64,000 nucleotides of DNA from positions 800,001 to 864,000 of the forward strand of contig CAWJET010000002.1 in NCBI GenBank assembly GCA_963842085.1. The letters are read 5' to 3'. Source of the DNA: an uncultured delta proteobacterium. Its GTDB lineage: Bacteria > Desulfobacterota > Binatia > Binatales > Binataceae. A program made the position numbers and the translations under genes. The notes under the pieces were generated by a model, which ran no database searches, was not told where the DNA came from, and saw only the letters and a list, made by a program, of their open reading frames with translations. Below are positions 1-64,000 of this stretch, piece after piece (position 1 is the stretch's first letter; every line of letters begins with the position of its first letter).

Positions 1-900
1 AGGATCGCACGCCGGCGCCGCGGCGGGTGTGGAACAAGCTCCCAGCTGCAGTTACTCAGGCCGTGCTCGAGCTTGCGCTCAAAGAACCGCAGCTATCGCC
101 GCGGGAGTTGGCGGTCTCGTTCGTCGACCAGCAGCAGTACTTCGTCTCGGAAGCCTCAGTTTATCGGCTGCTGAAGGCGCACGACCTGATCACCAGCCCG
201 GCCTTCATCTTGATGAAGGCAGCCGACAGCTTCGCCCATCCAACCACCGCACCCAATCAACTCTGGCAGACCGACTTTACCTACCTGCGGGTGATCGGCT
301 GGGGCTGGTTCTATCTGTCGACTGTCCTTGATGACTTCTCGCGCTATATCCTGGCCTGGAAGCTGTGTACCACCATGACTGCCACCGATGTCTCCGACAC
401 CCTCGCGATGGCGCTGCGCAACTCCGGGTTGGAGCGCGTCCGCGTCCGGCACCGGCCGCGCCTGCTGAGCGACAACGGACCGTCGTACGTGTCGGCCCAG
501 CTTGGCTCCTGGCTCGCGGAGCATGGCATGATGCATACCCGCGGCAAGCCCTATCACCCGATGACCCAGGGTAAGATCGAACGTTACCATCGTTCGATGA
601 AGAACCAGATCCTGCTCGAGAACTACTACCTGCCCGGTCAGCTCGAAGCGCGCCTGGCCGAGTTCGTCGACTACTACAACTCGCGCCGCTACCACGAAAG
701 TCTCAACAACCTGACCCCGGCCGACGTCTACTTCGGCCGAGGTCCCGCGATTCTGTCACGGAGGAAAAATGCCAAACTGAAAACCATCGAAGCCAGACGC
801 CGGCTGCATCATTCGTTCGCAGCCAAAGGTTCAACTCAGATGGACCAGATCCTCTCTTAATTCCTGTGCCAACTTGTCCAATAGGTTCTGACGACGTACA
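1..900 (+). mobile_element. IS3/IS481-like insertion sequence, right end only
   Basis: Transposase followed by a terminus ending ...TGTCCAATAGGTTCTGACGACGTACA at 900 (TGT...ACA type end). Confidence 0.7.
27..860 (+). CDS. DDE (rve) transposase of IS3/IS481-like element, 5' part outside window
   Basis: WQTDFTY...LDDFSRY, SDNGPSY, GKIERYH DDE motifs; ORF open from window start. Confidence 0.9.
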   Translation: MWNKLPAAVTQAVLELALKEPQLSPRELAVSFVDQQQYFVSEASVYRLLKAHDLITSPAFILMKAADSFAHPTTAPNQLWQTDFTYLRVIGWGWFYLSTVLDDFSRYILAWKLCTTMTATDVSDTLAMALRNSGLERVRVRHRPRLLSDNGPSYVSAQLGSWLAEHGMMHTRGKPYHPMTQGKIERYHRSMKNQILLENYYLPGQLEARLAEFVDYYNSRRYHESLNNLTPADVYFGRGPAILSRRKNAKLKTIEARRRLHHSFAAKGSTQMDQILS

Positions 901-922
901 GGCCATATTCCGGCCATATTCC
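901..922. repeat. 11-bp tandem direct repeat GGCCATATTCC x2
   Basis: Seen directly at 901-911 and 912-922, abutting the IS end. Confidence 0.85.
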
Positions 923-1308
923 TATGTATTTCGACGAATCCACCGCGCGTTAGCGGACATTAACGTTCCCTTCTAGTCAGCCGACGGAAGAGGCTTAGCG
1001 TGAGATTTCTTGGCAACAAGGGCGTCTCCTACGAAGAGCGCGGTGTCGTGAAATGGCGGTGCGAAGGTTGCGGTTCTCGGTTCGATCTTTTAACCGACCG
1101 ATGAGAATACCGCCCAACGAGATTCCGGAATGCCCCGACATCTGCTGGAGGAAACTCGCTGAGGACTAGGGCGTCGCGCCCGACTGGTGAAAACCGGAAA
1201 CGCAGAGGACTCCGGCGGGGGCTCAGATCAACCGCCAGAGACCTTTGATTCCCTTGTGTGTCGCAGCAGTCCGGCTCGCGCGCTTAGAAGAATTCGCCTG
1301 GGAATCGC

Positions 1309-1812
1309 TCAGCCCAAATCTGACGGGCTGTAAACGGTGAGTTCCGGAATGATGTCAAAATCAGCGTCGCGAGTAGCGAGCGATCGGATGTCACGCTCAA
1401 AGCATGCCGCTGCAATGAGCGAGTCGTTCGTCAGAAGACCGTGTTCGGATCTGATTCGCTGCGCAGCACGATGGCGCGCCTCGTTGGAGGCGAGGACGAC
1501 CAAGTTCCACTGGAAGATCCGAGCCGTCAGTTCCCAATACTTGCGCAATCCTCGAATGGCGTCGTGCTTCGATTTCAGCGCAGATGCTGCCGGTCTGCTG
1601 ATCAGGCCCAGGTCCATAGCTTCTTTGACCATCAGCCGATGACAGACCTCGCCGACCACCTCGGTCGTCGTCACACCTGCGACCTCTTCCTTCCGGCAAC
1701 GCTCTATCAGGTCCGCGCACTGGCCCGACTCCCCCAATAGACCGTAGATGAAGATGTTAGCATCAACGAAAACGAGGGTCCCGCCGGGCAGTGCGGGCAG
1801 CGGGCGAGGCAT
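1309..1812 (-). CDS. vapC: PIN-domain (VapC-like) toxin
   Basis: FVDANIFIY, TTTEVVGE, TNDSLIAA, ATRDADF acidic PIN motifs. Confidence 0.85.
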   Translation of the reverse strand: MPRPLPALPGGTLVFVDANIFIYGLLGESGQCADLIERCRKEEVAGVTTTEVVGEVCHRLMVKEAMDLGLISRPAASALKSKHDAIRGLRKYWELTARIFQWNLVVLASNEARHRAAQRIRSEHGLLTNDSLIAAACFERDIRSLATRDADFDIIPELTVYSPSDLG

Positions 1813-2082
1813 CTAAAGATATTCGAGGTCCGGATCTTCTGCGATCCACTTGAGGGTCTCGGGGTCGAGCTTCTTAAAAGTCGAAGCAATCTCGATCGCT
1901 TCCTTCCAGGCCTGCTCGGCGCGCGCGATACGCTGAGCACGGCCCTTGGCGGGCCAATGCTTGCGAATGAACGCCGCTACCTTTGGGCTCGTCTCCTTCA
2001 TCGATGAATCGGAGACCTTCGCCACCCGATTCGCGGACTTGGCCCCTGGAGAAGATGAGCGTTTTGCACGCGCTCCACTCAT
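1813..2082 (-). CDS. putative antitoxin of the PIN toxin
   Basis: Small ORF whose stop abuts the toxin ATG; basic N-terminus, acidic C-terminus (WIAEDPDLEYL); start uncertain. Confidence 0.55.
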   Translation of the reverse strand: MSGARAKRSSSPGAKSANRVAKVSDSSMKETSPKVAAFIRKHWPAKGRAQRIARAEQAWKEAIEIASTFKKLDPETLKWIAEDPDLEYL

Positions 2083-2363
2083 GTTTACCAATCTACCACT
2101 CAACCGCGGCGAGAGCGACGACCGCGAGCGGGCCCTTGTACCGACGGAGCTCGCCCGAAAACACAGCACGGCGCCGAACTTGAACAGTTCCCCGCCTTCG
2201 AGCGGATGACCTCAGCACATTCCTCAACACCCGATTTGCCAACACGACTCGAAACAACGCCCAAACTCGCGGATTTCATGCGCTAACAAATGCGCATTTG
2301 CGCCTACGCCTCGCTTCGCCTACTCTGTAGACTTCCCGAATGGTGAGGGAATTGGGGTAAGGG

Positions 2364-5029
2364 GTGGGAGCAGCAGTCGCTTCAAACAGAGGTTCGGACC
2401 GTACACTTCCTCAACCGGGCGACATCGTGAGGGTCCGCACCCGACGATACCTCGTGGAATCGGTCGAGCCAGGCTCGGATCCGATCGTCGCCTCCGTCTG
2501 TTTGGACGACGACGCTCAAGGCGACCCGCTCGAAGTCGTATGGAACCTCGAGCTCGACACCGAAATTCTGGGCAAAGACGTATGGAAGTCGATCGGTCGA
2601 AAGGGATTCGACAGCAGGCGCTATTTCGCCGCGTACGTTCACACGCTTCGATGGAACTGCGTCACGGCAACCGACCCTCGACTCTTTCAAGCGCCTTTCC
2701 GAGCCGGCATTCGCCTCGACGCCTATCAGTTGGAGCCTTTGCGCAAGTCACTGCTGCTCCCGCGCGTTAATATTTTTATCGCCGACGACGTTGGCCTAGG
2801 AAAAACCATCGAAGCCGGACTTATTGCCAGCGAACTTCTTCTGCGCCGGCGCGTTCGAGAAATCGTGGTTGCATGTCCGCCCACGATGCTGCCGCAGTGG
2901 AAGGACGAGATGGAAGCACGATTCGGCCTCACCTTCCAAATCCTCGATCGCAACTACATTGACCAAGTCCGCCAGCAGTACGGTTTTGCTGTCAATCGGT
3001 GGACGACCTTCCCTCGTTTTCTTGTTTCGCACAATCTGCTCATTGACGAAGCATACGCAGGGCCGCTCTGCGCATGGCTCGAAAACTTTCGAGCGGGCAC
3101 CTTGTTGATTCTGGACGAGGCGCATCATGCCGCTCCATCCAGCGGCGCCCGTTACGCGATCGACTCACGAATCACCCGCGCGATACGAGATATCGCGCCA
3201 CGTTTTGAACATCGGCTGTTTCTCTCTGCGACTCCTCACAACGGTCACTCGAACAGCTTCAGCGCATTGCTCGAAATCCTTGATTCTTATCGCTTCACGC
3301 GAGGTGTCCCGATTCTCAAGGGTCAGCTTGACCAGATGATGGTGCGGCGGCTCAAAGAAGACATTCGTCGTCTCGAGGGCGGATTTCCCGAGAGAATCGT
3401 CAAACAGGTCGGTATCGACGGACTGCCTACCGATGCACCCGAACTGCGACTCGCCAAGCTCCTGAGCGATTATGCGGATGTTCGAAGCGTCCGCACCGCG
3501 GGCGCAACCAGGAAGAAACAGGCCGAGGCGAAGCTGCTGATATCGGGACTTCAACAACGCCTGCTCTCATCGATTGAGGCCTTCGCGAAGACTCTGAAGG
3601 TTCATCGCCGCACCATCGAGAAACTCCGGGCAGCGGAGAGCCCCACCAAAACCCAGTCTGAGATCGACCCGCAGCTCATCCTCGGCAACTTTGATTCCGA
3701 CGATGAGCGCAGTCAGTTGCCCGAAGAGGAGCAAGAGAAGCTTCAGGACGCTGCCGTCGAGGCCGCCACCGAAAATACACGCGGAGATTCCGCGAAGGCT
3801 GACCTGCGAACCGAGCAGCAATTGCTCAACGAAATGGAGCAGGTCGCCGAAGCAGCCCGCGGTTTGCCAGATGCCAGAGTCCTCAAATTGATCGAATGGA
3901 TTAAATCCAACATGTGCGCCGGTGTGAGAGTGCCTGGGCAGCCGTCTCTGCAACCCAACGCCCCTTGGTCGGACTCGCGATTGCTCATATTTACGGAATA
4001 CGAAGACACACGGCGCTACATCGTCGCGATGCTTCGGGCGGCCGTGTCGGAAACACAGAATGCCGAAGAGCGCGTGAAGGTTTTTTCCGGCACCACAGCT
4101 GCGAGGGATCGCGAAGCGATCAAGCTCGCCTTTAATTCATCGCCCTCTGAGAATCCATTGCGGATTCTCGTTGCAACCGATGCCGCGCGCGAAGGCATCA
4201 ATCTTCAGGCTCACTGGTCGAACTTGTTTCACTTCGATCTGCCGTGGAATCCAAGCCGTATCGAGCAACGCAACGGACGTATCGATCGTAAGCTTCAACC
4301 CGCGGAGAAGGTCTTCTGCCACTACTTCTTCTACAAACAACGCGATGAAGATCGAATCTTAAAAGCCCTTTGGTCAGGAAGACGGACACCATACGTCGGG
4401 AGCTCGGTAGTCTCGCCGAGGTGCTCGAAGAACGGCTGCACCAAGCGGTCAAATTTTGAATTTCAAGGCGCGAGATCGACCAGAAAGTGCGCGATATTGA
4501 AAATGCCGGTCTCGAACCCGAGAAACGCGTGACGGCGGACGAAGAACTCGAATCGGCAAGGACACGACAGGACGCACTACTGGGCGAAATCGAAAGGCTC
4601 CAGGACCGACTCGAAAAAGCTAAAGAGTGGATCGCGCTGGACAACGATGCTCTCCGCGATGCGATATCGTGCTCGCTGGAGATGCTGAATGCCGAGCCTT
4701 TGAAACCGGCCGAGGCCAAGGGACAGGCCCGATTCGAGTTTCCGAATCTTGAAGCCAGGCATGGTGCAGACCCCACTTGGTCGACCACGCTCGACAATCT
4801 TCGCAAGCCCCCCAAAGATGGAAAGCGCGACTTCGAGTGGCGCAAGAACTCACCGATCCGGCCAGTAGTTTTCAACGCGCCACTCGGCATTGACGACGAT
4901 GTCGTTCAGCTTCATCTCCAACATCGAGTCGTTCAACGCCTTCTGGGCAGATTTCTCTCGCAAGGATTCGTAATCGACGCGGAAATCGAAGAAATTCCCT
5001 GTATTTTTCCTGATGATCAGGGAATTTGA
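2364..5029 (+). pseudogene. drmD: DISARM SNF2-like helicase DrmD, frameshifted, nonsense-interrupted and 3'-truncated
   Basis: N-terminal ...LDDDAQG...TLRWNCVTATDPRLFQAPFRAGI signature, ADDVGLGKT, DEAHH, SAT, EQRNGRIDR; frameshift at ~4365-4372, in-frame TGA at 4457-4459, homology appears to end after RFLSQGFV (~4970). Confidence 0.85.
4992..5027. repeat. 10-bp perfect inverted repeat AAATTCCCTG-N16-CAGGGAATTT at the drmD breakpoint
   Basis: Seen directly; followed by a GCAGT-N9-ACTGC hairpin. Confidence 0.75.
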
Positions 5030-5233
5030 CGCTGGAGAGCAGTTCGCATCAGACTGCGTCATCCCGCAGCCAGTCATAACAAAACGCGTTATCTCCCGGA
5101 TCTGGTCGCGAACCGAGACGAATCAAGTTTTGAGAAACGGCAAGCGTTCGCGCGGGTCTAGACCCGCGCAGCGTGCGCAAACACCCGCCATCTGTTATGG
5201 TCTGCGACGAACTTGTTCCGGAGGTAAACAGCT

Positions 5234-5527
5234 ATGGCAACATTCATGGTTCTGGCCCGCTACACGCATCAGGGTGTCGAGCACGTGAAGGCCTCGCCCG
5301 AACGACTCGAGGCGGTCAAGAAGGCTTTCCACACCAAGGGCGCGGAGGTGAAGGCCTTCTATACCTTGATGGGTGAGTACGATTCCCTCCTGATTGTGGA
5401 GGCCCCGTCGGACGAGATCATGGCGCAACTTGCGCTCGGAGTGGAAAGCAAAGGCAACGTGCGCACCGAGACCCATCGCGCCTTCAGCGAAGCCGAGTTC
5501 CGCAAGATCGTAGCGGGAATGTCTTAG
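5234..5527 (+). CDS. GYD domain-containing protein
   Basis: 97 aa, FYTLMGEYD motif, good GGAGG RBS. Confidence 0.85.
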   Translation: MATFMVLARYTHQGVEHVKASPERLEAVKKAFHTKGAEVKAFYTLMGEYDSLLIVEAPSDEIMAQLALGVESKGNVRTETHRAFSEAEFRKIVAGMS

Positions 5528-5699
5528 GCCCTGCCACACAGGCGATGGCGCAGCGCCGCGGCCAGTTCTCATCTTGTCGGTGAGTTCTCGACGAGAGTCG
5601 CCATGTTCTCCACGCTGGCTTTGGTTGCGGTGGGGGGCGCAATCGTGGAGAATGCTCAACTTTTGCTGGAACACCTGCTGCGCTTTCTAACTCAGGACA

Positions 5700-5800
5700 C
5701 TAGCGCGGGCGGATAGTCCAGCCGCGGCCCGAGCAGATCACCTCGCCCGCCTGGTTGTAAAAGACGTTGTCATGGACCACGAACAGGCGTTCCCACTGTC
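5700..5800 (-). pseudogene. C-terminal remnant of a hotdog-fold (MaoC-like) dehydratase
   Basis: Manual translation ...WERLFVVHDNVFYNQAGEVICSGRGWTIRPR*; no matching upstream part. Confidence 0.4.
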
Positions 5801-6086
5801 CGCCATTTGTCGGTCGCGCGCCCGTCTGCTAAATCGTTCTCGATATGAACCCCCGCCACGCCGCCGCGCTCGCGCTTGTGGGCTGATAAAAGAAAGGCAC
5901 GCGGGGGCTTCACCATGAGGGCATGTGGCCGAGCGTGCCATCGGCTACCCCTGGGGGGGAGTGCGAAGCCGACCATCTTCATTTAGTAGCCGCACGCAAT
6001 TATCGCTACCCACGGCGCGTTCCGAGCGGAACGATTCCGAACTTTCGCATCACGCTTATCCACAGCAAAGGAAGTTAAGCCACCCC

Positions 6087-7300
6087 TGTGCTCCGCAATA
6101 ATGATCGGTACTCAGGCAGCACGAGCGACGACACTGTACTCGTGGTGAATTCCGTTTAGGACTGGGCGAGCGACAATTGAAACTGGCCGGTCGAAATGGT
6201 GTCGGTGGCGTTGCAGGAGCGGGAAGGCTGCATGTGGACCGGGAACACCCGGTCCCAAGGAGGAATGTGGTCTGCCTTGGTTGTAGTGGGCCATCCAAGA
6301 CACCAGAGTTTTCCTCAAATGCCCTTCGCTCAGCGGAATGATCCAATCGAGGCACTCCCGCCGCAGAGTCCCGATCAGCCGTTCACAAAGCGAGTTCGCC
6401 CGCGGACTATGCACCGGCGTGGTGATCACCTTGAGGCCTAGGTGCGTCAGCGAAGCATTCAATTCGGCCGAAAAGATCCTGTCGTGGTCATGAATGATGA
6501 AGCGATACTCGTGGTCGGACGGGATAGCTTCTCGCAATTGCTGAAGCGTCCAGGCGGCGGTGGGATGAGCGGTGGCATTTAAGTGAATCAATCGACGCGA
6601 GGCATGCTCCATAGCCACAAATACGTAGAGGATTCGAAAGGTGGCGGTCACCGCGACGCAGAAGTCACACGCGATGATTCCCCGAGCGTGATTCCTTAGA
6701 AAAGTCGCCCACCGCTGGTCGCCACGCGGTCCTCCGGGCGGCGCCGCCGGCAACTTCTGCACGTACTTTCTGATTGTCCGCGGCGACACGCGCAGACCGA
6801 GCTTGAGCAGCAGTTCGTTTGCGATGCGCTCCTCGCCCCACGAGGGGTTCTCGCGCGCCATTTTGCGAATCAGATGTTGAAGTTCGAGAGGGGTTGGCCG
6901 TCGGCCAGCTTCGGACTGCCAGCGCCAGAAGAGGCGGAAGCCCTTGCGGTGCCAGGCAACCAAGGTCTTGGGCCTCACGACGACCAACGCGTTGCGCCAA
7001 TCGAACCAGCGGCTGAGCAGCACGAGCGTCAGGCGGGTCGGATTGTCGGCACGTCGGGGCTTGACCTTGCGCTCTTGATAAAAGGCGAGCTGCTTGCGCA
7101 GGAACAGATTCTCGGCCGCTAGCGAGGTTCTGGAGCGCAAGCCGAGACACAGAAAGTGAACTAGATCATACACGACCCTTAGCCAACTCAGCCCTGCGCC
7201 CACCATGCAACCGGCCCTCTTTCGTCAACGGATGTCTCCGTAAAATCCCTAAGAACTATGCGCGTTTCAAACCAGAGCGAAATGATTTTTGCGGACCACA
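6087..7300 (-). mobile_element. IS481-like element (1214 bp)
   Basis: Terminal IRs TGTGCTCCGCAATAATGATC / TGTGGTCCGCAAAAATCATT (16/20 match), TGT...ACA ends, single rve transposase; no target duplication visible. Confidence 0.75.
6112..7206 (-). CDS. integrase core (rve) transposase
   Basis: ACDF...HDHDRIF...ERLIGTLRRECLD, YNQGRPHSSL. Confidence 0.88.
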   Translation of the reverse strand: MVGAGLSWLRVVYDLVHFLCLGLRSRTSLAAENLFLRKQLAFYQERKVKPRRADNPTRLTLVLLSRWFDWRNALVVVRPKTLVAWHRKGFRLFWRWQSEAGRRPTPLELQHLIRKMARENPSWGEERIANELLLKLGLRVSPRTIRKYVQKLPAAPPGGPRGDQRWATFLRNHARGIIACDFCVAVTATFRILYVFVAMEHASRRLIHLNATAHPTAAWTLQQLREAIPSDHEYRFIIHDHDRIFSAELNASLTHLGLKVITTPVHSPRANSLCERLIGTLRRECLDWIIPLSEGHLRKTLVSWMAHYNQGRPHSSLGPGVPGPHAAFPLLQRHRHHFDRPVSIVARPVLNGIHHEYSVVARAA

Positions 7301-7764
7301 AGATCCCAATCCCGAATAGATCTGACAAGTTACCACCGTTCAGTTGCTCAGCGTTGGCGATAACGACGCGTTCTTCCCGACTAACGCTAAATCTCACGCG
7401 ACCGGCTTCGGTCTCAGGAAATCTGCCCGCAGCTAAAGTGTCCGTCTCGATCGGAGCGTGAGCAACTCGACTTTACGATCACCAAAAAACCAGCGCTGCC
7501 GCCCCATATGCCGCGACGCCGGTTCGAAGACTGTGCGCCAGCGGTGCCGCAGTTGTTGCAACGACCGTCAGCCGGTCGGCTCCACGACGTAATTCCATGG
7601 GCTACTGATGGCCAATTAGACGCGACCCGCATGCTTGGCAGTTCGTGATTTCGCCGACCTCGTCACCAACGACGCCGGCACACGCGGTGAAATCCAACGC
7701 TGCGCGCGAAGACGAGCCGCAGCGATTCTGAGTGGCGGATGGGCGCACATCATGATAAGCCGTC

Positions 7765-8595
7765 GTGATGCGATTTTCCATGCGACTCCTGCACTTAGAG
7801 ATAGCCACCGGCCTAATAATTGTTCTCGCCGCGAAGCTGTGGTGCGGCTCGATGGCGTGGGCTTATCCGGGCGGGCCGTTGCAGGATGTTACCGACGCAG
7901 CACCGTACTGTGCCGGCTGTCATTCTTCGACCGACGCTAATCAGCTGCGCGACATGCAGGGGCCGCGGAAGCAGCAGATGCTTGCCGCCAGCCACATTTC
8001 CGCGATCAAGGCCGGCCAGGGCAACTATTCGAAACTTACTCTCGAGCAGCGAAACCAACTCGCCGCCGACGTTGAGAAGGTTGATGACAACGCCAAGGTC
8101 TCCATCGACGTTCCTGCGGTCGTGAGTCGCGGAGCGGATTTCGCGGCCCGCGTCGAAGCGCAAGGCGGCTCCGGACCAGTGGTTGGGCTAATGCTGCTGG
8201 ATGGGGACCTGCGCAACCAGTCGCGGGCCATCGAGGCCGAAGGTTTTACGATCGTTGGAGCGCCGGGAGTCATTGGCCCCGACGGAAAGCCGCAAGAGCA
8301 GTGGGAGGCTCGCCGCTACGACGATCTCGCGCGCAATTTGAATTTCCTAGTGGTGTTCGCAGTCAAGGCTGATCTTGCAACGAATCAGTTCTCGACCTCG
8401 AAGGTTACCTACAATTTGACCGCGCCGTCGAAGCCCGGAAGGTACACGATGTGCGCAGCATTTCTGTACGGGACCGAGAAAGCATCGCCGATCGGACGCG
8501 TCGAAATGCACGGACAAATCCTGCCCCTGGGCGGCTACGCTGGTGCTTCGGGTCGAATAAGATTTTCCGAACTGAAGACGATCGAAGTGCGTTAA
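7765..8595 (+). CDS. exported monoheme c-type cytochrome-like protein
   Basis: Signal-peptide-like segment ending AWA-YPGG, single CAGCH (CxxCH) motif; start uncertain. Confidence 0.6.
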   Translation: MMRFSMRLLHLEIATGLIIVLAAKLWCGSMAWAYPGGPLQDVTDAAPYCAGCHSSTDANQLRDMQGPRKQQMLAASHISAIKAGQGNYSKLTLEQRNQLAADVEKVDDNAKVSIDVPAVVSRGADFAARVEAQGGSGPVVGLMLLDGDLRNQSRAIEAEGFTIVGAPGVIGPDGKPQEQWEARRYDDLARNLNFLVVFAVKADLATNQFSTSKVTYNLTAPSKPGRYTMCAAFLYGTEKASPIGRVEMHGQILPLGGYAGASGRIRFSELKTIEVR

Positions 8596-8768
8596 TCCAA
8601 CCGCCACCTCCACATGATCGCGTCTAAATCGAAGGCACGCCGTACCACGGTTGAATCGGGTGCGTCGTCACTCAAGCCCGCCTCTTCCGCAGTGAACACT
8701 CGTTTTCGCGGGAAGCAGTCTTTGGCTTTTTGCACGTCCCAGTCCAGAAGGAATTTGTAGCCCTGCAT
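8592..8768 (-). pseudogene. truncated PIN-like (DUF5615/Mut7-C-like) toxin remnant, 58 aa
   Basis: Manual translation MQGYKFLLDWDVQK...AEEAGLSDDAPDSTVVRRAFDLDAIM resembles the N-terminal half of PIN-like toxins. Confidence 0.35.
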
Positions 8769-8871
8769 CTCAGGTTCGCTTCAGAGTAGTCGTGTGACCT
8801 TGAGGCCGTTGCTGAGCATCCAGACCTGCTCGATCCTGTCCGGCCTCGCTAATTGAGCAAGCGCTTGCTCG

Positions 8872-9378
8872 ATGACCCGAACTCCGTGGGCGGATGCGAT
8901 GGCCGGCGATCTCAAGGGCGGCATCGCCCGGATGCGAGAGGGAGGAATGATGGCTTTTGGGGTAAAGGAGGATCAGGTCTCATCACCCCCGATTGCCGCC
9001 GTCCTCGGCCTGATGGGACGGTTCGAGGAGGGTCTTCGCATCATCGACAAGTCATCCTCGACCATCGAGCGGACCGGCCAGCGAATACATGAGGCGGAGG
9101 TATATCGCGTGAAGGGCGAACTGCTGCTGATGCAGGACGCCTCGAATGCCGCGCCCGCCGAGCAATGCTTCCGCACCGCGATCGAGGTTTCGCTACGCCA
9201 GAAGGCGAAGTCATGGGAGCTGCGCGCGGCGACGAGTCTGGCGCGCCTGCTAGACCAGCAAGGCAAGCGCGACGAAGCCCGCGCGATGCTCGCTGGCATC
9301 TACAACTGGTTCACCGAAGGCTTCGACACCGCCGACTTGAAGGACGCCAAGGCCCTGCTCGATGAGTTGAACGACTAA
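8872..9378 (+). pseudogene. C-terminal TPR-like tail of a cyclase/STAND ATPase protein (fragment)
   Basis: EAEVYRVKGELLL...AKSWELRAATSLARL...WFTEGFDTADL is the typical tail of cyclase-AAA proteins; N-terminal domains missing. Confidence 0.75.
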
Positions 9379-9499
9379 ATGTCTTGTGCGCACTGTCGGC
9401 GCGGCCCAGCCGTAGGTTGCATTAGCTCGGACTGTTGGTAGTTTGAGCGGGTAGTAAATGTCGGGCGGCGAAACGCGAGCCGCCCGCTTCTGATCTGTA

Positions 9500-12341
9500 A
9501 TGACTCAGGCCGGCACGGCAACCCTGCTGTTCACCGATCTGGTGAACTCGACCGAGCTTCTCAGCCGGGCCGGCGACGAGCGCGCCCAGCAGATTTTCAG
9601 GGCCCATCACAAGCTGCTGAGCGATGCGGTCGTGGCGCACGGTGGCCACGAGGTCAAGTGGCTCGGCGACGGATTGATGGTTGCGTTCCCATCGGCGGCC
9701 GACGCGGTGCGCTGCGCGATCGCGATGCAACAGAGCGGACGGCGTCCCTTGGCGGGAGCGCGCTTGGGCTTGCGCGCCGGACTGCACGTCGGAGAAGCGC
9801 TGCGCGATGAAGCCGACTACTTCGGGACTGCGGTAGTAGTGGCGCGGCGGCTGTGTGAGCGCGCCGCCGCGGGCCAAATCATCGCGAGCTCGCTGGTGTC
9901 GGGGCTGCTTGCAGGACGTGAGAACTTCAGCTTCCGCGACCTAGGCGCCCTTGAGTTGAAAGGATTCGCGGTACCTGTCCCTGCGTGCGAGGTGCTCTAC
10001 GAGCACGACGAGCCAACCGCGATCCTGCGCCAGATGCCGTTCGTCGGACGCGCGGGCCAGATGGCCCGGCTGGAACACAAGCTTGCAGATGTACGCGCCG
10101 GACGCGGCGGTCTGGTGATGGTCGTTGGCGAGCCGGGTATCGGCAAGACCCGCACGCTCGAGGAATTCGCCGCAAACTCCCGCGCACACGGCGCGCTGGT
10201 GCTGTGGGGGCGCTGTTACGAGGGCGAATGGGCGCCGCCTTACCGCCCCTTTGCGGAGGCGATAACTGAGTACGCGCGCGCCGCCGACACGGAACATCTG
10301 CGCCGTGAGCTCGCTTATGGAGGACCGCCGCTGGCGCGGCTCGTTCCGATCATCCGCGAGCGCATCGCGGACCTCGGCGAACCAGCGCCGCTCCAACCAG
10401 AGGAGGAGCGCTTCCGACTACTCGACGCGGTTTCGCAACTTCTCATCGCCGTGTCCGCACGCACACCATTGGTCCTCGTGCTGGACGATTTGCATTGGGC
10501 GGATCGCGGGACGATCGCGATGCTGCGTCATGTCGCACGCTTCATCGCCCACAATCGTATTTTGGTGATTGGCGCTTACCGCGACGTCGAGCTCGACCGC
10601 CAGCATCCGCTCTCCGACGCGCTCGCCGCGCTCAGGCGCGAGGCCGAATACGAACGTATCAACCTCAAAGGGCTCGACAGTCGCGAGGTCGGAGAACTGC
10701 TCCAGACGGTCACCGACCAGGACGTGCCCGAGCCATTGGTCAAAGCGATCGACGCGGAAACGGAGGGCAACCCGTTCTTCATCCGCGAAGTGCTGTTGCA
10801 TCTGATCGAGGAAGGGAAGATCTCCCGCCAGGACGGCCGCTGGAGGTCGGACCTGGCAATCGAGGAGTTGGGCATTCCCGAGGGCGTGCGGCAGGTGATC
10901 GGACGGCGATTGTCGCGGCTCTCCGACGAGGCGAATCGCGTACTGGCGGCGGCGTCTGCATTCAACGGCGCCTTCCACTTCGGAATCGCCGCGAAAGTAG
11001 CGGGCCTTGACGAGGGCGCGGCCTTGAAGGCGGTGGACGCGGCGCTAGATGCGCAACTGATCCGCCCCGGTACCGAGGCCGACAGTTACGATTTCACCCA
11101 CGCGCTTATCCGCCACACCCTGTACGGCGAAATGAACCCATCCAGGCAGGTCCGGACCCATCGGCAGATCGCGGAGGCTATGGAGGAGTTCTGGGGCGCG
11201 CGAGTTGCTGAGCATGCGGCCGAGGTGGCCTATCAATATTCGCGCAGCGCGGCGCTTCCGGGCGCCGAGCGCGGCGCGGTTCACGCGATCGCGGCCGCGG
11301 ATCGGGCGGAGGCTGCCTATGCCCATGATGATGTCGCCGCCTTCTTCAAAATCGCGCTCGAGCTGTTGCCGCAAACGGACTCGCGGCGGCCGCGCGTGCT
11401 CGGTCGCCTCGGACTTACGCTCGCATGGATGCTGGAATCCGAGGAGGCTCTGAAGATCGCCGGCCAGGCGGGAGATCTAATCGCAGCTTCGGAAGGAAAC
11501 GCGGCAGCAGCCAACTATCTTGCGGAGGCTACGGAAGCGATGGGTCAGGCGGGGTTCTTCCGTGAAGCTGGCGCTCTGGCGGTTCAAGGGCTTCGATACA
11601 CGGGTGATCGCCGAGACAACACCTGGGCAATATTGACGGCGCGGGACCTGACACGCGAGGAGTCCGAGAGCCCTGACTACATGGGACTCCCATTGGACTC
11701 GCCTCGCCGGCGGGAGTTGTACGAGTTTGTACGCAACCGAAGAGCGGAGGCCATGCACTTTTACGGCCTTATGGCGTTCCGATCCCGCGATGAAGTTCTG
11801 GCCGGTGCCGCCGCCGATTCCATTGATTCCACCAGCCTCCCTTGGGCGCTAACCTTCGCCGCCGGCGAATACCGCCGCGCCTTGCCGCTCTGGCAAGAGC
11901 GAGCCGCTCGCAGCGAGAGGCAGGGACGAATTGCCGTGGCCGTCGAGGGCTGGGCGCAGGCCGCGCGCTGCCTCAATGCGCTCGGCGATCTCGCGGCGGC
12001 GCGGGCAGCCTACCAGAAGGAGAGAACCGCGGGCTCACGGCTGACCACCACATCTACGCAGGTTCTGCAGCTCCTAACTGCAAGAGATGAGATGTGGCTG
12101 GCGCTGGACGAGAACTGGGAGAAGGCCATCGCGCCATATGAATCGGGCGCTGAAGAGGGCGTCGAGGTCACTTGGTTCTTGGCAGCATTCCGAGCCGCCC
12201 GCGCCCGCATCTACGCGCATCTGGGAAGGGAGAAGCAAGCGCTCGACTTGTTGAACATGGTCATCGCGCCGCTCGAGCGAGCGCCGGGTTGGGCCCCGAA
12301 TTACACCCGGACCGCTTGCGACGCGGCCTCGACGCTCTGGA
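9500..12341 (+). pseudogene. class III adenylate/guanylate cyclase fused to STAND/AAA ATPase, truncated by IS3
   Basis: TLLFTDLVNST, EVKWLGDG, Walker A GEPGIGKT, Walker B LVLDD, GNPFF; reading frame runs into the IS IR at 12342. Confidence 0.85.
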
Positions 12342-12455
12342 TGGAGCTGCCCCGTTTCGGTGGACGGTTTAGGGCTTGGTTTTAGTTCATTGGTTTTGTC
12401 TCGTCGAGAGTTCCGTTTTGATGTTCATCTGGTACCAGCTTTTCGGCCCCAGCCC

Positions 12456-13436
12456 TCACCGATTGGGGCTGGGGCCGGAAAGCGTTATGGAATCTTGATC
12501 CGAGAGCGCGGCGCCGTGCAGCGCGCCGGCCGCCGCGTTGTTCGGCGGCCAAGCGGTGCGCAGAGCGGTCGAGCTCCGCATGCTTTGATTCGGTTCGGCC
12601 CGATAGATTTGTTCGTACTCGAGCGGCGAACGATAGCCGAGGGCGGAGTGGCGGCGGTGCGGATTGTACCAGCCCTCGATGAAGTCGAAGATCGCCATCC
12701 TCGCCTCGACCTGGGTTTTGAAACGGTGGCGGTCGAGCAGCTCGCATTCCAGGGTGGCGAAAAAGCTTTCGCACATCGCGTTGTCGAAACAGTCGCCTAC
12801 CGAACCCATCGAGGCACGCACTCCTGCCTCACGGCAACGCATGCCGAACGCGATCGAGGTGTATTGGGTGCCCTGGTCGGAATGATGGATTACCGTGGTC
12901 GGCCGGCGCTGCCCGAGCGCCATATTGAGCGCTGCCAACACCAGCTCGGTGCGCAGATGATTCTCCATCGCCCACCCAATCACGCGGCGGCTAAACGCGT
13001 CGAGGACAACCGCCAGGTACAGAAAGCCGGCCCAGGTTGGAACATAGGTGATATCGGCGACCCACAGCTGATTGGGCGCCGCCGCGGTGAAGTTACGCTC
13101 GACCAGATCCGGCGCCGGTCGCGCGGCGCGATCGCGAACCGTGGTGGTGATCCACTTGCGCCGGCTGACTCCGTGAAGTCCCGCCGCGCGCATCAGCCGC
13201 GCCACCCGCTTACGTCCGACCGCGATGCCGTCGGCTAACAGCTCGGCATGAATGCGCGGAGCGCCATAGCTGGTGCGCGACCGTTCATGAATCGCGCGAA
13301 TGCGCGCCGTCAATTGCGCGTCGGCCCGAGCCCACGCCGACCGCGGTCGTCTTAGCCACGCCCAGTAGCCGCTGGTGGAGACCTCCAGCACCCGGCACAT
13401 CGTGGCGATTGCGTACATGGCCTGATTCGCGCTCAC
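12456..13436 (-). CDS. IS3 OrfB transposase
   Basis: WVADITY, HSDQGTQY, DNAMCESFF; GTG start overlaps orfA TGA. Confidence 0.92.
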   Translation of the reverse strand: MSANQAMYAIATMCRVLEVSTSGYWAWLRRPRSAWARADAQLTARIRAIHERSRTSYGAPRIHAELLADGIAVGRKRVARLMRAAGLHGVSRRKWITTTVRDRAARPAPDLVERNFTAAAPNQLWVADITYVPTWAGFLYLAVVLDAFSRRVIGWAMENHLRTELVLAALNMALGQRRPTTVIHHSDQGTQYTSIAFGMRCREAGVRASMGSVGDCFDNAMCESFFATLECELLDRHRFKTQVEARMAIFDFIEGWYNPHRRHSALGYRSPLEYEQIYRAEPNQSMRSSTALRTAWPPNNAAAGALHGAALSDQDSITLSGPSPNR

Positions 13437-13747
13437 GAATTGGAACGCCGTGACGGCACTGAGCCGGTCTCCGTGGCGAACCAGGCCGCGGCTTTTGATA
13501 GGATCTCACGCTCTTCGCGCAAAATCCGGTTCTCGCGCCGCAGTCGGCTCAATTCCTCGCGCTCACTTGTGGTCAGGCCATCGTTTCTCACTCCTTCATC
13601 CAGCTCTGCCTGTCTCACCCACTGCCGAATCGACTCTAACGTCGGCTCAAACTCTCGCGCCAATTCCGTCAGCGGCCGGCCTGCGCGCGCCAGTTCGACT
13701 ATCCGCCGCCGATACTCAGCCGGGTATGGTGGATGTGTCTTGGCCAT
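13433..13747 (-). CDS. IS3 OrfA
   Basis: HTH then leucine zipper (EELSRLRRENRILREEREIL); AAAAG candidate -1 frameshift motif near 13492-13496 on minus strand. Confidence 0.9.
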   Translation of the reverse strand: MAKTHPPYPAEYRRRIVELARAGRPLTELAREFEPTLESIRQWVRQAELDEGVRNDGLTTSEREELSRLRRENRILREEREILSKAAAWFATETGSVPSRRSNS

Positions 13748-13804
13748 CGTCTTTCCTCCCTCACTCTCTTCCCCAACACACTCCACGAAACCGGGTCAAC
13801 TCCA

Positions 13805-14830
13805 GAGTATCACACCCGGCCGCTTCGACAGCGGCTTCTCGGCGAGCGTCACCGCGACGGCGTTCTCCGAGATGTAGGCGAGCACGCGGCTGGTGTCCCA
13901 TCCCTCGGCCAGCGCGTCGGCGAGGTCCCAGCCCTTCGCCCACGCGGGGTTGAACCTGACGATCTCGGGGCGCAGACCGACCTCGCGGAAGTACTCCTCG
14001 AGCAGGAACATCGCCTTGCGGCCCTCGGCGTCGGCGTCCGGCCAGAGCACGAGCCGGGGCCGGTTCTCGCCGGCCCCGCGATTCAGGATCGGCCCCCAGT
14101 CGGTGAACTTCGGGCCGATGCGCCTCACGCCGCCGGCCCAGGTGACGCAAATCCAGTCGGGGAGCAGCTGGCGCGCGGCGTCGGCGGTCTTTTCTCCTTC
14201 GACGATGATTAGGGGCGCGTCGTCGCTGAGGGCCAGCAGTTCGAGGCCGTACAGCGGCCGCGGCGCCGGCAGGTCGCGCCAGCGCCACTCCGTCGCGCCG
14301 GTCTGCATGTTCTGGCAGAAGGTCAGCGGCAGCACGTCCTTCGAGCCGTCGGGACGGTCGAACCGGACGCGCCAGCACAGGGGCACGCCGTCCGCGTTCA
14401 GGTAGCACCACATCGCAGTCGGCGCGGCGTCGCCCATGCGGCTCGGGGGCAGGACCGGGAAGTCCTCGGCCGTCATCGGCGCGTAGTCGGGGATCGTGGC
14501 CATCGGGACCCACGGGTTCTGGGTGACGCCGAGCGGCCGGTTCAGGCCGAGCAGGATGCCGAGCTCCTTGCCCGCGTCCTTGTAGGAGAGCTTGTTTATC
14601 GCGGCGAACAGCGAGATCGCGTCGTTGCCGCTGACGCCGGCGCGGGCGAAGTCCGCCCAGGCGCTGGTCCTGATGTTGACCTTGAGCGAGTTGCCCGGCT
14701 CGCCCGCGACGGAGCCGGCGACGAACTCGTTGCCCTCGATCCGGCCGCCGGGAAGCCACTCCTGAAGCAGCGCGGGATAGCGCGCGAGCGCTTCGCGCCG
14801 GATGAGCTCGAACCACTCTCTAGCCGACAT
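13805..14830 (-). pseudogene. phage/satellite-type Toprim DNA primase, C-terminally truncated by IS3
   Basis: RPLYG, IIVEGEKTADA, WPDADAEG, KGWDLADA Toprim motifs; no helicase domain before the IS end. Confidence 0.8.
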
Positions 14831-14880
14831 CGTGCAACCCCTCTGTCGCCATCTGCGGCCATCTCGCTCTCAGTGAGTTA

Positions 14881-15075
14881 TCACCGCGCCGCCTCGCCGA
14901 CCTTCTTCTCAAGCGCCTCGCGCGCCATCGCTTCAAGCGCTTCCCTCGGAATCCGAATCGCGTTGCCAAACTTTCTCGACGGGACAACGCCCCGGCGCAC
15001 TAGGATGTACGCCATGCTGCGCGAAATCTGCGCCTGCTCGGCGAATTCGCGGACCCGAAGAAAAACCGTCTCCAT
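14881..15075 (-). CDS. excisionase/AlpA-like HTH protein
   Basis: 64 aa, FLRVREFAEQAQISRSMAY...KFGNAIRIPR HTH_17-like pattern; GAGG RBS. Confidence 0.8.
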   Translation of the reverse strand: METVFLRVREFAEQAQISRSMAYILVRRGVVPSRKFGNAIRIPREALEAMAREALEKKVGEAAR

Positions 15076-15288
15076 GGGGAACCTCGCTTAGTTACTATTT
15101 GCGATCTTGTAGGGAGGGCTGCATACCGTCAAGCCCCTTATCGCACAAACCCGCCCTCATTCGTCGAAGTTCATCGCGAACATCCCGTTGACATAGCAGA
15201 TTTCCATTGACGTTGAAGGGGTATTGCGTCTAACGGCGGTCCAATTTACAATTAGCCGTAGTTATTTCTGCTGAAGGCCTTAATCCTT

Positions 15289-16062
15289 ATGACAAATCAG
15301 TGGCTGTCCAGTGTCTGGCGAGATGCCGTCCGGCGCTGCGGTCAGAGACCCGACGAACGGGCCGACGCCCTGCTCCGTCTGCTGCAGCGCAAAGGCTTGG
15401 ATTCGCTGAAGGGGGCCGCTCTCGACGCGGCGCTCGCCGACCTCGCCCTGATATGCGTGGTGGGCGGTCGCTACCACCTGCCCGAAGGCCTCGCTGTCCA
15501 GCCCGAGGTCACAGGGCCGCAGGTGGCCGAATTCGCCGACATGACGATGTGGCGGCTGCGCGACCTGCTCAAAAACCGACGGGTACATGTCCCGGTGTCC
15601 CAGATCACGTTAGAGATCGGCTGGAAGGAATCACAAGAGCGCCTAGGGACAATCGTTTTTTGGGCCCGCGACTTCTTGGGGACTTGCAGCCTGGGCGCAT
15701 GGCAACTGCTGGCGGACCATTTGGGCCGGATCCAGACGTGTCAACGGCCTAAGTGCGGCAACTTGTTCGTGGTCCGTAGGCGCAAGGTCTACTGCTCGCC
15801 CCAGTGCGCCGCTAGGGTTCACGTTAAGCGGTTCCTCGACAGTCTAGGACCCGAGGAGCGCGGCTTCATTCGCAGAGCGACTTATCTCCGTCAGCTGCTG
15901 AAACGCGATCGCGTGCATGCTGAGCACTACCTCGCTCGCCTGATGCGCAAGGATCAGAAGACCGCGAGCCGGCTCGCGAAGGAAGTAATTGAAGGGAAAG
16001 CACGGCGACGCTCAACCGTCGTCAAAAAGAGAGGCCACAGAGATGTCAAGATTCAAGGGTGA
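15289..16062 (+). CDS. CGNR-like zinc-finger protein
   Basis: CQRPKC...YCSPQC four-Cys motif then a basic helix; overlaps integrase start. Confidence 0.6.
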   Translation: MTNQWLSSVWRDAVRRCGQRPDERADALLRLLQRKGLDSLKGAALDAALADLALICVVGGRYHLPEGLAVQPEVTGPQVAEFADMTMWRLRDLLKNRRVHVPVSQITLEIGWKESQERLGTIVFWARDFLGTCSLGAWQLLADHLGRIQTCQRPKCGNLFVVRRRKVYCSPQCAARVHVKRFLDSLGPEERGFIRRATYLRQLLKRDRVHAEHYLARLMRKDQKTASRLAKEVIEGKARRRSTVVKKRGHRDVKIQG

Positions 16063-17194
16063 AGGAACAATTTTCCGGCGCCGCGACGGGCGGTGGTGTG
16101 CCCGCATTGACCTCGGTTGGGTCAACGGTAGGCGCAAGCAGAAGTTCTTCTACGCCCACAACCGCGCCGCCGCTGCCGACCTGCTCGTCGAGGCGTTGCA
16201 CAAGCGCAAACAGGGCGAGACGATTCCGACCAATCGCACCACACTCGGCCGATTTATGCAGGGCTGGCTCGAAACGGTCAAAGCAACGCGCAGGCCGCGC
16301 ACCCATCAGCAATATGAGATGCTCAACCGGCTGCACGTCGAGCCAGCTCTCGGGCAAATGCAACTAACGCGGCTGGACGCGCAAGCGGTGCAAGCATTGC
16401 TTGACGCGAAGGTCAAACAGGGTCTCTCCCCTGGCACGGTGCGGCACGTGCGAACCCTGCTACGGCGAGCGCTCAACGTTGCGCTAAAGCGCAAACTCGT
16501 ATCGCTCAACGTGGCCGCGCTCGCTGACGAACTGCCCCCGCGCCGAAAGCCAGAGATCAAACCCCTCACCGAAGAGCAGGTTCGAAGCCTGCTTGTCGCC
16601 GCCCGCGAGCACTATCCACGCTGGGAGGCACTATTCGCGCTCGCTGTCCGCCTCGGTTTGCGGCGCGGTGAACTGGCGGCCCTACGCTGGGACGATGTAA
16701 ATCTCGAACGTCGCGAACTCCGGGTAGCGCAGTCCCTGCAACGCGTCCCCGGCCAGCCGCTCACGAGCGCCGAGCCGAAGACGCAGGGGGCGCGGCGGGT
16801 CATCGTGATGCCGAAGGAGATTATCAAACTCTTGCGCGTCCACCGCGCACGTCAGGCGCAAGAGCGCCTGGTCGCGGGCTCGGAGTGGAACGACAGCGGC
16901 TTGATCTTCGCGAACACAATCGGCAAGCCGCAGGAACCAAGGAGGATCAACACGGTTTTCGACAACCTCAAGAAGAAGGCAGGGCTTCCGGCCTCGACGC
17001 GGGTTCACGACCTCCGACATACCGCCGGAGTGCGCCTGCTCGAACACAAAGTGGCCCTCTACGACGTAAGCCAACTGCTAGGTCATTCTTCGATCGCGAT
17101 CACCGCGGACGTCTACGCGCACTGGACACCGAAGATGCAACGCGACCTCGCCGACCGCATCGACACCATAGCCAACGCCGAGCTGCATCCGTAG
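16043..17194 (+). CDS. tyrosine integrase (phage/ICE type)
   Basis: GEGTIFRRRDGRW arm-binding N-terminus, GLRRGEL, HDLRH, LGHS, Y nucleophile (DVYAH). Confidence 0.93.
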   Translation: MSRFKGEGTIFRRRDGRWCARIDLGWVNGRRKQKFFYAHNRAAAADLLVEALHKRKQGETIPTNRTTLGRFMQGWLETVKATRRPRTHQQYEMLNRLHVEPALGQMQLTRLDAQAVQALLDAKVKQGLSPGTVRHVRTLLRRALNVALKRKLVSLNVAALADELPPRRKPEIKPLTEEQVRSLLVAAREHYPRWEALFALAVRLGLRRGELAALRWDDVNLERRELRVAQSLQRVPGQPLTSAEPKTQGARRVIVMPKEIIKLLRVHRARQAQERLVAGSEWNDSGLIFANTIGKPQEPRRINTVFDNLKKKAGLPASTRVHDLRHTAGVRLLEHKVALYDVSQLLGHSSIAITADVYAHWTPKMQRDLADRIDTIANAELHP

Positions 17195-17283
17195 CCCGTT
17201 GGAGCTCCTGTCGAACGCTCGGCTGCGCAAGTTTCGCGACAACCCGCGCAAGTCGCGCAACGCCGCAATTCGCGGCCGCAAAC

Positions 17284-17320
17284 GGTGACGGTGACGATCA
17301 GGTGACGATGGTGACGATGA
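17284..17320. repeat. four GGTGACG(AT) direct repeats
   Basis: Copies start at 17284, 17290, 17301, 17310. Confidence 0.8.
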
Positions 17321-17362
17321 TTTCCCTACTCTCGGACCCTGAGGAAAAGAGAAATACACTGC

Positions 17363-17477
17363 TGACACCCATTTGACACCCCAAGGTCGGTCAAAAATCG
17401 TTGACTACCCAACCGCAGAATACGCCATGACACGCGAGCGCGCGTAGGCGGACGGGTTTTGAAAGTGGTGACACGCG
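17363..17477. repeat. putative integrase arm-type sites (TGACACCC x2 at 11-bp period, TGACACGCG x2)
   Basis: Copies at 17363, 17374, 17428, 17469, between int and the att core. Confidence 0.5.
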
Positions 17478-17507
17478 GTATGCAGCGATGGACAGGTAGG
17501 TAGCGAC

Positions 17508-17546
17508 TCCGAAGTCTGATGCTCTATCCAGTTGAGCTACAGGCAG
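17508..17546 (-). tRNA. 5' half only of tRNA-Arg(UCG) (positions 1-38), att-site fragment
   Basis: Minus strand reads CTGCCTG-TA-GCTC-AACTGGATA-GAGC-A-TCAGA-CT-TCG-GA, then non-tRNA sequence instead of TCTGA. Confidence 0.85.
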
Positions 17547-17559
17547 CATACCGCCGGTG

Positions 17560-17603
17560 GTGTAACAGTAGATTTGACACCTCGTCCAAAGATTTGTTAC
17601 ACT
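17560..17603 (+). promoter_or_regulatory. higBA sigma70 promoter with operator inverted repeat
   Basis: TTGACA (17574-79), 18 bp, TGn-TACACT (17598-603); GTGTAACA (17560) / TGTTACAC (17595) inverted repeat. Confidence 0.7.
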
Positions 17604-17611
17604 GAGGTTTG

Positions 17612-17887
17612 GTGATCGCGAGTTTTAAGCACAAGGGTCTCAAGGAAATATTTGAGACCGGCAAGAGTGCAAGGGTGGATCCGCGACTCCATCAACGCTG
17701 CTCTGACCTGCTCGACGCAATAGAGGCGGCCGTGAATCAACAAGATCTTAACCTGCCCGGCTTCAATTTCCATCCGCTAAGGGGCAAGCCCGTCCGGTAC
17801 AGCATGCACGTCAATGGTCCGTGGACGATCACTTTCGAATGGAGCGCTCCGAGAGCCAGTAGAGTCGATTTAGAGCAGTATCACTAG
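17612..17887 (+). CDS. higB: HigB/RelE-family toxin
   Basis: MIASFKHKGLKE...FHPLRG...VNGPWTITF...VDLEQYH. Confidence 0.92.
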   Translation: MIASFKHKGLKEIFETGKSARVDPRLHQRCSDLLDAIEAAVNQQDLNLPGFNFHPLRGKPVRYSMHVNGPWTITFEWSAPRASRVDLEQYH

Positions 17888-17925
17888 CCCGAGGAGGGCA
17901 TGAGAGGCACAAGAGGCAATTATCC

Positions 17926-18261
17926 ATGAAGTCAGATGAACTTGCCGTCGAGCGGGACAAGATTAGGCGCGCGCCGGTGCATCCGGGCGTCTTCTTCGGG
18001 CGCAACATCTTGCCCGAGTTTCGCCGTCAGAATCGTACGATCGGGGAGATTGCCACCCTGCTTGACGTCAGCCGACAGACCTTGCACCGCGTGATGGCCG
18101 GCCAGGGCTCAGTCACTCCCGATATGGCCGCCCGACTAGGCAAGTTGTGCGGCAACGGACCCGATCTGTGGTTGAACATGCAGGCGCGCTATGACGCCTG
18201 GGAGGCGACGCACCGCCTAGCTGGCGAGTTGAAGAAGATTCCGACTCTCAGAGAGGCATGA
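17926..18261 (+). CDS. higA: HigA antitoxin (Xre HTH)
   Basis: PVHPG...VSRQTL...TPDMAARLG...WLNMQARYD. Confidence 0.92.
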   Translation: MKSDELAVERDKIRRAPVHPGVFFGRNILPEFRRQNRTIGEIATLLDVSRQTLHRVMAGQGSVTPDMAARLGKLCGNGPDLWLNMQARYDAWEATHRLAGELKKIPTLREA

Positions 18262-18340
18262 TCGAACCGAAGCCCTCGAACTCGCGGCTGTAGCTCCTCA
18301 TCTACCTTGCCGTTCTTGGAGAGTTGCACCGCCGTCGTGG

Positions 18341-18395
18341 TTGACTCGCACATCCCCGCCATTCATATTAGTGAAACAATGACTGACTGGTCAGT
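18341..18395 (+). promoter_or_regulatory. promoter and TetR operator
   Basis: TTGACT-N17-CATATT followed by palindrome ACTGAC-TG-GTCAGT (18382-18395) just before the tetR ATG. Confidence 0.7.
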
Positions 18396-18397
18396 TT

Positions 18398-19060
18398 ATG
18401 AATAGAACACAAACAAATTCCGCTGGAATTTCCAATGGTCGCCCCTTCCACGTCCACGACGAGCAGGCCGCCAAGCGCGAGCGTATCCTCGGCGCCGCGC
18501 TTAAGCTCTTCGCGCACGAGCCCTACCAAGCCGTCACCATGGACCGCGTGGCGGAGGCCGCCGGGGTGGCCAAGGGCACATTATATCTCTACTTTCCGTC
18601 GAAAGACGCGCTCTACCTCGGCGTTTTGAGCGACGGACTCGACACCGCCTACCGCACCTATCAAAGCAGCGCCGATCCGAAGCTGCCGGTGGTGGAGCGG
18701 CTGCGCCGTTCGATCGCGGTGACGGTTGAGTTTTACGATCAGCGGCGCGATTTCCTTCAGTTTTTCGCAACCGAGGAGCCGCGGCTGTCGGAGGCGCGCA
18801 ATCGCATCATCGAAGGTTCGCGCGAGCGCGGCTTCAACTTCTTCGCCTCGCTGATCGAGGAAGGAATCCGCACCGGCGTGTTCACGCGCGTCGATCCGCG
18901 CCTTGCGACGTTTACGATCCAGGGCGCGATTCGCTCGCTGCTGTTGTACTACGGCCCCGGCCGCCCGGTCTCCGAGCTCAGCCGCGAACTCGGCGACTTG
19001 ATGCTGCGCTCGCTCGGCGCAGACCCGTCGGGTCACTTCAAGCCGGTGCATCCGCAATGA
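18398..19060 (+). CDS. TetR/AcrR transcriptional regulator
   Basis: VTMDRVAEAAGVAKGTLYLYFPSK HTH. Confidence 0.93.
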   Translation: MNRTQTNSAGISNGRPFHVHDEQAAKRERILGAALKLFAHEPYQAVTMDRVAEAAGVAKGTLYLYFPSKDALYLGVLSDGLDTAYRTYQSSADPKLPVVERLRRSIAVTVEFYDQRRDFLQFFATEEPRLSEARNRIIEGSRERGFNFFASLIEEGIRTGVFTRVDPRLATFTIQGAIRSLLLYYGPGRPVSELSRELGDLMLRSLGADPSGHFKPVHPQ

Positions 19061-19944
19061 TCAGAACGCTGGTTCGCCGGGTTATTCGGCTCGCAATCCT
19101 GGCCGGGGTCGTCCTTGGATTTTATTTTTTCGGACGCACCTACTTGTGGCCGCCCGAGGATCGTTCGACGATCAAGGTCGTCGGGATGATCGAGGCGCCC
19201 GAGGTCAACATCACCAGCCGCATTGCGGGCCGTATCCGGCAACTCGACTTGCTCGAGGGTGACCACGTCAAGAAGGGACAGGTGGTCTGCCGGATCGAGG
19301 ATGTCGATCTCAGAAATGAGCTGGCCAAGTCGAAGGCCGACCTAGCTCATGCCGAGGCCAACCTGGCGCAGGCGCGGCGCGACCTCGCGCGCGACGAAAC
19401 ACTTACCAAAGCAAACGTGATTGCGACCAAGACTCGCGACGACGCCATCACCACCGTCGAGCAGGACGAGGCCGACGTGCTAAGCGCGCAGGCCAACGCT
19501 GATTTCTACGCCGATCAAATCGTCGATACCGAGATAAAATCACCGGTTGACGGCGTCATCGTCAGCAAGGCGCTCGAAGTCGGCGAATGGGTGACGCCGG
19601 GGGTGCCGATTCTGACCGTCGACGACCTCTCGACGATCTGGGCGCGCGTCGACGTCGAGGAAACCGACCTTGGCTCGCTCTACATCGGCAAGTCGGCGCA
19701 GGTCGAATTGCCCACGACGCCACCGCAGATCTTCACCGGGCGGGTCATGGCCATAGGGCAGGAGGGCGAGTTCGCGACCGAGCGCGACGTGCGCCGCGGA
19801 CGTCAGGATATTCGGACCTTCTACGTCAAGGTCCAGGTGCTGCAGGCCGAGGACGAACTCAAACCGGGGATGACGGCTGAAGTCAGCTTTCCGAGAAACG
19901 ATGGAACCCGAGTCACTAGCAATACAGACCAAAGACCTTACTAA
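19057..19944 (+). CDS. HlyD-family membrane fusion protein
   Basis: N-terminal TM, lipoyl-like EGDHVKKG, IKSPVDG, LKPGMTAEV. Confidence 0.9.
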   Translation: MIRTLVRRVIRLAILAGVVLGFYFFGRTYLWPPEDRSTIKVVGMIEAPEVNITSRIAGRIRQLDLLEGDHVKKGQVVCRIEDVDLRNELAKSKADLAHAEANLAQARRDLARDETLTKANVIATKTRDDAITTVEQDEADVLSAQANADFYADQIVDTEIKSPVDGVIVSKALEVGEWVTPGVPILTVDDLSTIWARVDVEETDLGSLYIGKSAQVELPTTPPQIFTGRVMAIGQEGEFATERDVRRGRQDIRTFYVKVQVLQAEDELKPGMTAEVSFPRNDGTRVTSNTDQRPY

Positions 19945-20908
19945 GCGCTTCGGCGCTTTCACCGCGGTCGACAAGGTCAACTTCGAGGTCCGTCGCGGCG
20001 AGGTGTTCGGACTGCTCGGCCCCAACGGCGCCGGCAAGACGACCGTGGTGCGGATGCTCACGACGCTGCTGCCGCCGAGCGACGGCCAGGCGTTTGTCGC
20101 CGGCTTTGACGTCGCGCGGTATCCGCGCCAGGTGCGCGAAAACATCGGCGTCATTCCCCAGGCGCTGACCTCCGATCTCGATCTCACCGGATGGGAGAAC
20201 GTCGACATCTACGGCGAGTTCTTCGGCCTGTCGCGCCGCGAGCGCCGCGAACGCGGGCATCGCCTGCTCCACATGGTCGGCTTGACCGAGCGCGCCAACG
20301 ATCTGGTCGCGACCTACTCGGGCGGGATGCGCCGGCGGCTCGAAATCGCGCGCGGCCTGATTCACTCGCCCGACGTGTTGTTCCTCGACGAGCCGACCAT
20401 CGGACTTGACCCGCAGAGCCGCCGCGCGGTGTGGGACCTGCTCGAAGCGCTGCGCAAGGAAAGCGAGATAACCATCTCGCTGACGACGCACTACATGGAC
20501 GAGGCCGAGTCGCTGTGCGATCGGATCGCAATCGTGGACGGCGGCAAGATAATCGCGCTCGACACGCCGATCGGACTCAAATCGATGGTGCCGGGCGCGG
20601 ACCGCATCGATCTGATCGTCGAAAAGAATCCCGCCGCGATCGCCGAGATGCTGCGGCCGATGCCGTATCTGCGCTCGGTGAATCTCGACGGCGGCAACCG
20701 CCTGCAGCTTTCGGCCAACGACGGCGCGCACGCGATTCCGAAAATTCTCGACGCCGTCGAACAAGCCGGCGACCGCGTGAACTCGATCACCGTGCAGAAA
20801 CTCTCGCTCGAAGACGTCTTCATCCATTTCACCGGGCGCACGCTCCGCGACGAGCCGGCCAAGAAGGTCAGCCTGTTCGTGGGCGCCGGGATGCCGCAGC
20901 AGCGCTGA
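19901..20908 (+). CDS. ABC transporter ATP-binding protein (DrrA-like)
   Basis: GPNGAGKT, YSGGM, LFLDEPT. Confidence 0.93.
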   Translation: MEPESLAIQTKDLTKRFGAFTAVDKVNFEVRRGEVFGLLGPNGAGKTTVVRMLTTLLPPSDGQAFVAGFDVARYPRQVRENIGVIPQALTSDLDLTGWENVDIYGEFFGLSRRERRERGHRLLHMVGLTERANDLVATYSGGMRRRLEIARGLIHSPDVLFLDEPTIGLDPQSRRAVWDLLEALRKESEITISLTTHYMDEAESLCDRIAIVDGGKIIALDTPIGLKSMVPGADRIDLIVEKNPAAIAEMLRPMPYLRSVNLDGGNRLQLSANDGAHAIPKILDAVEQAGDRVNSITVQKLSLEDVFIHFTGRTLRDEPAKKVSLFVGAGMPQQR

Positions 20909-20919
20909 GGAGGCCGCCG

Positions 20920-22044
20920 ATGTTCGGGCTGAAATTCCTCGCAGTCATGCGCCGCGACCTCAAGAAGCTGACGCGCAATCCGATCACGCTCATGTCGGTC
21001 ATCCTGATGCCGATCGTTTATCTCGTGATAATCGGCAACTCCTTCCAAGGCCAGCTCAAGCATCTGCCGATCGTCGTGGTCGAGCAGGATCACGGAATCT
21101 ACGCGCGCCGAGTCGTCGAACAGTTGCTGGCGCTGCAGGCCGGACCCAAGACCGTGGACGTCACCTTCGAGAACGACCCCGGCAACGCAGTCGACGAAGT
21201 CCGCGACGGGCTCTACAAGGGTGTGGTCGTCATTCCGCCCGACTTCAGCCACGACGTCGCCGAAGGCCGTATCGCGCAGATCGGGTTGTTCACCGACAAT
21301 GTCGACAGCATCAGCTCCGAGACGCTCGAAAGCGTGCTCGATGAAGCGGCCGCAACCGTCAGGGTTAGCTTCGTCACCGCGCGCGAGCCCAAGCTCAACG
21401 ACATCTCGCTGCGCCCGAGCTGGCTGTTCCCCTACGTCGATTACGATCGATCGCTCATCCCCGGCGTCATCGTGATGGCCATCTTCATGGGCTCGCTGAT
21501 GTCCGGCGTGTTCAACTGGGTAATGGATAAATTCATGGGCGTCACCGAATGCTACCTGGTGACTCCACTTTCGCGATGGGACATTGCCGGCGGCATCCTC
21601 GCCAGCGGCGTGACCGTAACCAGCATCGGCGGCGTGTTGGTCTTGTTCCTGGGCCTAATCATTACGCGCGGCCACCTCCTCGGCGGACCCATGGCGCTCG
21701 CAATGCTGGTCGGAATAATCGTCATCAGCGCGACCGGGCTGCTGGCGATGACGTTCTCGATGCTGGGACGCGCCGGGCATCCGCGGCTGGTCGGAGTGTT
21801 CTCTGGATTTCTGAACGTGATCCTGTTTTTCCCGAGCGGCGCGATCTATCCGGTCGAGAGTTTCCCGCCGTGGTTGCGAGCCTTCGCGCACTTCAATCCC
21901 GAGACTCATTCAGTGAGCGCAATCAAACAGATCCTGTTCAAGGGCGCCGACTTCACCGCCGTAAGCGGCGACATAGCGTTCCTGCTGGTGTTCATGGTCC
22001 TGATGCTGGTACTGGCGAGCGTATCCTTCAAACGCACCCTGTAG
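20920..22044 (+). CDS. ABC-2 type permease
   Basis: Multi-TM protein, FPSGAIYPVESFPPWL, NPETH; GAGGAGG RBS. Confidence 0.9.
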   Translation: MFGLKFLAVMRRDLKKLTRNPITLMSVILMPIVYLVIIGNSFQGQLKHLPIVVVEQDHGIYARRVVEQLLALQAGPKTVDVTFENDPGNAVDEVRDGLYKGVVVIPPDFSHDVAEGRIAQIGLFTDNVDSISSETLESVLDEAAATVRVSFVTAREPKLNDISLRPSWLFPYVDYDRSLIPGVIVMAIFMGSLMSGVFNWVMDKFMGVTECYLVTPLSRWDIAGGILASGVTVTSIGGVLVLFLGLIITRGHLLGGPMALAMLVGIIVISATGLLAMTFSMLGRAGHPRLVGVFSGFLNVILFFPSGAIYPVESFPPWLRAFAHFNPETHSVSAIKQILFKGADFTAVSGDIAFLLVFMVLMLVLASVSFKRTL

Positions 22045-22123
22045 CTCCGCCGCGAGCCTTCGAGCATCCAAAGTTCAGTGGCTTCAGCTTTAGCCTCTCT
22101 CTATCAGGAGAGGAGACAGAGTT

Positions 22124-22492
22124 TCAGCGCGCGAGAGCTTCGCGGATAACCCGCTGCAGCTCGGCGATCGAGACCGGCTTCAGGAGCGAGATGTTGGCGC
22201 CGGCTAAGTGCGCGGAGTTGTTGAGTTCGGGCGTGTTGTGTCCCGACATCACGATGATCGGCGTGGTCTGCGATTTCGCGCGGACGTGGCGAACGATCTC
22301 GATGCCGCTGGTGTCGGGCAGGCTCAGGTCAGTTATCACGAGATCGGGCGACTCGGCGTCGATTAGCTCGATTGCTTCGTTCGCGTCGAATGCGGCGATA
22401 CATCGATGGCCCGCGCGCTCGAGCAGGCGCACGTAGGCGTCCACGAGATCGCGTTCGTCGTCCACGATCAGAATTTTCGCCGGCTCAGCCAT
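22124..22492 (-). CDS. single-domain response regulator
   Basis: ILIVDD, LVITD, MSG, LLKP. Confidence 0.9.
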   Translation of the reverse strand: MAEPAKILIVDDERDLVDAYVRLLERAGHRCIAAFDANEAIELIDAESPDLVITDLSLPDTSGIEIVRHVRAKSQTTPIIVMSGHNTPELNNSAHLAGANISLLKPVSIAELQRVIREALAR

Positions 22493-22506
22493 TGACGTGA
22501 ATTGAG

Positions 22507-23925
22507 CTAGCGGCCCGATTGATTGCTTCGCGCCACAGCGATTTGCGGCGCCGCCGGCGCTTCATCGCGCGCGGGAGGAGCCGCGTGCTCCGCTGACGAC
22601 TCGGCCATCGTCGGCAGGGTTATCACGAAAGTGGTGCCTTCGCCCTTCACCGATTCAACCGCGATGGTGCCGCCGTGGTCCTGGATGATCCGCTGGCTCA
22701 GCCACAGGCCAAGTCCGGTGCCCTTGGGCTTGGTCGTGAAGAACGGCTGAAACAGTTTCCCGAGCACGTCGCTCGCGATTCCCGCGCCGTCGTCCGAGAT
22801 CGACAGCCGGAGATTACCGGTACGCCCGGGCGCCCGCGCGGTCTCGATGCGTATCAGGTGCGCGCCCGCGTCGCGGGCATTGAAGATGAAGTTGATCAGC
22901 ACCTGCTCGACGCCCGTCGGCTCGGCCATCACCGGCGGCAGCGACCGATCGAGGCTGGTCTCGTATCTGATCGCGCCCGCCTTCGCTTCGGCCCCGACTA
23001 TCAGCATCGCATCTTCGACCGCGACGTTCATGTCCACCGGTTGACGGGCGCCGGGGCGCTGACGCGCGAGCGAAAGCATGTTGTGCGAGATGCGGCTGGC
23101 GCGCTCGATGTTTTTCTCCAGGACCAGCAGGTCGTCGCGCGTCTGGGCGCTGAGATCCTGATCCGCCGCGAGCATCAGCTCGATTCGCGACGCCATCACG
23201 GCCAGCGGGTTGTTCAATTCGTGCGCGATTCCGGCCGCCACGGCAGCCAGCGCATCGACGGTTTCATTGCGGCGCGCCTCGCGCTCCATCGCCCGGCGCT
23301 CGCTGATGTCAGTGACGAACGCGATCACCAGTTTGCCGCGATGGGTATGCACGACGTTGAGGCTGATCTCGGCGGGAAATTCGCTGCCGTCTTTTCGGCG
23401 TCCCGCGACCTCCATCCCGCGGCCCATCATGCGGGACTTTGGCGCGGTAAAAAATGCGCTGCGATGCGCCTCGTGGCGATAGCGGAAGCGTTGCGGGATC
23501 AAGACCTCGATCGGCTGACCGACGAGTTCCATTTCATGGTAGCCGAACAGTTCCTGCCCGCGCGGATTGAGCTGGCGAATCATCCCGTTGCTGTCGGCTG
23601 AAATGATTCCCTCGACCGACGACTCGAAGTAGCCGCGCGCACGCACCAGCGCTTCCTCGCGCGCCGCGACCGAGATGCGAATCGTCTTCATGTAGCGTGC
23701 CGCGACCAGGTACAGCAGCAGCGCGTTCACGCTCACGAACATCAGCCGGTTGAGGGTGTATGAATGCGCCGGCATCAGCGATAGCACCCGATTGGAAACC
23801 GCTACCCAGATAAGTCCGCCGAGCGCGTAGTAGAGCGCTATCCGCACCGGGCGGCTGCGGTAGATCGGCACATGATTCAATGCGCCGTGCTCGGTCAGTT
23901 TGTGCAAGCCGTTATCGTGAGCCAT
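22507..23925 (-). CDS. membrane PAS sensor histidine kinase
   Basis: Two TM segments, FixL-like PAS (RRKDGSEFP), HELNNPL, FTTKPKGTGLGL. Confidence 0.9.
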   Translation of the reverse strand: MAHDNGLHKLTEHGALNHVPIYRSRPVRIALYYALGGLIWVAVSNRVLSLMPAHSYTLNRLMFVSVNALLLYLVAARYMKTIRISVAAREEALVRARGYFESSVEGIISADSNGMIRQLNPRGQELFGYHEMELVGQPIEVLIPQRFRYRHEAHRSAFFTAPKSRMMGRGMEVAGRRKDGSEFPAEISLNVVHTHRGKLVIAFVTDISERRAMEREARRNETVDALAAVAAGIAHELNNPLAVMASRIELMLAADQDLSAQTRDDLLVLEKNIERASRISHNMLSLARQRPGARQPVDMNVAVEDAMLIVGAEAKAGAIRYETSLDRSLPPVMAEPTGVEQVLINFIFNARDAGAHLIRIETARAPGRTGNLRLSISDDGAGIASDVLGKLFQPFFTTKPKGTGLGLWLSQRIIQDHGGTIAVESVKGEGTTFVITLPTMAESSAEHAAPPARDEAPAAPQIAVARSNQSGR

Positions 23926-24048
23926 CAGACCGGTTACTTTAGTCTTCCGGCGGGCGCCAAGGTAGCGGGTCAAAAGCCAAGATTGCCCGATAGGACGGGA
24001 GCAGCACTGCGGCCAAAATACGAGTTGCGCTGCGCCCGGAGGGGCGCG

Positions 24049-24852
24049 CTAGTGACGGCTCAAATTCAGGGCCTCGAGCGAGGCGTGCGACTCCGGCCCC
24101 GCCTTCGGTCCGGCGAGCCGATGAATCGCATGGCCGATCGGGGTGGCGATACACGCGACGTTGGATACGCCGCCGTCGCCGTCGTGCAGCGGTAGAATCG
24201 TCATCTCAACTGCGATTTCGGCGCCGTCGATCCGGGCCTGAAAGGTCGGAAACCGTGGCACGATTTCCCCGCCAAACGCGCGCACGAGAAGCCGCCGGAC
24301 CTCGTCGCGGCGCCCGGCAGGCAGCAGCATTTCGCTGCTGCGTCCGATAATCTCGATATCACTGTAGCCGTACATCTGGCGCGCCGCCGCATTAATTGCC
24401 GTGATAGTGCCGTCCGCGTCCACGCAGTGAATTCCGTCAGGAATCGAGTTGACGATCATCGCCATCAGCTCGTGGAAATCATCGCGCCGCTTCGCCTCGA
24501 TCGCCGCGCCGATCACCGGGACGAGCTCCGCGAAGCCGTCGGGCTTGACCAGGTAATGATACAGGCCGTGCTTGAACGCACCCGCCACCACCTCTTCGCC
24601 GCCGTTGCCGGTCAGCATAATTACCCGGGTCCGCGGCCATCGTCCGCGCACGCGCTGCAGGACCGACAGGCCGTCGCTCCAGCCCAGCCAATAGTCCGTG
24701 ATCACGATATCGCAGCCGTCGCGTTTGAGATGCTCACTCAACCGAACTGGATCGTCCGCGGCCAAAATCCGGGCGCTCGGAAATCCGCGCCGCAACCGCG
24801 CTTGGATAACCATCCGATCGGTCGGGTCGTCCTCTACGAGCAACAAGTCCAT
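24049..24852 (-). CDS. receiver-PAS domain protein
   Basis: LLVEDD...ITDY receiver followed by PAS (INAAARQMYGY); no output domain. Confidence 0.85.
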   Translation of the reverse strand: MDLLLVEDDPTDRMVIQARLRRGFPSARILAADDPVRLSEHLKRDGCDIVITDYWLGWSDGLSVLQRVRGRWPRTRVIMLTGNGGEEVVAGAFKHGLYHYLVKPDGFAELVPVIGAAIEAKRRDDFHELMAMIVNSIPDGIHCVDADGTITAINAAARQMYGYSDIEIIGRSSEMLLPAGRRDEVRRLLVRAFGGEIVPRFPTFQARIDGAEIAVEMTILPLHDGDGGVSNVACIATPIGHAIHRLAGPKAGPESHASLEALNLSRH

Positions 24853-25162
24853 TCGCAGTCCTCGCGCCCACCACCCATCAATGTCAGCGCGGAGCAATCA
24901 ATATGCCAACACGCGTTGGATCCGCGACCGCGATAAAGCGACACACGAGAGGCTAAAATTGAGATCGAAAGGCTGCGCGAACCGCCCAGCCGTCAACAGA
25001 ATGTTCCGCTACGGACTAGAGCACGTCCCGCAATGACACACTCCGCGATTCCTCCTAACCGGGGTGCCGGGGCATGGCCCTTTGCCCAAGGAAGCGAGAA
25101 CCCCACGGTGTTTCGCTACAATTGCGTCGTCCCCTTCCCGATCGATTGACGACGCCGGGACC

Positions 25163-25828
25163 CTATCGCGCCTTTTTCTGCACCGCTGGCTTCTTCGCCT
25201 TTGGCGGACGTCCGCGACGCCGCTTTTCGACTCCCGTCGCCTCGAGCTCGTCCTCATCGGGGCCGAACGCGCTGTCTATCTGCACGTCGTCCTCGGCGGC
25301 GCGGAGCGGCTCGACATGCTCTTCCGACTCGTCCGGGATGCTCAGCTCTTCAGGGCCGGACCATCGGCCGCCGAACGGCTTGGCCAGTCCACTCTGACCG
25401 CTGCGAGCTTCGGTGTTCGCTTCGTTCTGGCAATCGACGCAATATTGGGCGAACGGAATAACCTGGAGCCGCGCCAGCGGGATTTCATCGCCGCATCGCG
25501 CGCAGGTTCCATAAATCCCCGCCCCGAGCCGGGCCATTGCCGCGTCGATCGCGCTGAGCCGTTCCTGCGCGCGATCGAAAAGCGCCGCATGGGTATCTAC
25601 TTCGGACAGCGATCGCGCCACATCCATTTCGTCGGCCGGAGGCTGCCCGCCGTTGCGGGCCTGCTCGCGCATCAATTCCTTCACCCGGGCGAGCGTCTCA
25701 GCGCGCTCCTTGGAAAGCAGGCGCTTGAGCGCATCGATCCGCCTTGCGCCGGTACTAAGTGCGGCTGCCATCTTGGTTTTCAGCCTCTTGCGAGTCTTGG
25801 TCGGTCGGGTTTTAGTTCGAGTCTTCAT
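25163..25828 (-). CDS. DksA/TraR C4 zinc-finger protein with acidic tail and AT-hook
   Basis: DEMDVA (DxxDxA), CARC...RL...CVDC, acidic region, KRRRGRPPK. Confidence 0.85.
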   Translation of the reverse strand: MKTRTKTRPTKTRKRLKTKMAAALSTGARRIDALKRLLSKERAETLARVKELMREQARNGGQPPADEMDVARSLSEVDTHAALFDRAQERLSAIDAAMARLGAGIYGTCARCGDEIPLARLQVIPFAQYCVDCQNEANTEARSGQSGLAKPFGGRWSGPEELSIPDESEEHVEPLRAAEDDVQIDSAFGPDEDELEATGVEKRRRGRPPKAKKPAVQKKAR

Positions 25829-25870
25829 AGTTAAGGACCGTTTGCGCACATCGATCCGGTTTCTAATATG

Positions 25871-25886
25871 AGCATTGATCGTGCCT
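25871..25886 (-). promoter_or_regulatory. putative sigma54 -24/-12 promoter for the dksA-like gene
   Basis: Minus strand AGGCACGATCAATGCT, GG-N10-GC spacing. Confidence 0.45.
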
Positions 25887-26203
25887 CGCGCCACTTTAGG
25901 GAAAACGCGCGCACACAATACTCTTGCTGGGCACGATTCGAGTCCATTAGCCCGATATACGGAAACCACCTCAAGTTGGTTGCCTCGCCGGGGACTTGCC
26001 ACACCCCGGACCGCGGCAGTTTAGCCGGATTGGACGTTGCACGCGAGAGCCTTTCTGACGAATGGACCGCTGCTGCGTCGAAATCTCGCTGCACAGGCGT
26101 CAATCGCAGTGATGCCGCATAATTGAGCAGCATCCAGCGTCCTCGACATCACCAAAGCTCAAGATTCCTAGTTGATTCCGCATCTTAGGACGGTCAAACC
26201 GAG

Positions 26204-26220
26204 TTGGCACAGACCATGCT
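26204..26220 (+). promoter_or_regulatory. putative sigma54 -24/-12 promoter
   Basis: TTGGCACAGACCATGCT, GG-N10-GC spacing, ~45 bp before the ATG and its AAGGAGG RBS. Confidence 0.55.
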
Positions 26221-26264
26221 CGCCCAGCAGGCGTACAATTCGGCTCAAGGAGGGTCCAATTAGC

Positions 26265-26798
26265 ATGTCTGTATCTGCTTCAGAACAGGTTCTTCAATAT
26301 GGACCTTCGAATCAGACCCGGGTAATCGACGAATGCGCCGGCCCCGATCCGTGGCTGAGCGCTCGCTTCGAGCCGGATTTCCTGGTGCCGGTTCAGTTTT
26401 TCGATTTGACCCGGCGCCGGTCGATGCTCGATGGCGAGACGCGGCTGGTCTTCGCGGTGCTCGAAGACGCGGTCCGATGCTACGTGAAGACGGTAAACTC
26501 GTCGCGGCGATGCGACCGCGAGCAATTCGACGAGGTTCAGCGATGGTTCCACGCGGAGGCCGAAATCCGCAGCCCGTTTTCCTTTGAATACGTATGCGAC
26601 GTGCTTGGAATCGAACCCGAGGCGTTGCGAGGGCGGCTAGGATTGCTGAGCGTCAACGACTTGCCGACCAAGCAAATGCGCTCGGTGGGACGCCGGCAAG
26701 TCGTGCGCGCCGGGCGTTCGTCGCGCAAGCGATCGAACGGCGGCGACCCGGGTTCGTTAGCCCGAGACGCAGGAATGAGAGAGAGTGCCGGCGGTTGA
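26265..26798 (+). CDS. conserved hypothetical protein
   Basis: Strong RBS; helical core LVFAVLEDAVRCY...WF...FSFEYVCDVLGIEPEALR, basic tail. Confidence 0.7.
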   Translation: MSVSASEQVLQYGPSNQTRVIDECAGPDPWLSARFEPDFLVPVQFFDLTRRRSMLDGETRLVFAVLEDAVRCYVKTVNSSRRCDREQFDEVQRWFHAEAEIRSPFSFEYVCDVLGIEPEALRGRLGLLSVNDLPTKQMRSVGRRQVVRAGRSSRKRSNGGDPGSLARDAGMRESAGG

Positions 26799-26900
26799 AA
26801 AGGTGAAAAATTGCGGGTGCGTCGCATCCTGATTTTTCCTCGCGCCCGGCGCTAATGTTATCGTGGTGCGCGGCCGCGAAGATCTGCCGCTGCGACGACG

Positions 26901-27518
26901 ATGAACAACCCGCCGGGAAGATTCGAATTCCGTATTTGGGGAAATCACCTTAGCACCTTTCGAGATCGGCTGGCCGCGATTGCGGCACCCTCCGAGCCGC
27001 AGGAAAGCGCGGAAACCTACATCCTGTCGCGCACGACCGACGCCGCCAACGCCAAGATTCGCGCCGGGGTGCTCGACATCAAGCTGATGACGGAGCAGCT
27101 CGGCCGGCTCGAGCGATGGCGCCCCGTGCTGAAGGCAGAATTCCCGCTGGATTCGCGTACGATCGTCGAGCAGGTGTCTCCCGATCTCGGCCTTGGGGCC
27201 CTCGAAATCGCGCAACCGTCGTACACTCACGCCGAGTTTATCCGCGACCTGATGAAGACCCATTCCAATCTCGCGCTGGTCGACGTTGTCAAGATGCGGC
27301 GGCAGTTCACGTCTCAAAGGTACGCTGCCGAATTCGCCGAAGTATCAATCGCCGGCGGCGCCACCTCGCAAACAATCGAGATCGAATCGGAAGACCCGGC
27401 CGCCGTGCTTCGAGCGATCGCAAGACTTGGCCTGAACTCCCAGGCGAACATAAGCTATGTTCGACACTTGAAGCTGATGACCGGGATGACGCCGCGAACC
27501 GGCACCTCGGCAAGTTGA
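26901..27518 (+). CDS. divergent CYTH-like protein
   Basis: N-terminal FEFR, ETY, K.R..DIK, EIE and SY elements in CYTH order. Confidence 0.5.
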   Translation: MNNPPGRFEFRIWGNHLSTFRDRLAAIAAPSEPQESAETYILSRTTDAANAKIRAGVLDIKLMTEQLGRLERWRPVLKAEFPLDSRTIVEQVSPDLGLGALEIAQPSYTHAEFIRDLMKTHSNLALVDVVKMRRQFTSQRYAAEFAEVSIAGGATSQTIEIESEDPAAVLRAIARLGLNSQANISYVRHLKLMTGMTPRTGTSAS

Positions 27519-27530
27519 CGGCGCAAAGAC

Positions 27531-27998
27531 ATGGCGAAGGAAATCGAACGCAAGTTCCTGGTGCGCCCGCGCAAATGGAGTGATCTGGGATCCGGCCTCG
27601 CCATTCGCCAGGGCTACCTATCCGCCACGGCGCAAAGCTCGGTCCGCGTGCGCACCTACGGAGACCGCGCCTATGTGACGATCAAGGGAAACACCTCGGA
27701 CATTACGCGCGACGAATACGAGTACGAGATTCCGGCGGTCGATGCGCACGAGATCCTGGGCAACCTGTGCGAGCATCCGCCGATCGAAAAGACCCGCTAC
27801 CGAATCGTGTTCAAGGGCCATACCTGGGAGGTTGATGAATTTGGCGGCGCGAACCGCGGACTGACGCTGGCCGAAGTCGAACTCAAGGATCCCAGAGAGC
27901 AAGTTGAGCTTCCTGACTGGATCGACCGCGAAGTGAGCGGCGATCCGCGCTATTTCAATTCGAACCTGTCGATCAAACCATTCTCCACCTGGAAATAA
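27531..27998 (+). CDS. CYTH domain protein (triphosphate tunnel metalloenzyme)
   Basis: EIERKF, EYEYEI, IEKTRY, WEVDEF, AEVEL. Confidence 0.92.
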   Translation: MAKEIERKFLVRPRKWSDLGSGLAIRQGYLSATAQSSVRVRTYGDRAYVTIKGNTSDITRDEYEYEIPAVDAHEILGNLCEHPPIEKTRYRIVFKGHTWEVDEFGGANRGLTLAEVELKDPREQVELPDWIDREVSGDPRYFNSNLSIKPFSTWK

Positions 27999-28037
27999 TT
28001 TGCAGGTGAATTTTGTTGTGAGGAGGAGTGGAACTCA

Positions 28038-28598
28038 GTGAAAGTCTCTGACTTGATGACCCGCGAAGTGCGAGCGTGCACGATTCACGACTCGTTGAAT
28101 GGGGCGGCCCGGATAATGTGGGACCACGATTGCGGATGCGTGCCAATCGTCGATGGGCACGGCAGACTGGCGGGAATCGTCACCGACCGCGACATCTGCA
28201 TGGCGGCATACACCCAGGGCCTGGCGCTCGAGGCGATTCCGGTCGAGCGCGTGATGTCGGCTCAGGTGGTTTCATGTGCGCGCGGCGACGATCTGGCGAC
28301 CGCGCATCGCCTGATGCGAACGCACGAGATTCACCGTATCCCGGTGGTTGATTCGCGCGGCCGGCTGGTCGGAATCCTGTCTTTGAGCGATCTGGTCGGT
28401 CATGGCAGCGGAGAGAGCGCGGCACCGTCGGAGGCAGTGGAAATCGTCGCGACGTTATCCGCGATTCGCCGGCGTCGCGCACGCGCAGCGGCCGCCGCTG
28501 CTTCATCGAATGGAGACGCGGTCCCGGCCGGCGAATCGATTAACCCGCCGAAGAAAAAGCGCACGCGCGCAAGAAAGCCATCCGCCGATCTTCGCTAG
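28038..28598 (+). CDS. CBS domain pair protein
   Basis: GIVTDRDI and GILSLSDL CBS motifs. Confidence 0.9.
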   Translation: MKVSDLMTREVRACTIHDSLNGAARIMWDHDCGCVPIVDGHGRLAGIVTDRDICMAAYTQGLALEAIPVERVMSAQVVSCARGDDLATAHRLMRTHEIHRIPVVDSRGRLVGILSLSDLVGHGSGESAAPSEAVEIVATLSAIRRRRARAAAAAASSNGDAVPAGESINPPKKKRTRARKPSADLR

Positions 28599-28672
28599 GC
28601 GTTCGTCGCCCGGTGCGTTGCCGCGGTTATTCCGGGCTGCGCATCAAGCCGGTGCTCTGGTAGAATGCGCCG

Positions 28673-31069
28673 ATGGCTGAAGGGCAGCCACGAATTACCA
28701 CCGCGGGCTCGCGCGCCGCCGCCGCGTACGCACTGATGATCGGCGGCCTGGTGCTGGTGTACTTGTGGATTCGCTCGTACGGCGAGACGCTCGGCGCACC
28801 CGCGCACGTCGGGAGTAACGTCTTCGGCTCGGCCGCATCGCGTGCGAGCCAGGGCGACCTGCTGCACGTGCTGCTCGCGCTGGTGGTGGTGATCGCGACC
28901 GCGCGAGCGATGGGTTGGGTCTTCCGCAGCGCCAAGCAACCGCAGGTAGTCGGCGAAATTCTGGCCGGAGTCGTGCTTGGTCCGTCGCTGCTCGGGCGGC
29001 TGGCGCCGGGCGCGGAAGGATACCTGTTTCCGGCAGCGGTGGGGCCGTTTCTCAATATCATCGCCCAGGTTGGGGTCATCCTTTATATGTTCCTGGTCGG
29101 GCTCGAGCTCGACCCCGCGCTGCTCCGCAAACGCGGTCACACGACCGTCGCCATCTCCCACGCGAGCATCATCACGCCGTTCCTGCTCGGCGCGCTGATT
29201 GCGCTTTATCTTTATCCGAAGCTATCGACCAGCGACGTGCCGTTCACCTGCTTCTCGCTTTTCCTGGGCGTTTCGATGTCGGTAACCGCGTTTCCGGTGC
29301 TGGCGAGAATCTTAACCGATCGGAGGATTCACAAAACCCGCATGGGTGCGATCGCGCTGACCTGCGCGGCCGTGGACGACGTGACCGCGTGGTGCATGCT
29401 GGCCTTCGTGGTCAGCGTGGCGCGGGCGCAGGCGACCGGCGCAGTGGCGACGATCGCGATGGCGCTGGGGTTTATTCTCCTGATGATCCTGGTGGTGCGG
29501 CCGGCGATGGTCCGGCTGTCGCTGCTGTATGGAAATCGCGGGCGGCTGACGCAGGGCGTGATGGCGTCGATATTCATCGCGCTGCTGATCTCCGCGTCAG
29601 CCACCGAATTGATTGGCATCCATGCCGTGTTCGGCGCGTTCGCGCTTGGGGCCGTGATTCCGCATGACAGCGGGATGGCGCGCGAGCTCACGGACCGCCT
29701 CGAAGACATCGTCATCGTGCTGTTGCTGCCGGCATTTTTCGCATACACGGGACTGCGCACGCAGATCGGGCTGGTCAATGGATACGAGCAATGGATGATG
29801 TGTGCGCTAATCGTGGTCGTCGCGTCGGCCGGCAAGTTTGGCGGCAGCGTAGTCGCGGCGCGAATCACGGGGCTTGGCTGGCGCGACTCGTCGGCGCTCG
29901 GGGTTTTGATGAACACGCGCGGCCTGATGGAACTGATCGTGCTGAATATTGGGTTGGAAATGAACGTCATCTCGCCGACGCTGTTCGCGATGCTGGTGAT
30001 CATGGCGCTGGTCACCACCTTTGCAACGACGCCGATTCTGCATCTGATCACGCGCCGGCAACTTCCGGAGGTCGCGCCGTTTCCGGAGCTCGGCACGTTT
30101 TCGCCCGAACCGGCGGTTTCGCCGCAAGCTCCGATCCTCGCGCCGCATCCAACTCCGCATCCCGCACGGTATCCCGCACCGCGGCCGGCGCAGCCGCCGC
30201 ACCGTCCGATACTGGTCGGTACCGAACACAGCGCCATCCTGGTGCCGGTCTCGAACCCGGAAGGCGTGTCGATCCTGGTCGAGATCGCGCTGGCGGCTAC
30301 GCCGCACGACGCACCGCCGCCGCGCGTTCTCGCACTGGTGAAGACCCCGCCGGGCGGAGTGCGCTCGGGACTGCGCGAGGCCGAGCAGCGCGTGCCGCCC
30401 CGCTCTCCCGCACTGGCCGCGGCATTGGACCTCGCGTTGGAGCGCGGCAGCATCATCACGCCGCAAGCGGTATGGACGACGAACCCCGCGGCGGACATCC
30501 TGGCGTTTGCCAGGGAACCGCAAATCGGATGGTTGCTGCTCGGATCGCATCGCGCGGTCTTCGGATCCGACTTCATGGGCGGCGTGGTGCGCGAAATCCT
30601 CGACAAGGCGCGCGCGTTGCCGGTTCACGTTGCGGTCGTCATTCACGGCGGCGAACGGCCGCTGGACCGGGTGTTTGCGGTGGTGGATCGCGGGACGCAC
30701 GGGCGCGCGGCGCTCGACCTCGCGCTGCGCGTCGCATTGCGCAAGAAGTCCGGCCTGCACGCGGTGCTGGTGCCGGAGAATGGGGCGGAGGAGGACACGG
30801 AACTGCTCGAACTGATTCGCGACGCCGGTCGCGCGCTGGGACGGCGGCTGCATACCGACGTGTTGAGTGCGCCGACCGCTGCGCAACTGGCGCGTCAGAC
30901 GCCAGGCGGCCTGGTCGTAATCGCGACCAACCTCGCCGATAAGGTCGGCCTCTCGCCCGAAGATCTCACCGACCCCAAACGATGCGTGGTGGTGGTGCAG
31001 GGATCAGAAACCGCACCCGCCCGGCTCGGCGCCCGCACAATAGAGCATCATCGAAACGTCAAGCCTTAG
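28673..31069 (+). CDS. cation:proton antiporter (CPA2) with C-terminal USP-like domains
   Basis: [35 protein letters not shown]; Pro-rich linker then [11 protein letters not shown]-like region. Confidence 0.9.
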
Positions 31070-31799
31070 CCGGCCCGGATTCGCGGGCCAGCTGCTCGTT
31101 GGTCACTTCCTCGACGCCGAGCCAATTGTAGAAGAAGCCGCCGATTGCGGCGCCGGCGATTGGCGCGACCCAGAACAGCCATAACTGCGCCAGTGCCCAT
31201 CCGCCGACGAACAGCGCCGGGCCGGTGCTGCGCGCAGGATTCACCGAAGTGTTGTCGACCGGGATGCTGATCAGATGAATCAGCGTCAGCACGAGACCGA
31301 TCGGAATGGGCGCGAAGCCGACGGCCACCCGCTTGTCGGTCGAGCCCAGGATCACGATCAGGAACATGAAGGTCAGCACGAACTCGGCGACAAAAGCCGC
31401 GAGAAGACTGTAGCCGCCCGGCGAATGCACGCCGTACCCGTTGGCCGCGAACCCTGCGCTCAGGTCGAATCCCGCGGCGCCGCTGGCAATCACGTAGAGC
31501 ACGGTCGAGGCGAGAATAGCGCCAATCAGTTGCGCGATAATGTAGGGTGGGACTTCGCGCGCCGGGAATCGCTTGCCGGCCCACAATCCGATCGTAACCG
31601 CGGGATTGATATGGCATCCCGAGATCGATCCGATCGTGAACGCCATCGTAAGGAGGGTCAGGCCAAACGCAAACGCCACTCCTAGAAATCCGATTCCGAC
31701 CTTGGGAAAGCCCGCGGCAAGCACAGCGCTGCCGCATCCGCCGAAAACGAGCCAGAAGGTGCCGATCAACTCCGCTGCAAAACGCCGCGACATGCTCAT
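31059..31799 (-). CDS. aqpZ: aquaporin Z
   Basis: [29 protein letters not shown]. Confidence 0.95.
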
Positions 31800-31894
31800 G
31801 GCCGCTCTCCCTGAAGTTCGAGACGTTGAATCGGTTCAGCGGTATCGCGGCGCGGAGTCAAACGCAAACCAATCAGACGAGTCGCAACAAATCG

Positions 31895-32491
31895 CTACTT
31901 CTTGATCGCCTCGACGTCGATTGAAATAGCCACCTCGTCGCCGACCAGCACGCCGCCCGCCTCCAGGGCTTTGTTCCAGGTGAGGCCGAAATCGCTGCGC
32001 TTGATCTTCGTCGTCGCCGACGCGCCCGCGCGCGTGTTGCCCATCGGATCGTGAATCGGCGGCCCGCTTTGTTCAACCTCGAGCACGACCGGCCTGGTCA
32101 CGCCGTGAATCGTCAGGTCGCCGGTCACCTTCCACTGGTCCGGTCCGGCGGCTTCGACCTTGGTCGATTTGAACGTGATGGTCGGATACTTGGCGACATC
32201 GAGAAAGTCGTGACTCTTCAGATGAGCGTCGCGCATCTCGACCCGCGTATCGACCGACGACGCGTCGATGATCGCGTCGATCTTTGCCGAGGCCGGATCG
32301 TTGCCGCTGGCGGTAATCGTTCCCGAGGTCTTTTGGAATTGGCCTTTCACGTTCGAAATCATCATGTGGCGCACGGTGAACTCGACGTTGGTGTGCGCGG
32401 GATCGATTTGCCAGGTATCGGCCTGCGCGAGCACCGGGAGCGCGACCACCATCGTAACCGTGATTGCTGTTTTGGAGAGCCAGGCCTTCAT
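31895..32491 (-). CDS. YceI-family periplasmic lipid/polyisoprenoid-binding protein
   Basis: WQIDPAH, RDAHLKS.DF, GDLTIHGVT, RSDFG. Confidence 0.92.
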   Translation of the reverse strand: MKAWLSKTAITVTMVVALPVLAQADTWQIDPAHTNVEFTVRHMMISNVKGQFQKTSGTITASGNDPASAKIDAIIDASSVDTRVEMRDAHLKSHDFLDVAKYPTITFKSTKVEAAGPDQWKVTGDLTIHGVTRPVVLEVEQSGPPIHDPMGNTRAGASATTKIKRSDFGLTWNKALEAGGVLVGDEVAISIDVEAIKK

Positions 32492-32569
32492 AGGAGCTCC
32501 TTGCGTTGAACGCGAATCAATATAGCTGCGGTATTGAACACGCAGAGTGGGCGTCTGGCAAGCATGAAA

Positions 32570-33868
32570 TTACGAAGCGACCGCGTGCATCCCGACCGAC
32601 TTGAGGCGCGTGAGCAGCACGATTCCGCTGAGCAGCGTGATCGCGCCGCATAAAACTACCGTTTGCATCGGGCCCAGGTGCGTGCCCATGTAGCCGACCT
32701 CGAGCGCGCCGAGCGGGGTCATCCCGACGGCTGCGAGCTGATAGGTGCTCATTACGCGACCGCGCAGATCGTCGCTGACGAACAGTTGCACGAGGGTGTT
32801 GTTGCTCGCTCTGAAGTTGGTCAGTCCGGTGCCGATCACAAATTGCGCGGCCAGCGAAAGCGCTATCGAGCGCGATAGTCCGAAGACCAGGATTCCAGCC
32901 GCGGAAAGAAAAAGCCCCGCGATGAGATTGTTCCTGATTCCCCGTGTCGTCACGCGCGAGGCCAGCGTCGCCGCGCCGACCACCGAACCCAGGCCCTGGA
33001 TCGCGACCAGGAATCCGTAAGTGCGGGCACCGCCGTGCAGCACGTTTTTGGCGAACAGCGGAACCAGCACCAGGTACTGGTAGCCGAAGCCGTTGGTCAC
33101 TGCTGCCAACGCCATCTGGTAGAAGATCGGGCGGTTGCGCCAGACGTAGGCAAGACCTTCGCGCGCCTGATGGTACATGCGCATCCCCACGCCGCTTATC
33201 ACGCGGGCCGGGATGTCCATCTGGACCAGGCTCCAGATCACGGCGAGGAAACTCACGCCGTTGATGAAAAAACATGTGCCGATGCCGAGCCACGCGATCA
33301 GCAATCCCGCGGCTGCCGGACCCAGCATGCGCGCGCTGTTGAACATCATCGAGTTGAGCGCGATCGCGTTGGCGAGATCTTCGTAGCCCACCATCTCGAC
33401 CACGAACGACTGGCGTCCGGGCATGTCAAACGAGCCGACGGTGCCGTTGAATGCGGCGAGCAGGATCACGTGCTCGACGCGCACCGTGCCAGTCCAGGTC
33501 AGCACCGCGAGCGTGAAGGCGCTCAGCATCAGCAGGATTTGCGTCGCGATTATCAGGCGGCGGCGATCGACGCGGTCCACCATCACGCCGGCGAACAAGC
33601 CGACCAGCAGGATTGGAGTGAATTGCGCGAACGATACTACCCCGAGCATCGTCGCCGAGTTCGTCAGCTTCAGCACCAGCCACGCCTGCGCAGCGCTCTG
33701 CATCCAGGTGCCGGCCAGGGAGATGAGCTGGCCGAAGAAATACAGCCGATAGTTGCGATGGCGCAGCGCGCGAAACGCCCCGCGGCTCTCGCTCGAAACC
33801 TCGCCCGGCGATTGAAGCTGAACGCTCCGGCTATTCTTTGCCTCGGGCGCGACGTCGCTATCAGCCAC
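32570..33868 (-). CDS. MFS transporter
   Basis: LRHRNYRLYF.GQ..S..GTWMQ, DRVDRRR, 12-TM pattern; GTG start overlaps ECH stop. Confidence 0.9.
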   Translation of the reverse strand: MADSDVAPEAKNSRSVQLQSPGEVSSESRGAFRALRHRNYRLYFFGQLISLAGTWMQSAAQAWLVLKLTNSATMLGVVSFAQFTPILLVGLFAGVMVDRVDRRRLIIATQILLMLSAFTLAVLTWTGTVRVEHVILLAAFNGTVGSFDMPGRQSFVVEMVGYEDLANAIALNSMMFNSARMLGPAAAGLLIAWLGIGTCFFINGVSFLAVIWSLVQMDIPARVISGVGMRMYHQAREGLAYVWRNRPIFYQMALAAVTNGFGYQYLVLVPLFAKNVLHGGARTYGFLVAIQGLGSVVGAATLASRVTTRGIRNNLIAGLFLSAAGILVFGLSRSIALSLAAQFVIGTGLTNFRASNNTLVQLFVSDDLRGRVMSTYQLAAVGMTPLGALEVGYMGTHLGPMQTVVLCGAITLLSGIVLLTRLKSVGMHAVAS

Positions 33869-34616
33869 GGCGCGCCGATTTGTTGGTGAAGGCCGCGAGC
33901 CGCTCGCGCATGTCGGGACCGACGCCGGGGCTTCGGTACACCTCATGCGCCAGGCCGGCGGCCAGCGGCAAGCCGTCGGTCTCGATCAACAGACGCTTGT
34001 TGGCGCGATGACTGAACCATGAATTGGCAAGGATCGTGTCGGCCATCGCGCGAAGTTCCCGGTCGAACGAATCGTCGGGCACGCAGAGGTTGGCCAGGCC
34101 CATCGCGGCGGCCTCGGCACCGGAGTAAGTCCGGCAGGTCAGCATCATCTCGCGCGCCTTGGACGGTCCGACGCGTCGCGGCAAACGCTGGCTCATCCCC
34201 CACATTGGAGTCAGCGCCCATCGCGCATGAGTGTCGGCGAATTTCGCGGACTCCGCCGCGACGATCAGATCTGCTGCCAGCGCCAGTTCGAGCGCGCCGG
34301 TGTAGCAATGCCCATGCACGGCGGAAATGACGGGCTGCGGAAGATCCGCGAGCCGCTCGATCGTCTCGGACTGAAAGTTCGGTTTCGGCGGGCGCTCGCC
34401 CTTCGCGATGTCCGCGAGATCGTGCCCCGCGGAGAAGCACTTGCCCGCACCGCGCACGACGACAAGGCCGACGCGCTCGGTTTCGCGCGCAATCTGGTCA
34501 ACGTGCGCCCGCAATTCGACGAACATCCCGACATTGAGCGAGTTGAGTTTCTCGGGGCGATTCAGCGTCAGCGTGGCGAGACCATCCCGGTCTTCGCGAA
34601 GCACTAATCCAGCCAT
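33861..34616 (-). CDS. enoyl-CoA hydratase/isomerase
   Basis: TLNRPEKLN, FSAGHDL, GALELALAAD. Confidence 0.92.
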   Translation of the reverse strand: MAGLVLREDRDGLATLTLNRPEKLNSLNVGMFVELRAHVDQIARETERVGLVVVRGAGKCFSAGHDLADIAKGERPPKPNFQSETIERLADLPQPVISAVHGHCYTGALELALAADLIVAAESAKFADTHARWALTPMWGMSQRLPRRVGPSKAREMMLTCRTYSGAEAAAMGLANLCVPDDSFDRELRAMADTILANSWFSHRANKRLLIETDGLPLAAGLAHEVYRSPGVGPDMRERLAAFTNKSARRG

Positions 34617-34804
34617 GTTGTCCTCCGATCGACGATCGCAGACTAACCAGCAAGGTGCAGGTTCGCAAATAAGCGAGTCCGAAATTCGCGCGCCGCGTTT
34701 GACGAAGCCCTGCGCTGGTGCTGATCTTCGGCAAGCAGATCGGCGCGCGGTCGATCACGCGTTCCCGACGACGACCGCGCTTCCGATCCTCGAGGAGGCC
34801 GCTA

Positions 34805-36310
34805 ATGGGAGCACGCACGGGGAAAGAGTTTCTGGCCGGACTGTCGAAGCCACGCGAAGTCTGGGTCGGCGACGACAAGGTGACCGACATCGTGTCGCAT
34901 CCCGCTTTCGCCGGGGCAGCGCAAACTCTGGCGCAGATTTTCGACCTGCAGCATCAAGCGCGCGACGTCTGCCTGATGCCGGATCCTGAGACTGGCGAGC
35001 CGATCAACCTGAGTCACATGATTCCGCGCTCGCTCGCCGACCTCGAACGGCGCCACGCATGCCTCCAAACAATCGCGGAGTTCACCGTCGGCCTGATGGG
35101 CCGCACGCCCGACTATATGAACGTCACCTTCGCCGGCTTTGCCGGACGCGCCGCGGAGTGGGCCGTCAACGGCAACGAGCGCGGCGCGGCGAACCTGGTC
35201 GCGTATCAGAAGTTCCTCGCGCGCAACGACATCTCGCTGACGCACACGATCATTCATCCCACCATCGACAAGTCCAAAGGCGACGTTCCTGAGCCTGGCA
35301 ACGACGTCGCGCTGCACAAGGTCGCGGACACTGCGCACGGGATCGTTGTACGCGGCGCGAGGATCCTCGCGACGCTGGCGCCCTTCGCCGACGAAATCGC
35401 GGTTTACCCCGCCGTGCCTTTATCCGAAGGCACCGAAGCGTACGCGCTGTCATTTTGCATTCCGATGGACACGCCGGGGCTGAAGTTCCTGTGCCGCGAC
35501 AGTTGCTCGACTCCCCCCAATCGCTTCGATCATCCGCTGTCGAGCCGCTTCGACGAGCAGGACGCGTTCGTGATTTTCGACGATGTCGAGGTCCCACGCG
35601 ATCGCGTCTTCATCAACGCCAATCGCGACGCCTACAACACCGTGATGATGACCGGCTGGTATCCGAACATCATGCAGCAGACGATGATTCGGGCGCAGAC
35701 CAAGCTCGAGTTCGCCTACGGGCTCGCGACCCGGATGGCGGAAGCGATCAACGATTTTTCGCCGGCGACCAGGCAGATGCTCGGCGAAATCTGGACCTAC
35801 GCGGAGTTCGCGCGCGCCGCGATCCGCAGCGCGGAGGTCGAGGCCTTCGATTACGGCAACGGCGTGTGGTTCCCCAACGGCAGTCCGATGGCAGCATTGC
35901 GCGCCGCGCTGCCGACCTGGTTCCCGCGCGTCGGCGAGATCATCACACTGATCGGCTCGCACAATCTGCTCGCCGCGCCCACGCATGCACAGCTCGACGA
36001 CCCCAAGCTCCGCCCTCTCATCGACAGGTATCTGCGCGGCGCCGGCCAGATGGGATCTGAGGAGCGCGCGCGAATCTTCCGGCTGGCGTGGGACTTCGTC
36101 GGCAGCGCCCTTGCCAGTCGCAACGAATTGTACGAGCGCTTCTACCTGGCGTCGGGCGCGCGAAATTATCAGCTGGCAAATGCGCTCGCGCCAAAGGAAC
36201 GGGCGCGGCGGCTCGTCGACGGTATTCTCGGCGAGCGTCCGGTTGCGGCCGACGTTCAAGCGAGCCCGCCAAAACGGAAAATCAATCTCACCATGGAGAC
36301 TCTCAGATGA
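34805..36310 (+). CDS. 4-hydroxyphenylacetate 3-hydroxylase-like FADH2-dependent monooxygenase, oxygenase component
   Basis: MGRTPDY, HPLSSRFDEQD, RLAWD, RNELYERF (HpaB family). Confidence 0.9.
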   Translation: MGARTGKEFLAGLSKPREVWVGDDKVTDIVSHPAFAGAAQTLAQIFDLQHQARDVCLMPDPETGEPINLSHMIPRSLADLERRHACLQTIAEFTVGLMGRTPDYMNVTFAGFAGRAAEWAVNGNERGAANLVAYQKFLARNDISLTHTIIHPTIDKSKGDVPEPGNDVALHKVADTAHGIVVRGARILATLAPFADEIAVYPAVPLSEGTEAYALSFCIPMDTPGLKFLCRDSCSTPPNRFDHPLSSRFDEQDAFVIFDDVEVPRDRVFINANRDAYNTVMMTGWYPNIMQQTMIRAQTKLEFAYGLATRMAEAINDFSPATRQMLGEIWTYAEFARAAIRSAEVEAFDYGNGVWFPNGSPMAALRAALPTWFPRVGEIITLIGSHNLLAAPTHAQLDDPKLRPLIDRYLRGAGQMGSEERARIFRLAWDFVGSALASRNELYERFYLASGARNYQLANALAPKERARRLVDGILGERPVAADVQASPPKRKINLTMETLR

Positions 36311-37759
36311 GCACCGCGAAAATCGCCGGCGTTGACGTATCGACCGGGCACTTCATCGGCGGCAGGCGGGTCGGGTCAAAGCAAACTTTCGAGGTCCATT
36401 CACCGATCGACGGAAAACATCTCGCCGACGTAAGCGCCGGCGGCGCAGCGGAAATCGATGCGGCGGTGGCCGCCGCGCGGCGCGCATTTCCAAAGTGGGC
36501 CGGGCTCGGACCCGACGGACGCCATCGCGTCTTGAAGCGCTTCGCACAAGTGATCCGCGATCATGCCAAAGAACTCGCGGCGGTCGAGACTGCCGACAAC
36601 GGCTCGTTGTTGATGGGCAATCTCGCGCGCGTGATTCCGCGCGCAGCCCACAACATCGAGTTCTTCGCGGACCGGGCGCTGAAGCTAGGCCACGAGCAAA
36701 TCGATTCGCCCGAGGTGATCAATCACGTACTCTACGATCCGGCCGGCGTCGCGGCACTCATCACGCCGTGGAACGCGCCGTTCATGCTGACGACGTGGAA
36801 GGTCGGGCCGGCTCTGGCGGCGGGCGACACCGTCGTCGTCAAACCGCCCGAATGGGCGCCACTCACTTGCTCGATGATGGCGGATCTCGCCGACGAGGCC
36901 GGCATCCCCACGGGCGTCCTCAACGTCGTGCAGGGTATCGGCGAAGAAGCGGGCGCGGCGCTCGCGGCCCATCCCGATATAGACAGGCTGAGCTTCACCG
37001 GCTCGACCGACACTGCCAAGCTGATCGGGCAGTCTACCGCGCGCTCGCTGACTCCCGTCAGCTTCGAGCTCGGCGGCAAGTCTCCCTACATCGTATGCGC
37101 CGACGCCGACCTCGACGCGGCCGCGCAGACCGCCGCGGGACAGTACATCAACGCGGGTCAGGTTTGCCTGGCGGGTACGCGCCTGCTCGTTGACGCCTCA
37201 GTCGCCGACGATTTTCAGGGCCGGTTTCGCGGCGGCCGCACACATGACGGTTGGCGATCCGCGCGAGAAAAGCACGCGCGTCGGTCCACTCATCACGCCC
37301 GAACACTTCCGTCGCGTCGAAGGCTTCGTCGATCGCGCGCTCAAGTCCGGGGTCAAACGGCTTTGGGGAGGCAAGCGTCACAGCGCCGGCGAGCTGTACT
37401 TCGAACCCACTTTGCTCGAAGGCGTGCGGCAGGACATGGAGATAGTGCAGCGCGAAGTCTTTGGCCCCGTGCTGACGTGGCAAACGTTTCGCGACGAGGA
37501 CGAGCTGCTCGAACTCGCCAACGGAACCCATTATGGTCTCGCCGCGATGGTCTTCAGCAGGAATGAGGAACGCGCGATGCGGATCGCCGACCGCGTCACC
37601 GCCGGCACGGTGTGGGTAAACTGCTTCTTTGTTCGCGAGCTGGCCGCCCCATTCGGCGGCAGCCGCGATTCCGGCATCGGACGCGAAGGCGGCAACTGGA
37701 GCTTCGACTTCTACTGCGACGTCAAGAACATCGCAGCATTGAAAGGATCGTTTGCCTGA
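36307..37759 (+). pseudogene. ring-cleavage semialdehyde dehydrogenase (HpaE/XylG-like), frameshifted
   Basis: TPWNAP, FTGS, ELGGK, AGQVCLAG in one frame; EVFGPV, PFGG.RDSGIGREGG in another; shift at ~37228-37236 (may be a sequencing error). Confidence 0.8.
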
Positions 37760-37795
37760 GCGGGCGACCACAACTGAGTTATCGGAGAATAGCCA

Positions 37796-38647
37796 ATGAG
37801 TGTACTTGACGGACCGAGGGAAGAATGGCGGCGAGTCCTTCACGAAGGACAGCCTAAGTGGGTGCGTCCGGATGGCGATCGTCTTGTGCTTGGCGACGGC
37901 CGGCGTATCGCCGATGCGGAGGCGACCTACCTGCCGCCGTGCGACCCGACTAAAATCCTATGCATTCATTTGAACTACGATTCGCGCCGAGTCGAGTTCA
38001 AAGCGCCGATGCTCGAGACGCCAACCTACTTTCAGAAGCCCGTAACCGCCTTGAACTCTCACCGCGGCGTGCTATGCCGCCCGGCCGGACACAAGTACCT
38101 CAACTATGAAGGCGAAGTAGGCGTGATCATCGGCAAGCCCGCGCGCAATGTCAGTCGCGAAGAGGCCTGGGACTATATCGCCGGGTTCGCGCCCGCGAAT
38201 GACGTCGGATGCCAGGACTATCGCGACACCGATGCCGGCTCGATGCTGCGGGTAAAAGGTCAGGACGGCTTCTGCCCTATAGGTCCCGGAATAGTCAGTG
38301 GAGTTGATATTCGCAAATCGACTTTGCGCACCTACATCAACGGCAAGATGGTCCAGGAGGGAGCAATCTCGGAAATGCTATTTCCAATTGACTATATACT
38401 CGCCGACCTGTCCCGGTTCATCACTCTGCTTCCCGGCGACATCATACTATCCGGCACGCCGAAGAACTCCCGCCCGATGAACGTCGGTGACCTGGTCGAA
38501 GTCGAGGTGAGCGGTCTCGGGCGTCTGTCAAATAAGGTTGTAGAAACCCCTGCGCCCGTGCATAAAGTTGGTCATCAGCCGACCGACACAGATTCGGTAC
38601 GGCGTGTCGCACTCGGTTCCGACTGGGTTCGCAGCGACGCTCGATAA
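37796..38647 (+). CDS. fumarylacetoacetate hydrolase-family protein (HpaG-like)
   Basis: YEGE, ANDV, KGQDGFCPIGP, LLPGDIILSGTP. Confidence 0.9.
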   Translation: MSVLDGPREEWRRVLHEGQPKWVRPDGDRLVLGDGRRIADAEATYLPPCDPTKILCIHLNYDSRRVEFKAPMLETPTYFQKPVTALNSHRGVLCRPAGHKYLNYEGEVGVIIGKPARNVSREEAWDYIAGFAPANDVGCQDYRDTDAGSMLRVKGQDGFCPIGPGIVSGVDIRKSTLRTYINGKMVQEGAISEMLFPIDYILADLSRFITLLPGDIILSGTPKNSRPMNVGDLVEVEVSGLGRLSNKVVETPAPVHKVGHQPTDTDSVRRVALGSDWVRSDAR

Positions 38648-38663
38648 ATGCTCGGAGGAAAAT

Positions 38664-39560
38664 ATGATCCAGGTAACAGAGTTGGGCTACATGGGTGTCG
38701 GGGTGAAGGATCTCGACGCGTGGAAGAATTTCGCGACCAGCATAGTCGGCTTCGAACTCGCCGAAGAAGGCGAGCCCGATCGATGCTACCTGCGAATGGA
38801 CTACCTGCATCATCGGCTCGTCCTGCATGCCGACGGCAGCGACGACCTTGCCTACCTGGGCTTCCGCGTCGCCGGCGCCGACGAATTCGCACAAATGCAG
38901 CGACAGCTATCGGAAGCGGGGATAAAGTTTCGCGTCGGTTCCGAGGACGAAGCTGACGAGCGTCGAGTGCTCGAAGTTCTCAAGCTCAACGACCCCGACG
39001 GCAATCCGATCGAAATCTTCCACGGCCCGATGACGCAGTTCAGCAAGCCGTTCCATCCCGGCCGCGCGATGCACGGGCGATTCAAGACCGGCGCCGGTGG
39101 ATTGGGACATTGCATCATTCGCGAGCGCGACGTCGATGCGGCCCAGCGGTTCTATGCTCAGCTCGGAATGCGCGGTGGCGTCGAGTACAAGTTCGGCGGC
39201 GGCAAGCGCGCCGTCGCCCTCGTCTTCATGCATTGCAACGAACGCGACCACACCGTTGCCTTCGGAATCCCGGGAGCCGATCGCCGACTCAACCACATCA
39301 TGCTCGAGGTGGACAACCTCGACGACGTAGGCATGACCTATGACCTGGTTCGCAAGAACAACATCCCGGTCACGATCACGCCCGGCAAGCACTCAAACGA
39401 TCACATGTACTCATTTTATTTCCGCAATCCGTCGGGATGGATGTTCGAATATGGATGGGGCGCACGGCCGGCCACCTATCAGTCCGAATACTTTGTCGAA
39501 GACGTTTACGGGCATCGTCCTGAAGCGGGCGGCTTCGATCTGCCCGGTGAAAAGAAGTAG
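38664..39560 (+). CDS. type I extradiol ring-cleavage dioxygenase, NahC/BphC-like
   Basis: ELGYMG, LRMDY.HHR, PFHPGR.MHG.F.TG..GLGHC, FMHCN.RDH, LNHIMLE, PSGW.FEYGW. Confidence 0.9.
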   Translation: MIQVTELGYMGVGVKDLDAWKNFATSIVGFELAEEGEPDRCYLRMDYLHHRLVLHADGSDDLAYLGFRVAGADEFAQMQRQLSEAGIKFRVGSEDEADERRVLEVLKLNDPDGNPIEIFHGPMTQFSKPFHPGRAMHGRFKTGAGGLGHCIIRERDVDAAQRFYAQLGMRGGVEYKFGGGKRAVALVFMHCNERDHTVAFGIPGADRRLNHIMLEVDNLDDVGMTYDLVRKNNIPVTITPGKHSNDHMYSFYFRNPSGWMFEYGWGARPATYQSEYFVEDVYGHRPEAGGFDLPGEKK

Positions 39561-39625
39561 ATGAGCCGCGCTCCAACTCAAAACCTTGAATCGCCGGCGC
39601 AGACCGATTAACACCTGATGTAGCT

Positions 39626-40807
39626 ATGGAAAATCTTGAAAGCTTTCGCAAAGAAACGCGCGCATGGCTCGAAGCGAATTGCCCGCCCGAGATGCGACGC
39701 CCGACGCAGACCGAACAAGACACCTGCTGGGGCGGCAGGCATTGGAAATTTCAATCCGACGCGCAGCGACAGTGGCTCGAGCGCATGGCGAAAAAGGGCT
39801 GGACCGTGCCTGAATGGCCGCGCGAGTATGGCGGCGGCGGCCTCTCGCGCGACCAGGCCAAAATTCTGCGCCAGGAGATGCGCGCGCTCGGCTGCCGCTC
39901 GCCGCTGGACAGCTTCGGCATCTGGATGCTCGGACCTGCACTGCTCAAGTACGGCTCCGAAGAACAGAAACGCGAGCATCTGCCGAAGATTGCCCGCGGC
40001 GAGATTCGATGGTGCCAGGGCTACTCCGAACCCGGCTCCGGTTCCGACCTCGCATCGCTGCAAACCCGCGCCGAAGACAAGGGCGATCAGTTCCTCGTCA
40101 ACGGCTCGAAGATTTGGACCTCGTACGCGGACAAGGCGGATTGGATTTTCTGCCTGGTGCGCACGGATCCCAACGCGCCCAAGCACGAAGGAATCAGCTT
40201 CCTGCTGTTCGACATGGAAAGTCCAGGCGTCTCGACCAAGCCGATCACTTTGATCTCCGGCGCGTCGCCCTTCTGCCAGACTTTTTTTGACGACGTGCTC
40301 GTGCCGAAGGCGAACCTCGTCGGCAAGCTCAACAAGGGATGGGACATCGCGAAGTACCTGCTGACGCATGAGCGCGACATGATCGGCGGCATGGGCACCA
40401 CCTCCGAAAACCGTTCGCTCGGGCAGATTGCGACGGACACGGTTGGGACCGACAACGGGATTCTCGCAGACACCGTTCTGCGCGGACAGATCGCGGCGTT
40501 CGAGATCGACGCGCTCGCCTTCCGGCTCACGATGGATCGCGCGGGTGACATGGCCAAGGTCGGGCAGGCTCATCCGGCGGTGTCGTCGCTGCTGAAATAC
40601 TACGGCACCGAACTCAATAAGCGGCGGATGGAACTGGTGATGTCGGCCGGTGGCACTGACGCGCTGGAATGGGAAGGCGAACGCTCGCGCGAAGGCCGCA
40701 CCGCGCGCGCGTGGCTGCGTTCCAAAGCCAATTCGATCGAAGGCGGGACCAGCGAGATTCAGCTCAACATCATCGCCAAACGCATACTGGGCCTGCCCGG
40801 TGCGTAG
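39626..40807 (+). CDS. acyl-CoA dehydrogenase (catalytic subunit)
   Basis: WCQGYSEPGSGSDL, KIWTS, SIEGGTSEIQ. Confidence 0.93.
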   Translation: MENLESFRKETRAWLEANCPPEMRRPTQTEQDTCWGGRHWKFQSDAQRQWLERMAKKGWTVPEWPREYGGGGLSRDQAKILRQEMRALGCRSPLDSFGIWMLGPALLKYGSEEQKREHLPKIARGEIRWCQGYSEPGSGSDLASLQTRAEDKGDQFLVNGSKIWTSYADKADWIFCLVRTDPNAPKHEGISFLLFDMESPGVSTKPITLISGASPFCQTFFDDVLVPKANLVGKLNKGWDIAKYLLTHERDMIGGMGTTSENRSLGQIATDTVGTDNGILADTVLRGQIAAFEIDALAFRLTMDRAGDMAKVGQAHPAVSSLLKYYGTELNKRRMELVMSAGGTDALEWEGERSREGRTARAWLRSKANSIEGGTSEIQLNIIAKRILGLPGA

Positions 40808-40813
40808 CCGAGC

Positions 40814-41953
40814 ATGGCGCTAGTTCTCAACGACGAACAAACGATGCTGCGCGACAATGCGCGCGGCTTCCTGGCCAAGAATGCGCCAATCGCCCATCTG
40901 CGCGCGCTGCGTGACAATCGCGACACCGACGGATTCTCACGCTCGCTCTGGAAAAACTTCGTCGAGATGGGGTGGGCGGGAATCCTCGTCCCCCAGGACT
41001 ACGGCGGCCTTGGCCTTGGCCATGTCGAGGCCAGCGTCGTGATGGAAGAATTGGGCCGCACGCTTACGCCCTCCCCTTTTCTCTCGACCGCGATTCTGGC
41101 CGCGACCGCGATTGCGCGAGCCGGCACTGACAAGCAGAAAGAAAAGCACCTGCCGCAAATTGTTGCCGGCGAATTGATCGCAACGCTGGCCGTTGACGAA
41201 ACCGCAAAGCATCATCCCGAAAGAACCGCGATGCCCGCCGCTCGCGCCGGTAATGGCTTCAAACTCAACGGCGCCAAGACGTTCGTACTCGATGGCCACG
41301 TCGCAAACCTTCTGATCGTGGTCGGTCGCACAGCGGGCAAAGCGGGCGATACAACTGGGCTGACACTGTTCCTGATCGACGCGAGTGCGCCCGGAGTTCG
41401 CATCGAGCGCACGCCAACCGTGGATTCACACAACGCTGCGCGGCTCACCTTCGAGGAGGTGAATGTCAGCGCCGACAACGTGCTCGGCAAGGCCGACGCG
41501 GGCTGGGAAATCCTCGCGGGCGTGCTGAACGTCGGCCGCGCCGCCCTGGCAGCCGAGATGGCCGGCGCCGGCGAGGAAGCGTTCAGCCGCACAGTCGCCT
41601 ACCTGAAAGAGCGCAAACAATTCGGCAAGGCGATCGGCGAATTTCAGGCGTTGCAACATCGCGCGGCTCACCTCTATTGCGAACTCGAGGTCACGCGCTC
41701 GGCCGTGCTGAAGGCGCTGCAGACGCTCGACGATTCCTTCGACCACGCCGGCGCGATCGTGTCCGTGGCCAAGGCTCGCGCCGGACTCAGCGCCACGCTC
41801 GCCGTGAATGAGGCCGTCCAGATGCATGGCGGTATCGGGATGACCGACGAGTTCGACATCGGCTTGTTCATGAAGCGGGTGCGCGTATGCCAGGAACTGT
41901 TCGGCGATTCGAACTTTCACGCCGATCGGTTGGCCCGGCTGAACCGCTACTGA
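40814..41953 (+). CDS. acyl-CoA dehydrogenase (partner subunit)
   Basis: RKQFGKAIGEFQALQH, QMHGGIG; lacks the EG(G)T motif. Confidence 0.92.
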   Translation: MALVLNDEQTMLRDNARGFLAKNAPIAHLRALRDNRDTDGFSRSLWKNFVEMGWAGILVPQDYGGLGLGHVEASVVMEELGRTLTPSPFLSTAILAATAIARAGTDKQKEKHLPQIVAGELIATLAVDETAKHHPERTAMPAARAGNGFKLNGAKTFVLDGHVANLLIVVGRTAGKAGDTTGLTLFLIDASAPGVRIERTPTVDSHNAARLTFEEVNVSADNVLGKADAGWEILAGVLNVGRAALAAEMAGAGEEAFSRTVAYLKERKQFGKAIGEFQALQHRAAHLYCELEVTRSAVLKALQTLDDSFDHAGAIVSVAKARAGLSATLAVNEAVQMHGGIGMTDEFDIGLFMKRVRVCQELFGDSNFHADRLARLNRY

Positions 41954-41999
41954 CGCCCGCGCGAAAATCCTACGCTCGTTTCGTGCAAGAGGTAGTCCG

Positions 42000-42827
42000 A
42001 TGAGCGATTCGCATCGAGATCGAGACTCCGTGACGGTAGCTATCGTCGGCGCGGGCGAGATGGGCGCCGCCGTAGGCCGCAGGCTGCGCGAAGCCGGTGC
42101 GCGCGTAGTGACCTCTCTTGCCGGCCGCAGCGCGGAGAGCGTCGCACGCGTTCGAAATGCAGGCCTCGAAGTCGTCGACGATGACGATTCACTCGTGCGC
42201 GACGCGAGCTTCGTGCTTTCGATCGTTCCGCCGGGCGTCGCCGTCGAGGTCGCCGAACGCCTTCGCGGTCCGCTCGGCCGAGCGCAAGCAATGCCGGTCT
42301 GTGTTGAATGCAACGCGATCTCTCCCGCGACTTGCCGGCGCATCCGCAACCTGCTCGGCACCACGACCTTCATCGACGCCGGCATTATCGGAGGCCCACC
42401 CGTCGCCGGGACTCAGGATCCGGCAAAGGGTCCGCGCTTCTATGCATCAGGGCCCGACGCTCGCCTGCTGATGCGACTGGCCGACTTCGGTCTCGATATC
42501 GCGATCCTCGACGGCCCGGTTGGCGATGCTTCAGGTTTGAAGCTCTGCTACGCGGGACTGACCAAGGGTTTCACCGCGCTGTGCGCAACGATGCTGGGTG
42601 CCGCGGAACGCGAGGACCTTGCCGACGCGCTCCGCGCCGAACTCGCGCGCAGTCAGCCCGGCTTCCTCGCACGTCTGGATCGCGCCGTTCCCGCAATGCG
42701 CCCGAAGGCGTACCGCTGGGTCGCTGAGATGCGACAGATCGCGGAGTTCGTCGGCGCTCCCGAAGACGGCGCGACGATATACGAAGGAACCGCCATCCTC
42801 TATCAACGAATCGCCAGGTCATCTTGA
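42000..42827 (+). CDS. NAD(P)-dependent oxidoreductase (DUF1932, 6PGDH/HIBADH-like)
   Basis: GAGEMG, NAISP, LKLCYAGLTKG, KAYRWVAEM. Confidence 0.85.
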   Translation: MSDSHRDRDSVTVAIVGAGEMGAAVGRRLREAGARVVTSLAGRSAESVARVRNAGLEVVDDDDSLVRDASFVLSIVPPGVAVEVAERLRGPLGRAQAMPVCVECNAISPATCRRIRNLLGTTTFIDAGIIGGPPVAGTQDPAKGPRFYASGPDARLLMRLADFGLDIAILDGPVGDASGLKLCYAGLTKGFTALCATMLGAAEREDLADALRAELARSQPGFLARLDRAVPAMRPKAYRWVAEMRQIAEFVGAPEDGATIYEGTAILYQRIARSS

Positions 42828-42896
42828 CACGATTAGTCAATGGCGGCGTCCGCGGTTATCGGCGAATCGCTCGCGGCAACGGCCGGCTGCGCCTGA

Positions 42897-43580
42897 TCAC
42901 CCGGTACGCGGCGCGCTGCTCGTTCGACGGTCGTCGGACCGACGCCCTTTTGAATCGGCCTTGCCTGCGGGCTGGATGTGCAACTGATCGGCCATCCGCA
43001 CCAGCTCGGCCAGCGACTCGGCCTCCATTTTGTCCATCACCCGCGCCCGCTGAACTTTGATGGTTTTTTCGCCGGTGCCGAGCTCGGCACCCGCCTGCTT
43101 GTTGAGCAGTCCCGAGGTGATCAGCTGGAACACCTGGCGCTCGCGAGGCGTGAGACGCTCGTATCGGCGCCGAAGGTTGTCAAGCTCGACGAGCGACGTC
43201 CTACGGGCGCGGCTGCGTTCGGCAGCGCGGCGGACCGCTTCGAGCAGGGCAGCGTCATCGACCGGTTTCTCCAGAAAGTCGACGGCGCCTCCCTTCATTG
43301 CCTTGATCCCCGCCGGTACGTCGCCATGACCGGTGACGAACACGAGCGAGAGATGCGGCAGTGTGTGGGCCAGCGTTTCCTGAAGCTTGAAGCCGTCGAC
43401 GCCGGGCATCCGCATGTCGGTCACCGCGCAATCGACCTGATGGTGAGCGGGGTCCTCCAGGAATTCGCCGGCCGAAGAGAAGACGGTCGGCGCAATCCCG
43501 GCCGATTTCATTAGACGGGCAAGCGATTTTCGCGCCGACGGATCGTCATCGATGATGGCGACTTTGATTGGAACATCCAT
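42897..43580 (-). CDS. FixJ/NodW-like response regulator
   Basis: IIDDD receiver, TGHGD, LTPRERQV...LNKQ...TIKVQRARVM LuxR HTH. Confidence 0.92.
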   Translation of the reverse strand: MDVPIKVAIIDDDPSARKSLARLMKSAGIAPTVFSSAGEFLEDPAHHQVDCAVTDMRMPGVDGFKLQETLAHTLPHLSLVFVTGHGDVPAGIKAMKGGAVDFLEKPVDDAALLEAVRRAAERSRARRTSLVELDNLRRRYERLTPRERQVFQLITSGLLNKQAGAELGTGEKTIKVQRARVMDKMEAESLAELVRMADQLHIQPAGKADSKGRRSDDRRTSSAPRTG

Positions 43581-43600
43581 TCGAGTGCCGACGCTTCGAG

Positions 43601-44854
43601 TCAGCTCGGGGCACCGGCGTTTGACGCGGCAGGCAATATAAATTCGACGGTGGCGCCGCGACCGGGATTCTGGGTCGCCCACAGCCGGCCGCCGTGAGTC
43701 TCGACGATCGTCCGCACAATAGCCAGTCCCATCCCCATGCCGGTGGGCTTGGTGGTGAAGAAGGGGTCGAACAGCCGGGGCAGAATTTTCGAATCGATAC
43801 CCGTGCCGGAATCGCAAACCGCGACGTGCAAGTGCCCCGCTTCGCGCTCGCTCGCTTGCAGAACCACCGTACGTTCGTCGCTGGTCTCGCAAACGGCATC
43901 AAACGCGTTAGTGACCAGGTTCAACACCGCCTGGGTCAGTTGCGTCCGGTCGCCAAGCACGATTGGCGACGTAGGACGCACATCGATCTGCAAGTCGACT
44001 TGCCTCGATTGCGCGTCCGCTCTGACGATGCGGTCGACGTCCCGGAAAATGCTTTGAATATCAACGCGCAGCATCTGCATTTCGCCGTGCTGAAAGAGTG
44101 CCCGCAATTGCCGGATGGTCTCGACCGCCCTGGAATTGTCACGCACGATGTCGTCAAGGGCCGCCCCAATCTCGGTCAGATCCGGTTTCTTGGCCGCCAG
44201 GAGACGACGCGCCGCGTGTGCATTGTTCAGGATTGCGCCGAGTGGTTGATTCAACTCGTGCGCCAGGGCGGCGGTGAGCTCGCCCATCATCGCGGCGCTC
44301 GAGATCTTGCGCAGATCCTGCTCGAGGTGGTGATGCTCGGCGAAGGCCCGCTTTCGTTCCAGCGCGTTCCCGAAGACCTCTGCCACCAGTTTCAAACGCT
44401 GGACTTCTTTTTCGGACCATCCTCTTTCGCTGAGAAGCTTGGCGAAGGAGACCCCGCCGACAATCTTCCCGCCAATCTTGAGCGGCACGGTGATATGGGA
44501 TTTGATCTTGTCGACCTCCAGTGCGGCGCGCTCATTGGCAGCCTCCGGCGGAAGTCCTTGGGGCAGATTGGACAGTACAACCAGCTCGCCCGAAAAAACC
44601 TTGCTGGCCAGCCAGGGAAAGCTTCTTTCGACGTTCTTTCCTTTATCGACACTGGCGAAGACGCCCTCCCGCGCCCACTGGTGAGTGATAAGCAGGCCGC
44701 CGGTGGCGCGCTCGAACTGCGTCACGGTCCCGCGGTCGACCTCGAGGGCAAGCACGATTCGCTGAAGCCATTGCTCAATCTCGCGGTCGACGTCCTCGGG
44801 CGACACGCGGACAAAGGCGGCCGACAAATCGCCCAAAAGCTTTTCAAAATCCAC
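43601..44854 (-). CDS. GAF sensor histidine kinase
   Basis: GAF-like N-terminus, HELNQPL, FTTKPTGMGMGL; no TM seen. Confidence 0.9.
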   Translation of the reverse strand: MDFEKLLGDLSAAFVRVSPEDVDREIEQWLQRIVLALEVDRGTVTQFERATGGLLITHQWAREGVFASVDKGKNVERSFPWLASKVFSGELVVLSNLPQGLPPEAANERAALEVDKIKSHITVPLKIGGKIVGGVSFAKLLSERGWSEKEVQRLKLVAEVFGNALERKRAFAEHHHLEQDLRKISSAAMMGELTAALAHELNQPLGAILNNAHAARRLLAAKKPDLTEIGAALDDIVRDNSRAVETIRQLRALFQHGEMQMLRVDIQSIFRDVDRIVRADAQSRQVDLQIDVRPTSPIVLGDRTQLTQAVLNLVTNAFDAVCETSDERTVVLQASEREAGHLHVAVCDSGTGIDSKILPRLFDPFFTTKPTGMGMGLAIVRTIVETHGGRLWATQNPGRGATVEFILPAASNAGAPS

Positions 44855-45024
44855 GATTCACGGTTCCGGGGTGACTTCGTATGGGGAAGAATTCGCGGCC
44901 AACGGAGCGACGTTCTCTGCTTCTTCGAAGCGCGCGACCATAGTGTTCACCGCCGGCCTCGAAGCGCTGGGATGAGGTAACCGGACGGGCAATGTTCCGC
45001 CTCGTTGTTATACGTCGGAACGAT

Positions 45025-45470
45025 TTATGTGGAAAGAGCTAAAGCGCGCGCGATCGCGTCGAGGAAGGGCCCCTCGTCGAAGGGCTTGAACAGGACCGCA
45101 ACCGCGTCCGATTTCGCGGCGAGCGAGCGAACGCGGTCGTCGGTGCGGCCCTGATCAGTATCGTCGGCAGGCTGTGCGGCGAGCCTTTTAGAACCTGGCA
45201 CATCTCGATACCGTTCATCTCCGGCAAGTTGATATCAACGACCAGGCAGGCGTTGGAGCGTGGAATGGTCTCGGCCAGCAACGCGCTAGGCCGGTCGAAT
45301 GCCTTTACGAGAAACCCGGCCGCAAGCAGCAGCCGCTTCAGCGAGCGCAGGATCGAGGGATCGTCATCGACGACAATTACGGTTGCTGGATTGTCGGGGC
45401 TGAACCGCTTCGACCTGGGAGTGATCGACTTTCGGGTTTTCGCGCGCTGTCTGTTTGCGTTAGCGGTCAA
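45025..45470 (-). pseudogene. single-domain response regulator with a 1-nt frameshift
   Basis: VVDDD...VDINLP, then frame slips at ~45150; shifted frame gives GRTDD...LFKPFD...ALST*. Confidence 0.75.
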
Positions 45471-45560
45471 CGTTGCACCGGCTTACCTATCGAGGATTTG
45501 CGGATTCGTTCGGAACGGACCGACCTTAACGATCTTGTCATTCGCGCCGGTGGCGTTGCT

Positions 45561-45578
45561 ATTGGACCAAGGTCCAAT
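45561..45578. promoter_or_regulatory. palindromic operator ATTGGACC-AA-GGTCCAAT
   Basis: 8-bp perfect arms between divergent genes; related TAGGACCAAA copies at 46770 and 46834. Confidence 0.55.
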
Positions 45579-45833
45579 TTACCGGTATGTAGCAGACGCG
45601 CAGACTGGCCCGTGCGCGTCGCGGCCGGCCCGCGAGCTCGACGCGGAACGCAATACTGCGCGAGGAGGTCGCTTTGATGAGAGTCGCATTTGTAGCGCCA
45701 GCCGTCGCCGCTCCGCTCTGCGGCGCGCTCATGTCGGGATGCGCGCAAACGGTCGAAAGTAAGCCGGCCGTCATGCAGAGAATCACGAGTCGCCTGCTCG
45801 AGCTGCAGGGGCGAGCGCCGGCCGGACAATAGG

Positions 45834-46739
45834 GTGAGCGAACCATCGCGCGGCCTCGCTTGTCGTGGCGCCGCGCGCAACCGGCGGCGGGCGATCGCCC
45901 TCAGTGTCGCGCTCTTCACCCTGTTGGCGGGCTGTTCCCTGGGTCTCGCCCAGCAAACCGCGTCAGCCGGCAGCGACGAGGAATCACTGGCGGTTATGGA
46001 AAACGATCCGACCGCGAGCCTGACTCAGCTCAAGATCCAGGACATCTACACGCCGGCCGAGTACGGCACCAATGCTCAGCCGAACACGCTGCAGTTGCGG
46101 CCGCTCTTCGCGGTGCGTCCACAATTGTTCACGCCGCTGGAGCAGCTCATCCGGCCCACGATTCAAGTCGTGACAGTTCCTCGCAACAAGGGCGCGTCAA
46201 CGACCACCGCGCTCGATGACTTCCAACTATTCGACCTGTTCGTGATGCCCTGGCCGAACGAAAAGGAGACTCGCTTCCGGTGGGGGATCGGACCATACTT
46301 CGTATTTCCAACCTCCACGAGTCAATTCACGGGCAAAGGTGCGTGGCAGATGGGGCCGGCCTGGGCTTTCGGCTACCGGGGAATTCCAGGGCTGCAAATT
46401 GCTGGTCTTTTTCAGCAGGCGACGTCGTTCGCGTACACGTCGTCGCATTCGGTTCCGGTAAGCTCGCTCCAGATTCAACCGATCCTCTCGTATCAGCTAG
46501 GTCGCGGATGGTATCTGAAGTCGAGCGACGCGACCTGGAAAATCAATTACCGTCACAAGACTTCGACCGAAATGCCGCTCAGCGCCGGATTTGGGAAAGT
46601 CTGGAAATTCGGCGAGGGCTACGCAATCGACACGTCGTTCTCGGGAGAATGGATGGTCTATCGGCAGTTTGACCCTCAGACCGAGCAATTCACGCTGAGA
46701 TTTCAGGTAAGCCTGCTGTTGCCGCAGGTGCAACTATAA
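45834..46739 (+). CDS. exported, probable outer-membrane beta-barrel-like protein
   Basis: Signal peptide, NDPTA motif, amphipathic aromatic-rich strands. Confidence 0.6.
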   Translation: MSEPSRGLACRGAARNRRRAIALSVALFTLLAGCSLGLAQQTASAGSDEESLAVMENDPTASLTQLKIQDIYTPAEYGTNAQPNTLQLRPLFAVRPQLFTPLEQLIRPTIQVVTVPRNKGASTTTALDDFQLFDLFVMPWPNEKETRFRWGIGPYFVFPTSTSQFTGKGAWQMGPAWAFGYRGIPGLQIAGLFQQATSFAYTSSHSVPVSSLQIQPILSYQLGRGWYLKSSDATWKINYRHKTSTEMPLSAGFGKVWKFGEGYAIDTSFSGEWMVYRQFDPQTEQFTLRFQVSLLLPQVQL

Positions 46740-46885
46740 GGTGGGAGCAATTCCGTTCGATGGCACGACTAGGACCAAAGTCCACTTGTAGGAGAACGGC
46801 GTTCCCTGCAAAGAATCGGGGCGACAGGAATCATAGGACCAAAAGAGAGTTAGGAAGTATCAACATCAACCAGTGAGGTACTGTT

Positions 46886-47608
46886 ATGAAGTCACAAATC
46901 CTTAGTCGAATGTACGTGATACTGGCCGTCGCAGCCTTCGGATGCGCGGGCGCACAGGTTACGCAACAGAGTTCCGCGGCGCCGATCTCGACCTCGCCAC
47001 CCACTGCCGTCGTCGTTTATCCATTTGCGGTGGATGCTTCAGATGTCTCGCTGAACTCCAGTATCTTTCAAGTCGCTTACAGAAACATGTCTGGCGAAAA
47101 CCAGACTGACCAACAACTCCAGATCGCCCACCAAACGGCTCAGAATATTTGCGTTCAGGTTGCGGCTAATCTGACGCAAAAGGGCATCACTACCACCTGC
47201 CTGCAGCGTGGTGTGCCTCCCACCGGCAACAACGTCCTCGTCCTGGATGGCGAATTCACCGACATCAGCGAAGGTAACCGGCTACGTCGAATGGTAATCG
47301 GCCTTGGCGCGGGCGCGTCGAAAGTCGATACAGTGGTTCAGGTTATTCAGAAGACGGATCAGGGCTCGACCGAGATAATCGACTTCAGCACCAGCGCCGA
47401 CAGCGGCTATATGCCCGGCGCAGGAATTACCGGACCTGCTGGCGCTGCTGCGGGCGGAGCCGCTGCTGCCGCATCGCTGGGCGTGAACATCGCGGCTGGA
47501 GGCGTCAAGAACGTTACGTCTTCGACCGGCTATCTTGTGGATAAAACTACCGATCAGATCGTCCAGCAGGTAGTCAACTACTACAACCGCCAGGGTTGGA
47601 TGTCCTGA
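46886..47608 (+). CDS. DUF4410-like lipoprotein
   Basis: AFGC lipobox, EGNRLRRMVIGLGAGAS, SGYMPG. Confidence 0.75.
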   Translation: MKSQILSRMYVILAVAAFGCAGAQVTQQSSAAPISTSPPTAVVVYPFAVDASDVSLNSSIFQVAYRNMSGENQTDQQLQIAHQTAQNICVQVAANLTQKGITTTCLQRGVPPTGNNVLVLDGEFTDISEGNRLRRMVIGLGAGASKVDTVVQVIQKTDQGSTEIIDFSTSADSGYMPGAGITGPAGAAAGGAAAAASLGVNIAAGGVKNVTSSTGYLVDKTTDQIVQQVVNYYNRQGWMS

Positions 47609-47672
47609 CGCAGCGTTTATTGGCTTGCGGAATGCTATATTCGGTCTATAGGATTCCGCGCTGTACAATTGA

Positions 47673-48824
47673 ATGAGCAACGCCGCCTCTAACATCGAGC
47701 AAGGTACAGTCTCGGTCACCCGGGCAGACGATTCGACCCTGCTGATCAAACTGTCGGGTCCCTGGCATCTGACACGGAACGTTCCCTCGGCTGCGGTTCT
47801 TCGCCAAGAGCTCGAGTCGGCGGCGATGCTCAAAAAGGTTTCGTTCGATACGTCAGGACTGACCAACTGGGACAGCGGCCTGATCGCGTTCCTGGTACAG
47901 ACGAGCGAAGCCTGTCGCGCCCGAGGTATCGACCAGGACCGCCAGGGACTTCCGGAAGGATTGCGGCGCCTGCTCGAACTTGCCGAAGCGGTGCCCGAGA
48001 AGAAGGGAACGCGCAGCGCGACCGTCAAAGCTCCCTTCTTCCAGCGTGTAGGAGAGATGACGCTGGGTTATGGACTCTCGGTAAGCGAGTTCATGAACTT
48101 CCTGGGTCAGCTGGCCGTGGCGTTTGTGAAATTGATTCGCGGGAAGGCCCGTTATCGAAGAGTCGACCTTATAGAAGTTCTCCAGGACTGCGGCGCCAAT
48201 GCGGTCGGGATTGTAACCCTCATCTCGTTCCTGGTAGGTGTGATTCTGGCCTTTATGGGCGCGGTCCAACTCTCCCAGTTTGGCGCGTCGATCTACGTGG
48301 CGGACCTGGTTTGTATCGGGATGACGCGCGATATGGGCGCGATCATGACGGCGATAATCATGTCGGGCCGCACAGGCGCGGCCTTTGCGGCCAAGCTCGG
48401 CACGATGAAGGTGACGCAGGAGATCGACGCTTTAACCACGATGGGCATCTCGCCGATGGAATTCCTGGTATTGCCACGCGTAATCGCCCTGGTTCTGATG
48501 ATGCCGCTGCTCTGCCTGTACGCGGACTTCCTCGGGATACTGGGCGGGTTGTTCGTCGGGGTCGGGATGCTTGGCCTGTCGGCGCGCAGCTACATGCAGG
48601 AAACCATCGCAACGCTGACGTTGACGAACTTGTTCGGCGGTCTGTTCAAGGCGACGTTTTACGGCCTGCTGATAGCGATTGCCGGATGTCTGCGCGGCTT
48701 CCAATGCGGCAACAGCTCTTCGGCGGTTGGCGATGCAGCGACGCAGGCAGTCGTGATGTCGATAGTTATGGGCGTGGTTGCCTGCGGGCTCTTCGCCGTC
48801 GTCTTCAACATCATCGGAATTTGA
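47673..48824 (+). CDS. mlaE: MlaE-family ABC permease with N-terminal STAS-like domain
   Basis: WDSGL, GRTGAAFAAKLGTMKVTQEIDAL, VGDAATQAVV. Confidence 0.9.
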   Translation: MSNAASNIEQGTVSVTRADDSTLLIKLSGPWHLTRNVPSAAVLRQELESAAMLKKVSFDTSGLTNWDSGLIAFLVQTSEACRARGIDQDRQGLPEGLRRLLELAEAVPEKKGTRSATVKAPFFQRVGEMTLGYGLSVSEFMNFLGQLAVAFVKLIRGKARYRRVDLIEVLQDCGANAVGIVTLISFLVGVILAFMGAVQLSQFGASIYVADLVCIGMTRDMGAIMTAIIMSGRTGAAFAAKLGTMKVTQEIDALTTMGISPMEFLVLPRVIALVLMMPLLCLYADFLGILGGLFVGVGMLGLSARSYMQETIATLTLTNLFGGLFKATFYGLLIAIAGCLRGFQCGNSSSAVGDAATQAVVMSIVMGVVACGLFAVVFNIIGI

Positions 48825-48838
48825 TCGCGGAAACGCCA

Positions 48839-49651
48839 ATGGAAAGCGCAAGGGCCAGCAACGGCAAGAAGGCAAACGCAAAGCCGCACATTATCGTGAA
48901 GAATCTCACGATGGCTTATGGCAGCTTCGTCCTTATGCGCGACGTCAATTTCACGGTTCGTCATGGCGACGTCTTCATCATCATGGGCGGCAGCGGATGC
49001 GGCAAAAGCACGCTGCTGCGTCATCTTATAGGACTCAAGGAGCCAGCCACTGGCGAGATCATTTACGGCGACGTTAACTTCACCCGGGCCGATCCGGAGA
49101 CGCGCGAACTAATGCTGCGGCGATTTGGAATCCTGTACCAAAGTGGCGCGCTCTGGAGTTCTATGACACTCGCGCAGAATGTAGGCCTGCCGCTCGGCGA
49201 ATTTACCGACCTGACGCCGTCGCAAATCCGCGAGATCGCGGCGCTTAAACTGGCGCTGGTTGGACTCAACGGATTCGAGGACTTCTATCCAAATGAGATC
49301 AGCGGCGGGATGCAGAAGCGGGCCGGATTGGCGCGGGCGATGGCGCTCGATCCGGAGATCCTGTTCTTCGACGAGCCGTCGGCGGGTCTCGATCCCATCA
49401 GTTCGAGCCTGCTCGACGAGCTGATACTCGAGCTGCGCGACAGCCTTGGTGCGACGATCGTGATCGTTACGCATGAACTCGCCAGTATCTTCGCGATAGG
49501 CAACAACTGCGTCTTCCTCGACGCCGAGTCGCGGGTCCAGATCGCAAGCGGTGATCCCAAGGACCTGCTGGCAAGTTCCCAGGATCCACGGGTGCGCAAG
49601 TTTCTCACCCGCGGCAAAGAGGGAGGCGAAACAGCGAGTCATCATGAGTAA
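48839..49651 (+). CDS. mlaF: MlaF-family ABC ATPase
   Basis: GGSGCGKS, ISGGMQKRAGLARA, FDEPSAGLDP. Confidence 0.9.
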   Translation: MESARASNGKKANAKPHIIVKNLTMAYGSFVLMRDVNFTVRHGDVFIIMGGSGCGKSTLLRHLIGLKEPATGEIIYGDVNFTRADPETRELMLRRFGILYQSGALWSSMTLAQNVGLPLGEFTDLTPSQIREIAALKLALVGLNGFEDFYPNEISGGMQKRAGLARAMALDPEILFFDEPSAGLDPISSSLLDELILELRDSLGATIVIVTHELASIFAIGNNCVFLDAESRVQIASGDPKDLLASSQDPRVRKFLTRGKEGGETASHHE

Positions 49652-50624
49652 ACGAATAAGTCCAACCGCCATAGGGATGTTCGTCGTCGGAGGCTTCGCA
49701 CTGGTAATCGCGGCGATTGTAGTTGTCGGTTCAGGGAGCCTGTTCAAGAAGCCGCAACGCTTCGTCTGCATGTTCCAGGGGGACGTCAACGGCCTGAAGG
49801 TCGGGGCACCAGTCAAGTTCAAGGGCGTTCAAATCGGAACGGTCGAAGAAATAGAGATCAACCTATCGCCCGGCGAAGGCGAACTCCGCCCTGATATCAA
49901 GGAATTACGTCTGCCGGTGGTAATCGGCATCGATCGCTCAATGCTCATCCAACGCGGAGGTAGTGGCGAAGCGCTCACCACCCAGGGATTCGATGCGGCT
50001 ATCGCGCGTGGCATGCGCGCGCAACTCAACGTGGAAAGCTTCCTGACCGGACTCCTTTATGTCGATATCGATCTTCATCCTAATGCACCGCTCAATCTTG
50101 CACTGATACCAGGCAGTGGCAGCCTACGGGAGATACCCACTGTGCCGACCACGATGGAGGCAATTCAGAAGCAAGCGGCAGAGGCACTAGCCAAGCTCGA
50201 TAAGATCGATTTCAACGCCCTGGTCGCTTCGATCACAAGCGCCGCCAATTCCATCAACCAGCTAACTAGTTCACCCGACCTGAAGGCCACGCTCGCTTCG
50301 CTCAAGCAGACCGTGCCGAATCTCGACCGGACGATCACCTCCTTAAGAGTCGCTTTGGACAACGCCAACGAACGCATTACGCCGCTGACGGCAAGCCTCC
50401 AGAAGAACTCGGATGAGGCAAACGCCACGATGAAGGATACGCGCGAGGCGTTGCTCGAGGTGAGATCCAGTCTCGATCCCGACTCGCCGTTGTGGGTGAA
50501 CCTGAACACGGCGCTCGATCAATTGGCCGACACCACCCGCTCAATCGGAGAGCTTACGGACTTTTTGCAGAGAAATCCCGCTGCGCTCCTACGCGGAAAG
50601 TATGTGCCTGAGAAGGACCGATGA
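49644..50624 (+). CDS. mlaD: MlaD/MCE-domain protein with long helical tail
   Basis: N-terminal TM, GLKVGAPVKFKGVQIG, RNPAALLRGK. Confidence 0.88.
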   Translation: MSKRISPTAIGMFVVGGFALVIAAIVVVGSGSLFKKPQRFVCMFQGDVNGLKVGAPVKFKGVQIGTVEEIEINLSPGEGELRPDIKELRLPVVIGIDRSMLIQRGGSGEALTTQGFDAAIARGMRAQLNVESFLTGLLYVDIDLHPNAPLNLALIPGSGSLREIPTVPTTMEAIQKQAAEALAKLDKIDFNALVASITSAANSINQLTSSPDLKATLASLKQTVPNLDRTITSLRVALDNANERITPLTASLQKNSDEANATMKDTREALLEVRSSLDPDSPLWVNLNTALDQLADTTRSIGELTDFLQRNPAALLRGKYVPEKDR

Positions 50625-51307
50625 GAAATACGAATGTTGCAGCCGCGTTGATCGCATTGGGCGCGTGTGTGTTGGCGGCGGGATGCTCGCCTCTGGCGCC
50701 GCAACCCGACCGCTCGAAGTTCTTTATCCTGACGCCACTCGCCGACTCTTCAGGAGCTGCAGCACCGGCGGGCTCGTTCGCCAATTCTCCTCTGACCATC
50801 GGCGTCGGCCCTATCGATTTTCCCGACTACCTGCGGCGCCTGGAAGTAGTAACCCGGGCTTCGCCCAATCAGCTCGATCTTTCCGCGGAGAAGCGCTGGG
50901 GCGAGCCGCTCGACAAAAACTTCGCGCGTGTCTTTTCTGAAAATATATGCGAACTGCTCAACACCCAACAGATCGAAAAATATCCCTGGCCGGTCAGGAC
51001 CCACGTTGACTATCAAATCGCGATCGACGTCCAGCGCTTCGAAACGACCTCCGATGGACAGTCGGAATTGATCGCACGATGGATCATCAAGGACGGTGCT
51101 ACCGGCAAGGACTTGTACGCGTCCGAAACCAGGGCGAGCGCGCCCGTGGGTCCCGGTGAAACGGGCGCGTCGGCGGCGCTCAGCACTGACCTGGGCACGC
51201 TCAGCCGCGAAATTGCCGCGCGCGTGACTGAACTCCGCCAGCATCAAACTCCCATGAGCACGACTGAGAATCTCAATGTTGGCCATCATTCACAAGAGAG
51301 AGGGTGA
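50621..51307 (+). CDS. PqiC-like ABC auxiliary lipoprotein
   Basis: AAGC lipobox, PDYLRR, RWGEPL, DVQRFE. Confidence 0.85.
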   Translation: MRNTNVAAALIALGACVLAAGCSPLAPQPDRSKFFILTPLADSSGAAAPAGSFANSPLTIGVGPIDFPDYLRRLEVVTRASPNQLDLSAEKRWGEPLDKNFARVFSENICELLNTQQIEKYPWPVRTHVDYQIAIDVQRFETTSDGQSELIARWIIKDGATGKDLYASETRASAPVGPGETGASAALSTDLGTLSREIAARVTELRQHQTPMSTTENLNVGHHSQERG

Positions 51308-51310
51308 GTT

Positions 51311-51832
51311 ATGGAAAGGAAATCCAGCACGGAGTTTGACCTTAGGAAGCATGCTCCTATCTTCCTTGGTCTCTTAGGCGCTCTGCTTATGGATACTACC
51401 GCGCGCGCTCAGGAGCTATACATCTATCCGTCCAAGGGGCAAAGCCAGGCGCAGCAGGACAAGGATCGTTACGAGTGCCATACGTGGGCTGTAAAGCAGA
51501 CTGGTTTTGACCCGAGCAGGCCTGCACCGCCACCATCGAATTCTTCTGCGTCAAATCAGTATCAGCCCTCACAGCCCCACGTTCTCAAGGGCGCCGCCCG
51601 AGGTGCTGCCCTAGGCGCGGTCGGCGGCGCAATAGCCGGCGATGCGGGCAAGGGAGCAGGTGCGGGTGCCGCGATGGGAGGCCTGGCAGGTGGATTTCGC
51701 CGGCGCGACGAAAGAATACAGCAATCTAAGTCACAGCAAGCAGACACTCACGCTGCTGCCTCTAATCAACGGAATTCGTACAACCGGGCTATGGCAGCCT
51801 GTCTGCAGGGGCGTGGCTACACCGTAAACTAG
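51311..51832 (+). CDS. glycine-zipper exported protein
   Basis: YPSKGQS...DRYEC..WA, GAARGAALGAVGGAIAG, ACLQGRGYTV. Confidence 0.8.
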   Translation: MERKSSTEFDLRKHAPIFLGLLGALLMDTTARAQELYIYPSKGQSQAQQDKDRYECHTWAVKQTGFDPSRPAPPPSNSSASNQYQPSQPHVLKGAARGAALGAVGGAIAGDAGKGAGAGAAMGGLAGGFRRRDERIQQSKSQQADTHAAASNQRNSYNRAMAACLQGRGYTVN

Positions 51833-51860
51833 ACTTAGTCGTGGGAGGATATAGCCACTC

Positions 51861-53336
51861 TCAGAGAGAGCTGACGACGGACGCGAAGCGGCGGATGCCT
51901 GCTGCGATTTGCTTCTCCGGCATCGACGCGTAGCCCAGCAGCAGCCCAACCTGGGTCGGCGGGTTCAGGTAAAACGGCTCGACCGAGTACACGCCGACGC
52001 CCGCGCGCGCTGCCCTTATCTGCAACTCGCGCGCTTTCGACCCCGGCAAATCGCGGAGCCACAGCACCAGATGAAGACCGGCATTGACGCCCGACACCTG
52101 CGCGCGGCTGCCCAGGTGGCGCTCGATCGCTTCGAGCATCGCGGCCCGGCGGCGCGCGTTGCGCGTGCGCATCCGATGCAGATGCCGTTCGAAGTGGCCG
52201 TCGCGGATGAAATCGACCAATGCGGCCTGCGTGAGGCTGGGTCCTCCCGTGTCCATCAGGGCCTTGGCCGAGCGGAGCGGCTCGATCAGCCGCTCAGGAA
52301 GAATCATGTATCCGAGCCGCAGCGAAGGAAACATCACTTTCGAGAACGTGGCCGCGTAGAGCACGCAGCCACTGTCGTCGAGTGCGGCAAGCGCCTCGAT
52401 GGGACGGCCCGAGTAGCGATACTCGCTGTCGTAGTCGTCCTCGAATATGCAGGCGCCGGTTCGCCGCGCCCATGAGAGCAACTCCAGCCGCCGCCCCAGC
52501 GGCATCACCGCGCCGGTCGGAAACTGATGCGACGGTGTCACGATGGCCAGCCGGCTGAGCGTACGCCGAGCCGCAAGCTCCTCGGTTCGCAAGCCGTGCT
52601 CGTCCACGGCGATCGTTTCGATCCTCGCGCCGGCGGCTCTCATCACGGTGCGCGCACCGCGATAGTGCGGCTCCTCCATCAGGACGACGTCGCCGGGGTC
52701 GACGAGTACGCGTGCCGCCAGGTCCAGGGCCTGCTGCGAGCCGTTGACCACGAGAACCTGCTCTGGCGAGCACGCGATCGCGCGCGCACGAGCGACATAA
52801 TCGGCAATCGCCTCGCGCAGCGCGGGCAACCCCTCCGGCGGGCCGTAGTCGAGCTCGCGAAGCGTGACGCGGCGCGCGCAACGCGCCATCACGCGGCACC
52901 ACGTTTCGTGCGGGAAATCGGTGAACGAGGGCCGGCCGTAGCGGAAGTCGTAAGGCAACACGTCGCGCCGCGGCTCCCAGGTGAACTGCACGCCCTGCGA
53001 CGCATCCCGCACGCGTCGCGCGTAGGCCGACAGATGCAGTGGCGCGGAAGTCCGCGCCGCGGCGGGCCGGCGTCCTGCGTCGGTAGTAGTGAGAGCGCGC
53101 GGCAGTTCGCGCGCGACAAACGTGCCCGCACCCTTGCGCGGGGTAAGGTAGCCCTCGTCGAGCAGTTGCCGATACGCCATTATCGCGACGTTGCGCGAAA
53201 CGCCCAATTCGAGCGCGAGGTCGCGCGTGGCCGGCACACGCGAGCCCGCGGACAATCGCCCCTTGAGTATCTGACCTCTCAGCGCCCGGTAAATCTGATC
53301 GTACAGGGCGCCGTCGGTATCGAGTTTCAGGAACAT
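51861..53336 (-). CDS. MocR/GabR-family PLP-dependent transcriptional regulator
   Basis: GntR wHTH (LGVSRN), TPSHQFPTG, EDDYDSE, TFSK. Confidence 0.93.
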   Translation of the reverse strand: MFLKLDTDGALYDQIYRALRGQILKGRLSAGSRVPATRDLALELGVSRNVAIMAYRQLLDEGYLTPRKGAGTFVARELPRALTTTDAGRRPAAARTSAPLHLSAYARRVRDASQGVQFTWEPRRDVLPYDFRYGRPSFTDFPHETWCRVMARCARRVTLRELDYGPPEGLPALREAIADYVARARAIACSPEQVLVVNGSQQALDLAARVLVDPGDVVLMEEPHYRGARTVMRAAGARIETIAVDEHGLRTEELAARRTLSRLAIVTPSHQFPTGAVMPLGRRLELLSWARRTGACIFEDDYDSEYRYSGRPIEALAALDDSGCVLYAATFSKVMFPSLRLGYMILPERLIEPLRSAKALMDTGGPSLTQAALVDFIRDGHFERHLHRMRTRNARRRAAMLEAIERHLGSRAQVSGVNAGLHLVLWLRDLPGSKARELQIRAARAGVGVYSVEPFYLNPPTQVGLLLGYASMPEKQIAAGIRRFASVVSSL

Positions 53337-53383
53337 CCGGGCACCTCTGGGAGCGACCGTACTACGCCGATATACATTGACGG

Positions 53384-53431
53384 AAGTGGATCCATATTTA
53401 TTTCCTAAAGTGGAGCCATTGCTGGTCCACT
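53384..53431. promoter_or_regulatory. MocR-type operator: two direct repeats plus one inverted
   Basis: AAGTGGATCCAT (53384), AAGTGGAGCCAT (53408), inverted TGGTCCACT (53423). Confidence 0.7.
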
Positions 53432-53460
53432 CATGTTAGCCGCCGAGCACATCATGCTCA

Positions 53461-53877
53461 ATGATGGACGCAAGCGAACAACTCAACCGCGACCTGCTTC
53501 CATTCGCAAAGCTGCTCGGAATCAAGTTTCTCACGGCGACGGCGGAATGCGTGAGGGCGGAGATGAAGGTTCGCGAGGACATGTGCACGCGGCCCGCGGT
53601 GCTGCACGGCGGTGCGATGATGGCGCTGGCCGACACGCTCGGCGGCTGTGCGACTGCGCTGAATCTGCGCGACGGCGCCACGACCACCACGATCGAATCG
53701 AAGACCAACTTCCTCGCGCAGGCGATGGCCGGCACGACGGTGCGGGCGGAGTGCGTCGCGATTCATCGCGGACGGCGCACGATGGTCTGGCAGACGCGAG
53801 TGACGTCGGAGAACGGCAAGCTGCTCGCACTCGTCACGCAAACGCAGATGGTTATCCCGAGCAAACCCCAAAAGTGA
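53461..53877 (+). CDS. PaaI-family thioesterase
   Basis: LHGGAMMALAD, TIESKTNF, HRGRRTMVW. Confidence 0.92.
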   Translation: MMDASEQLNRDLLPFAKLLGIKFLTATAECVRAEMKVREDMCTRPAVLHGGAMMALADTLGGCATALNLRDGATTTTIESKTNFLAQAMAGTTVRAECVAIHRGRRTMVWQTRVTSENGKLLALVTQTQMVIPSKPQK

Positions 53878-53910
53878 TCTCAAATATCTCGCATGGAATG
53901 GAGGAAGACG

Positions 53911-54582
53911 ATGCAGCTCTATTACTCTCCGCTCAGCGTGTACAGCGCCAAACCGCGGATCGCAATGTACGAGAAGGCGATCGCGCACGAGACCCGGCTG
54001 GTCAACTGGACGCCCGCCGCCGGATGGATCAAGCCGGCGGAACTGCCGCGGTTGAATCCCAAAGCGCAGATTCCGGTGCTGGTCGATGGCGACGCGGTGA
54101 TCTACGACTCGACGATCATCCTGGAATACCTTGAGGAGCGCTTTCCCAAGACGCCGCTGTTCCCCACCGGCGCCGCCGAGCGCGCGCGATGCAGGATCCT
54201 CGAGGATCTCGGCGACACGCTGCTGGCGCCGAACCTCGGCGTGCTGGTGCGCGAAGTGTTCATGAAGCCGGACCCGTCCACGCGGGACAGCAGCGCGGTC
54301 GCGCAGACGAAGGCCGAGCTCGCGCGACAGTACGAGCGGCTCGATCGCGAGCTTGGCGTGCGCAAGTACCTGTGCGGTGAATTCAGCGTCGCGGATATCT
54401 CGTGCTTCTCGCCAATCAACATCGCCTCGCTGATGGAGGGCGCGCCGCCGCCTGAGTGTGAGAAGGTGGCGACGTGGCTGGCGGCGATGCGCAGCCGGCC
54501 GAGCGTGTCGCGTTACCTGGCCGAGTTCGCTGAGGCGTTGAAGCAACTGGGCGCGCCGGCGCCGGCATCCGCGCACGCCTGA
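53911..54582 (+). CDS. glutathione S-transferase
   Basis: LNPKAQIPVL, DSTIILEYL, FSVADI. Confidence 0.92.
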   Translation: MQLYYSPLSVYSAKPRIAMYEKAIAHETRLVNWTPAAGWIKPAELPRLNPKAQIPVLVDGDAVIYDSTIILEYLEERFPKTPLFPTGAAERARCRILEDLGDTLLAPNLGVLVREVFMKPDPSTRDSSAVAQTKAELARQYERLDRELGVRKYLCGEFSVADISCFSPINIASLMEGAPPPECEKVATWLAAMRSRPSVSRYLAEFAEALKQLGAPAPASAHA

Positions 54583-54612
54583 TGGTTCGACGGACAAGCC
54601 TCTAAAGCACAA

Positions 54613-54653
54613 GGCGGAGTGAGCGAGCGCCACGGGGGTTCGCTTACTCCGCC
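54613..54653. repeat. 16-bp intergenic hairpin (REP-like or terminator/stabiliser)
   Basis: GGCGGAGTGAGCGAGC pairs with GTTCGCTTACTCCGCC, using two G-U pairs on the plus strand. Confidence 0.6.
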
Positions 54654-54726
54654 CCGCCAGATACTCCAAAACAAATTGGCTGATCCGGTTTGCACGAACG
54701 CGACAACCGTCCGATGATCCGGTGCT

Positions 54727-55344
54727 ATGAGTACGCTCCTGGTCGATGGGCCACAGACAGCGGCTAGGTCGTTCTTGTTTGCGCATGGCGCCGGAGCGCC
54801 GATGGATTCGCCGTTCATGCAGCGGGTAGCTGAAGGAGTGGCAGCGTCGGGCGTACGCGTGATCCGGTTCGAGTTTCCGTACATGCAACGGCGGCGGGAG
54901 ACTGGCAAAGGAGGGGCGCCCGATCAGACGCGCCTGCTGATGCAATCCTTCCTCGATATGATCGAAGAAGTGGGTGGCGGGAGCAGGCTTGTGATCGGCG
55001 GGAAGTCGCTTGGCGGCAGGATCGCGAGCATGGTGGCGGATGAAGCCGCGGTGCTCGGTGTGGTGTGCCTCGGCTATCCGTTTCATCCTCCTGGCAAGGC
55101 TGAGAAGACGCGCACGAAGCATCTCGAAAACCTGCGGACGCCGACATTGATTCTCCAGGGGACACGAGACAGCCTGGGACGCCCGGAAGAAGTCGGCAGC
55201 TACAAGCTATCGCCCGCATTACGGATTGAATGGCTCGAAGATGGCGATCACTCCTTCAAGCCGCGAGCACGCAGCGGCCGCACCGAAGCCGACAACATGC
55301 GCGCGGCCATCGCACTCACCGCTGACTTCATAGCCCGTTGTTGA
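54727..55344 (+). CDS. alpha/beta hydrolase (KANL3/Tex30-like)
   Basis: AHGAGAPMDS, GGKSLGGR, GYPFHPPG, QGTRD, GDHS. Confidence 0.88.
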   Translation: MSTLLVDGPQTAARSFLFAHGAGAPMDSPFMQRVAEGVAASGVRVIRFEFPYMQRRRETGKGGAPDQTRLLMQSFLDMIEEVGGGSRLVIGGKSLGGRIASMVADEAAVLGVVCLGYPFHPPGKAEKTRTKHLENLRTPTLILQGTRDSLGRPEEVGSYKLSPALRIEWLEDGDHSFKPRARSGRTEADNMRAAIALTADFIARC

Positions 55345-55458
55345 GTGCCTTACGAGCAACACGACGGTCAGACGGGCGGATTCTGACTGACCGAATAGCG
55401 AGAAAAGAGCGACCGAAACCTAAGGATGAAGGATGGGCTGAGTGATGGGACGCCGGTG

Positions 55459-56214
55459 CTACTTTCCCATTTGAGCAACGGCGTTGTGCAGTGGAACACT
55501 GGAAATTTGAATCAGCCCCGCGAACGGGCGGTCGAGCTCGAGGATCATGAAGATCGCGCCGGAAACGGAAAGGGCGCACAGGAAAAGGGTGAAGATTACG
55601 GTCGCATTCGGCGGCGCGAAAAGTCCGAAGCTAAGGAAGATAATAGTCACCCAGAAGATCAGCAGCACGAGAAACGGCATCGGGATCGAGTGGCCGCCCT
55701 GCTCGAACAGCAGCCAGCGCGTCTGTCCAATGTCGATACTCATCTTTACGGCCTGGGCCTGGAGCGAGCGTTGAACTTCGTTCTGCGGCGAGAGTTCCTG
55801 TATCTTATCATAGAAGGCTTCGGCCGCAGTCGCGGTCGGCGCCGTCTCCGCGTTTCCCGAACGGTTTTCGGACCAAATCAGATCGATCATTCCGGCGGCG
55901 GAACGGCGGAGCAGAGCGCGAGCTTCTTTCGTCTCCGGCCCGTAATGTTCGAGTACGCGATCGAGCAGGATGATGTTAGCCGAGAGCTGAGTAATTTCAT
56001 TTCTTTGCGTGTCGTAAGAACCCTTTGCCGAGTTGATCAGAAGCGCGAGAACCAGGGCCGACATCGTTGCGGTTAGAGCCATGCCAAGCTTGATTACATC
56101 CTTGGAATCCGGACTCAGATGATGCTCGGGCAGAATCCGGTGAAGGGCCATCCCGAGAAGCGCGCCGCCAAAAACACACGACAGCACGATCCAACCGACG
56201 TCGATTGGGCTCAC
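55459..56214 (-). CDS. bestrophin-like membrane protein (DUF4239-like)
   Basis: 4 TM, ATMSALVL.LLI.SAK.SYD, ELDRPF.G. Confidence 0.75.
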   Translation of the reverse strand: MSPIDVGWIVLSCVFGGALLGMALHRILPEHHLSPDSKDVIKLGMALTATMSALVLALLINSAKGSYDTQRNEITQLSANIILLDRVLEHYGPETKEARALLRRSAAGMIDLIWSENRSGNAETAPTATAAEAFYDKIQELSPQNEVQRSLQAQAVKMSIDIGQTRWLLFEQGGHSIPMPFLVLLIFWVTIIFLSFGLFAPPNATVIFTLFLCALSVSGAIFMILELDRPFAGLIQISSVPLHNAVAQMGK

Positions 56215-56484
56215 GAGTAGTTCCTCCGAACCGCGGTTTCCTGAACGGGCCGCTGGACCTTTAGAAGTGATCGATCCACAGAGCTACCGTGCCAGGGATC
56301 GCCAGAAATTGGGATACAGCAAGGCGAATCCGAACGTGATCGCGTATCTCGGAACCGGCCCTTCGCCCGACACCTTCCGGACGGGCTCGGCGAAGCAGTT
56401 AACCATTGGCAGCCTGCGCGACACACGCTCGCATACTGGCGCCTAAGAATAAAGCCAGCATCGGGGCTATTGCACGACCACTCA

Positions 56485-57267
56485 TTAACCCGAGGCATCG
56501 GAACGGCGGGACTTATCTGCTGCATGCGTATCTGCAGATTGGCTCATCTGCATCCCCACCAGTCGGGCGACCAGGATCGCGAGATAGAACTGTCCGGTGA
56601 TACCTTCCGCCACCGCCGCGTAGCGGGCCTGGAGAGTTAAAGGGGTGATGTCGCCAAAGCCGATAGTAGAGAGCGTGGTGAGGCTGAAATAGATAAGAAC
56701 CGGGATAACTTGTTGTTCGGAAAGGGGTCCTACCGTACCGAAGCTGAAGGCATTGGGTTGCAGGTCGTGAAGGACGATGTAGAACAGCCCGCAGGTCAAG
56801 CCGAGCAGCAGATAGGTCGAAATTGACATGCTGATTACTTCCCTCGTAACCTCCTTCTGCTTCAATACGGCGCGCAATTCATTCCAGGTAATGTAGACAA
56901 AGAGCAGCAGCCAGAGAATCGAACCGGCCAGGTAGATCGAACGGCTAGGTGTAAAGAGAACGACCAACCGTTCCGCGATTGCGGGGATTCCCAGTGTCCA
57001 GGCAATAATGCTCCTCCGCCTCCGCTGGGCCAGGAGCACTTCCCGCTCGCCCACCAGTTCATCGACGTCGATGTTGTACAGGGCCAGCAGCAGCAGCACC
57101 AAGATCGCGCTGCTGAACATGATCGGGCCGGCTCCCGAATCGCCGACCAAAGGCCGCACCAGGAACGCGGCTATGAGCGCGACAAGCAACGCGGTATGCC
57201 TGTGCGGCGCCAGACGAAGGTGGAGTTCGTCTCGCAGTTGGCCGAGAAGACTAGTCTCAATTGACAT
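56485..57267 (-). CDS. potassium channel family protein
   Basis: YFSLTTLSTIGFGDITP selectivity filter, GQFYLAILVARLV. Confidence 0.88.
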   Translation of the reverse strand: MSIETSLLGQLRDELHLRLAPHRHTALLVALIAAFLVRPLVGDSGAGPIMFSSAILVLLLLALYNIDVDELVGEREVLLAQRRRRSIIAWTLGIPAIAERLVVLFTPSRSIYLAGSILWLLLFVYITWNELRAVLKQKEVTREVISMSISTYLLLGLTCGLFYIVLHDLQPNAFSFGTVGPLSEQQVIPVLIYFSLTTLSTIGFGDITPLTLQARYAAVAEGITGQFYLAILVARLVGMQMSQSADTHAADKSRRSDASG

Positions 57268-57282
57268 AGAACCCGGGGCGCC

Positions 57283-58314
57283 CTACTCGTCTACTTCATC
57301 CCAGGTCTTGTCGGGATTGTATTCGCTAATTTCGACCGCCAACCTGGCGGTATCGGGCCCTAGGTCCTTTTGAACGATGACACCATCCTGATTGATCATG
57401 AATGTCATCACTCCCGAAGCCCGATATTCGGCGGGATAGGCGAGGAATGCGAAGCCCTTGGTCATTTTGCCATCAACCAGGTAGTCCTTGGCCCCGCCCG
57501 GAGCATTTCTGCCCTGCCTTGTCAGTACTCGGTAGTAGTACCCGTGAAACGGGACAGGATTTCCGCCGCTGTCCTTTTTGTACCCCTCGGCGGTGGCACG
57601 CGCGACGAGTGCTCCAATAGGACTCTCGGGCTGTCCTTCGGCGGCTTCCCAATACAAACCGTTTTGCTTGCCGCTATCGCTCAGAATTTTTCGAGCGAAC
57701 TGACCGGCGTTTTCGCCATCGTGCGCTTCGCTGGCATACTCCGACTGAGCGTCAGCCAGATCTTCGAGAACCTTGATCGTGAACAGCTCGTTTCGACCTA
57801 TTCGCCTGTACAGCAGTTCTTCTTTGCCGGCCGCCGTATCGAAGACCCAGCCGCCGTTTTTCTTTACGAGCGGAATTGGGACCGGCCAGTTATCGGCGCC
57901 GATATAGAGAATGACGCGGCCCTGATCGTCGTACTCGAGCCGATGCATCTCCTGGTAGCGGCGCACGAAGTTATCGCGCGCGTTCTTGTCGGCGACCGGG
58001 TCTCCCGATGACAGGACCTGATCCGCGTCTGGGCCCAATATTGCGCTCAGTGTCTTCATGTCGTCCGCTTTACCGGCGGTGACCAGAGCAGTGGCGGCAG
58101 CGTCCGGCGATGGGAACACCTGTTGCGTGGCGGTTTCTTCGGCGGAGGCGAAAGGCACAACCAGCAAGCATGCCAAAAGGAGCACGGAAAGGACGAGCGC
58201 GTTCCTAACTCCGGAATAGTTGAAAAGTTCGGACATGGACGTTTCCCCTGTGCCATCAGCGGCGCGGCGCAGATTGAGGTCGAGGCATTCCTTCAGCATT
58301 TCATTCGGCTTCAT
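57283..58314 (-). CDS. DUF2950 family exported protein
   Basis: WPVPIPLVK, RRIGRNEL, GLYW, PFHGYYYR, GVMTFMINQDG...KDLG. Confidence 0.88.
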   Translation of the reverse strand: MKPNEMLKECLDLNLRRAADGTGETSMSELFNYSGVRNALVLSVLLLACLLVVPFASAEETATQQVFPSPDAAATALVTAGKADDMKTLSAILGPDADQVLSSGDPVADKNARDNFVRRYQEMHRLEYDDQGRVILYIGADNWPVPIPLVKKNGGWVFDTAAGKEELLYRRIGRNELFTIKVLEDLADAQSEYASEAHDGENAGQFARKILSDSGKQNGLYWEAAEGQPESPIGALVARATAEGYKKDSGGNPVPFHGYYYRVLTRQGRNAPGGAKDYLVDGKMTKGFAFLAYPAEYRASGVMTFMINQDGVIVQKDLGPDTARLAVEISEYNPDKTWDEVDE

Positions 58315-58323
58315 TGGAATTCC

Positions 58324-59886
58324 TCATCGACCTTTTTTTCCGCCGCCTCGATTCCCACCACCTCCGCCGTTACCGCCCGCGCCGCGCTTGGCATTACCGC
58401 CGCCACCGGCGGTGCCACGTCCGCCGGCGGGTTTTTGGTTTCCCTTGAAGCTTGCTTGTCCGCGGTCGCTGTTGGCGCGAGCGGCGCCGCCGGCTTCATA
58501 TCCTCCCCCCAAGGCGCTATTGCGGCCGCCCGCGCTGCCTTTGTCTTTCGCGAACCCTCGGGCTGGATCCGCTGCACGATTCTCGGGCTTGGCCGCGGGT
58601 CGATTTGACGCGACGGGATTGGAAGGTTGATTGGGCCTATTCTTCGCGACCTCCTTCCTGCCCGGATTGGGCCCGCCTGGATTGTTGGGAAGTGTACTCG
58701 CCTTGGGAAAATTGGGCTTGGCGATGTTGGGATTGGCTGGCCTGGCGGTTGCGGGGTTGTATGGCCGCGTTGCCGGAATTGCGCCGTTGTTCGGACGATT
58801 GTATCCGCCGCCGTTGTAGGGAGGCTTGGCACCCGGGGGTGGCATCGGTCGCGCCGGGTATCCTGGACGCGGATATCCTCCGTTGGGGGGATAACCCCCG
58901 TTGGGTGGCCGGTAGGCAGGAGGCCGTCCTGGGTACACGTTGTTGTTGGTGACGTAAACGTTGTTGTTGTACTTGACCGAGCTGCCGCCGCCCCCGTACC
59001 AATTGCAGCCCCAGTTGTTGTGCCCATTGTTAATCAGCGACCCGAGCAGGATTCCGGCGCCGAACGACAAGACACCGGTAAGAAGCAGATCACTCCCGGT
59101 GTATCCCGGCGGCGCCGCGACCGGCGCGCCGTAAGCACTGGTCGGATTGTACTGCGGGACGTAAACCGTATTGGGCTGCGCCGGCTGAATGATGACCGTC
59201 TGCTGCACCGAGGGCTGTGCGGCGCCCTGAGCGGCGGGAGGCGCCGGCTCGACCTCAACTTTCTGCTGCGCCGTGGACTTCAGAGTTCCCGCGTCGATCG
59301 CCATCTTGCGCAGGACCTGGATAGCATTCATCACGTCGGCGGGCTGATTGTAGTACGCCTCGCCCAGCGCCGAGGTCCACGCCAGGTTGTCGTTCATCGT
59401 TTGAAGCACGGTAGGGAACTGGGTCAGCGACTTGATGCTGGGATCCCAGGGCTGCTGATTCACTTGCGCGGCTAACTGGTCGCCGGTCAGGTTGGGGTTC
59501 TGCTTCAGCCATCTATCTGCTTCCACCACCTGAGTCGGGTAGGTGGATCCGGCCAGTATCTGCGCCACCAGCACGTCAGGGTAGAGCGCGATAGGTGAGA
59601 CCAGCTCCTGCAGCTCATGCGCGGTAGCAGCGCCCGGCGGAGGACCGGGTTCGGCGGCCGCTGCGGGAGGCGGAGCATCCGGCGCCACGGTAGGCGCGAC
59701 GCTGGGTTGCGCCTGCGATGACGGCTCCGGCGCCGGTTGGTCCTCGCCACGCGAGCAACCGGTGACCATCGGCGACGTGGAGAGCAAAACCGCCGCCGCC
59801 AGTATCAGTGGCAGTGTTCGGCCCTCAGGCCTGGATAGTAGTTTCGTTCCAGAAGAACCTCGGCGTCGATCGACCGAAAATTTCAC
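58324..59886 (-). CDS. DUF3300 family (YacH-like) lipoprotein with Pro/Gly/Asn-rich tail
   Basis: LVSPIALYPD.L.AQIL, WDPSIKSL, VYVPQYNP; VTGC lipobox-like. Confidence 0.88.
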   Translation of the reverse strand: MKFSVDRRRGSSGTKLLSRPEGRTLPLILAAAVLLSTSPMVTGCSRGEDQPAPEPSSQAQPSVAPTVAPDAPPPAAAAEPGPPPGAATAHELQELVSPIALYPDVLVAQILAGSTYPTQVVEADRWLKQNPNLTGDQLAAQVNQQPWDPSIKSLTQFPTVLQTMNDNLAWTSALGEAYYNQPADVMNAIQVLRKMAIDAGTLKSTAQQKVEVEPAPPAAQGAAQPSVQQTVIIQPAQPNTVYVPQYNPTSAYGAPVAAPPGYTGSDLLLTGVLSFGAGILLGSLINNGHNNWGCNWYGGGGSSVKYNNNVYVTNNNVYPGRPPAYRPPNGGYPPNGGYPRPGYPARPMPPPGAKPPYNGGGYNRPNNGAIPATRPYNPATARPANPNIAKPNFPKASTLPNNPGGPNPGRKEVAKNRPNQPSNPVASNRPAAKPENRAADPARGFAKDKGSAGGRNSALGGGYEAGGAARANSDRGQASFKGNQKPAGGRGTAGGGGNAKRGAGGNGGGGGNRGGGKKGR

Positions 59887-59952
59887 TATCGTCTCCTTGC
59901 TCGCGAGGTCGGTTTGGACTTCGCATTGGAGAAATCAGTTTCCATATTTGCC

Positions 59953-60546
59953 CTACGACTTTTGCTCGGCTTCCGCGCGAATTGCTGCCGCTATGTCGGC
60001 GCTCAGCTTCGTCAGCGCCTGGCTGTGCGCGGCCGCGAGCGCATCGAAGCCCTGACCCTGCACGGGCTCGCGCGCGACGGTGCGGCCTGAGCGGGTCACT
60101 CCGTCCGCGGTCTTGCGCACCGTCCACACTGCCTCGACCGTCGCGGCCTGGCCCTGAACCGACTCGAAGCGCTGGACGTCGATCGTCACCCTGTAGTCCG
60201 GCGTGAAGTTAGCTAGCTGGGCCGTGGCCACGTCCGGCGTGCCGAGCAGCACGACCAGGTCGCCGGCGACGGCGCGCGCGACGGCGTCGTTCAGCGGTGC
60301 GACCCATCGGTTGAACTCGTCAACCTCGACGCGGTTCGGCGCGACCTGGACCACGAACTCCGGCTGATCGACCGAAGCAGGTATCGTGACCGGCCCGACC
60401 GCTACGGTCGCAGGCGTGGACGGGGTGCCGTCGGCGGTGGCGGTGGAGGCCAGCGAGTAGAAGCGCGACGGGGCCGTGCTGCATCCGGCGGCCAACGCTG
60501 CCGCCAACGCGATCGAGATCAGTTGCGTGATACGCCGTGCCGTCAC
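59953..60546 (-). CDS. pqiC: PqiC lipoprotein
   Basis: AAGC lipobox, RWVAPL, DVQRFES; downstream of pqiB. Confidence 0.85.
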   Translation of the reverse strand: MTARRITQLISIALAAALAAGCSTAPSRFYSLASTATADGTPSTPATVAVGPVTIPASVDQPEFVVQVAPNRVEVDEFNRWVAPLNDAVARAVAGDLVVLLGTPDVATAQLANFTPDYRVTIDVQRFESVQGQAATVEAVWTVRKTADGVTRSGRTVAREPVQGQGFDALAAAHSQALTKLSADIAAAIRAEAEQKS

Positions 60547-62132
60547 TTCGCTTCTCCCTTCTTGCCGCGAACGAGCGCCTCGGGATGGCGCTCGAGGTAG
60601 TCTGCCAGCACGCGCAACGACCTTGCCGCGCGGCTCACCTCCTGCAGCGTGCTGCTGAGCTGCTGCACCTGGACGGAATTCGGTCCGGTGAGATCTCTGG
60701 TGTTATCGAGAGTGCCTTGCGCGCTGGTCATCGTGCCCTGCGCAATCACCAGCGTCTTATCCAGCTGGTCGATCGCCTTGTGCAGGTCGTCGCCAATCTC
60801 TTTGAAGTCAATCTGGTCAAGTTTCTTGACGATGTTCTCGACGGTGGCCTCGGTCGCCTCCAACTGGCCCGAAGTGGTCGGCAGTTCCACTGGCTTCTGC
60901 GACCAGTCTACCCTCGCCGGCGGAGCGCCGGGGAAAAAGTCGAGCGCCACGTAGAGGGAGCCGGTTAGCAGGTTACCCGACCGCAGTTGCGCCCTGACAC
61001 CGTGGGCGACCAGCGCGTCAACCAGCTTCCTGCGCATGGCCTCGAGATCGGCCCCGGATTCTATGTCCAGAAACTTGACGCCGAGTCTCTGCGGGTCGAG
61101 GTGAATGGTTACCGGCACCGAGAACTGAAAGGTCTTCAGATCGACTTGCGCGCGAATGTCGGCAACTTCGCCCACAGGAATACCGCGAAATTCAACCGGC
61201 GCTCCGGGCGCCAACCCCCGCACCGAGCCCTTGAAGATAAGTTGATAGGTCTGAGGATTGCGCGGCGGCGGGTTGAAAGCCTGAGTCCGATTGGCGAACA
61301 GGGTAAAGACTGTGTTCTCCTCGGCCGGCGGTAAGACCGGGTCGGTTGCGGCCGTCTCGAACGCGATACCACCTATAAGTATCGACAGGACCGACTGGGT
61401 CTGCACGCTAAGGCCGCTCGCCGAGAGCGACACGTCGAACCCGCTCGCATGCCAGAAACGGGTGTCATGATTGACGTACTGGTCATAGGGCGTCTGCACG
61501 AACACCTTGACGGTCAGGTTCTTGCCGTCCTTGTCGAGCGCGTATGACGCAACCTGGCCGACCTGCAGCCGCCGAAAGTAAATAGGCGTACCGGTGTCCA
61601 GCGAGCCCAAGTCAGGAGTTTTCAAGATGAAAAAGCGGCCGGGAGTTTCGCCGGTTATCACCGGCGGTATCTCGAGCGCGACAAAGTCGCGCCTGTCTAT
61701 CTTCGAAGTTCCTATCTCCACGCCTATATAGGCGCCCGAGATCAGCGTGCCCAGCCCGGTCACGTTGGCGCCCGATATTCGCGGCCGCACTACCCAGAAC
61801 TTCGTGTCATCGACCAGAAAGGCTTCCGTCTTGGGCGCCATCTGCGCCGTCAGGATCACGGTCTCGTGATCGCCCGACAGTTCTATGGTCGTGACCGTGC
61901 CGATATCGACTCCGTTGTAATGAATCTTGGTCTTGCCTGCCTCCAGTCCTTCGGCTGATTTCATGACGATCGTTATCTTGGGCCCTTCGCTCATGATCCT
62001 CGTCACTGCCACCCACACGCCGACAACCGCCGCCACGATCGGTATGAACCAGACCAGCGAGAGCCGCGTGCGTTTCCTGGGCACAGCCCTCGACTGAGGG
62101 ACTGATGGGGTTGGTGGATCGCGATCAGGCAT
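60543..62132 (-). CDS. pqiB: PqiB multi-MCE protein
   Basis: AEGLEAGKT, FWVVRPRI, GLGTLISG, three MCE repeats, LERHPEAL. Confidence 0.92.
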   Translation of the reverse strand: MPDRDPPTPSVPQSRAVPRKRTRLSLVWFIPIVAAVVGVWVAVTRIMSEGPKITIVMKSAEGLEAGKTKIHYNGVDIGTVTTIELSGDHETVILTAQMAPKTEAFLVDDTKFWVVRPRISGANVTGLGTLISGAYIGVEIGTSKIDRRDFVALEIPPVITGETPGRFFILKTPDLGSLDTGTPIYFRRLQVGQVASYALDKDGKNLTVKVFVQTPYDQYVNHDTRFWHASGFDVSLSASGLSVQTQSVLSILIGGIAFETAATDPVLPPAEENTVFTLFANRTQAFNPPPRNPQTYQLIFKGSVRGLAPGAPVEFRGIPVGEVADIRAQVDLKTFQFSVPVTIHLDPQRLGVKFLDIESGADLEAMRRKLVDALVAHGVRAQLRSGNLLTGSLYVALDFFPGAPPARVDWSQKPVELPTTSGQLEATEATVENIVKKLDQIDFKEIGDDLHKAIDQLDKTLVIAQGTMTSAQGTLDNTRDLTGPNSVQVQQLSSTLQEVSRAARSLRVLADYLERHPEALVRGKKGEAK

Positions 62133-62781
62133 ATGAAACCTCTTTCGAATCTGCCTCTTTCGAACTTACCGAATCCCAGATCAGCCGCGGATCGAAGGCC
62201 TCGACCGCGAGCATCGTAAACACCACCACCGCGGCAAAAAAGATCAAGCCGGGTCCCGGCTCCACCGACATGAGTGGCTGAAGCTGAATCAGGGCGGCGG
62301 TAAAGGTATCGACGAATACGTCGACCATCGACCAGCGTCCGATGAACTCGACCATCCGATACAGTTGCACCCGTTGCTCGTTGTTCGCGACCGAGCCCCG
62401 CTGCGCGGTGACAAGCAGGTAGGCGAGCGCCAGGATCTTCGCGCTGGGAATGATGATGCTCGCGACGAGCACGATGATCGACAGCGGCCATCCGGTCGGC
62501 GACCACAGCAGCACCACACCTTGCAGGATGGTGTCAGACTCGGCGCCGGCGGCCGTCGTCGTTGTCAACACGGGAAGCACGTTGGCGGGGATGTAACAGA
62601 TCGCCGCGGCAATCAGGTATGCCCACGTGCGCTGGAAGCTGCCGGGCTTGCGGAAAGCGAGCTCCTCGCCACATCGCGGACAGCGTCCTTCTTCCTCGCT
62701 GCGTGCCGGACGCGAGAGCAGGCCGCAGCCTTCGCAGCTCTGCAGGCCTCGTTGCATTGCGGTCATTGCGGCCGGATTCAT
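62125..62781 (-). CDS. pqiA: PqiA membrane protein (second half-gene)
   Basis: CxxC..CPRC, YIPANVLP, GRWSMVDVF. Confidence 0.9.
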   Translation of the reverse strand: MNPAAMTAMQRGLQSCEGCGLLSRPARSEEEGRCPRCGEELAFRKPGSFQRTWAYLIAAAICYIPANVLPVLTTTTAAGAESDTILQGVVLLWSPTGWPLSIIVLVASIIIPSAKILALAYLLVTAQRGSVANNEQRVQLYRMVEFIGRWSMVDVFVDTFTAALIQLQPLMSVEPGPGLIFFAAVVVFTMLAVEAFDPRLIWDSVSSKEADSKEVSYA

Positions 62782-63452
62782 GACGTTCCCTCCGCCAGAC
62801 TGTCGCCGGCGGCATCGCGTTGCGCTTCGTCCGTCCACTGGATCCGCTCCCACACTTCCCGGGAGTCGAAGCTGGCTGACATCCCGGCCAGGACGAAGAC
62901 CAGCACCCAGAGCACAAACAGCGCCATTCCCGGAATCACCGTCGCGTAATCCGCAATCTTGACCAATGCGACCAGCACGCCGACCATCATGACCTCGATC
63001 ATGCTCCAGATGCGGGTCGTCGGGTGATAGCGTAGCAGCATCCCCACCCAACTCGGCGGCCGCTCGCGCATCGCTCCGAGCACGATCGCCAGCATCAAGC
63101 CGATCTGGAGCGCCGGCGCGATAACCGCTGTAAACAGGACCAGCACACCGACAATCTTCTGATCGTTGTTCCACAGGTGCATCGCGCCGCCGATCACCGT
63201 GGTGGAAGCATCGCGCCCGACAATCGTGAGACCAAGCATAGGTACTGAGTTCGCCACGATGTACAGCAATGCGGCCGCGAGCGTCAGTGCTAGCGTCCGG
63301 TTGAGCGAGTCCTCACGATGGCGCCATAGCTCCTTGTTGCATCGCGGGCAGCGTGCGGAGGCACCCGGCGGAAGGTCCGGAATGCGCTGCAGCAAATCGC
63401 AATGCAGGCAGGCGATGAGCGAGGTCTCCCCGACCGGTTGGTTATAACCCAT
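62778..63452 (-). CDS. pqiA: PqiA membrane protein (first half-gene)
   Basis: CLHCDLL..CPRC, WSMIEV. Confidence 0.9.
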   Translation of the reverse strand: MGYNQPVGETSLIACLHCDLLQRIPDLPPGASARCPRCNKELWRHREDSLNRTLALTLAAALLYIVANSVPMLGLTIVGRDASTTVIGGAMHLWNNDQKIVGVLVLFTAVIAPALQIGLMLAIVLGAMRERPPSWVGMLLRYHPTTRIWSMIEVMMVGVLVALVKIADYATVIPGMALFVLWVLVFVLAGMSASFDSREVWERIQWTDEAQRDAAGDSLAEGTS

Positions 63453-63462
63453 TGCGCGATTG

Positions 63463-63972
63463 CTACTGCTTGAGGTTTCCCGGCCTTTCGGCGACGCTCA
63501 AATATCGAACATTCATAATGCACCAGGCGGTCATGGCAGTATGCAACACGACGGCGGGCCACAAGGCTACGCCGACGCGCCCCGAGCCGATACCGACGGC
63601 CCCAAGGATAAATACTACGCCGAGATTATACAGCACCATCGCCGCCACCAGTCCTCTCGCCGCGCGGCTTTGCGTGTCGCCGCGCGCAAGCCAGAATACT
63701 GCTCCCAGCGTAAGCAGCGCGGCTCCGCCGACGCGCGCCACGGTCACGGCGTCAGACGTCTCCAGCGGGGCGCCGAGCAGGAGTTCCACTGCTGTCGATG
63801 GAAAACTCAACAGCGCGAGGCCGGCTCCTGCTTCGATCACCGCGGTCGCGGTCTGCAGGGCGTCCACCGACGATGCACTGCCGAACAGGACACCCGCGGG
63901 TTTCATGACCAGTATTGCCTGCCTAGTCCCTTGCCCTCGCCAGTCGCTCCGCAATGGCCTTTCGATCCGCAT
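63463..63972 (-). CDS. hypothetical membrane protein
   Basis: Four hydrophobic segments; start uncertain (possibly 63906). Confidence 0.6.
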   Translation of the reverse strand: MRIERPLRSDWRGQGTRQAILVMKPAGVLFGSASSVDALQTATAVIEAGAGLALLSFPSTAVELLLGAPLETSDAVTVARVGGAALLTLGAVFWLARGDTQSRAARGLVAAMVLYNLGVVFILGAVGIGSGRVGVALWPAVVLHTAMTAWCIMNVRYLSVAERPGNLKQ

Positions 63973-64000
63973 CCGTCAATTGCTCCGGCCCGAGGTTGAA

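Follow-up and report, generated by a model that had tools for sequence, protein, structure and literature searches.

Tyrosine integrases that target tRNA genes usually carry the 3' part of the tRNA. The locus considered here raises the question of what has taken place when the half left beside the integrase is the 5' one, and nothing in the neighborhood completes it. It lies in a window of 64,000 nucleotides (the whole stretch of DNA that was analyzed, C2:800001-864000), which belongs to a genome of two contigs and 4.93 Mb assembled from a soil metagenome. A sequence-only reading of this window had recognized the 5' half of a tRNA-Arg(UCG) gene and had proposed that the element next to it either disrupts the tRNA, or supplies its own promoter and 5' half and rebuilds the gene at its other end.

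The fragment itself is readily identified. The minus strand from 17546 to 17508 presents an acceptor strand, a D arm (GCTC/GAGC), the anticodon stem TCAGA and the loop CTTCGGA, and over the span from position 3 to A38 it agrees with the only tRNA-Arg(TCG) gene of the genome in 36 of 37 bases (bases 3-39 of the 77-nt gene; blastn-short E 4.5e-12). From position 7 on all 33 of 33 bases are identical, and with a match of this extent and E value the likeness is not due to chance. At its 5' end the fragment reads CTGCCTG versus GCGCCCG in the intact gene, differing at positions 1, 2 and 6; identity begins at position 3, and the first two positions are replaced. The assignment to positions 1-38 of tRNA-Arg(UCG) was thus correct as to the 5' half and its loop, but identity covers positions 3-38 only. 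A38 is the final base of the anticodon loop, and immediately after it unrelated sequence begins and continues for 313 bases to the integrase stop. That the match stops at the last loop base supports the anticodon-loop crossover already suspected, and the loop is presumably the exact crossover point.

The other half of the gene is absent, as the sequence-only reading had noticed: ARAGORN finds no tRNA in the 64-kb window, and blastn-short detects no separate 3' half of tRNA-Arg(TCG) in the window or anywhere in the genome. A 3' half following CTTCGGA and ending in the acceptor strand CAGGCAG had been expected; the sole match to that pattern falls inside a GNAT acetyltransferase frame on C1 and was rejected as chance.

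The missing piece turns out to lie just beyond the left edge of the window. A search of both contigs with ARAGORN found a single intact tRNA-Arg(TCG), at C2 c[798889,798965]. It shares the strand of the fragment and precedes the first base of the window by 1036-1112 bases. The intact tDNA and its cognate fragment, in direct orientation, bracket an island, with the fragment upstream on the tRNA strand (Table 1). Comparison with relatives that lack the island, another check that the early reading had proposed, reveals the empty site. In G002, G005 and others, an intact tRNA-Arg(TCG) adjoins tetR, and tetR, the tRNA gene and a conserved core are contiguous (in G002:C12, tetR at 33882-34633, the tRNA at 34717-34804 and the core at 35492-38509). 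The core, which corresponds to C2:795000-797978, lies downstream of the tRNA beyond a stretch that varies among the relatives. There tetR and the tRNA gene are divergent and about 115 bp apart, and the conserved intergenic region between them contains a promoter-like TTGCGC-N17-TAGACT. In the present genome tetR is found to the right of the fragment and the core to the left of the intact tRNA, so that the DNA between them is an insertion. Upstream of its intact tRNA, the genome does not have the native TTGCGC..TAGACT sequence that the relatives conserve. The G+C content of the island, taken in 1-kb steps, is 55-67%, showing no contrast with the 61-62% of the genome.

Table 1. Features of the island and its borders; positions are those of the window unless preceded by C2
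Feature	Position	Strand	Remark
Island	C2:798966-817507	.	about 18.5-18.6 kb between intact tRNA and fragment
Island body within the window	1..17507	.	extends left to C2:798966, about 1 kb past the window start
Second tandem pair, Z arm	C2:799018-799038	same strand as the Y pair	52 nt upstream of intact tRNA
Tyrosine integrase	15989..17194	+	401 aa as listed; PF00589 E 9.1e-29, PF14659, PF22022
GTGACGA repeats (three), Y arm	17291..17317	+	9-11 bp spacing; +191, +200, +211 after the loop
Tandem pair TGACACCC-N3-TGACACCC, Y arm	17363..17381	+	proposed arm-type integrase sites, 126 nt from the loop
5' fragment of tRNA-Arg(TCG), attL core	17508..17546	-	positions 3-38 as in the intact gene; match ends at A38
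higB and higA-like HTH gene	17609-17887, 17926-18261	+	in place of the native tRNA promoter and positions 1-2
tetR-family gene	18398..19060	+	conserved chromosomal neighbor

Which half of the tRNA the element brought with it can be read from the DNA that flanks the two copies. The sequence upstream of the intact tRNA (Z) and the sequence that follows the loop of the fragment (Y) share seven 12-mers, versus a mean of 0.04 and a maximum of 3 after shuffling. Both arms contain a tandem pair, which reads GGGTGTCAA / GGGTGTCAG on the tRNA strand and shows the motif TGACACCC on the opposite strand; in Z it occupies -73/-60, counted from the tRNA start, and in Y +127/+138, counted from the loop. Genome-wide, the exact motif TGACA[GC]CC has 154 sites but only two tandem pairs at a spacing of 10-14, and these lie just inside the two island ends, at C2:799018 and C2:817363. 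They are proposed to be arm sites to which the integrase would bind. The Z arm also carries GTGACGA repeats, three at -252/-243/-234 and one at -319, in an orientation inverted versus Y; these are possibly sites for an accessory or directionality factor. A third GGTGTCA match, at 17575-17581, was considered as an arm site and rejected, being the TTGACACC promoter-like box of higBA; that box is partly kept (five of eight bases) in the higBA copy of G004. The attP deduced from both ends thus consists of a pair, 126 nt, the loop, the 5' half plus 52 nt (84 nt together) and the second pair. This attP carries tRNA positions 1-38, and the rebuilt gene is composed of an island 5' half and a host 3' half.

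These observations very probably mean that the island entered tRNA-Arg(UCG) through the anticodon loop, carrying the 5' part of the gene in a mirror-image attP, and rebuilt the gene at its far end. Tyrosine-integrase recombination in the 7-base anticodon loop would have placed an element of about 18.6 kb in the chromosomal gene, the attachment site of the element bringing tRNA positions 1-38 and not the usual 3' part. An attachment site with the 5' part leaves the resident 5' half stranded on the tetR side, beside the integrase. At the far end, the 5' half of the island would join the host 3' half and so form the only intact tRNA-Arg(UCG) of the genome. The reversed layout inferred early on is in this way borne out, with the intact gene at one end and the 5' fragment on the integrase side.

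The integrase and its relatives allow the layout to be set against a family norm. The gene reads toward the tRNA fragment, its open frame is intact, and its product has SAM-like and central domains besides the Phage_integrase catalytic domain. Homologues align from residues 8-28 onward, and the true start is likely the ATG at residue 19, where they begin to align. Among 300 other genomes of the class, 35 have a match at E 1e-40 or better, the best identity being 49% (48% near-full-length). Twenty-nine homologue loci were examined with 1.5-kb flanks. An intact tRNA is convergent with the integrase and less than 450 bp from its stop in 18 of them, including L033 and L034 (47%), two of the three closest homologues, where that tRNA is again tRNA-Arg(TCG). 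Two more loci have a convergent tRNA 0.9-1.2 kb away, four have a tRNA-Arg just upstream on the same strand, and five have no tRNA in the flanks. With an intact tRNA beside the integrase in most homologue loci, the family norm is classical; these classical homologues share 33-49% identity with the present integrase. Such ordinary neighborhoods, including one case of a 3' duplication, are what the sequence-only reading had held would count against it, but they do not refute the reversal in the present island.

What sets the present island apart is the orientation of its arm sites. A tandem TGACAGCC pair occurs in ten of the 29 loci (L033-L041, not L042, and L050), always on the tRNA sense strand, and in eight of the ten it lies between the integrase and the adjacent tRNA. 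Of the remaining two, L037 has the pair beside a tRNA-Glu 1.2 kb from the integrase, and L035, whose flank contains no tRNA, has it close to the end of the locus. In L045 something resembling a pair, each site with one mismatch, lies on the other strand beyond the tRNA; the remaining 18 homologue loci contain no tandem pair. In the present island the pairs are inverted relative to integrase and tRNA versus all ten homologues, which makes its attP the mirror image of that of the family. The 5' half would sit between the loop and the downstream arm pair, exactly where relatives hold the 3' half, and the comparison shows the present element as an exception within its integrase family. A DNA search of the 46 other genomes of the genus for a second copy of the island returned tRNA matches only, and contig collections yielded one integrase locus at 40% (genomes) and one at 28% (metagenomes). 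Without a second island copy or a close integrase relative among these, the flip in polarity rests on one element.

The classical habit of the family, with an intact tRNA in the 1.5-kb flanks of 24 of 29 homologue loci and 18 of these convergent within 450 bp, is also what would lead one to think of a classical island that was rearranged later, such that the tRNA on the integrase side lost its 3' half and the gene 18.6 kb away is unrelated or native. We consider this very unlikely. Deletion could remove a 3' half, but it cannot invert the pair on the integrase side with respect to all ten homologues that have one. The match ends exactly at A38, as it does in three other element types at tRNA-Arg(TCG), and the tRNA at the far end has a non-native upstream region with a second arm pair. 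Moreover, no 3' fragment exists anywhere in the genome, and in relatives the native tRNA adjoins tetR and is not 19 kb away from it.

The mirror relation is best appreciated next to a classical island in G312, which uses the same tRNA-Arg(TCG) and the same loop. Its integrase is 47% identical to the present one over residues 19-396. In each island the integrase gene reads toward the core and the two arms bear tandem TGACA[GC]CC pairs, whose distances are similar. G312 has a 3' fragment, reaching from A31 to the 3' end plus eight bases, 13.1 kb from the intact gene, and its layout runs pair, 107 nt, loop, 3' half plus 48 nt (86 nt), pair, integrase. The present order of pair, 126 nt, loop, 84 nt and pair is read on the opposite tRNA strand from that of G312. 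In other words, G312 carries the loop and 3' half with its pairs on the tRNA sense strand, whereas the present island carries the 5' half with its pairs antisense. By analogy with lambda-type integrases, whose general behavior underlies this idea, the integrase may recognize the symmetric anticodon stem, and the orientation of the 7-base loop with respect to the arms would then set the polarity of insertion.

Since the genome derives from soil metagenome data, a wrongly resolved 37-base repeat could in principle have produced the junction as an assembly artefact. Eight soil-metagenome DNA runs from two studies contain the stretch, of which four were examined as short-word contigs. Among the contig pieces listed from these four, all stop at or before the 37-base repeats; none bridges either repeat copy, and none displays a joint of a circle or of an empty site. 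Word depth in the unique parts of the island is about equal to that in the flank. The other resolution of the repeat would join the tetR side to the 3' half and close the island into a circle, but the attP of that circle would keep the 5' half between the arm pairs, so that the reversal survives either way of resolving the repeat. In addition, the junction of the island arm with tRNA position 1 lies outside the 37-base repeat, and the same architecture is present in the single-contig genome G007 and in G016. An artefact is accordingly very unlikely, and the least probable of the explanations weighed here.

The reversed polarity is found in other company at this tRNA gene. In G016 and G007, where the native upstream sequence and positions 1-38 are present, CTTCGGA gives way directly to a conjugative element (G016:C4:765639-814372, L014-L016, 48.6 kb; G007:C1:3446821-3510141, L017-L020, 63 kb). 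Like the present island, it leaves a 5' half beside tetR and has the tRNA rebuilt at its far end, where the 5' half carries a C in the D-loop (GGACAGAGC) versus a T in the stranded half (GGATAGAGC). It differs from the present island in retaining the native promoter together with positions 1-38 on the tetR side, in encoding TraD, a type IV coupling protein and a MobA/MobL relaxase, and in an integrase of only 29% identity. This integrase gene also sits at the opposite end, in the orientation of the rebuilt tRNA and terminating 63 bp before it, so that the tRNA might be co-transcribed with the integrase gene.

A third kind of sequence follows the same loop junction in G323 and G017. A direct repeat of about 96 bp in G323, made up of a promoter-like upstream region and the tRNA 5' half, brackets 3.4 kb (G323:C27:238338-241872, L082). 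The repeat reaches about 57 bp upstream of the tRNA and so covers the promoter-like region. The 3.4-kb segment has no recognizable integrase, its one ORF having a weak Mrr_N match, and for want of an integrase it is not counted as an active element; it may represent a reversed element, now decayed, by which the native promoter was copied. In G017:C31 the 5' fragment has a non-native, promoter-like upstream sequence.

How common the two polarities are was estimated by using the 77-base gene as a query against all 47 genomes of the genus; these genomes are kin and not independent, and kinship inflates the counts. Fragments of the 5' part only (bases 1-40/41, or 3-39 in the present genome) occur in eight of the 47 genomes, namely G000, G007, G016, G017, G323, G318, G010 and G018, or in seven of 46 without the unpublished G018. 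They reach position 1 in G016, G007, G323 and G017, and G017 has in addition one shorter piece, bases 50-77. Fragments of the 3' part only are equally found in eight of 47 (G009, G317, G327, G004, G019, G008, G014 and G330). The 3' fragments start at bases 24-33 and the 5' fragments end at bases 39-41, so that the loop is all they have in common, and the crossover is thereby located there for both polarities. The gene is an insertion hot spot in other respects too: G327 has two intact copies and a 3' fragment within 2.6 kb, and G009 has a 16.6-kb classical island there.

The stranded half of the present island has a history of its own. Native sequence on the tetR side is kept only up to the GCGAGTCAAC box, after which the higBA block begins. 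Two relatives have the same block, together with its palindromic GTAACA..TGTTAC promoter region, at unrelated positions (88% at L004, G004:C15:43410-44115; 84% at G002:C24:15684-16378), and from this recurrence it appears to behave as a small mobile module. Because the fragment differs at positions 1, 2 and 6 and has higBA for its 5' flank, its origin is uncertain. The simpler account is that the stranded half, some time after the island had arrived, lost its native promoter and first two bases to the incoming higBA block. The fragment could also be the 5' half of an older reversed element with higBA at its tRNA-proximal end, most of which was later deleted, and thus the remnant of a tandem array. 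Consistent with this, the 5' flank of the fragment is non-native and starts with a block that is mobile in the genus, and the G017:C31 fragment with its non-native, promoter-like upstream sequence indicates that displaced, element-borne halves exist. However, identity starts at position 3 only, and a half reading CTGCCTG would have given the older element a tRNA with a C1.C72 mismatch; there is no further trace of such an element between tetR and higA; and a single replacement of about 70 bp by higBA, with native sequence kept up to the GCGAGTCAAC box, is simpler. An older element is therefore a credible but less probable source, and later replacement by higBA is modestly favored over it. The matter concerns the fragment only, and an older element is compatible with the entry of the present island through the loop with a 5'-carrying attP.

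Returning to that reading, the two options first offered for the locus, disruption or a rebuilt gene with a promoter supplied by the element, can now be separated: rebuilding holds, but the promoter was not found. Consensus scans detected no sigma-70-type promoter on the tRNA strand 220-800 bases upstream of the rebuilt tRNA, the best relaxed match being 9 of 12. About 430 bp of island DNA separate the rebuilt gene from the adjacent insertion sequence, and on the present reading the gene would be expressed from island DNA. It had further been suggested that a CGA-decoding tRNA dependent on the island would make the island hard to lose. As a general rule this is unsupported, for when such an element is excised, the half left behind normally makes the gene whole again, and the genome also encodes tRNA-Arg(ACG) and tRNA-Arg(CCG) (ARAGORN). 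By textbook decoding, these two presumably cover the CGN codons, which would make any dependence on the island at most partial. A weaker form of the suggestion may apply to this island, because its stranded half is without the native promoter and the first two bases. The gene predicted to result from precise excision would lack the native promoter, and its acceptor stem would contain two G.U pairs and a C1.C72 mismatch. Such a product is nevertheless scored as a tRNA-Arg by ARAGORN, so that its loss of function would be conjectural.

Beyond the integrase, the island carries a Toprim-domain gene, three rve (DDE) transposase loci, a PIN-domain gene, a split DrmD-like SNF2 helicase, a TPR gene and a cyclase/AAA ATPase gene; no excisionase was recognized among the island genes. 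The island may still be mobile today. The DrmD-like helicase (PADLOC DrmD E 8e-236; window 2364-5029) is divided into two overlapping frames, 2364-4532 and 4487-5029, and looks like a broken remnant of a DISARM-type defence gene. At 9500-12385, behind the small TPR gene, lies the gene for a 961-aa protein with an N-terminal adenylate/guanylate cyclase domain and an AAA_16 ATPase domain, weakly matching PycC in PADLOC (E 5e-8), which may be signaling or defence cargo. At 12452-13758, contigs from three of the four soil metagenome runs skip 1305 bases that include two transposase frames with HTH_Tnp_1 and rve domains. This insertion sequence may be polymorphic in the population, although the shorter side of the joint measures only 23 bases.

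Islands that displace a 5' fragment of the tDNA were reportedly first described by Zhao and Williams in 2002. The reversed layout is already catalogued, if rare, and the present island is not new in kind. Islander counts 159 of 3919 islands with a 5' fragment versus 3760 with a 3' fragment, and accepts a 5' fragment located upstream of the tDNA (PMC4383910). The class agrees with the present island: the fragment lies upstream of the gene that is rebuilt and points the same way, the integrase gene stands between the two, and the 5' portion is thus carried by the element. The present island differs from the class in that its fragment starts at position 3 and not at 1, its native flank is lost, and the other sampled members of its integrase clade are classical. 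Outside tRNA genes, islands of dusA-specific integrases are reported to insert in the 5' end of the target gene (Farrugia et al. 2015, PMC4482086); these are alike in their 5'-end insertion and differ in that the target is a protein-coding gene and not a tRNA. In a paper on an S. meliloti hot spot, no mention of 5'-end integration was found.

Three features go beyond the ordinary. The clade is classical, yet this element has a mirror-image attP; a single tRNA of one genus is used about equally in both polarities (8/47 each, counts that kinship inflates within the genus) versus some 4% reversed islands in the Islander survey; and no native promoter is left beside the stranded half. A more far-reaching account would join all of this. 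It holds that the element, a member of an otherwise classical clade, turned its entire attP around relative to the tRNA, docks in mirror image on the symmetric anticodon stem-loop and so captured the 5' half along with the transcription signals of the gene; that, once the native promoter and the start of the stranded half had been destroyed, the sole tRNA-Arg(UCG) gene became dependent on the island, which was fixed by this tRNA capture; and that elements capturing the 5' half, at least three kinds of them unrelated to one another, match the classical ones in frequency at this tRNA in this genus. Taken as a whole, we hold this account to be rather doubtful. If it were true, the gene left by precise excision would have no promoter and a mismatch in its acceptor stem. 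The idea of a host tRNA tied to its island is testable, and it is unproven.

What at first appeared to be a broken tRNA gene is resolved, the gene being whole just outside the window and the island precisely delimited. The comparison provides a sequence-level picture of the reversed layout in one integrase clade, in which the arms are inverted and a 5' half takes the place of the 3' half. For annotation and island-finding software, it follows that 5' fragments on the integrase side should be paired with distant intact tRNAs and not be taken for disruptions. Should the more far-reaching account be true, the locus would constitute a natural system in which to study how an integrative element reverses its orientation to the target gene.
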